DNA of 64,000 nucleotides from Balanoglossus misakiensis (lineage: Eukaryota > Animalia > Hemichordata). Position numbers and translations under genes: made by a program. This document shows positions 1 through 64,000 of this stretch, one piece after another (the stretch's first letter is position 1; each line of letters begins with the position of its first letter). Where the stretch lies: positions 6,535,849 through 6,599,848 of the forward strand of contig CM082597.2 in the NCBI GenBank assembly GCA_040954595.2, written 5' to 3'. The notes beneath the pieces are model-generated. The model searched no databases, was not told the origin of the DNA, and saw nothing but the letters and a program-made list of their open reading frames with translations.

Positions 1-1025
1 TCTACGGAACCGGCAGCATCGTAGGACCCGCTTACCGGGACAGTCCATGACTTCCCGAACACGATAGTTGCAGCCTTTTTTTTGCACAGAGTTGACGCCA
101 ATCCTGCTAAATCCCCCCACAAATGCTCCACCTCCAGAAATCAAATGGTTTTCCCCTTATATCTGCAACCCCAGCAAGGGAATTTCAATTTTTGTCCTTT
201 GGATTGAAGATTCAATTGACTCAAGTAATTGCAAAATACAATCACAGTCACTCCACAAAGATGTATAGTGTTAATTCTCTAGAACTCCAACTTTCAAGTA
301 TTAACTGGGGTTTCTTATAAAAATATAAACATATGAAACGTAATAGAATTATGAAAACCTGTTTATTCACCACATGAATTTTGCACTTAAATGTATTAGC
401 TATTAGTCCACACAAACTAAGCATGATTACAGTGTATTCTTGGTTATTTAAAAAAAATGAACGATTTCACCAAAAATTGTGGTCCACTAACAAATTTATG
501 TCAAGGCCACTGTTACCTGATAATAAACCCCTCATCAAGAAATCTACAGGAATTTAATTGGTTACAAAAAAATGTTGCTAGCTGTTTGGTCGTAAATTAA
601 AGTTAAGTGGTCCAATGTTCATGTGATAAGTACTGAAGTCAACAGAAAAACAGTGTCTTGGTGATTATACTAACATACAATAGGTCTCAAAACAGTCAAC
701 CAACCAACTCAGTAATGTTCATTGTCCAGATTTGTGAGTTATAAGTGTCTATCGATCGTCAACCAAATAATCAATAATTTGCACGTTTGTTGTCCAGATT
801 ATACATGAGTTATAAGTGTATATCGTCAAAACCAAAGTCAAGAAAATAAAGTGAATACAACACGTTACAAATAATGAATTCTATGGTTTCCTGTAAAATG
901 ACAAAAGTTGTTGAAACAGGAAAATTTGATCAAAGTTCATGAAAATAGAAAACCACTGATTACAGTCAACACATTACATTTAATCTCAAAAACTAAAGCT
1001 CAAAAACTAAAATGGATTAAAAAAC

Positions 1026-1758
1026 GGCTAGTTATACTTTGCGAAACAACGAAACAGCGAAACGACGAAACCATTATTAAAATAGGGGCCAGTCATCAAG
1101 ACGGTGGCGTATGATTTTTTTTAAAGTTTCCAAATTAAAACGTAAGCGAGCCAAGAAAACTACAGGTCAGATAAATTGTTTTCTCGGAAATTCAACATTA
1201 GAATTTGGCGTTGGAAACAAACGGCGGGTCGCCAGTTCCTGGTCTGCGGCCTGGTACTATGTAGTGGTAGAGTCGACGTCGTGTGCGCGCAAACGATTCA
1301 TGCCAAACTGCTACATATACACAGTGAATATACGCGCGCGCACAACGAAACCACAAAAGATCGAAACCTCAAAATGCGGCAGCAACTGACACTATTTCCT
1401 TAAATACCACAAGGCGGGGAGGCATGAATTGCAATTAAGATAATAAAGAAATTTCGACAATGATACTGTGTTGTGTGAGTTACATGTGTTTCTATATATA
1501 ACTACTACTCTTACCCCCCATCAGTGTTTGACCCTCGAAAGCTTACGGACACTACTGCTTTGTTTCAACTAATCCTTAGCCCCGTGAATCATGTGAATAT
1601 ACTCGTACATTGACCTTTTGGGGCGGGATTCTTTTTTGGCGCGCAACCACTAGTACCAGGCCGCAGACCAGGAACTTATTTGGAAACTTTTAAAATAATA
1701 ATACGCCACCGTCTTGTTTCGTTTCGCTGTTTCGTTGTTTCGCAAAGTATAACTAGCC
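1026..1758. mobile_element. Non-autonomous Mutator-like (MULE) element with long TIRs and 9-bp TSD
   Basis: TIR GGCTAGTTATACTTTGCGAAACAACGAAACAGCGAAACG at both ends. TSD TTAAAAAAC at 1017-1025 and 1759-1767. Empty site with a single TTAAAAAAC at 18677-18685. Confidence 0.88.
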
Positions 1759-1816
1759 TTAAAAAACAGTACCATACACACATTAGGATCTGAAGAGGAT
1801 GTTGAAGTTGTTTTAA

Positions 1817-1902
1817 CCCTTTCTCCACCATGGTTTGGTCTAATTCCATTGTTCTCCAATGGTAGTGTTGGACCTTTACACAGTGAAATGGGGGTGGAAG
1901 GG
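1817..1902. mobile_element. piggyBac-like ~86-bp MITE (TTAA-CCCTT...AAGGG-TTAA)
   Basis: TTAA on both sides and CCCTT/AAGGG termini. Further copies at 9753-9838, 10483-10568, 18731-18816, 25107-25191 (inverted) and probably 39481-39689 (longer). Confidence 0.7.
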
Positions 1903-3844
1903 TTAAGGAAGTACTCTGAATTGTAGTAAAGAAAATCTGAAAACATATTGTGAAATTATTTATCAACAGACATAACACTCAACTATGAATTCATCATTCA
2001 TCTAAGTGTGATAACATTGTTCCACAAAAAATAACATGGTGGAAAAGTTCAATAAATGTAGTGGACTAAAAAACCACTGGTCCTGTTATAGAGCTGAATT
2101 CTACATGTGTCTTTAAAAACATTAGAAATAAAGAAAAACGTTTAGTGGCATTGAATAAAACTGAAGATTGATGTCCAGAACTGACAGATACAATTGAATG
2201 TTCAGATGTTTCTTTGTTGATCTGTTGTGACCTAAAATTGTTGTGTTAAAGCCCCAGTAATGTTTACATTTGGCTGTTTTTTTCTGTATTTTTCTCTCAT
2301 GCATCAAATCCAGTTTCTTGTTTTACTCTGGAGAGCTTTATGAAATGTTCATTTTTTAGCTTCTCAACAAAGCCTGTATATGAGTAACAGCCACTGTTAT
2401 TGTTGACAAATGAATTGATGTCCTGACTTTAATTCATAATTCAACAATAACAATTGTGATTACTACAAAATAGCTGTGTTGAAAAACCAAAAACTGAGAA
2501 ATTATTTATGTCTCACAGAGAAGAACAAGAAACCACAGTGGATACTGAAAACAATAATATTGAGAAGATAGCCCAAAGTTAGAAGTTACTGGGGTTTTAA
2601 TTGTTTTGTGATACCTGTCCTGATTTCGGTCTGACCCCAACTGGGTGTAGTCAGATTTGTGTCGGTGAAAAGTCACTGTGATGTTTACTGACAAAAATTG
2701 TACAGTACCAAGGAGGTCATGACATGCTCAATAAACAACATGTTATCAGTGTCACCTTGAGAACAGTGGAATTGTTAGTCAGTTAATTGTTAATGTAGCA
2801 ATTGGACAACAGATATACTTTGCTTAATTATGAACCATGTAAAATGTTCACAATTTGTTACAGAAAAAAATGCAAAATTCTTGATAACTTCATAGAAAGT
2901 ACTGATATTTTTGTCAGTAAATTCTTTTTTTGCTGCCACTGTTGACTGCGACATAGTCCCTTCATGAAATACAAATTTTTTCAAAGATACTTTTAACCTT
3001 AAAAAAACACACCACAAAACTATATAAATTGTGTTATCTTGTTTATACTCAGAACCCAAAATTCAAAGTCTCTATTAATGGAGTTCAATAAAAAAAATAT
3101 CAGCTGATGTGAATACTGTATGATTTGCATGTCCCCCTTTGGAAAGATTTGTCATCTTGGGAAAAAAACTACAAGTTTGCTGCCATCTTTCGAATCTGGC
3201 TGACATGGACACAAGTGGGTAAAACATTTCCTCCTTCAAATCTGGGGGTTCTCTCATAAGAATCAAAGAGATATGTCTCTTTTTGGAGAAATCTGTCTAT
3301 TCCAACAGAAATGTCAACTATAGTTGTCAGAGTGTTGTATGCACATGGTCTCTGCAGAAGAATAGGAACCTCAGGCAACCAGTTTGCCGTCATAAGTCAT
3401 TCTACAGTTGGTTTCATGTGCGTGACTTCAGATGTAATCTGAAGTTGAGCGATACATTAGTCATCATCTCAAGTTTTTTGTGACAGCAAGTGTCTGCTTG
3501 TTTTGTTGTTGTTTGTATCAACTGCAGTTTGTTGTTGAAACCCCTACAGCATATGATGAAATGATCAGCCTGTATGTGTACAGATAGCATTATTATTGCT
3601 GAAAATTGAATTGAATTCAATTCCTTGATCAACAATAATAATGATGCACATGTCTAGGTTCTTTCAACAAACTGAACAGTGGCCATTTTACAATAGTGTG
3701 GAATAAGAACTATAGTTCATATTTACAGACAGAAATACTGAAAACAAAACAAATAGTGGGCCTTAATCTACAAACCAATGTGGCATATATGCATCCAGGT
3801 TCTGCCATCACCTTCACATGTAAGCCTTATTTTAGTGAAATACA

Positions 3845-4026
3845 CAGTCAAAAAATCTGTCTAAACCAAACTCAGTCTGATCGAGAAACCTGTCTATACC
3901 GAACACTCTTTCCAGTACCCTTCACATAAAACCACATGTTGAAAGACTCTCTGTAAACCAGACACCTCAAAGCGAACAATATTCTCTCTCCCATTGGTGT
4001 CTGGTTTATAGACAGGTTTCACTACA
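3845..4026. mobile_element. Tc1/mariner(pogo)-like MITE just 3' of the TRIM stop codon
   Basis: Termini CAGT(A)AAA.CTGTCTAAACC ... GGTTTATAGACAGGTTTCACT. Paralogous copies at ~12551-12732 and ~20809-20990, and an independent copy at 41591-41778. Confidence 0.6.
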
Positions 4027-4051
4027 GTTGATACATTGAGATGTGACACTT

Positions 4052-6013
4052 TCACTGTGCAAAGACTTTGAGGCAGTTGTTGCCCCAGTCAGCAACCACT
4101 ACTTCCATGTCATCTGTCACAGCCAAACCTTGTGGGCGATCTAACCCATCCTCAGCTTTATCAATGCGACAGATGAATTTACCTCTGTTGTCAAATTTCT
4201 GCACATTGTTGTTTCTCTTGTCACAGACATACAGATATCCTGCTTTATCAGCCACTATTCCTGTTGGCCAATAAAGCTTACCATCACCTTCACCAAATTC
4301 TCCAAATGCAAACATGAACTCACCATCTGCATTAAATGCTTGAATGCGATTGTTGTTCATGTCTGATACAAACACTACTCCACAACTGTCAACAGTCAAG
4401 AACTCAGGCGCTCTGAACTGTCCGTGTCCTGTGCCAAAACTCCCAAATGATTTGATGTACTGACAATCGTGTGTGTATTTCCAGATGCAGTGACCCTCTT
4501 TGTCTGTGAGGGAATAATCAGCCTTTCCATCCCAATCACTCACATACACACTTCCATCTACAGGACTAATAGCAAGGCGCAGGGGATTCTTGACTTCTTT
4601 CCCAAAGCATTTGATCAGAGACCCATTCTCATCACTCACAACTATTTGTTTGTTTAACCTGTCTGTCATGAAGTATTCATCATCAGCTGATATTGCAACA
4701 TCGGAGGGTGTGAAAGGCTGTGCAAACTGAGTGAATGTGAGACTTGATTTGTAATTCCCATCCCTATCAGTGATTTGTACTCTCTTGTTACTAAATTCAG
4801 CAGTGACAAAGTTTCCGTGTCTGTTAATACTGATACCATTAGGGCTATTGAACTGGCCACCTTTGTTACCTTGACATCCAATGGTCTTCACCAAGCCTTT
4901 CTTTGTCTCTACTGACAGTGAATCTTCACGAAGCAATCCCAGCATTCCTCCATCTTTGGTCTCCTCAGCTGGCTGGAATTTCACCATGTCCACTCTGGCA
5001 TCAATTTTTGTCTCCATGGTGATTATTTCCTCCATGTGATGTATTGTCTCCTGCTTGGTGGCCATGATCTGGGCTGATGTCCCATGATGCATCAGTGTCT
5101 CTATGTAGCAGCGTTGGCTTGCAATGTTGCCATGTTTCAGTTCCCACTCATCTATTAGAGCCTCTGTCTGCTTTACTCTCTGTCCATATTTTGTCTGCAG
5201 CTCTTTAATCAACTGTTTCTCCTCCCTCTGTGCCTTCTGTATGACCTTTGCTGTTTTCTGTCTCACTTTCTGTTCTTCCTCCTGGCATTCGACCATCAGT
5301 GTCTCTCTCTTCAGTTTGGCCAGTGTTGTGCTTGTCTTAGCTCCCCATTCTTTTTCTGTCACCTTACACAGCAGATCTCTCAACTGTTTGGTGTAGTCAT
5401 TTGCAGCATCTTGCAGATCTGTGTTGGTGTGTTTGTTGTGTTTGGTAACAGCACAAGCCGTGCATGCAGAAACCATACAGGTCTCACAGTAGACTTCGAC
5501 AACATTTTCAGGGTGGACACTGCAGAAGACTTTTTGTTGCTTCAGGAGAGTTGACCATTCTGTATTTTTGTATTCATCCAGTGTCATGACCTTGTGACCT
5601 TTCATAAATTTTCTGTGCGGTTTAGTGCAGGAATCACACATATTCACACTGCAGTCGATGCAATAGTGAGTTCCTTCGTTTTCCTCACAGCCATTACACA
5701 CAGAAGGCTTTGAGTCACTCTCTGTAGGACGCTTTTTCAGATAAAGATCGGTCAACGAGTTGATGAAAAAGTTGACTTTCAGTTCAGTCACACCCCCACC
5801 AGGAAGCTGACATGGCGTACTGCATGTTGGGCAGTTCAGCTTACCTTTCTTTGTCACCAGTGTTGTCAGACACGACTCACAGAATGAATGGTCACATGGC
5901 AAGACTTTGGGTTTCTTGAACAGTTCCAGACAGATCGCACAGGAGAGGAAATCCTCACCAAGCTCGTTCAGAACTTTGTCTAACTCGGAACCTCCAGGAT
6001 ATGCTGCAGCCAT
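4052..6013 (-). CDS. TRIM-NHL E3 ubiquitin ligase-like protein (RING, B-box1, B-box2, coiled-coil, 6 NHL repeats), copy 1, intronless CDS
   Basis: Uninterrupted ORF. RING CAIC..PCDHSFC..C..CPTC; B-box1 CNGC..C..C..C..C..H; B-box2 CSVH..YCETC..C..C..H; helical coiled-coil; NHL repeats (GQFxxPxGI, VxDxxNxRIQxF). The track start at 6058 is GTG; the first ATG (aagATGg) is at 6013. Confidence 0.93.
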   Translation of the reverse strand: MAAAYPGGSELDKVLNELGEDFLSCAICLELFKKPKVLPCDHSFCESCLTTLVTKKGKLNCPTCSTPCQLPGGGVTELKVNFFINSLTDLYLKKRPTESDSKPSVCNGCEENEGTHYCIDCSVNMCDSCTKPHRKFMKGHKVMTLDEYKNTEWSTLLKQQKVFCSVHPENVVEVYCETCMVSACTACAVTKHNKHTNTDLQDAANDYTKQLRDLLCKVTEKEWGAKTSTTLAKLKRETLMVECQEEEQKVRQKTAKVIQKAQREEKQLIKELQTKYGQRVKQTEALIDEWELKHGNIASQRCYIETLMHHGTSAQIMATKQETIHHMEEIITMETKIDARVDMVKFQPAEETKDGGMLGLLREDSLSVETKKGLVKTIGCQGNKGGQFNSPNGISINRHGNFVTAEFSNKRVQITDRDGNYKSSLTFTQFAQPFTPSDVAISADDEYFMTDRLNKQIVVSDENGSLIKCFGKEVKNPLRLAISPVDGSVYVSDWDGKADYSLTDKEGHCIWKYTHDCQYIKSFGSFGTGHGQFRAPEFLTVDSCGVVFVSDMNNNRIQAFNADGEFMFAFGEFGEGDGKLYWPTGIVADKAGYLYVCDKRNNNVQKFDNRGKFICRIDKAEDGLDRPQGLAVTDDMEVVVADWGNNCLKVFAQ

Positions 6014-6098
6014 CTTTGCAGCTCGAGTCAAAATGCTTGTAATCACATACCAACACACTGTTCAGTATAGTGTCATTAATTTTGACTGAGTTATGGGG

Positions 6099-6215
6099 TT
6101 TATAAAAACTTGGCAAGCCACCGAAGTCACATGATAAATTGAATTCAGTGATTCAGCAAATACCAGGGTCTACCTAGTACTGGCTGAGTACCTGAGAGTT
6201 GAGGTCAAAAGGTCA
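6099..6215 (-). promoter_or_regulatory. Candidate TRIM promoter: TATA box and nuclear-receptor DR2 element
   Basis: TATAAA on the minus strand at 6099-6104, ~86 bp before the ATG. AGGTCA-AA-AGGTCA at 6202-6215, repeated at 14913-14926 and 23158-23171. Confidence 0.4.
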
Positions 6216-6384
6216 AACTTGAACACAATGTACATGCATGTATCACTGAGAAGAGAATGAATGTAAATATTGACTGGGTACAGTTGACAAATACCGATAT
6301 ATTGAACTGAAAGTGGGACACATCATCACATTATACCAATGAACCGTCCCAGATTTCTTGGTACTCATTAGACATTGTGAGCTG

Positions 6385-6592
6385 TTGGTCTCTTCTTGTA
6401 TTTTCACAAATCTTTGCAAACATTCATTGCAAATTATTTGTCTCTTCTTGTATTTTCACAAATCTTTGCAAACATTCATTGCAAATTATTTGTCTCTTCT
6501 TGTATTTTCACAAATCTTTGCAAACATTCATTGCAAATTATTTGTCTCTTCTTGTATTTTCACAAATCTTTGCAAACATTCATTGCAAATTA
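6385..6592. repeat. 52-bp minisatellite, 4 copies, upstream of TRIM copy 1
   Basis: Unit TTTGTCTCTTCTTGTATTTTCACAAATCTTTGCAAACATTCATTGCAAATTA. Confidence 0.92.
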
Positions 6593-9079
6593 TAAACATA
6601 CACATTGTGTCTGCATGAAAGTTCCATCTCTGGCAACCAATTTCCCGATACAGAATTTGTGTGAGGAATCATATTTCATCCTGATGGATGGTATTATACC
6701 AATAGTGAAATGTGAATTTTTTTCTTGAAGACAACTTGGTGACAACTAACAGTATTACTATAGCAACACTACAAAAATATCCGATCATATTATTATATTT
6801 TTTGCTGCTTGTATATGAAATTAAGTTTCATTTCATTTGGCTTCAATTGCTAGATAAACAGTTTTTGATTAAACTGTCAGTCAGCAATTTCTATTCACTT
6901 CTTATCTCGGCTAGTACAGCTGTTTTTAAACTGGCTGGGGTGTTGAATCCACCCACAAGTTGAGGTCAAAAGTTCTGGAAGTAACACAATGGACAATTCT
7001 TTACACAAAGATAACAGTTGCAAACTTTGACAGAGAATGAAAGAGTTGGCCTATATTGCAGGTTACTGTGTGAGTCAGTGGCTGATTGTATGATACAGTC
7101 TGCAGGATAACCCCTCGATTAGGGCGTGTCTGGTACCAGTGATTTGATTGGCTGTTATCGAGTTATTGGCATGTTCGTCATCGTCTGACAAACCATTTTT
7201 TACATGAGTAGGGGCAAACTTTTCAGGTTTCAAAATCAATTATTTTTTTACATTGCGTGAACAGTTTCTATCATAAATTGATTTTTTTTGTAAACTTTAT
7301 GCGCAAACTAATTATTTTCGCAATGATTTGCGAATGCTGACAACCTCTGTACGCATATCAACCCATGCGTTTAATTTTGCCTACCCTTCACACAAATGGT
7401 TTACACTTCTGCCAAATTCATGTCAACACGAAGTGTCCGGCACAGAGTGTGAATGAAAACAGATAGGGCGAATTTCAAGGACTGTTGTCCTCTCACTGTC
7501 CCACTTTCTGAAGAAAAAAATGTATTTTTTGTTTTTCTATTTGGCGTGGTCTTGCCATGAAATGAAAGAAATGACTGTGAACCAGATTTGAATAGGTTCC
7601 TCAAATAACCACCATATGCATACATACTGAATTGTTTAAAACAATAATTTTTATCTTCAATGGTTTACATGGAACACCATCGATAATAACACCAAGAGAT
7701 TTATCTATCGAAACTAAGTAACTCTCCAATGAAGAAGAACGAATGGAGAGAAAATAAAACGCTGAGTAGAAGCTAGCCTAGACAAAAATGCCTTCTTTGT
7801 AACTTGTCGATCGATCGTATACAACAGCGGCTGTGGACCCGGTTGTGACGGGTTCTGGAGGCTCAGATAAAAAACACGGCCCAAACACGCAGAGTTACGA
7901 CTGATCTGTGATTAAAAAACATGCATTGCCATACGTTTACCTCTAAATGCAACCCGAACTAAAGTACAATTAGCTAAGAACACCGAGGAGATACTTCCGT
8001 ATTAGTCTGCCTCACATGAATGAGCAAATGATCTGCCGTAGACAGACGCTCATTATGCATGACCTGTCAGCCTTTCAACCAATAGACGCAGCTCTGTGGT
8101 ATCACATGACATTATTAATGAGTTGATCTGCACACGTGAGAATTTCCCGCCATGTCACCAGACTTGACATTTACGCCCATTTTTTTTTGCATATTGGAGC
8201 ATATCTGCCAACGCAAAACCTTAAGGGGAGTGACAAATGACATGTGGCGTTCAATAAAATAAAACTGGATTGGACAATGCGGCGCTAAATGCTCACATGA
8301 CCGAAATCCGGCGTGTGTCAATCAATGGTTTTCTATGCATGTCTTCAAACTCATGAGTGTCAAAACAAAATCTGGGTAGGTGGCAAACCGAGAGAGTTGC
8401 ATTTTGAAGCTGAAAGATCCCTGGAGTAAACCATGTCTGGGTGTAGGGGTTTGCACTCTCCTAATGGCTCATATGTTCGAATAAAATGGACTCGAAAATA
8501 ATAGCATTTTCTATCGTTTTCCTCATATTTATATTATACTACGGGCACATCTTACCATTTGACTGCACAATTGACTATTTTTGAATGAAAGGTAATATCA
8601 GAAGGGCGTATTTTTCATACAAGATTGCCGATGTGATTTTTAGACCAAAAAGTACAACATATCAAAGAGAGGCCTGTAAATCCCCCGGAAAATGCACTCT
8701 CTATTTGGTCACGCGGTGAGGACTCCTACAGAACGGTCAGCATCATAGGGCCCGCTTACCGGGACAGTCCATGACTTCCCGAACACGATAGTTGCAGCTT
8801 TTTTTTGCACAGAGTTGACGCCAATCCTGCTAAATCCCCCACAAATGCTCCACCTCCAGAAATCAAATGGTTCTCCCCTTATATCTCCAACCCCAGCAAG
8901 GGAATTTCAATTTTTGTCCTTTGGATTGAAGGTTCAATTGACTCAAGTAATTGGAAAATACAATCACAGTCACTCCACAAAGATGTATAGTGTTAATTCT
9001 CTAGAACTCCAACTTTCAAGTATTAACTGGGGTTTCTTATAAAAATATAAACATATGAAACGTAATAGAATTATGAAAA

Positions 9080-10790
9080 CCTGTTTATTCACCACATCAA
9101 TTTTGCACAACAAATGTATCAGCTGTTAGTCCACACAAACTAAACATGATTACAGTGTATTCTTGGTTATTTAAAAAAAATACTGAATGATTTCACCAAA
9201 AATTGTGGTCCACTAACAAATTTATGTCAAGGCCACTGTTACCTGATAATAAACCCCTCATCAAGAAATCTACAGGAATTTAAACTGGTTACAAAAAAAT
9301 GTTGCTAGCTGTTTGGTCGTAAATTAAAGTTAAGTGGTCGAATGTTCATGTGATAAGTACTGAAGTCAACAGAAACACAGTATAACTCAGTAATGTTTAT
9401 TGTCCAGATTTGTGAGTTATTAGTGTCCATCGATCGTCAACCAAATAATCAATAATTTGCATGTTTGTTGTCCAGATTATTTATGAGTTATAAGTGTATA
9501 TCGTCAAAACCAAAGTCAAGAAAAATAAAGTGAGTACAAAACACGTTGCAAATAATGAATTCTATGATTTCCTGTAAAATGACAAAAAGTTGTTGAAACA
9601 GGAAAATTTGATTAAAGTTCATGAAAGTAGAAAACCACTGATTACAGTCAACACATCACATGTAATCTCAAAAAACTAAAGCTCAAAAACTAAAATGGAT
9701 TAAAAACAGTACCATACACACATTAGGATCTGAAGAGGCTAAGTTGTTTTAACCCTTTCTCCACCATGGTTTGGTCTAACTCCATTGTTCTCCAATGGCA
9801 GAGTTGGACCTTTACACAGTGAAATGGGGGTGAAAGGGTTAAGGAAGTACTCTGAATTGTAGTAAAGAAAATCTGAAAACATATTTTGAAATTATTTATC
9901 AACTGACATTTATAACATTCAGCTATGAATTCATCATTCATCTAAGTGTGATAACATTGTTCAACGAAAAATAACATGGTGGAAATGTTCAATAAATGTA
10001 GTGATCTAAAAAAACACTGGTCATGTCATATAGCTGAATTATAAACTGTTCTTTAAAAAAACATCAAAATATCAAAGAAAAACTGTTTATTCACCACATG
10101 TATATAATTTTTCACTTAAAATGTATCAGCTGTTAGTCCACACAAACTAAACATGATAACAGTGTATTCTTGGTTATTTAAAAAAAAAACCTGAATGATT
10201 TCACCAAAAATTGTGATCCACTAGCAAATTTATGTCAAGGCCACTGTTGAAGAAAATTAAAGTGAGTAAAACACATTGCAAATAATGAATTCTATGGTTT
10301 CCTGTAAAATGACAAAAAGTTGTTGAAACAGGAAAATTTGATTAAAGTTCATGAAAGTAGAAAACCACTGATAACAGTCAACACATTACATGTAATCTCA
10401 AAAACTAAAGCTCAAAAACTAAAATGCATTAGAAAACAGTACCATACATACATTAGGATCTGAAGAGGCTAAGTTGTTTTAACCCTTTCTCCACCATGGT
10501 TTGGTCTAACTCCATTGTTCTCCAATGGTAGTGTTGGACCTTTACACAGTGAAATGGGGGTGGAAGGGTTAAGGAAGTATTCTGAATTGTAGTAAAGAAA
10601 ATCTGAAAACATATTTTGAAATTATTTATCAACAGACATATTTATAACACTCAGCTATGAATTCATCATTCATCTAAGTGTGATAACATTGTTCCACAAA
10701 AAATAACATGGTGGAAAAGTTCAATAAATGTAGTGGACTAAAAAACCATTGGTCCTGTTATAGAGCTGAATTCTACATGTGTCGTTAAAA
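9080..10790. repeat. Unit-2-specific internal tandem duplication, second copy with an internal deletion
   Basis: 'ctgtttattcaccacat' restarts at ~10083, and the sequence from ~9080-10040 is repeated, including the piggyBac-like MITE. Confidence 0.8.
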
Positions 10791-12757
10791 ACATTAGAAA
10801 TAAAGAAAAAAAGTTGTCTGTTTACATCAAAATATCCAAGACTTAGTGGCACTGAATAAAACTGAAGATTGATGTCCAGAACTGACAGATACGAGTGAAT
10901 GTTCGGATGTTTCTTTGTTGATCGGTTGTAACATAAAATTTTTGTGTTAAAGCCCCAGTAATGTTTACGTTTGGGTATTTTTTTCTGTATTTTTCTCTCA
11001 TGCATCGAATCCAGTTTCTTGTTCTTCTCTGGAGAGCTTTGTGAAAAGTTCATTTTTTAGCTTCTCAACAAAGCCTGTATATGAGTAACAGCCACTGTTA
11101 TTGTTGACAAATGAATTGATGTCCTGACTTTAATTCATATTTCAACAATAACAATGGTGATTACTACAAAATAGCTGTGTTGAAAAACCAAAAAACTGAG
11201 AAATTATTTATGTCTCACAGAGAAGAACAAGAAACCACAGCTGATACTGAAAACAATAATATTGAGAAGATTGCCCAAAGTTGGAAGTTACTGGGGTTTT
11301 AATTGTTTTGTGATACCTGTCCTGATTTCGGTCTGACCCCAACTGGGTGTAGTCAGATTTGTGTCGGTGAAAAGTCACTGTAGATTTTTTTACTGACAAA
11401 AATTGTACAGTAACAAGGAGGTCATGACATACTCAATAAACAACATGTTATCAGTGTCACCTTTATAGCAACAGTGGAATTGGTAGTCAGTTAACTGTTA
11501 ATGAAGCAATTGGGCAACAGATATACTTTGCTTTAATTATGAACCTGTAAATGTTCACAATATGTTACAGACAAAATGCAAAACTCTTGATAACTTCATA
11601 AAAAGTACTGATATTTTTTTCAGTAAATTGCCTTTTTGCTGCCACTGTTGACTGCGACATAGTCCCTTCATGAAATAAAAATCTTTTCAAACATACTTGT
11701 AAACCTAAAAACCCACACCACAAAACTATTTTACGTAATCTTGGTTATACTCAGAACCCAAAATTCATAGTCTCTACATGGAGTTCAATAAAAAAAATAT
11801 CAGCTGATGTGAATACTGTATGATTTGCATGTCCCCCCTTTGGAATGATTTGTCATGTCAGGAAAAACACTACAAGATTGCTGCCATCTTTCCAATCAGG
11901 CTGACATGGACACAAGTGGGTAAAACATTTCCTCCTTCAAATCTGGGGGTTCTCTCATAAGAATCAAAGAGATGTCTCTTTTGGGAGAAATCTGTCTATT
12001 CCAACAGAAATGTCAACTCTAGTTGTGAGAGTGTTGTATGAACATGGTCTCTGCAGAAGAATAGGAAGCTCAGGCAACCAGTTTGCCGTCATAAGTCATT
12101 CTACAGTTGGTTTCATGTGCGTGACTTTCAGATGCAATCTGAAGTTGAGCGATCCATTAGTCATCATCTCAAGTTTTTTTTGTGACATCAAGTGTCTGCT
12201 TGTTTTGTTGTTGTTTGTATCAACTGCAGTTTGTTGTTGAAACCCCTACAGCATATGATGAAATGATCAGCCTATATGTGTACAGATAAGCATTATTATT
12301 GCTGAAATTGGAATTTAATTCAATTCCTTTATCAACAATAATAATAATTCACATGTCTAGGTTCTTTCAACAAACTGAACAGTGGCCATTTTAGAATGGT
12401 ATTATAGTGTGGAATTAGAACTCTAGTTCATATTTACAGACAGAAATACTGAAAAAACAAATAATGGGCCTTAATCTACAAACCAATGTGGCATATATGC
12501 ATCCAGGTACTGCCATCACCTTCACATGTAAGCCTTATTTCAGTGAAATACAGTAAAATCTGTCTAAACCAAACTCAGTCTGATCGAGAAACCTGTCTAT
12601 ACCGAACACTCTTTCCAGTGCCCTTCACATAAAACCACATGTTGAAAGACTCTCTGTAAACCAGACACCTCTGCAAAGCAAATAATATTCTCACTCCCAT
12701 TGGTGTCTGGTTTATAGACAGGTTTCACTACAGTTGATACATTGAGATGTGACACTT

Positions 12758-14725
12758 TCACTGTGCAAAGACTTTGAGGCAGTGATTGCCCCAGTCAGCA
12801 ACCACTACTTCCATGTCATCTGTCACAGCTACACCATGTGGGCGATCTAACCCATCCTCAGCTTTATCAATGCGACAGATGAATTTACCTCTGTTGTCAA
12901 ATTTCTGCACATTGTTGTTTTTCCCATCACTGACATACAGATATCCTGCTTTATCAGCCACTATTCCTTTTGGCCAATAAAGCTTACCATCACCTTCACC
13001 AAATTCTCCAAATGCAAACATGAACTCACCATCTGCATTAAATGCTTGAATGCGATTGTTGTTCTTGTCTGATACAAACACTACTCCACAAGTGTCAACA
13101 GTCAAGAACTCAGGCCCTCTGAGCTGTCCCTGTCCTCTGCCCAAACTACCAAATGATTTGATGTACTGACAATCATGTGTGTATTTCCTGATGCAGTTAC
13201 CCTCTTTGTCTGTGAGGGAATCATCAGCCTTTCCATCCCAATCACTCACATACACACTTCCATCTACAGGACTAATAGCAAGGCGGTAGGGATTCTTGAC
13301 TTCTTTCCCAAAGCATTTGATCAGAGACCCATTCTCATCACTCAAAACTATTTGTTTGTTATTCCTATCTGTCATGAAGTATTCATCATCAGCTGATATT
13401 GCAACATCGAGGGGTCTGAAAGGCTGTGCAAACTGAGTGAATGTGAAACTTGATTTGTATTTCCCATCCCTGTCAGTGATTTGTACTCTCTTGTTACTAG
13501 CATCAGCAGTGACAAAGTTTCTGTGTCTGTTAATACTGATACCTAGAGGGCGATTGAACTGCCCACCTTTGTTACCTTTACATCCAATGGTCTTCACCAA
13601 GCCTTTCTTTGTCTCTACTGTCACTGAATCTTCACGAAGCAATCCCAGCATTCCTCCATCTTTAGTCTCCTCAGCTGGCTGGAATTTCACCATGTCCACT
13701 CTGGCATCAATTTCTACATGTATCTCCATGGAAATAATTTCCTCCATGTGATGTATTGTCTCCTGCTTGGTGGCCAGGATCTGGGCTGGTGTCCCATGAT
13801 GCATCAGTGTCTCTATGTAGCAGCGTTGGCTTGCAATGTTGCCATGTTTCAGTTCCCACTCATCTATTAGAGCCTCCGTCTGCTTTACTCTCTGTCCATA
13901 TTTTGTCTGCAGCTCTTTAATCAACTGTTTCTCCTCCCTCTGTGCCTTCTGTATGACCTTTGCTGTTTTCTGTCTCACTTTCTGTTCTTCCTCCTGGCAT
14001 CTGACCATCAGTTTCTGTCTCATCAGTTTGGCATCTGTTTTACTTCTCTCTGCTCCAAGTTCTTTTTCGGTCACCTTACACAGCAGATCATTCAACTGTT
14101 TGGTGTAGTCATTTGCAGCATCTTGCAGATCTGTGTTGGTGTGTTTGTTGTGTTTGGTAACAGCACAAGCCGTGCATGCAGAAACCATACAGGTCTCACA
14201 GTAGACTTCGACAACATTTTCTGGATGGACACTGCAGAAGACTTTTTGTTGCTTCAGGAGAGTTGACGATTCTGTATTTTTGTATTCATCCAGTGTCATG
14301 ACCTTATGACCTTTCAGAATTTTTCTGTGTGGTTTAGTGCAGGAATCACACATATTCACACTGCAGTCCATGCAATAGTGAGTTCCATCATTTTCTTCAC
14401 ATCCGTTGCACACAGAAGGCTTTGAGTCACTCTCTGTAGGACGCTTTTTCAGATAAAGATCCGTCAAAGAGTTGATGAAAAAGTTGACTTTCAGTTCAGT
14501 CACACCCCCACCAGGAAGCTGACATGGCGTACTGCATGTTGGGCAGTTCAGCTTACCTTTCTTTGTCACCAGTGTTATCAGACACGACTCACAGAATGAA
14601 TGGTCACATGGCAAGACTTTGGGTTTCTTGAACAGTTCCAGACAGATCGCACAGGAGAGAAAATCCTCACCAAGCTCGTTCAGAACTTTGTCTAACTCGG
14701 AACCTCCAGGATATGCTGTAGCCAT
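12758..14725 (-). CDS. TRIM-NHL protein, copy 2, intronless CDS
   Basis: Same domain order as copy 1 and an intact ORF. ATG at 14725 (MATAYPGG). Confidence 0.93.
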   Translation of the reverse strand: MATAYPGGSELDKVLNELGEDFLSCAICLELFKKPKVLPCDHSFCESCLITLVTKKGKLNCPTCSTPCQLPGGGVTELKVNFFINSLTDLYLKKRPTESDSKPSVCNGCEENDGTHYCMDCSVNMCDSCTKPHRKILKGHKVMTLDEYKNTESSTLLKQQKVFCSVHPENVVEVYCETCMVSACTACAVTKHNKHTNTDLQDAANDYTKQLNDLLCKVTEKELGAERSKTDAKLMRQKLMVRCQEEEQKVRQKTAKVIQKAQREEKQLIKELQTKYGQRVKQTEALIDEWELKHGNIASQRCYIETLMHHGTPAQILATKQETIHHMEEIISMEIHVEIDARVDMVKFQPAEETKDGGMLGLLREDSVTVETKKGLVKTIGCKGNKGGQFNRPLGISINRHRNFVTADASNKRVQITDRDGKYKSSFTFTQFAQPFRPLDVAISADDEYFMTDRNNKQIVLSDENGSLIKCFGKEVKNPYRLAISPVDGSVYVSDWDGKADDSLTDKEGNCIRKYTHDCQYIKSFGSLGRGQGQLRGPEFLTVDTCGVVFVSDKNNNRIQAFNADGEFMFAFGEFGEGDGKLYWPKGIVADKAGYLYVSDGKNNNVQKFDNRGKFICRIDKAEDGLDRPHGVAVTDDMEVVVADWGNHCLKVFAQ

Positions 14726-15085
14726 CTTTGCAGTTCGTGTCAAAATGCTTGTAATCACATAGCAACACACTGTTCAGTATAGTGTCATTAATTTTGACTG
14801 AGTTAGGGGTTTATAAAAACTTGGCAAGCCACCAAAGTCACATGATAAATTGAATTCAGTGATTCAGGAAATACCAGGGTCTACCTAGTACTGGCTGAGT
14901 ACCTGAGAGTTGAGGTCAAAAGGTCAAACTTGAACACAATGAATCACTGAGACGAGAATGAATGTAAACTTATACCAGGTACAGTTGACAAATACCGATA
15001 TATTGAACTGAAAGTGGGACACATCATCACATTATACCAATGAACCGTCCCAGATTTCTTGGTACTCATTAGACATTGTGAGCTG

Positions 15086-15189
15086 TTTGTCTCTTCTTGT
15101 ATTTTCACAAATCTTTGCAAACATTCATTGCATATTATTTGTCTCTTCTTGTATTTTCACAAATCTTTGCAAACATTCATTGCAAATTA
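15086..15189. repeat. 52-bp minisatellite, 2 copies, upstream of TRIM copy 2
   Basis: Same unit as 6385-6592. Confidence 0.9.
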
Positions 15190-15879
15190 TAAACATACAC
15201 ATTGTGTCTGCATGAAAGTTCCATCTCTGGCAACCAATTTCCCAATACAGAATTTGTGTAAGGAACCATATTTCTTCATGATGGATGGTATTATACCTAT
15301 AGTGAAATATGATTGCTGACAACTAACAGTGTTACTATAGCAACACTACAAAAATATCAGACCATATTATTATATTTTTTGCTGCTTGTATATGAAATTA
15401 AGTTTCATTTCATTTGGCTTCATTTCCTAGATAAACAGTTTTTGATTTTACTGTTAGTCAGCAATTTCTATTCACTTGTTATCTCGGCTAGTACAGCTGT
15501 TTTTAAACTGGCTGGGGTGTTGAATCCACCCACAAGTTGAGGTCAAAAGTTCTGGAAGTAACACAATGGACAATTCTTTACACAAAGATAACAGTTGGAA
15601 ACTTTGACAGAGAATGAAAGAGTTGGCCTATATTGCAGGTTACTGTGTGAGTCAGTGGCTGATTGTATGATACAGTCTGCACGATAACCCCTCGATTAGG
15701 GCGTGTCTGGTACCAGTGATTTGATTGGCTGTTATCGAGTTATTGGCATGTTCGTCATCGTCTGACAAACCATTTTTAACATGAGTAGGGGCAAACTTTC
15801 ACGTTTCAAAATCCATTACTCTTTTACATTGCGTGAACAGTTTCAATCATGAATTGATTTTTTTGTAAACTTTACGACT

Positions 15880-16235
15880 AAATATTTTCGCAATGATTTG
15901 CGTATGCTGACAACCTATGTACGCATATCAACCCCTGCGCTTAATTTTGCCTACCCTCCACACAAATGGTTTACACTTCTGCCAAATTCATGTCAACACG
16001 AAGTGTCCGGCACAGAGTGTGAATGAAAATAGATAGGACGAATTTCAAGGACTGTAAACTTATTATTTTCGCAATGATTTGCGAATGCTGACAACCTCTG
16101 TACGCATATCAACCCATGCGCTTAATTTTGCCTACCCTCCACACAAATGGTTTACACTTCTGCCAAATTCATGTCAACACGAAGTGACCGGCACAGAGTG
16201 TGAATGAAAATAGATAGGACGAATTTTAAGGACTG
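15880..16235. repeat. ~180-bp tandem duplication
   Basis: 'attttcgcaatgatttgcg..aggactg' occurs twice here and once at ~7314-7485. Confidence 0.8.
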
Positions 16236-17290
16236 TTGTCCTCGCACTGTCCCACTTTCTGAAAACTTATCATTTTTATTTTTTGTTTTTCTATTTGGCA
16301 TAGTCTTGCCATGAATTGAAAGAAATGACTGTGAACCAGATTTGAATAGGTTCCTCAAATAACCACCATATGCATACATACTGAATTGTTACAACATGTA
16401 ATTTTTATCTTCAATGGTTTACATGGAACACCATAGATAATAACACCAAGAGATTCATCTATCGAAACTAATTAACTTTCTAATGAAGAAAAACGAATGG
16501 AGAGAAAATAAAACGCTGAGTAGGAGCTAGCCTTGACAAAAATGCCTAATTTGTAACCGCGCACACTTGTCGATCGATCGTATACAACAGCGGCTGTGAA
16601 CCCTGTTGTGACTGGTTCTGGAGGCTCAGATAAAAAACACGGCCCTAACACGCAGAGTTACGACTGATCTGTGATTAAAAAACATGCATTGACATACGTT
16701 TACCTCTAAATGCAACCCGAACTAAAGTACAATTAGCTAAGAACACCGAGGAGATACTTCCGTATTAGTCTGCCTCACATGAATGAGCAAATGATCTACC
16801 GTACACAGACGCTCATTATGCATGACCTGCCAGCCTTTCAACCAATAGATGCAGCTCTGTGGTATCACATGACATTATTAATGAGTTGATCTGCACACGT
16901 GAGAATTTCCCGCCATGTCACCAGACTTGACATTTACGCCCATTTTTTTAGCATATTGGAGCATATCTGCCAACGTAAAACTTTAAGGGGAGTGACAAAT
17001 GACAAGCTGCATTCAATAAAATAAAACTGGATTGGACAATGCGGCGCTAAATGCTCACATGACCGAAATCCAGCGTGTGTCAATCAATGGTTTTCTATGC
17101 ATGTCTTCAAACTCACGTGTTCCAAAACAAAATCTGGGTAGGCGGCAAACTGAGAGAGTTGCATTTTGAAGCTGAAAGATCCCTGGAGTCAACCATGTCT
17201 GGGTGTAGGGGTTTGCACTCTCCTAATAGCTCATACGTTCGAATAAAATGGACTCGAAAATAATAGCATTTTCTATCGTTTTCCTCATAT

Positions 17291-17632
17291 TTATATTATA
17301 CTACGGGCACATCTTACCATTTGACTGAACAATTGACTATTTTGGAATGAAAGGTCATATCAGAAGGGCGTATTTTTCATACAAGATTGCCGATATGATT
17401 TTTAGACCAAAAAGTACAACATATCAAAGAGAGGCCTGTAAATCCCGCGGAAAATGCACTCTATATTATACTACGGGCACATCTTACCATTTGACTGCAC
17501 AATTGACTATTTTGAAATGAAAGGTAATATCAGAAGGGCGTATTTTTCATACAAGATTGCCGATATGATTTTTAGACCAAAAAGTACAACATATCAAAGA
17601 GAGGCCTGTAAATCCCCCGGAAAATGCACTCT
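17291..17632. repeat. ~170-bp tandem duplication
   Basis: 'tatattatactacgggcacatc...ggaaaatgcactc' occurs twice here and once at ~8530-8700. Confidence 0.85.
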
Positions 17633-20600
17633 CTATTTGGTCATGTGGTGAGGACTCCTACGGAACAGGCAGCATCGCAGGACCCGCTTACCGGGACAGT
17701 CCATGACTTTCCGAACATGATAGTTGCAGCCTTTTTTGTACAGAGTTGACGCCAATCCTGCTAAATCCCCCACAAATGCTCCACCTCCAGAAATCAAATG
17801 GTTCTCCCCTTATATCTGCAACCCCAGCAAGGGAATTTCAATTTTTGTACTTTGGATTGAAGGTCCCATTGACTCAAGTAATTGCAAAATACAATCACAG
17901 TCACTCCACAAAGATGTATAGCGTTAATTCTCTAGAACTCCAACTTTCAAGTATTAACTGGGGTTTCTTATAAAAATATAAACATATGAAACGTAATAGA
18001 ATTATGAAAACCTGTTTATTCACCACATCAATTTTGCACAACAAATGTATCAGCTGTTAGTCCACACAAACTAAACATGATTACAGTGTATTCTTGGTTA
18101 TTTAAAAAAAAATGAAAGATTTCATCAAAATTTGTGGTCCACTAACAAATTTATGTCAAGGCCACTGTTGACCTGATAATAAACCCCTCATCAAGAAATC
18201 TACAGGAATTTCAGCTGGTTACAAAAAAATGTTGCTAGCTGTTTGGTCGTAAATTAAAGTTAAGTGGTCCAATGTTCATGTGATAAGTACTGAAGTCGAC
18301 AGAAACACAGTGTCTTGGTGATTACATTAACATACAATAGGTCTCAAATCAGTCAACCAAACAACTCAGTAATGTTCATTGTTCAGATTTGTGAGTTATA
18401 AGTGTCTATCAATCGTCAACCAAATAATCAATAATTTGCATGTTTGTTGTCCAGATTATTTATGAGTTATAAGTGTATATCGTCAAAACGAAAGTCAAGA
18501 AAAATAAAGTGAATACAACACGTTACAAATAATGAATTCTATGATTTCCTGTAAAATGACAAAAAGTTGTTGAAACAGGAAAATTTGATTAAAGTTCATG
18601 AAAGTAGAAAACCACTGATTACAGTCAACACATCACATGTAATCTCAAAAAACTAAAGCTCAAAAACTAAAATGGATTAAAAAACAGTACCATACACACG
18701 TTAGGATCTGATGAGGCGAAGTTGCTTTAACCCTTTCTCCACCATGGTTTGGTCTAACTCCATTGTTCTCCAATGGCAGAGTTGGACCTTTACACAGTGA
18801 AATGGGGGTGGAAGGGTTAAGGAAGTTCTCTGAATTGTAGTAAAGAAAATCTGAAAACATATTGTGAAATTATTTATCAACAGACATATTTATAACACTC
18901 AGCTATGAATTCATCATTCATTAAAGTGTGATAACATTGTTCCACAAAAAATAACATGGTGGAAATGTTCAAGAAATGTAGTAATCTAAAAAACATTGGT
19001 CTTGTTATAGAGCTGAATTATATATGTGTCTACTCTTTAAAAACATGAAAAATCGAGAAAAAAATTGTCTGTTTACATCAAAATATCAAAGACTTAGTGG
19101 CACTGAATAAAACTGAAGATTGATGTCCAGAACTGACAGATACGAGTGAATGTTCAGATGTTTCTTTGTTGATCTGTTGTGACATAAAATTGTTGTGTTA
19201 AAGCCCCAGTAATGTTTACGTTTGGATTTTTTTTTCTGTATTTTTTTCTCATGCATCAAATCCAGTTTCTTGTTCTTCTCTGGAGAGCTTTGTGAAATGT
19301 TCATTTTTTAGCTTCTCAACAAAGCCTGTATAAGAGTAACAGCCACTGTTATTGTTGACAAATGAATTGATGTCTTGACTTTAATTCATATTTAAACAAT
19401 AACACTGTTGATTACTACAAAATAGCTGTGTTGAAAAAACAAAAACTGAGAAATTGTTTAAGTCTCACAGAGAAGAACAAGAAGCCACAGATGATACTGA
19501 AAACAATAATATTGAGAAGATAGCCCAAAGTTGGAAGTTACTGGGGTTTTAATTGTTTTGTGATACCTGTCCTGATTTCCGTCTGACCCCAACTGGGTGT
19601 AGTCAGATTTGTGTCGGTGAAAAGTCACTGTAGATTTTTTGACTGACAAAAATTGTACAGTAACAAGTAGGTCATGACATACTCAATAAACAACATGTTA
19701 TCAGTGTCACCTAGGCAACAGTGGAATTGTTAGTCAGTTAACTGTTAATGTAACAATTGGACAACAGATATACTTTGCTTTAATTATGAACCATGTTAAT
19801 GTTCAGAATATGTTGCAGACAAAATGCCAAACTCTTGATAACTTCATATAATGTACTGATATTTTTGTCAGTAAATTCCTTTTCTGCTGCCACTGTTGAC
19901 TGTGACATAGTCCCTTCATGAAATACAAATCATTTCAATAATACTTGTAAACTTAATAAAAAACCTACACCACAAAAAAAATTAAAAATTGTGTAATCTT
20001 TGTTATACTCAGAACCCAAAATTCAAAGTCTCAATATTGAGTTCAATAAAAGAAATATCAGCTGATGTGAATACTGTATGATTTGCATGTCCCCCTTTGG
20101 AAAGATTTGTCATCTCAGGAAAAAAAAAACTACAAGTTTGCTGCCATCTTTCCAATCAAGCTGACATGGACACAAATGGGTAAAACATTTCCTCCTTCAA
20201 ATCTGGGGGTTCTCTCATAAGAATCAAAGAGATGTCTCTTTTGGGATAAATCTGTCTATTCCAACAGAAATGTCAACTATAGTTGTGAGAGTGTTGTATG
20301 CACATGGTCTCTGCAGAAGAATAGGAACCTCAGGCAACCAGTTTGCCGTCATAAGTCATTCTACAGTTGGTTTCATGTGCGTGACTTCAGATGCAATCTG
20401 AAGTTGAGCGATACATTAGTCATCATCTCAAGTTTTTTGTGACAGCAAGTGTCTGCTTGTTTTGTTGTTGTTTGTGTATCAACTGCAGTTTGTTGTTGAA
20501 ATCCCTACAGCATATGATGAAATGATCAGCCTGTATGTGTACAGATAGTATTATTATTGCTGAAAATTGAATTGAATTGAATTCCTTTATCAGCAATAAT

Positions 20601-21015
20601 AATGATGCATATGTCTGGGTTCTTTCAACAAACTGAACAGTGGCCATTTTAGAATGGTATTATAGTGTGGAATACGAACTCTAGTTCATATATACAGACA
20701 GAAATACTGAAAAAACAAATAGTGGGCCTTAATCTACAAACCAATGTGGCATATATGCATCCAGGTTCTGCCATCACCTTCACATGTAAGCCTTATTTCA
20801 GTGAAATACGGTAAAATCTGTGTAAACCAAACTCAGTCTGATCGAGAAACCTGTCTATACCGAACACTCTTTCCAATGCCCTTCACATAAAACCACATGT
20901 TGAAAGACCCTCTGTAAACCAGACACCTCTGCAAAGCGAACAATATTCTCACTCCCATTGGTGTCTGGTTTATAGACAGGTTTCACTACAGTTGATACAT
21001 TGAGATGTGACACTT

Positions 21016-22968
21016 TCACTGTGCAAAGACTTTGAGGCAGTCGTTGCCCCAGTTAGCAACCACTACTTCCATGTCATCTGTCACAGCTACACCTTGTGGG
21101 CGATCTAACCCATCCTCAGCTTTATCAATGCGACAGATGAATTTACCTCTGTTGTCAAATTTCTGCACCTTCATGTCATCACAGACATACAGATATCCTG
21201 CTTTATCAGCCACTATTCCTGTTGGCCAATAAAGCTTACCATCACCTTCACCAAATTCTCCAAATGCAAACAGGAACTCACCATCTGCATTAAATGCTTG
21301 AATGCGATTGTTGTTCATGTCTGATACAAACACTACTCCACAACTGTCAACAGTCAAGAACTGAGGCCCTCTGAACTGTCCCTGTCCTGTGCCCAAACTC
21401 CCAAATGATTTGATGTACTGACAATCATGTGTGTATTTCCTGATGCAGTTACCCTCTTTGTCTGTGTCAGTATCAATCTTTCCATCCCAATCACTCACAT
21501 ACACACTTCCATCTACAGGACTAATAGCAATTCGGTTGCGATTCTTGACTTCTTTCCCAAAGCATTTGATCAGAGACCCATTCTCATCACTCACAACTAT
21601 TTGTTTGTTATACCAATCTGTCATGAAGTATTCATCATCAGCTGATATTGCAACATCAAAGGGTGTGAAAGGCTGTGCAAACTGACTGAATGTGAAACTT
21701 GATTTGTATTTCCCATCCCTGTCAGTGATTTGTACTCTCTTGTTATCAGCATCAGCAGTGACAAAGTTTCCGTGTCTGTTAATACTGATACCATGAGGGT
21801 AATTGAACTGGCCACCTTTGTTACCTTGACATCCAATGGTCTTCACCAAGCCTTTCTTTGTCTCTACTGACACTGAATCTTCACGGAGGAATCCCAGCAT
21901 TCCTCCATCTTTGGTCTCCTCAGCTGGCTGGAATTTCACCATGTCCACTCTGGCATCAATTTCTGTCTCCATGGAGATAATTTCCTCCATGTGATGTATT
22001 GTCTCCTGCTTGGTGGCCATGATCTGGGCTGGTGTCCCATGATGCATCAGTGTCTCTATGTAGCAGCGTTGGCTTGCAATGTTGCCATGTTTCAGTTCCC
22101 ACTCATCTATTAGAGCCTCCGTCTGCTTTACTCTCTGTCCATATTTTGTCTGCAGCTCTTTAATCAACTGTTTCTCCTCCCTCTGTGCCTTCTGTATGAC
22201 CTTTGCTGTTTTCTGTCTCACTTTCTGTTCTTCCTCCTGGCATTCGACCATCAGTGTCTCTCTCTTCAGTTTGGCCAGTGTTGTGCTTGTCTTTGCTCCC
22301 CATTCTTTTTCTGTCACCTTACACAGCAGATCTCTCAACTGTTTGGTGTAGTCATTTGCAGCATCTTGGAGATCTCTGTTGGTGTGTTTGGGACTTGGAT
22401 GTTTGGTAACAGCACAAGCTGTGCATGCAGAAACCATACAGGTCTCACAGTAGACTTCCACCACATTTTCTGGATGGACACTGCAGAAGACTTTTTGTTG
22501 CTTCAGGAGAGTTGACGATTCTGTATATTTGTATTCATCCAGTGTCATGACCTTGTGACCTTTCAGAAACTTCTGGTGTGATTTTGTGCAGGAAGTGCAT
22601 AGCCTTTCACTGCAGTCAATACATTGGTGAGATGCTGCATTATCTCCACAGCCACTGCACATAGACTTGGCCTGTCCTTCGGGACCTTGTCTCTGATAAA
22701 GATCGACCAACGAGTTGATGAAAAAGTTACCTTTCAATTGAGGCACTCCACCAGCAGGAAGTTTACATACCTCACGGCATGTCGGACACTTCAACCGACC
22801 TTTTCCTTTCACCAACTTTATCAGACACGACTCACAGAATGAATGGTCACATGGCAAGACTTTGGGTTTCTTGAACAGTTCCAGACAGATCGCACAGGAG
22901 AGGAAATTCTCACCAAGCTCTTTCAGAATGTTGTCTAACTCGGAACCTCTAGGATATGCTGCAGCCAT
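21016..22968 (-). CDS. TRIM-NHL protein, copy 3, intronless CDS, divergent RING-to-B-box1 segment
   Basis: Same domain order and an intact ORF. ATG at 22968 (MAAAYPRG). Confidence 0.93.
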   Translation of the reverse strand: MAAAYPRGSELDNILKELGENFLSCAICLELFKKPKVLPCDHSFCESCLIKLVKGKGRLKCPTCREVCKLPAGGVPQLKGNFFINSLVDLYQRQGPEGQAKSMCSGCGDNAASHQCIDCSERLCTSCTKSHQKFLKGHKVMTLDEYKYTESSTLLKQQKVFCSVHPENVVEVYCETCMVSACTACAVTKHPSPKHTNRDLQDAANDYTKQLRDLLCKVTEKEWGAKTSTTLAKLKRETLMVECQEEEQKVRQKTAKVIQKAQREEKQLIKELQTKYGQRVKQTEALIDEWELKHGNIASQRCYIETLMHHGTPAQIMATKQETIHHMEEIISMETEIDARVDMVKFQPAEETKDGGMLGFLREDSVSVETKKGLVKTIGCQGNKGGQFNYPHGISINRHGNFVTADADNKRVQITDRDGKYKSSFTFSQFAQPFTPFDVAISADDEYFMTDWYNKQIVVSDENGSLIKCFGKEVKNRNRIAISPVDGSVYVSDWDGKIDTDTDKEGNCIRKYTHDCQYIKSFGSLGTGQGQFRGPQFLTVDSCGVVFVSDMNNNRIQAFNADGEFLFAFGEFGEGDGKLYWPTGIVADKAGYLYVCDDMKVQKFDNRGKFICRIDKAEDGLDRPQGVAVTDDMEVVVANWGNDCLKVFAQ

Positions 22969-23330
22969 CTTTGCAGCTTGAGTCAAAATGCTTGTAATCA
23001 CATAGCAACACACTGTTCAGTATAGTGTCATAATTTTTTGGCTGAGTTATGGGGTTTATAAAAACTTGGCAAGCCACCAAAGTCACATGATAAATTGAAT
23101 TCAGTGATTCAGCAAATACCAGGGTCTACCTAGTACCGGCTGAGTACCTGAGAGTTGAGGTCAAAAGGTCAATCTTGAACACAATGAATCACTGAGAAGA
23201 GAATGAATGTAAACTTTGACTGGGTACAGTTGACAAATACCGATATATTGAACTGAAAGTGGGACACATCATCACATTATACCAATGAACCGTCCCAAAT
23301 TTCTTGGTACTCATTAGACATTGTGAGCTG

Positions 23331-23486
23331 TTTGTCTCTTCTTGTATTTTCACAAAACTTTGCAAACATTCATTGCAAATAATTTGTCTCTTCTTGTATT
23401 TTCACAAATCTTTGCAAACATTCATTGCAAATTATTTGTCTCTTCTTGTATTTTCACAAATCTTTGCAAACATTCATTGCAAATTA
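23331..23486. repeat. 52-bp minisatellite, 3 copies, upstream of TRIM copy 3
   Basis: Same unit as 6385-6592. Confidence 0.9.
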
Positions 23487-24524
23487 TAAACATACACATT
23501 GTGTCTGCATGAAAGTTCCATCTCTGGCAACCAATTTCCCAATACAGAATTTGTGTGAGGAACCATATTTCATCCTGATGGATGGTATTATACCAATAGT
23601 GAAATGTGAATTTTTTTTCTTGAAGACAACTTGGTGGCAACTGACAATGTTACTATAGCAACACTACAAAAACATCAGATCATACTGCATTATTTTTTTT
23701 TTTGCTACATGTATATGAAATTAAGTATCATTTCATTCGATTTTCACTTAACAATTTTTGATTAAACTCTGCACAGTGGCCAAGAAATCTCTGTAAAAAA
23801 ATTCCTCCACCCCCCTGAATTGTTCTGTCCCTAATCTCTTTGGGGAATGGTGCACATATCATGGTGGAACTCAGTGTGTACCAAGCACTAAATTAAAGGT
23901 GTGCGATTGTACAAAGAAGTTTCAAGTGATTGTAATTACCTGAAGAAATATCATAAAACTGATGTGGAATTTCGAGTGGAATTTTTTAGTGGCTGTTCTA
24001 TTTAGAGCCTCCCCATATGACAGGAAGCGGTCGGGTAAAATTAACATGAGTTGTAAAGAAATTACGGTGGGGTGAAGTGTGTATTGGTAAGGAAGAGCCA
24101 AGAATGTAAAGTATGGTGGACAAGGGGCTTTGGCCACTGAGGGAAATGACCTTATAGTCCTATAAATCTCTGTTTATAGCCTATGCTGCAATATTTTCCA
24201 ATGCTAACCTGGTGACTACCACCTACTTTCATTGTAGCAACTGAGCTCTTGGCTCAATGCTCATTATTTTCACACGTTTTTTTCTTAATCTTAGACTAAG
24301 TGGATATAATTATCCATTGTCTACAGGTCTTGATAAAAAAAATTGTTAGAAATTGGCATTACTTTATGAAGTGAGAAACTTTATGCATATATTCAGTGTA
24401 CAAAATAAAGCCTGTCCGACAGTCCGAGACTGGTTGCTTTTCTGTCGGACTGGTAAAAATGAAATGTTACCAGTCAGGCAGACAGGTTGAATTTAGCATG
24501 GGAGTTGACCAGTGGTATCATGGT

Positions 24525-24641
24525 AATCTGATTAAAATCAGATGTAGGGAACGGCGACATGGTTTTTTGATGCTGTCGCCTCAGATGACAGAATAAAAAA
24601 AAAACACGTCGCCGTTCCCTACATCTGATTTTAATCAGATT
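24525..24641. mobile_element. ~115-bp hairpin element with 34-bp perfect inverted repeats and 11-13 bp flanking direct repeat
   Basis: AATCTGATTAAAATCAGATGTAGGGAACGGCGAC and its reverse complement. TGGTATCATGGTA at 24513-24525 and 24641-24653. Confidence 0.75.
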
Positions 24642-25106
24642 GGTATCATGGTATCTCTTAGACTTTCCTCAGTTCATGTATTGCAAACAAAAGAAAACAA
24701 TGATGTAAAAGCTTGAAAATTATCCAATCAAAGTAATGTAAAGAGAAAATGATTCCATCCCATCTTCAATTGTTCACAGATAAGGTAATAGCTTCTCAGT
24801 TGTATTTGATTACAATTAATTGCATATGCATAATAATTGTATTTAAAGTTTTGGGCAGGACTGGCAACTATTTGAAGTTGCCAGTCCTGGTGACTGGTTG
24901 ATATTTTCTACGAATTTTTGAACACTGATATATTCTATGGGGTCTTGGTTCTTGAAAGATCAAAAAGAGTGACTCGGTCCCTTTACTGGTAATATAGGGT
25001 TACACAGATGACCAAGATGTTTCTATTTTGAGAGCACAAAGTATCCCTTTTTTGTGATGGACGAGTATATACACAGACAACACTGAATAATGTTACAGAC
25101 ATTTAA

Positions 25107-25191
25107 CCCTTTCATCCCCAGTTCCCTCTATAGAGGTTCCAACTTACCATAGAAAACAATGGGCTTGTGCTGAACCATAGTGGTGAAAGGG
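25107..25191. mobile_element. piggyBac-like MITE, same family as 1817-1902
   Basis: ttaaCCCTTTCA...TGAAAGGGttaa. Confidence 0.7.
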
Positions 25192-25289
25192 TTAATGGCT
25201 GAACCAGAATGTATGAACAGCGTAAACACATAACAAGAGAACATTACGATAATGTCCGATTGTGAACTAACAGTGCCAATGCTTGTTAA

Positions 25290-25469
25290 AGGTATACGGT
25301 CACCAATGGAAATTTAGCTACATTTACCATCATGGTAAACTTGATATCTAGCCAATCACGGATTATCAGTGGGTGGCACATGGGAAAAAAAGAGCGCCAC
25401 CATATGTTCTTTAGAACACTCAAATATGCCATTTCAGCCATTATGTAAATTGGAGGTGACTGTATACCT
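25290..25469. mobile_element. Kolobok-like TTAA MITE family B (AGGTATACGGTCACC TIR)
   Basis: ttaaAGGTATACGGTCACC...GGTGACTGTATACCTttaa. Other copies at 33439-33623 and 37615-37799. Confidence 0.8.
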
Positions 25470-25594
25470 TTAAATAATAGTTCAATTATACATATTTCAT
25501 CACACCCTTTACATATACATTTGTTCAAGAGGACAGAAATTGTCTGTAGACAATGATTTTTATGTATAATCACTCATTGTGTGTTTGTTTCTAG

Positions 25595-63282
<37,688 letters not shown>

Positions 63283-64000
63283 GTAAGATGGACATCTTAA
63301 TGTTCGAATTCTTGTCTTATTCTGCAATTACAACCAACATGTGTATACAATATTTATAATGACAACTTTAATTTGTGTTGTCAAGGAAACAGAGCATTAA
63401 ACTACAGATGAAACAACAACTAATTTATATTCAACAAATGACAATTTTTGTTCCATTAACCATAGACAGGAGATTCATCCTGAACAAAAATGATATAAAG
63501 ATGTAAAATAATTGTATCAGTTATTGGACTTCTTGTGAGCTTTTTACACTGTTCTACGATCAAAGCACTGAAAAAAAAACAGGTTAAAATCTCATTCTGG
63601 TGTGTTTTCATAAGAATTATTTAAGGATAGCAAAGTGTGTACCACAACAACAAAAACAGTTCAGAAATGCATGGCAGTGATCTTAATTGGGCAGCCAGGC
63701 CGTGCATGATACATAAAAAATGCATGGATGTGAGGGCTCTCTTTCGCATGAAGTTAAATGGGAACATGATGCCAGTGTATGATAATTCTCCCTACCTTAA
63801 ATAGGTTTTAAGCTACCTAAGTGAGTGATGAAAGTCTCATATGGTCGACACAATTTCAAGATGGCCGATTTTTGCCATGTAAAAGAATGGGAGTTCATAA
63901 GCTCAAGTGATGATAGGTCACTCTGAAACTTTTTAACAGAAAAAATAACAAAATGTGAAAAAAGTTTAATGAGTTTAATGTGGTAACTACAAAGACAGAC

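Follow-up and report, generated by a model that had tools for sequence, protein, structure and literature searches.

The window, a stretch of 64,000 nucleotides from the acorn worm Balanoglossus misakiensis, carries on its minus strand three uninterrupted single-exon open reading frames in tandem. These encode proteins of 653 (copy 1, 4052..6013), 655 (copy 2, 12758..14725) and 650 amino acids (copy 3, 21016..22968), each with a RING, two B-boxes, a coiled coil and an NHL domain in that order. The tandem TRIM-NHL paralogues of the original prediction are thus borne out, while the span given there, 4052..21853, takes in just the NHL part of copy 3, whose gene reaches 22968. The copies lie in duplicated blocks that are 91-95% alike. 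The block with copy 1 (1756..7485) is 92% alike, gaps counted, to 10426-16055, and the block with copy 3 occupies 18497..23768, similarity to the other units stopping near 23768 at the right edge of the array. An extra spacer copy at 2..1025, with 95% similarity to 17658-18685 and 91% to 8726-9706, suggests that the array extends to the left of the window. For the neighbouring EGF/VWC gene, a signal-peptide exon was looked for within the window and none was found. Upstream of the copies there is no enrichment of interferon-response-type motifs, and a 10-mer seen three times there was rejected, as two of the occurrences lie in the upstream DNA of copies 1 and 2, which is homologous, and 6 of 100 shuffles reach three.

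Class VII TRIM-NHL proteins are defined by a C-terminal six-bladed NHL propeller (PMC9732051), and the three copies belong to this class by RING, B-boxes, coiled coil and propeller alike. The Pfam zf-C3HC4 model is matched over cut-off in all three RINGs with the eight zinc ligands all present, zf-B_box is matched over cut-off in two stretches, and the coiled coil appears as a helix at residues 200-310 of the predicted model. The C-terminal region matches PF01436 and is modelled with 24 strands, the nearest solved folds being the NHL domains of TRIM2 and TRIM3 (TM 0.92); in copy 2 the propeller spans 12761..13612 on the minus strand, approximately residues 372-655, with pLDDT mostly >90. None of the three copies, copy 1 included, matches the filamin domain PF00630, and about 40 residues separate coiled coil and propeller. 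A filamin domain before the NHL is found in all human class VII members but TRIM32, and is usual rather than defining. The copies also have no Pfam match to B30.2/PRY-SPRY; they resemble TRIM5 and the finTRIMs in evolution and are not members of class IV. The best PDB sequence match of the RING is the RING of TRIM56. The linchpin arginine of active RINGs sits after the last cysteine and corresponds to R64 of TRIM2, whose mutation abolishes activity; this position is Arg in copy 3 and Ser in copies 1 and 2, and of the 76 acorn-worm relatives whose RING is readable just 28 have Arg. The expectation of RING E3 ligases is accordingly weakened, ligase activity being doubtful for copies 1 and 2.

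The description of spacers and coding sequences as near-identical was overstated, as the flanking DNA of the three copies differs by 3.7-5.5% and the copies are recombinant mosaics, a point missing from the earlier interpretation. Copy 3 diverges from copies 1 and 2 over the RING and B-box 1 (dS 0.35-0.37) in a minus-strand tract at approximately 22570..22818, which contains the linchpin Arg and where 69 of the 80 variable sites in 300 nt set copy 3 apart. The tract probably derives from another paralogue by conversion. Copy 2 has a private patch in the coiled coil at 14000..14092 on the same strand (residues ~212-242), where 18 of the 20 variable sites in 200 nt are specific to that copy. A runs test for mosaicism gives p=2e-4 on raw sites and p=0.9 after neighbouring sites are collapsed, a step biased against clustering, so that the tracts are argued from counts per 100 nt. 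Donors of both tracts were sought among proteins of other species and none was found. Inside the NHL, the sites at which a given copy is the odd one out do not cluster.

Variation within the propeller was assessed at 30 top-face positions taken from the contacts in the zebrafish LIN41-RNA crystal (P-2, P-1, P+1, D+1 and D+2 of each blade; residues 391/392/394/409/410 of copy 2 and their equivalents), a set fixed by the crystal structure rather than by the data tested. Assignment to one face rests on alignment to these contacts together with secondary structure, and the mapping is validated by the TRIM71 orthologue P0095, which keeps the LIN41 residues in the same columns at 30/30 positions. 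The corresponding 30-position strings of the three copies mismatch this set and lack the conserved basic upper-face contacts that mark the TRIM71/LIN41 stem-loop binders. Among the three copies 16 of the 30 top-face columns vary, compared with 28 of 252 others (Fisher p=2.7e-7), and with the model's secondary structure the counts are 11/122 at other strand positions and 3/55 in bottom loops. The blade motifs quoted earlier were found in the alignment and the predicted location of variable sites on the ligand-binding top face is upheld under this mapping. Their description as loop residues needs one correction, since P+1, which varies in all six blades, opens strand a in the model and is not strictly loop. 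The claim of many multi-nucleotide changes is tempered, as these account for a minority of variable NHL columns (13/44). An insert in blade 3 and a gap in blade 5 are ambiguous in the alignment. The net charge of the top face is +3 in copy 1, +6 in copy 2, the most basic of the three, and 0 in copy 3, whose face is neutral and rich in aromatics. Contigs assembled from a DNA run contain additional variants, with 9 of 21 new letters in contact codons. Depth in these contigs is approximately 400-600 for shared pieces and 30-60 for rare pieces, a hint of more copies that does not give a copy number.

At the DNA level, the tests for selection draw on only three coding sequences. Nonsynonymous change (pN) at the 30 top-face positions is 0.21-0.28 against a flank divergence of 0.045-0.055, and when codons are counted once, 10-12 of 28 contact codons differ compared with ~3 expected under full neutrality (p 2e-5 to 1e-3), an excess of 3-4-fold. 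In codon models built for this analysis, the NHL is better described by M2a than by M1a (p=1e-8), and each of the 13 sites with posterior >0.5 is a contact or top-loop position. Once ambiguous columns are dropped and a codon may change at several nucleotides at once, M2a retains p=0.011, and a fixed partition gives an omega of 5.2 (p=1.5e-4). Overall, top-face omega lies between 5 and 9 and is robust to multi-nucleotide changes, while the remaining NHL is just moderately constrained (0.5-1.0 by model). The RING/B-box region shows no such signal in the same models. The coiled coil likewise passes M2a (p=0.005), a signal that comes from the one patch in copy 2 and indicates that patchy conversion is able to trigger this test. 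Synonymous change (pS) is 0.06-0.09 in top loops and 0.02-0.03 elsewhere in the NHL, and synonymous-only changes in top loops are not enriched (4/8 versus 2.9 expected). The positive selection proposed earlier is thus supported by change in excess of flanks and synonymous sites, but omega above 1 becomes marginal (p=0.03, 0.08 and 0.049) when contact sites receive their own free rate, as if older than the rest, and is not significant for wider top-loop windows treated in the same way (p=0.11). Selection is concentrated on the ligand-binding surface, as in TRIM5/finTRIM-like factors, marginally so in the free-rate test. Such selection signifies conflict or diversification, and not immunity as such.

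The nearest relatives of the three copies are acorn-worm proteins (61%), most of which have a filamin domain, unlike the copies themselves. A quick tree, from which six redundant or partial Saccoglossus rows were left out, shows repeated species-specific expansions, and the large, expanding family envisaged earlier is corroborated in acorn worms. Of 33 disjoint pairs of close paralogues from Ptychodera, Glandiceps and Saccoglossus, 27 have excess change at the 30 positions (p<0.01 each), a contrast somewhat inflated by the choice of pairs that diverge little at non-contact positions; the six pairs with no excess include the closest relatives P0002/P0009 (1/30). In the 25 closest pairs, top-face differences amount to 319/731 (44%) compared with 7% in the strands and in both bottom loops, a turnover of the face between paralogues that are otherwise 90% alike, and changes recur at identical offsets about every 45 codons in many independent clades. 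Orthologue controls behave in the opposite manner, with P0095 keeping the LIN41 face intact and a cnidarian pair differing at 0/30 top-face and 52/241 other positions. Tyr, Trp and Phe make up 21% of top-face positions and 3% of bottom loops. Across 90 relatives the net charge of the face ranges from -3 to +8, which argues that the family has kept no basic RNA pocket in common.

Several other explanations bear on these observations. Haplotypes laid end to end by the assembly are a very improbable source of the tandem copies; the blocks are similar enough for such an artefact, but three copies and part of a fourth unit with unequal spacers and repeat counts speak against it, as do the DNA-run contigs, in which copy-1-type letters occur alongside further new variants. 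It is quite unlikely that exposed positions merely drift in redundant copies while short conversion tracts from distant paralogues bring in old residues. The conversion-like tracts in copies 3 and 2, the marginal free-rate test and the somewhat higher pS of top loops are in keeping with this account, but drift is capped at the neutral rate, which contact codons exceed, and bottom loops do not vary. Same-offset changes across independent clades, the lack of synonymous-only enrichment and the unclustered odd-one-out copy within the NHL also oppose it, and for single codons to keep their old residues in the face of conversion, selection would be required anyway.

Propellers that bind RNA like those of LIN41 and Brat, and that diversify against viral or transposon RNAs in order to repress or destroy them, are an unlikely alternative. 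The variable positions are exactly the LIN41 RNA contacts, copy 2 gains basic residues, aromatic plus basic residues fit RNA binding too, and the linchpin is absent from many RINGs; NHL surfaces are documented to have been reshaped to suit different RNAs (available part of PMC5908797) and TRIM56 binds viral RNA (available part of PMC11768893). This is countered by the missing shared basic pocket, with copy 3 neutral and relatives down to -3, by the conservation of known RNA-binding faces between orthologues, as in P0095, and by the closest folds, TRIM2 and TRIM3, whose surfaces, in the accessible text of PMC5908797, lack conservation shared with LIN41 or Brat. Diversification toward various host substrates, or toward a conflict partner outside immunity such as selfish-element, gamete or self-recognition proteins, is quite unlikely. 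NHL domains of the TRIM2/3/32 type bind host proteins, genetic conflicts other than infection likewise leave positive selection, and there is no convincing excess of interferon-type motifs upstream, but slowly evolving host substrates fail to explain species-specific expansions with such turnover of the face.

The tandem copies with top-face variation are confirmed, with the above corrections, and the earlier reading of an expanding ligase family with a variable, immune recognition surface is partly supported. The best reading is a family that evolves by birth and death, with diversifying selection acting on the binding face, similar to TRIM5 and the finTRIMs but on an NHL propeller. Taken together, the top-face excess in the array and in close pairs of three acorn worms suggests a sensor repertoire for invaders inside the cell, and the three copies are probably members of a large, tandemly duplicating TRIM-NHL family of intracellular sensors or restriction factors whose top face outpaces neutral DNA. 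The foreign ligand would differ from one propeller to the next and would most likely be a protein of viral or microbial origin. By analogy with TRIM biology, the coiled coil would dimerise and bring two propellers onto the target, the B-boxes may form higher-order assemblies, and the RING would then ubiquitinate the target or signal. Copies 1 and 2, without the linchpin Arg, would be weak ligases or need a partner, for instance copy 3, for which the dependence of TRIM3 on TRIM2 provides a model. Duplication would supply copies, point changes under diversifying selection would remodel the binding face, and other modules may be exchanged when one copy converts another. More tentatively, acorn worms could possess a germline repertoire of dozens of NHL intracellular receptors with an antibody-like, aromatic-rich face, weakened-RING sensors beside catalytic copies and conversion-swapped modules, as an invertebrate counterpart of TRIM5/finTRIM. 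Proteins so alike, with differences at 16 defined positions, would form a directly testable set for ligand finding.

Class VII, or subfamily C, includes TRIM2, TRIM3, TRIM32, TRIM71/LIN-41, Thin/Abba, Mei-P26 and Brat, with which the copies share the order of RING, B-box, coiled coil and C-terminal six-bladed propeller. Those are few conserved genes with a conserved top face, whereas here many species-specific tandem copies have a hypervariable one, lack filamin, carry two B-boxes and often miss the linchpin Arg. Published expanded immune families of invertebrates are, to our knowledge, mostly TLR, NLR, SRCR, C1q and RLR, and a hypervariable TRIM-NHL array was not found in the literature searched; the available portions of PMC12373286, PMC7653742, PMC9646362, PMC4346834 and PMC9334734 do not mention diversification of NHL TRIMs. 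A cytoplasmic TRIM repertoire that evolves this fast would be a new recognition scaffold, on a propeller otherwise familiar from conserved RNA binding in development. TRIM56, according to the available part of PMC11768893, has an NHL-like domain that binds viral RNA and proteins in antiviral restriction, and resembles the copies in its RING-Bbox-CC plus C-terminal NHL-like arrangement and its RING; it is a single gene, and its NHL-like domain is absent from the sequence matches. In evolution the closest parallels are the class IV, B30.2-bearing TRIM5alpha/TRIM22, finTRIM, btr and trim35/hltr families, described in the accessible text of PMC3137616 as tandem arrays with hypervariable, positively selected ligand-binding loops and inter-copy recombination. 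Recognition there is by B30.2/PRY-SPRY, and here would be by an NHL propeller in an invertebrate family. Such a repertoire would suggest that the arms-race strategy of TRIM proteins is older than the B30.2 TRIMs of vertebrates.

The hypervariable top face of the three tandem TRIM-NHL genes is a real feature, and it is delimited here by positions chosen independently of the copies. Kumari et al. (PMC5908797) describe 14 LIN41 residues that touch RNA, all of which, counted along the 6fpt chain, fall at offsets P-2, P-1, P+1, D+1 or D+2 from the conserved Pro and Asp of an NHL blade, and these five offsets in six blades give a test set of 30 positions. The column mapping is checked by the TRIM71 orthologue P0095, which carries the LIN41 contact residues in exactly the same alignment columns and equals zebrafish at 30/30. 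Among the copies, 16 of the 30 contact positions vary compared with 28 of 252 other NHL columns (p=2.7e-7), bearing out the original prediction that variable residues gather on the top face. Elsewhere in the NHL domain, variation reaches 11/122 other strand positions, 3/55 bottom-loop positions and 8/23 of the remaining b-c top loops, and more than one nucleotide is changed in 13 of the 44 variable columns.

Copies 1, 2 and 3 are uninterrupted minus-strand ORFs (4052-6013, 653 aa; 12758-14725, 655 aa; 21016-22968, 650 aa) encoding a RING, two B-boxes, a coiled coil and NHL repeats, an architecture that is class VII TRIM-NHL; a domain search found no filamin domain in them. The near-identity claimed for the spacers and most of the coding sequence calls for qualification: the duplicated blocks are 91-92% alike (gaps counted), the flanks are 3.7-5.5% different and the RING/B-box1 of copy 3 lies at dS 0.35-0.37 from the other copies. 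The spacer is repeated in the window's first kilobase, and the array therefore likely extends to the left. Some 370 bases ahead of its ATG, each gene has a tandem repeat of 52-base units (6388-6593, four units; 15086-15190, two; 23331-23487, three), which provides a marker telling the array units apart. Copies 1 and 2 each have a CpG-richer stretch 1-3 kb upstream (7000-9000, 15500-18000), and another lies at 1000-2000. As copy 3 shares only ~800 bases of upstream DNA with the other copies, without the CpG-richer stretch, it may use another promoter or lack one altogether.

At the contact positions pN is 0.21-0.28, compared with 0.03-0.04 for the remaining NHL positions; pS over the NHL is 0.03-0.05 and flank divergence ~0.05. 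In our own implementation of codon models for the three copies, M2a is favoured over M1a for the NHL domain (2dL=36.9), all 13 sites with posterior >0.5 being at contact or top-loop positions, and no sites are flagged in the RING/B-box; the coiled coil also passes (p=0.005) because of a divergent patch in copy 2. With 14 alignment-ambiguous columns removed and double and triple changes allowed, M2a retains p=0.011, and omega is 5.2 under a fixed partition (p=1.5e-4). Positive selection, as originally proposed, is upheld by these models but only marginally when contact sites are given their own rate (omega>1 at p 0.03, 0.08 and 0.049; p=0.11, not significant, on wider loop windows), because these sites offer only ~15 synonymous sites.

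The pattern recurs in other acorn worms. Of 97 named proteins, 90 have a full NHL domain, and 27 of 33 disjoint close pairs (each <25% divergent at non-contact positions) have changed more than expected at the contact positions, at the protein level only (p<0.01 each); the six exceptions include two pairs of near-identical records and P0002/P0009, the pair closest to copies 1-3. In the 25 closest pairs, change peaks at P-1, P+1, D+1 and D+2 and affects 319/731 contact positions, 216/3030 strand positions, and 50/739 and 46/625 bottom-loop positions, a contrast somewhat inflated by picking pairs for low divergence elsewhere. A cnidarian pair picked likewise differs at 0/30 contact positions and 52/241 others, so the contact positions are not inherently loose. 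The top face of the cnidarian TRIM-NHL pair P0080/P0083 is fully conserved and unlike that of LIN41, which may be read as an orthologous group with a conserved ligand.

AlphaFold (70-row input alignment) models copy 2 at a mean pLDDT of 85.8, most of the propeller being >90. The modelled propeller has 24 strands and is closest to the TRIM2/TRIM3 NHL (TM 0.92), followed by LIN41 and Brat. Private changes in the copy 2 propeller (12761-13612) mostly introduce basic residues (Lys/Arg number 39, compared with 31 in copy 1 and 32 in copy 3), a directional charge shift. The best 74 of 108 protein matches (P0001-P0074) all come from Ptychodera, Glandiceps or Saccoglossus, with a highest identity of 61%, which points to an enteropneust as the likely source. 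A quick tree built from 95 NHL domains joins copies 1-3 in one clade (support 98) nearest to three Ptychodera proteins (support 99), and splits the acorn-worm entries into many species-specific clades. Two Ptychodera members, P0064 and P0130, lack a RING and combine precomputed PF01335, the death effector domain, with filamin and NHL, which may link this propeller family to death-fold signalling.

The RING zinc ligands are intact in the copies. The residue equivalent to TRIM2 R64, whose mutation is reported to abolish activity (PMC9732051), is Ser in both copy 1 and copy 2; in copy 3 it is Arg and falls within the divergent tract of that copy, and Arg is also present in 28/76 relatives. Since an inactive TRIM3 RING is described as rescued by pairing with TRIM2 (PMC9732051), a division into sensor and catalytic copies is a possibility.

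To the right, a plus-strand, many-exon kielin/VWCE-like gene (25597-63300) carries dozens of EGF/calcium-binding EGF exons and, after them, von Willebrand type C repeats. A splice acceptor precedes its first visible exon, and the part of the window to the left of that exon yielded no signal-peptide exon; the TRIM array may therefore lie antisense within an intron of this gene. Two MITE-like palindromic families of ~355 bases (A: 2246-2600, 10947-11302, 19198-19552, 28702-29046; B: 25880-26243, 33819-34172, 39014-39383, 43684-44037) and a ~210-base repeat with about ten occurrences from 26800 to 63100 are interspersed.

We somewhat favour the reading that diversifying selection rewrites the propeller top face and that the proteins would act as intracellular sensors or restriction factors. 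An assembly artefact is very improbable: contigs from one DNA run, with variants listed only away from contig ends, aligned to the copy 2 NHL carry 21 of 34 listed letters missing from the window's copies, nine of them in contact codons. Drift with conversion is unlikely. Tracts in copy 3 (RING/B-box1, where 69 of the 80 sites variable within 300 nt are specific to copy 3) and copy 2 (coiled coil, 18 of 20 private within 200 nt) do look like conversion from other paralogues, for which donors were not found among the proteins of other species; within the contact set, 10-12 of 28 codons, counted once each, differ, where fully neutral change at the flank rate would give ~3, and synonymous-only changes show no top-loop enrichment (4/8 versus 2.9 expected).

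Binding of viral or transposon RNA is a minority possibility. RNA remains compatible with the top face, where net charge is +3, +6 and 0 in copies 1, 2 and 3 and ranges from -3 to +8 in 90 relatives, but no shared basic pocket is kept across these proteins, so the residues point rather to a variety of ligands, probably proteins. Tyr, Trp and Phe together account for 21% of contact positions versus 3% of bottom loops. That the changing ligands are instead host or non-immune conflict substrates is rather doubtful. The immune step of the favoured sensor or restriction-factor reading is drawn by analogy.

In mostly open-access literature, no description was found of an NHL face that is hypervariable and under positive selection, whether in acorn worms or in another invertebrate; domain-expansion tables supplied with genome papers may list the family. 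Marin (PMC3503706) notes that TRIM genes have expanded in tandem in animals, perhaps in connection with external aggression, and mentions extra subfamily C genes for Branchiostoma. The systems behind the immune analogy are TRIM5 and the finTRIMs (PMC3137616) and TRIM56 (PMC11768893).
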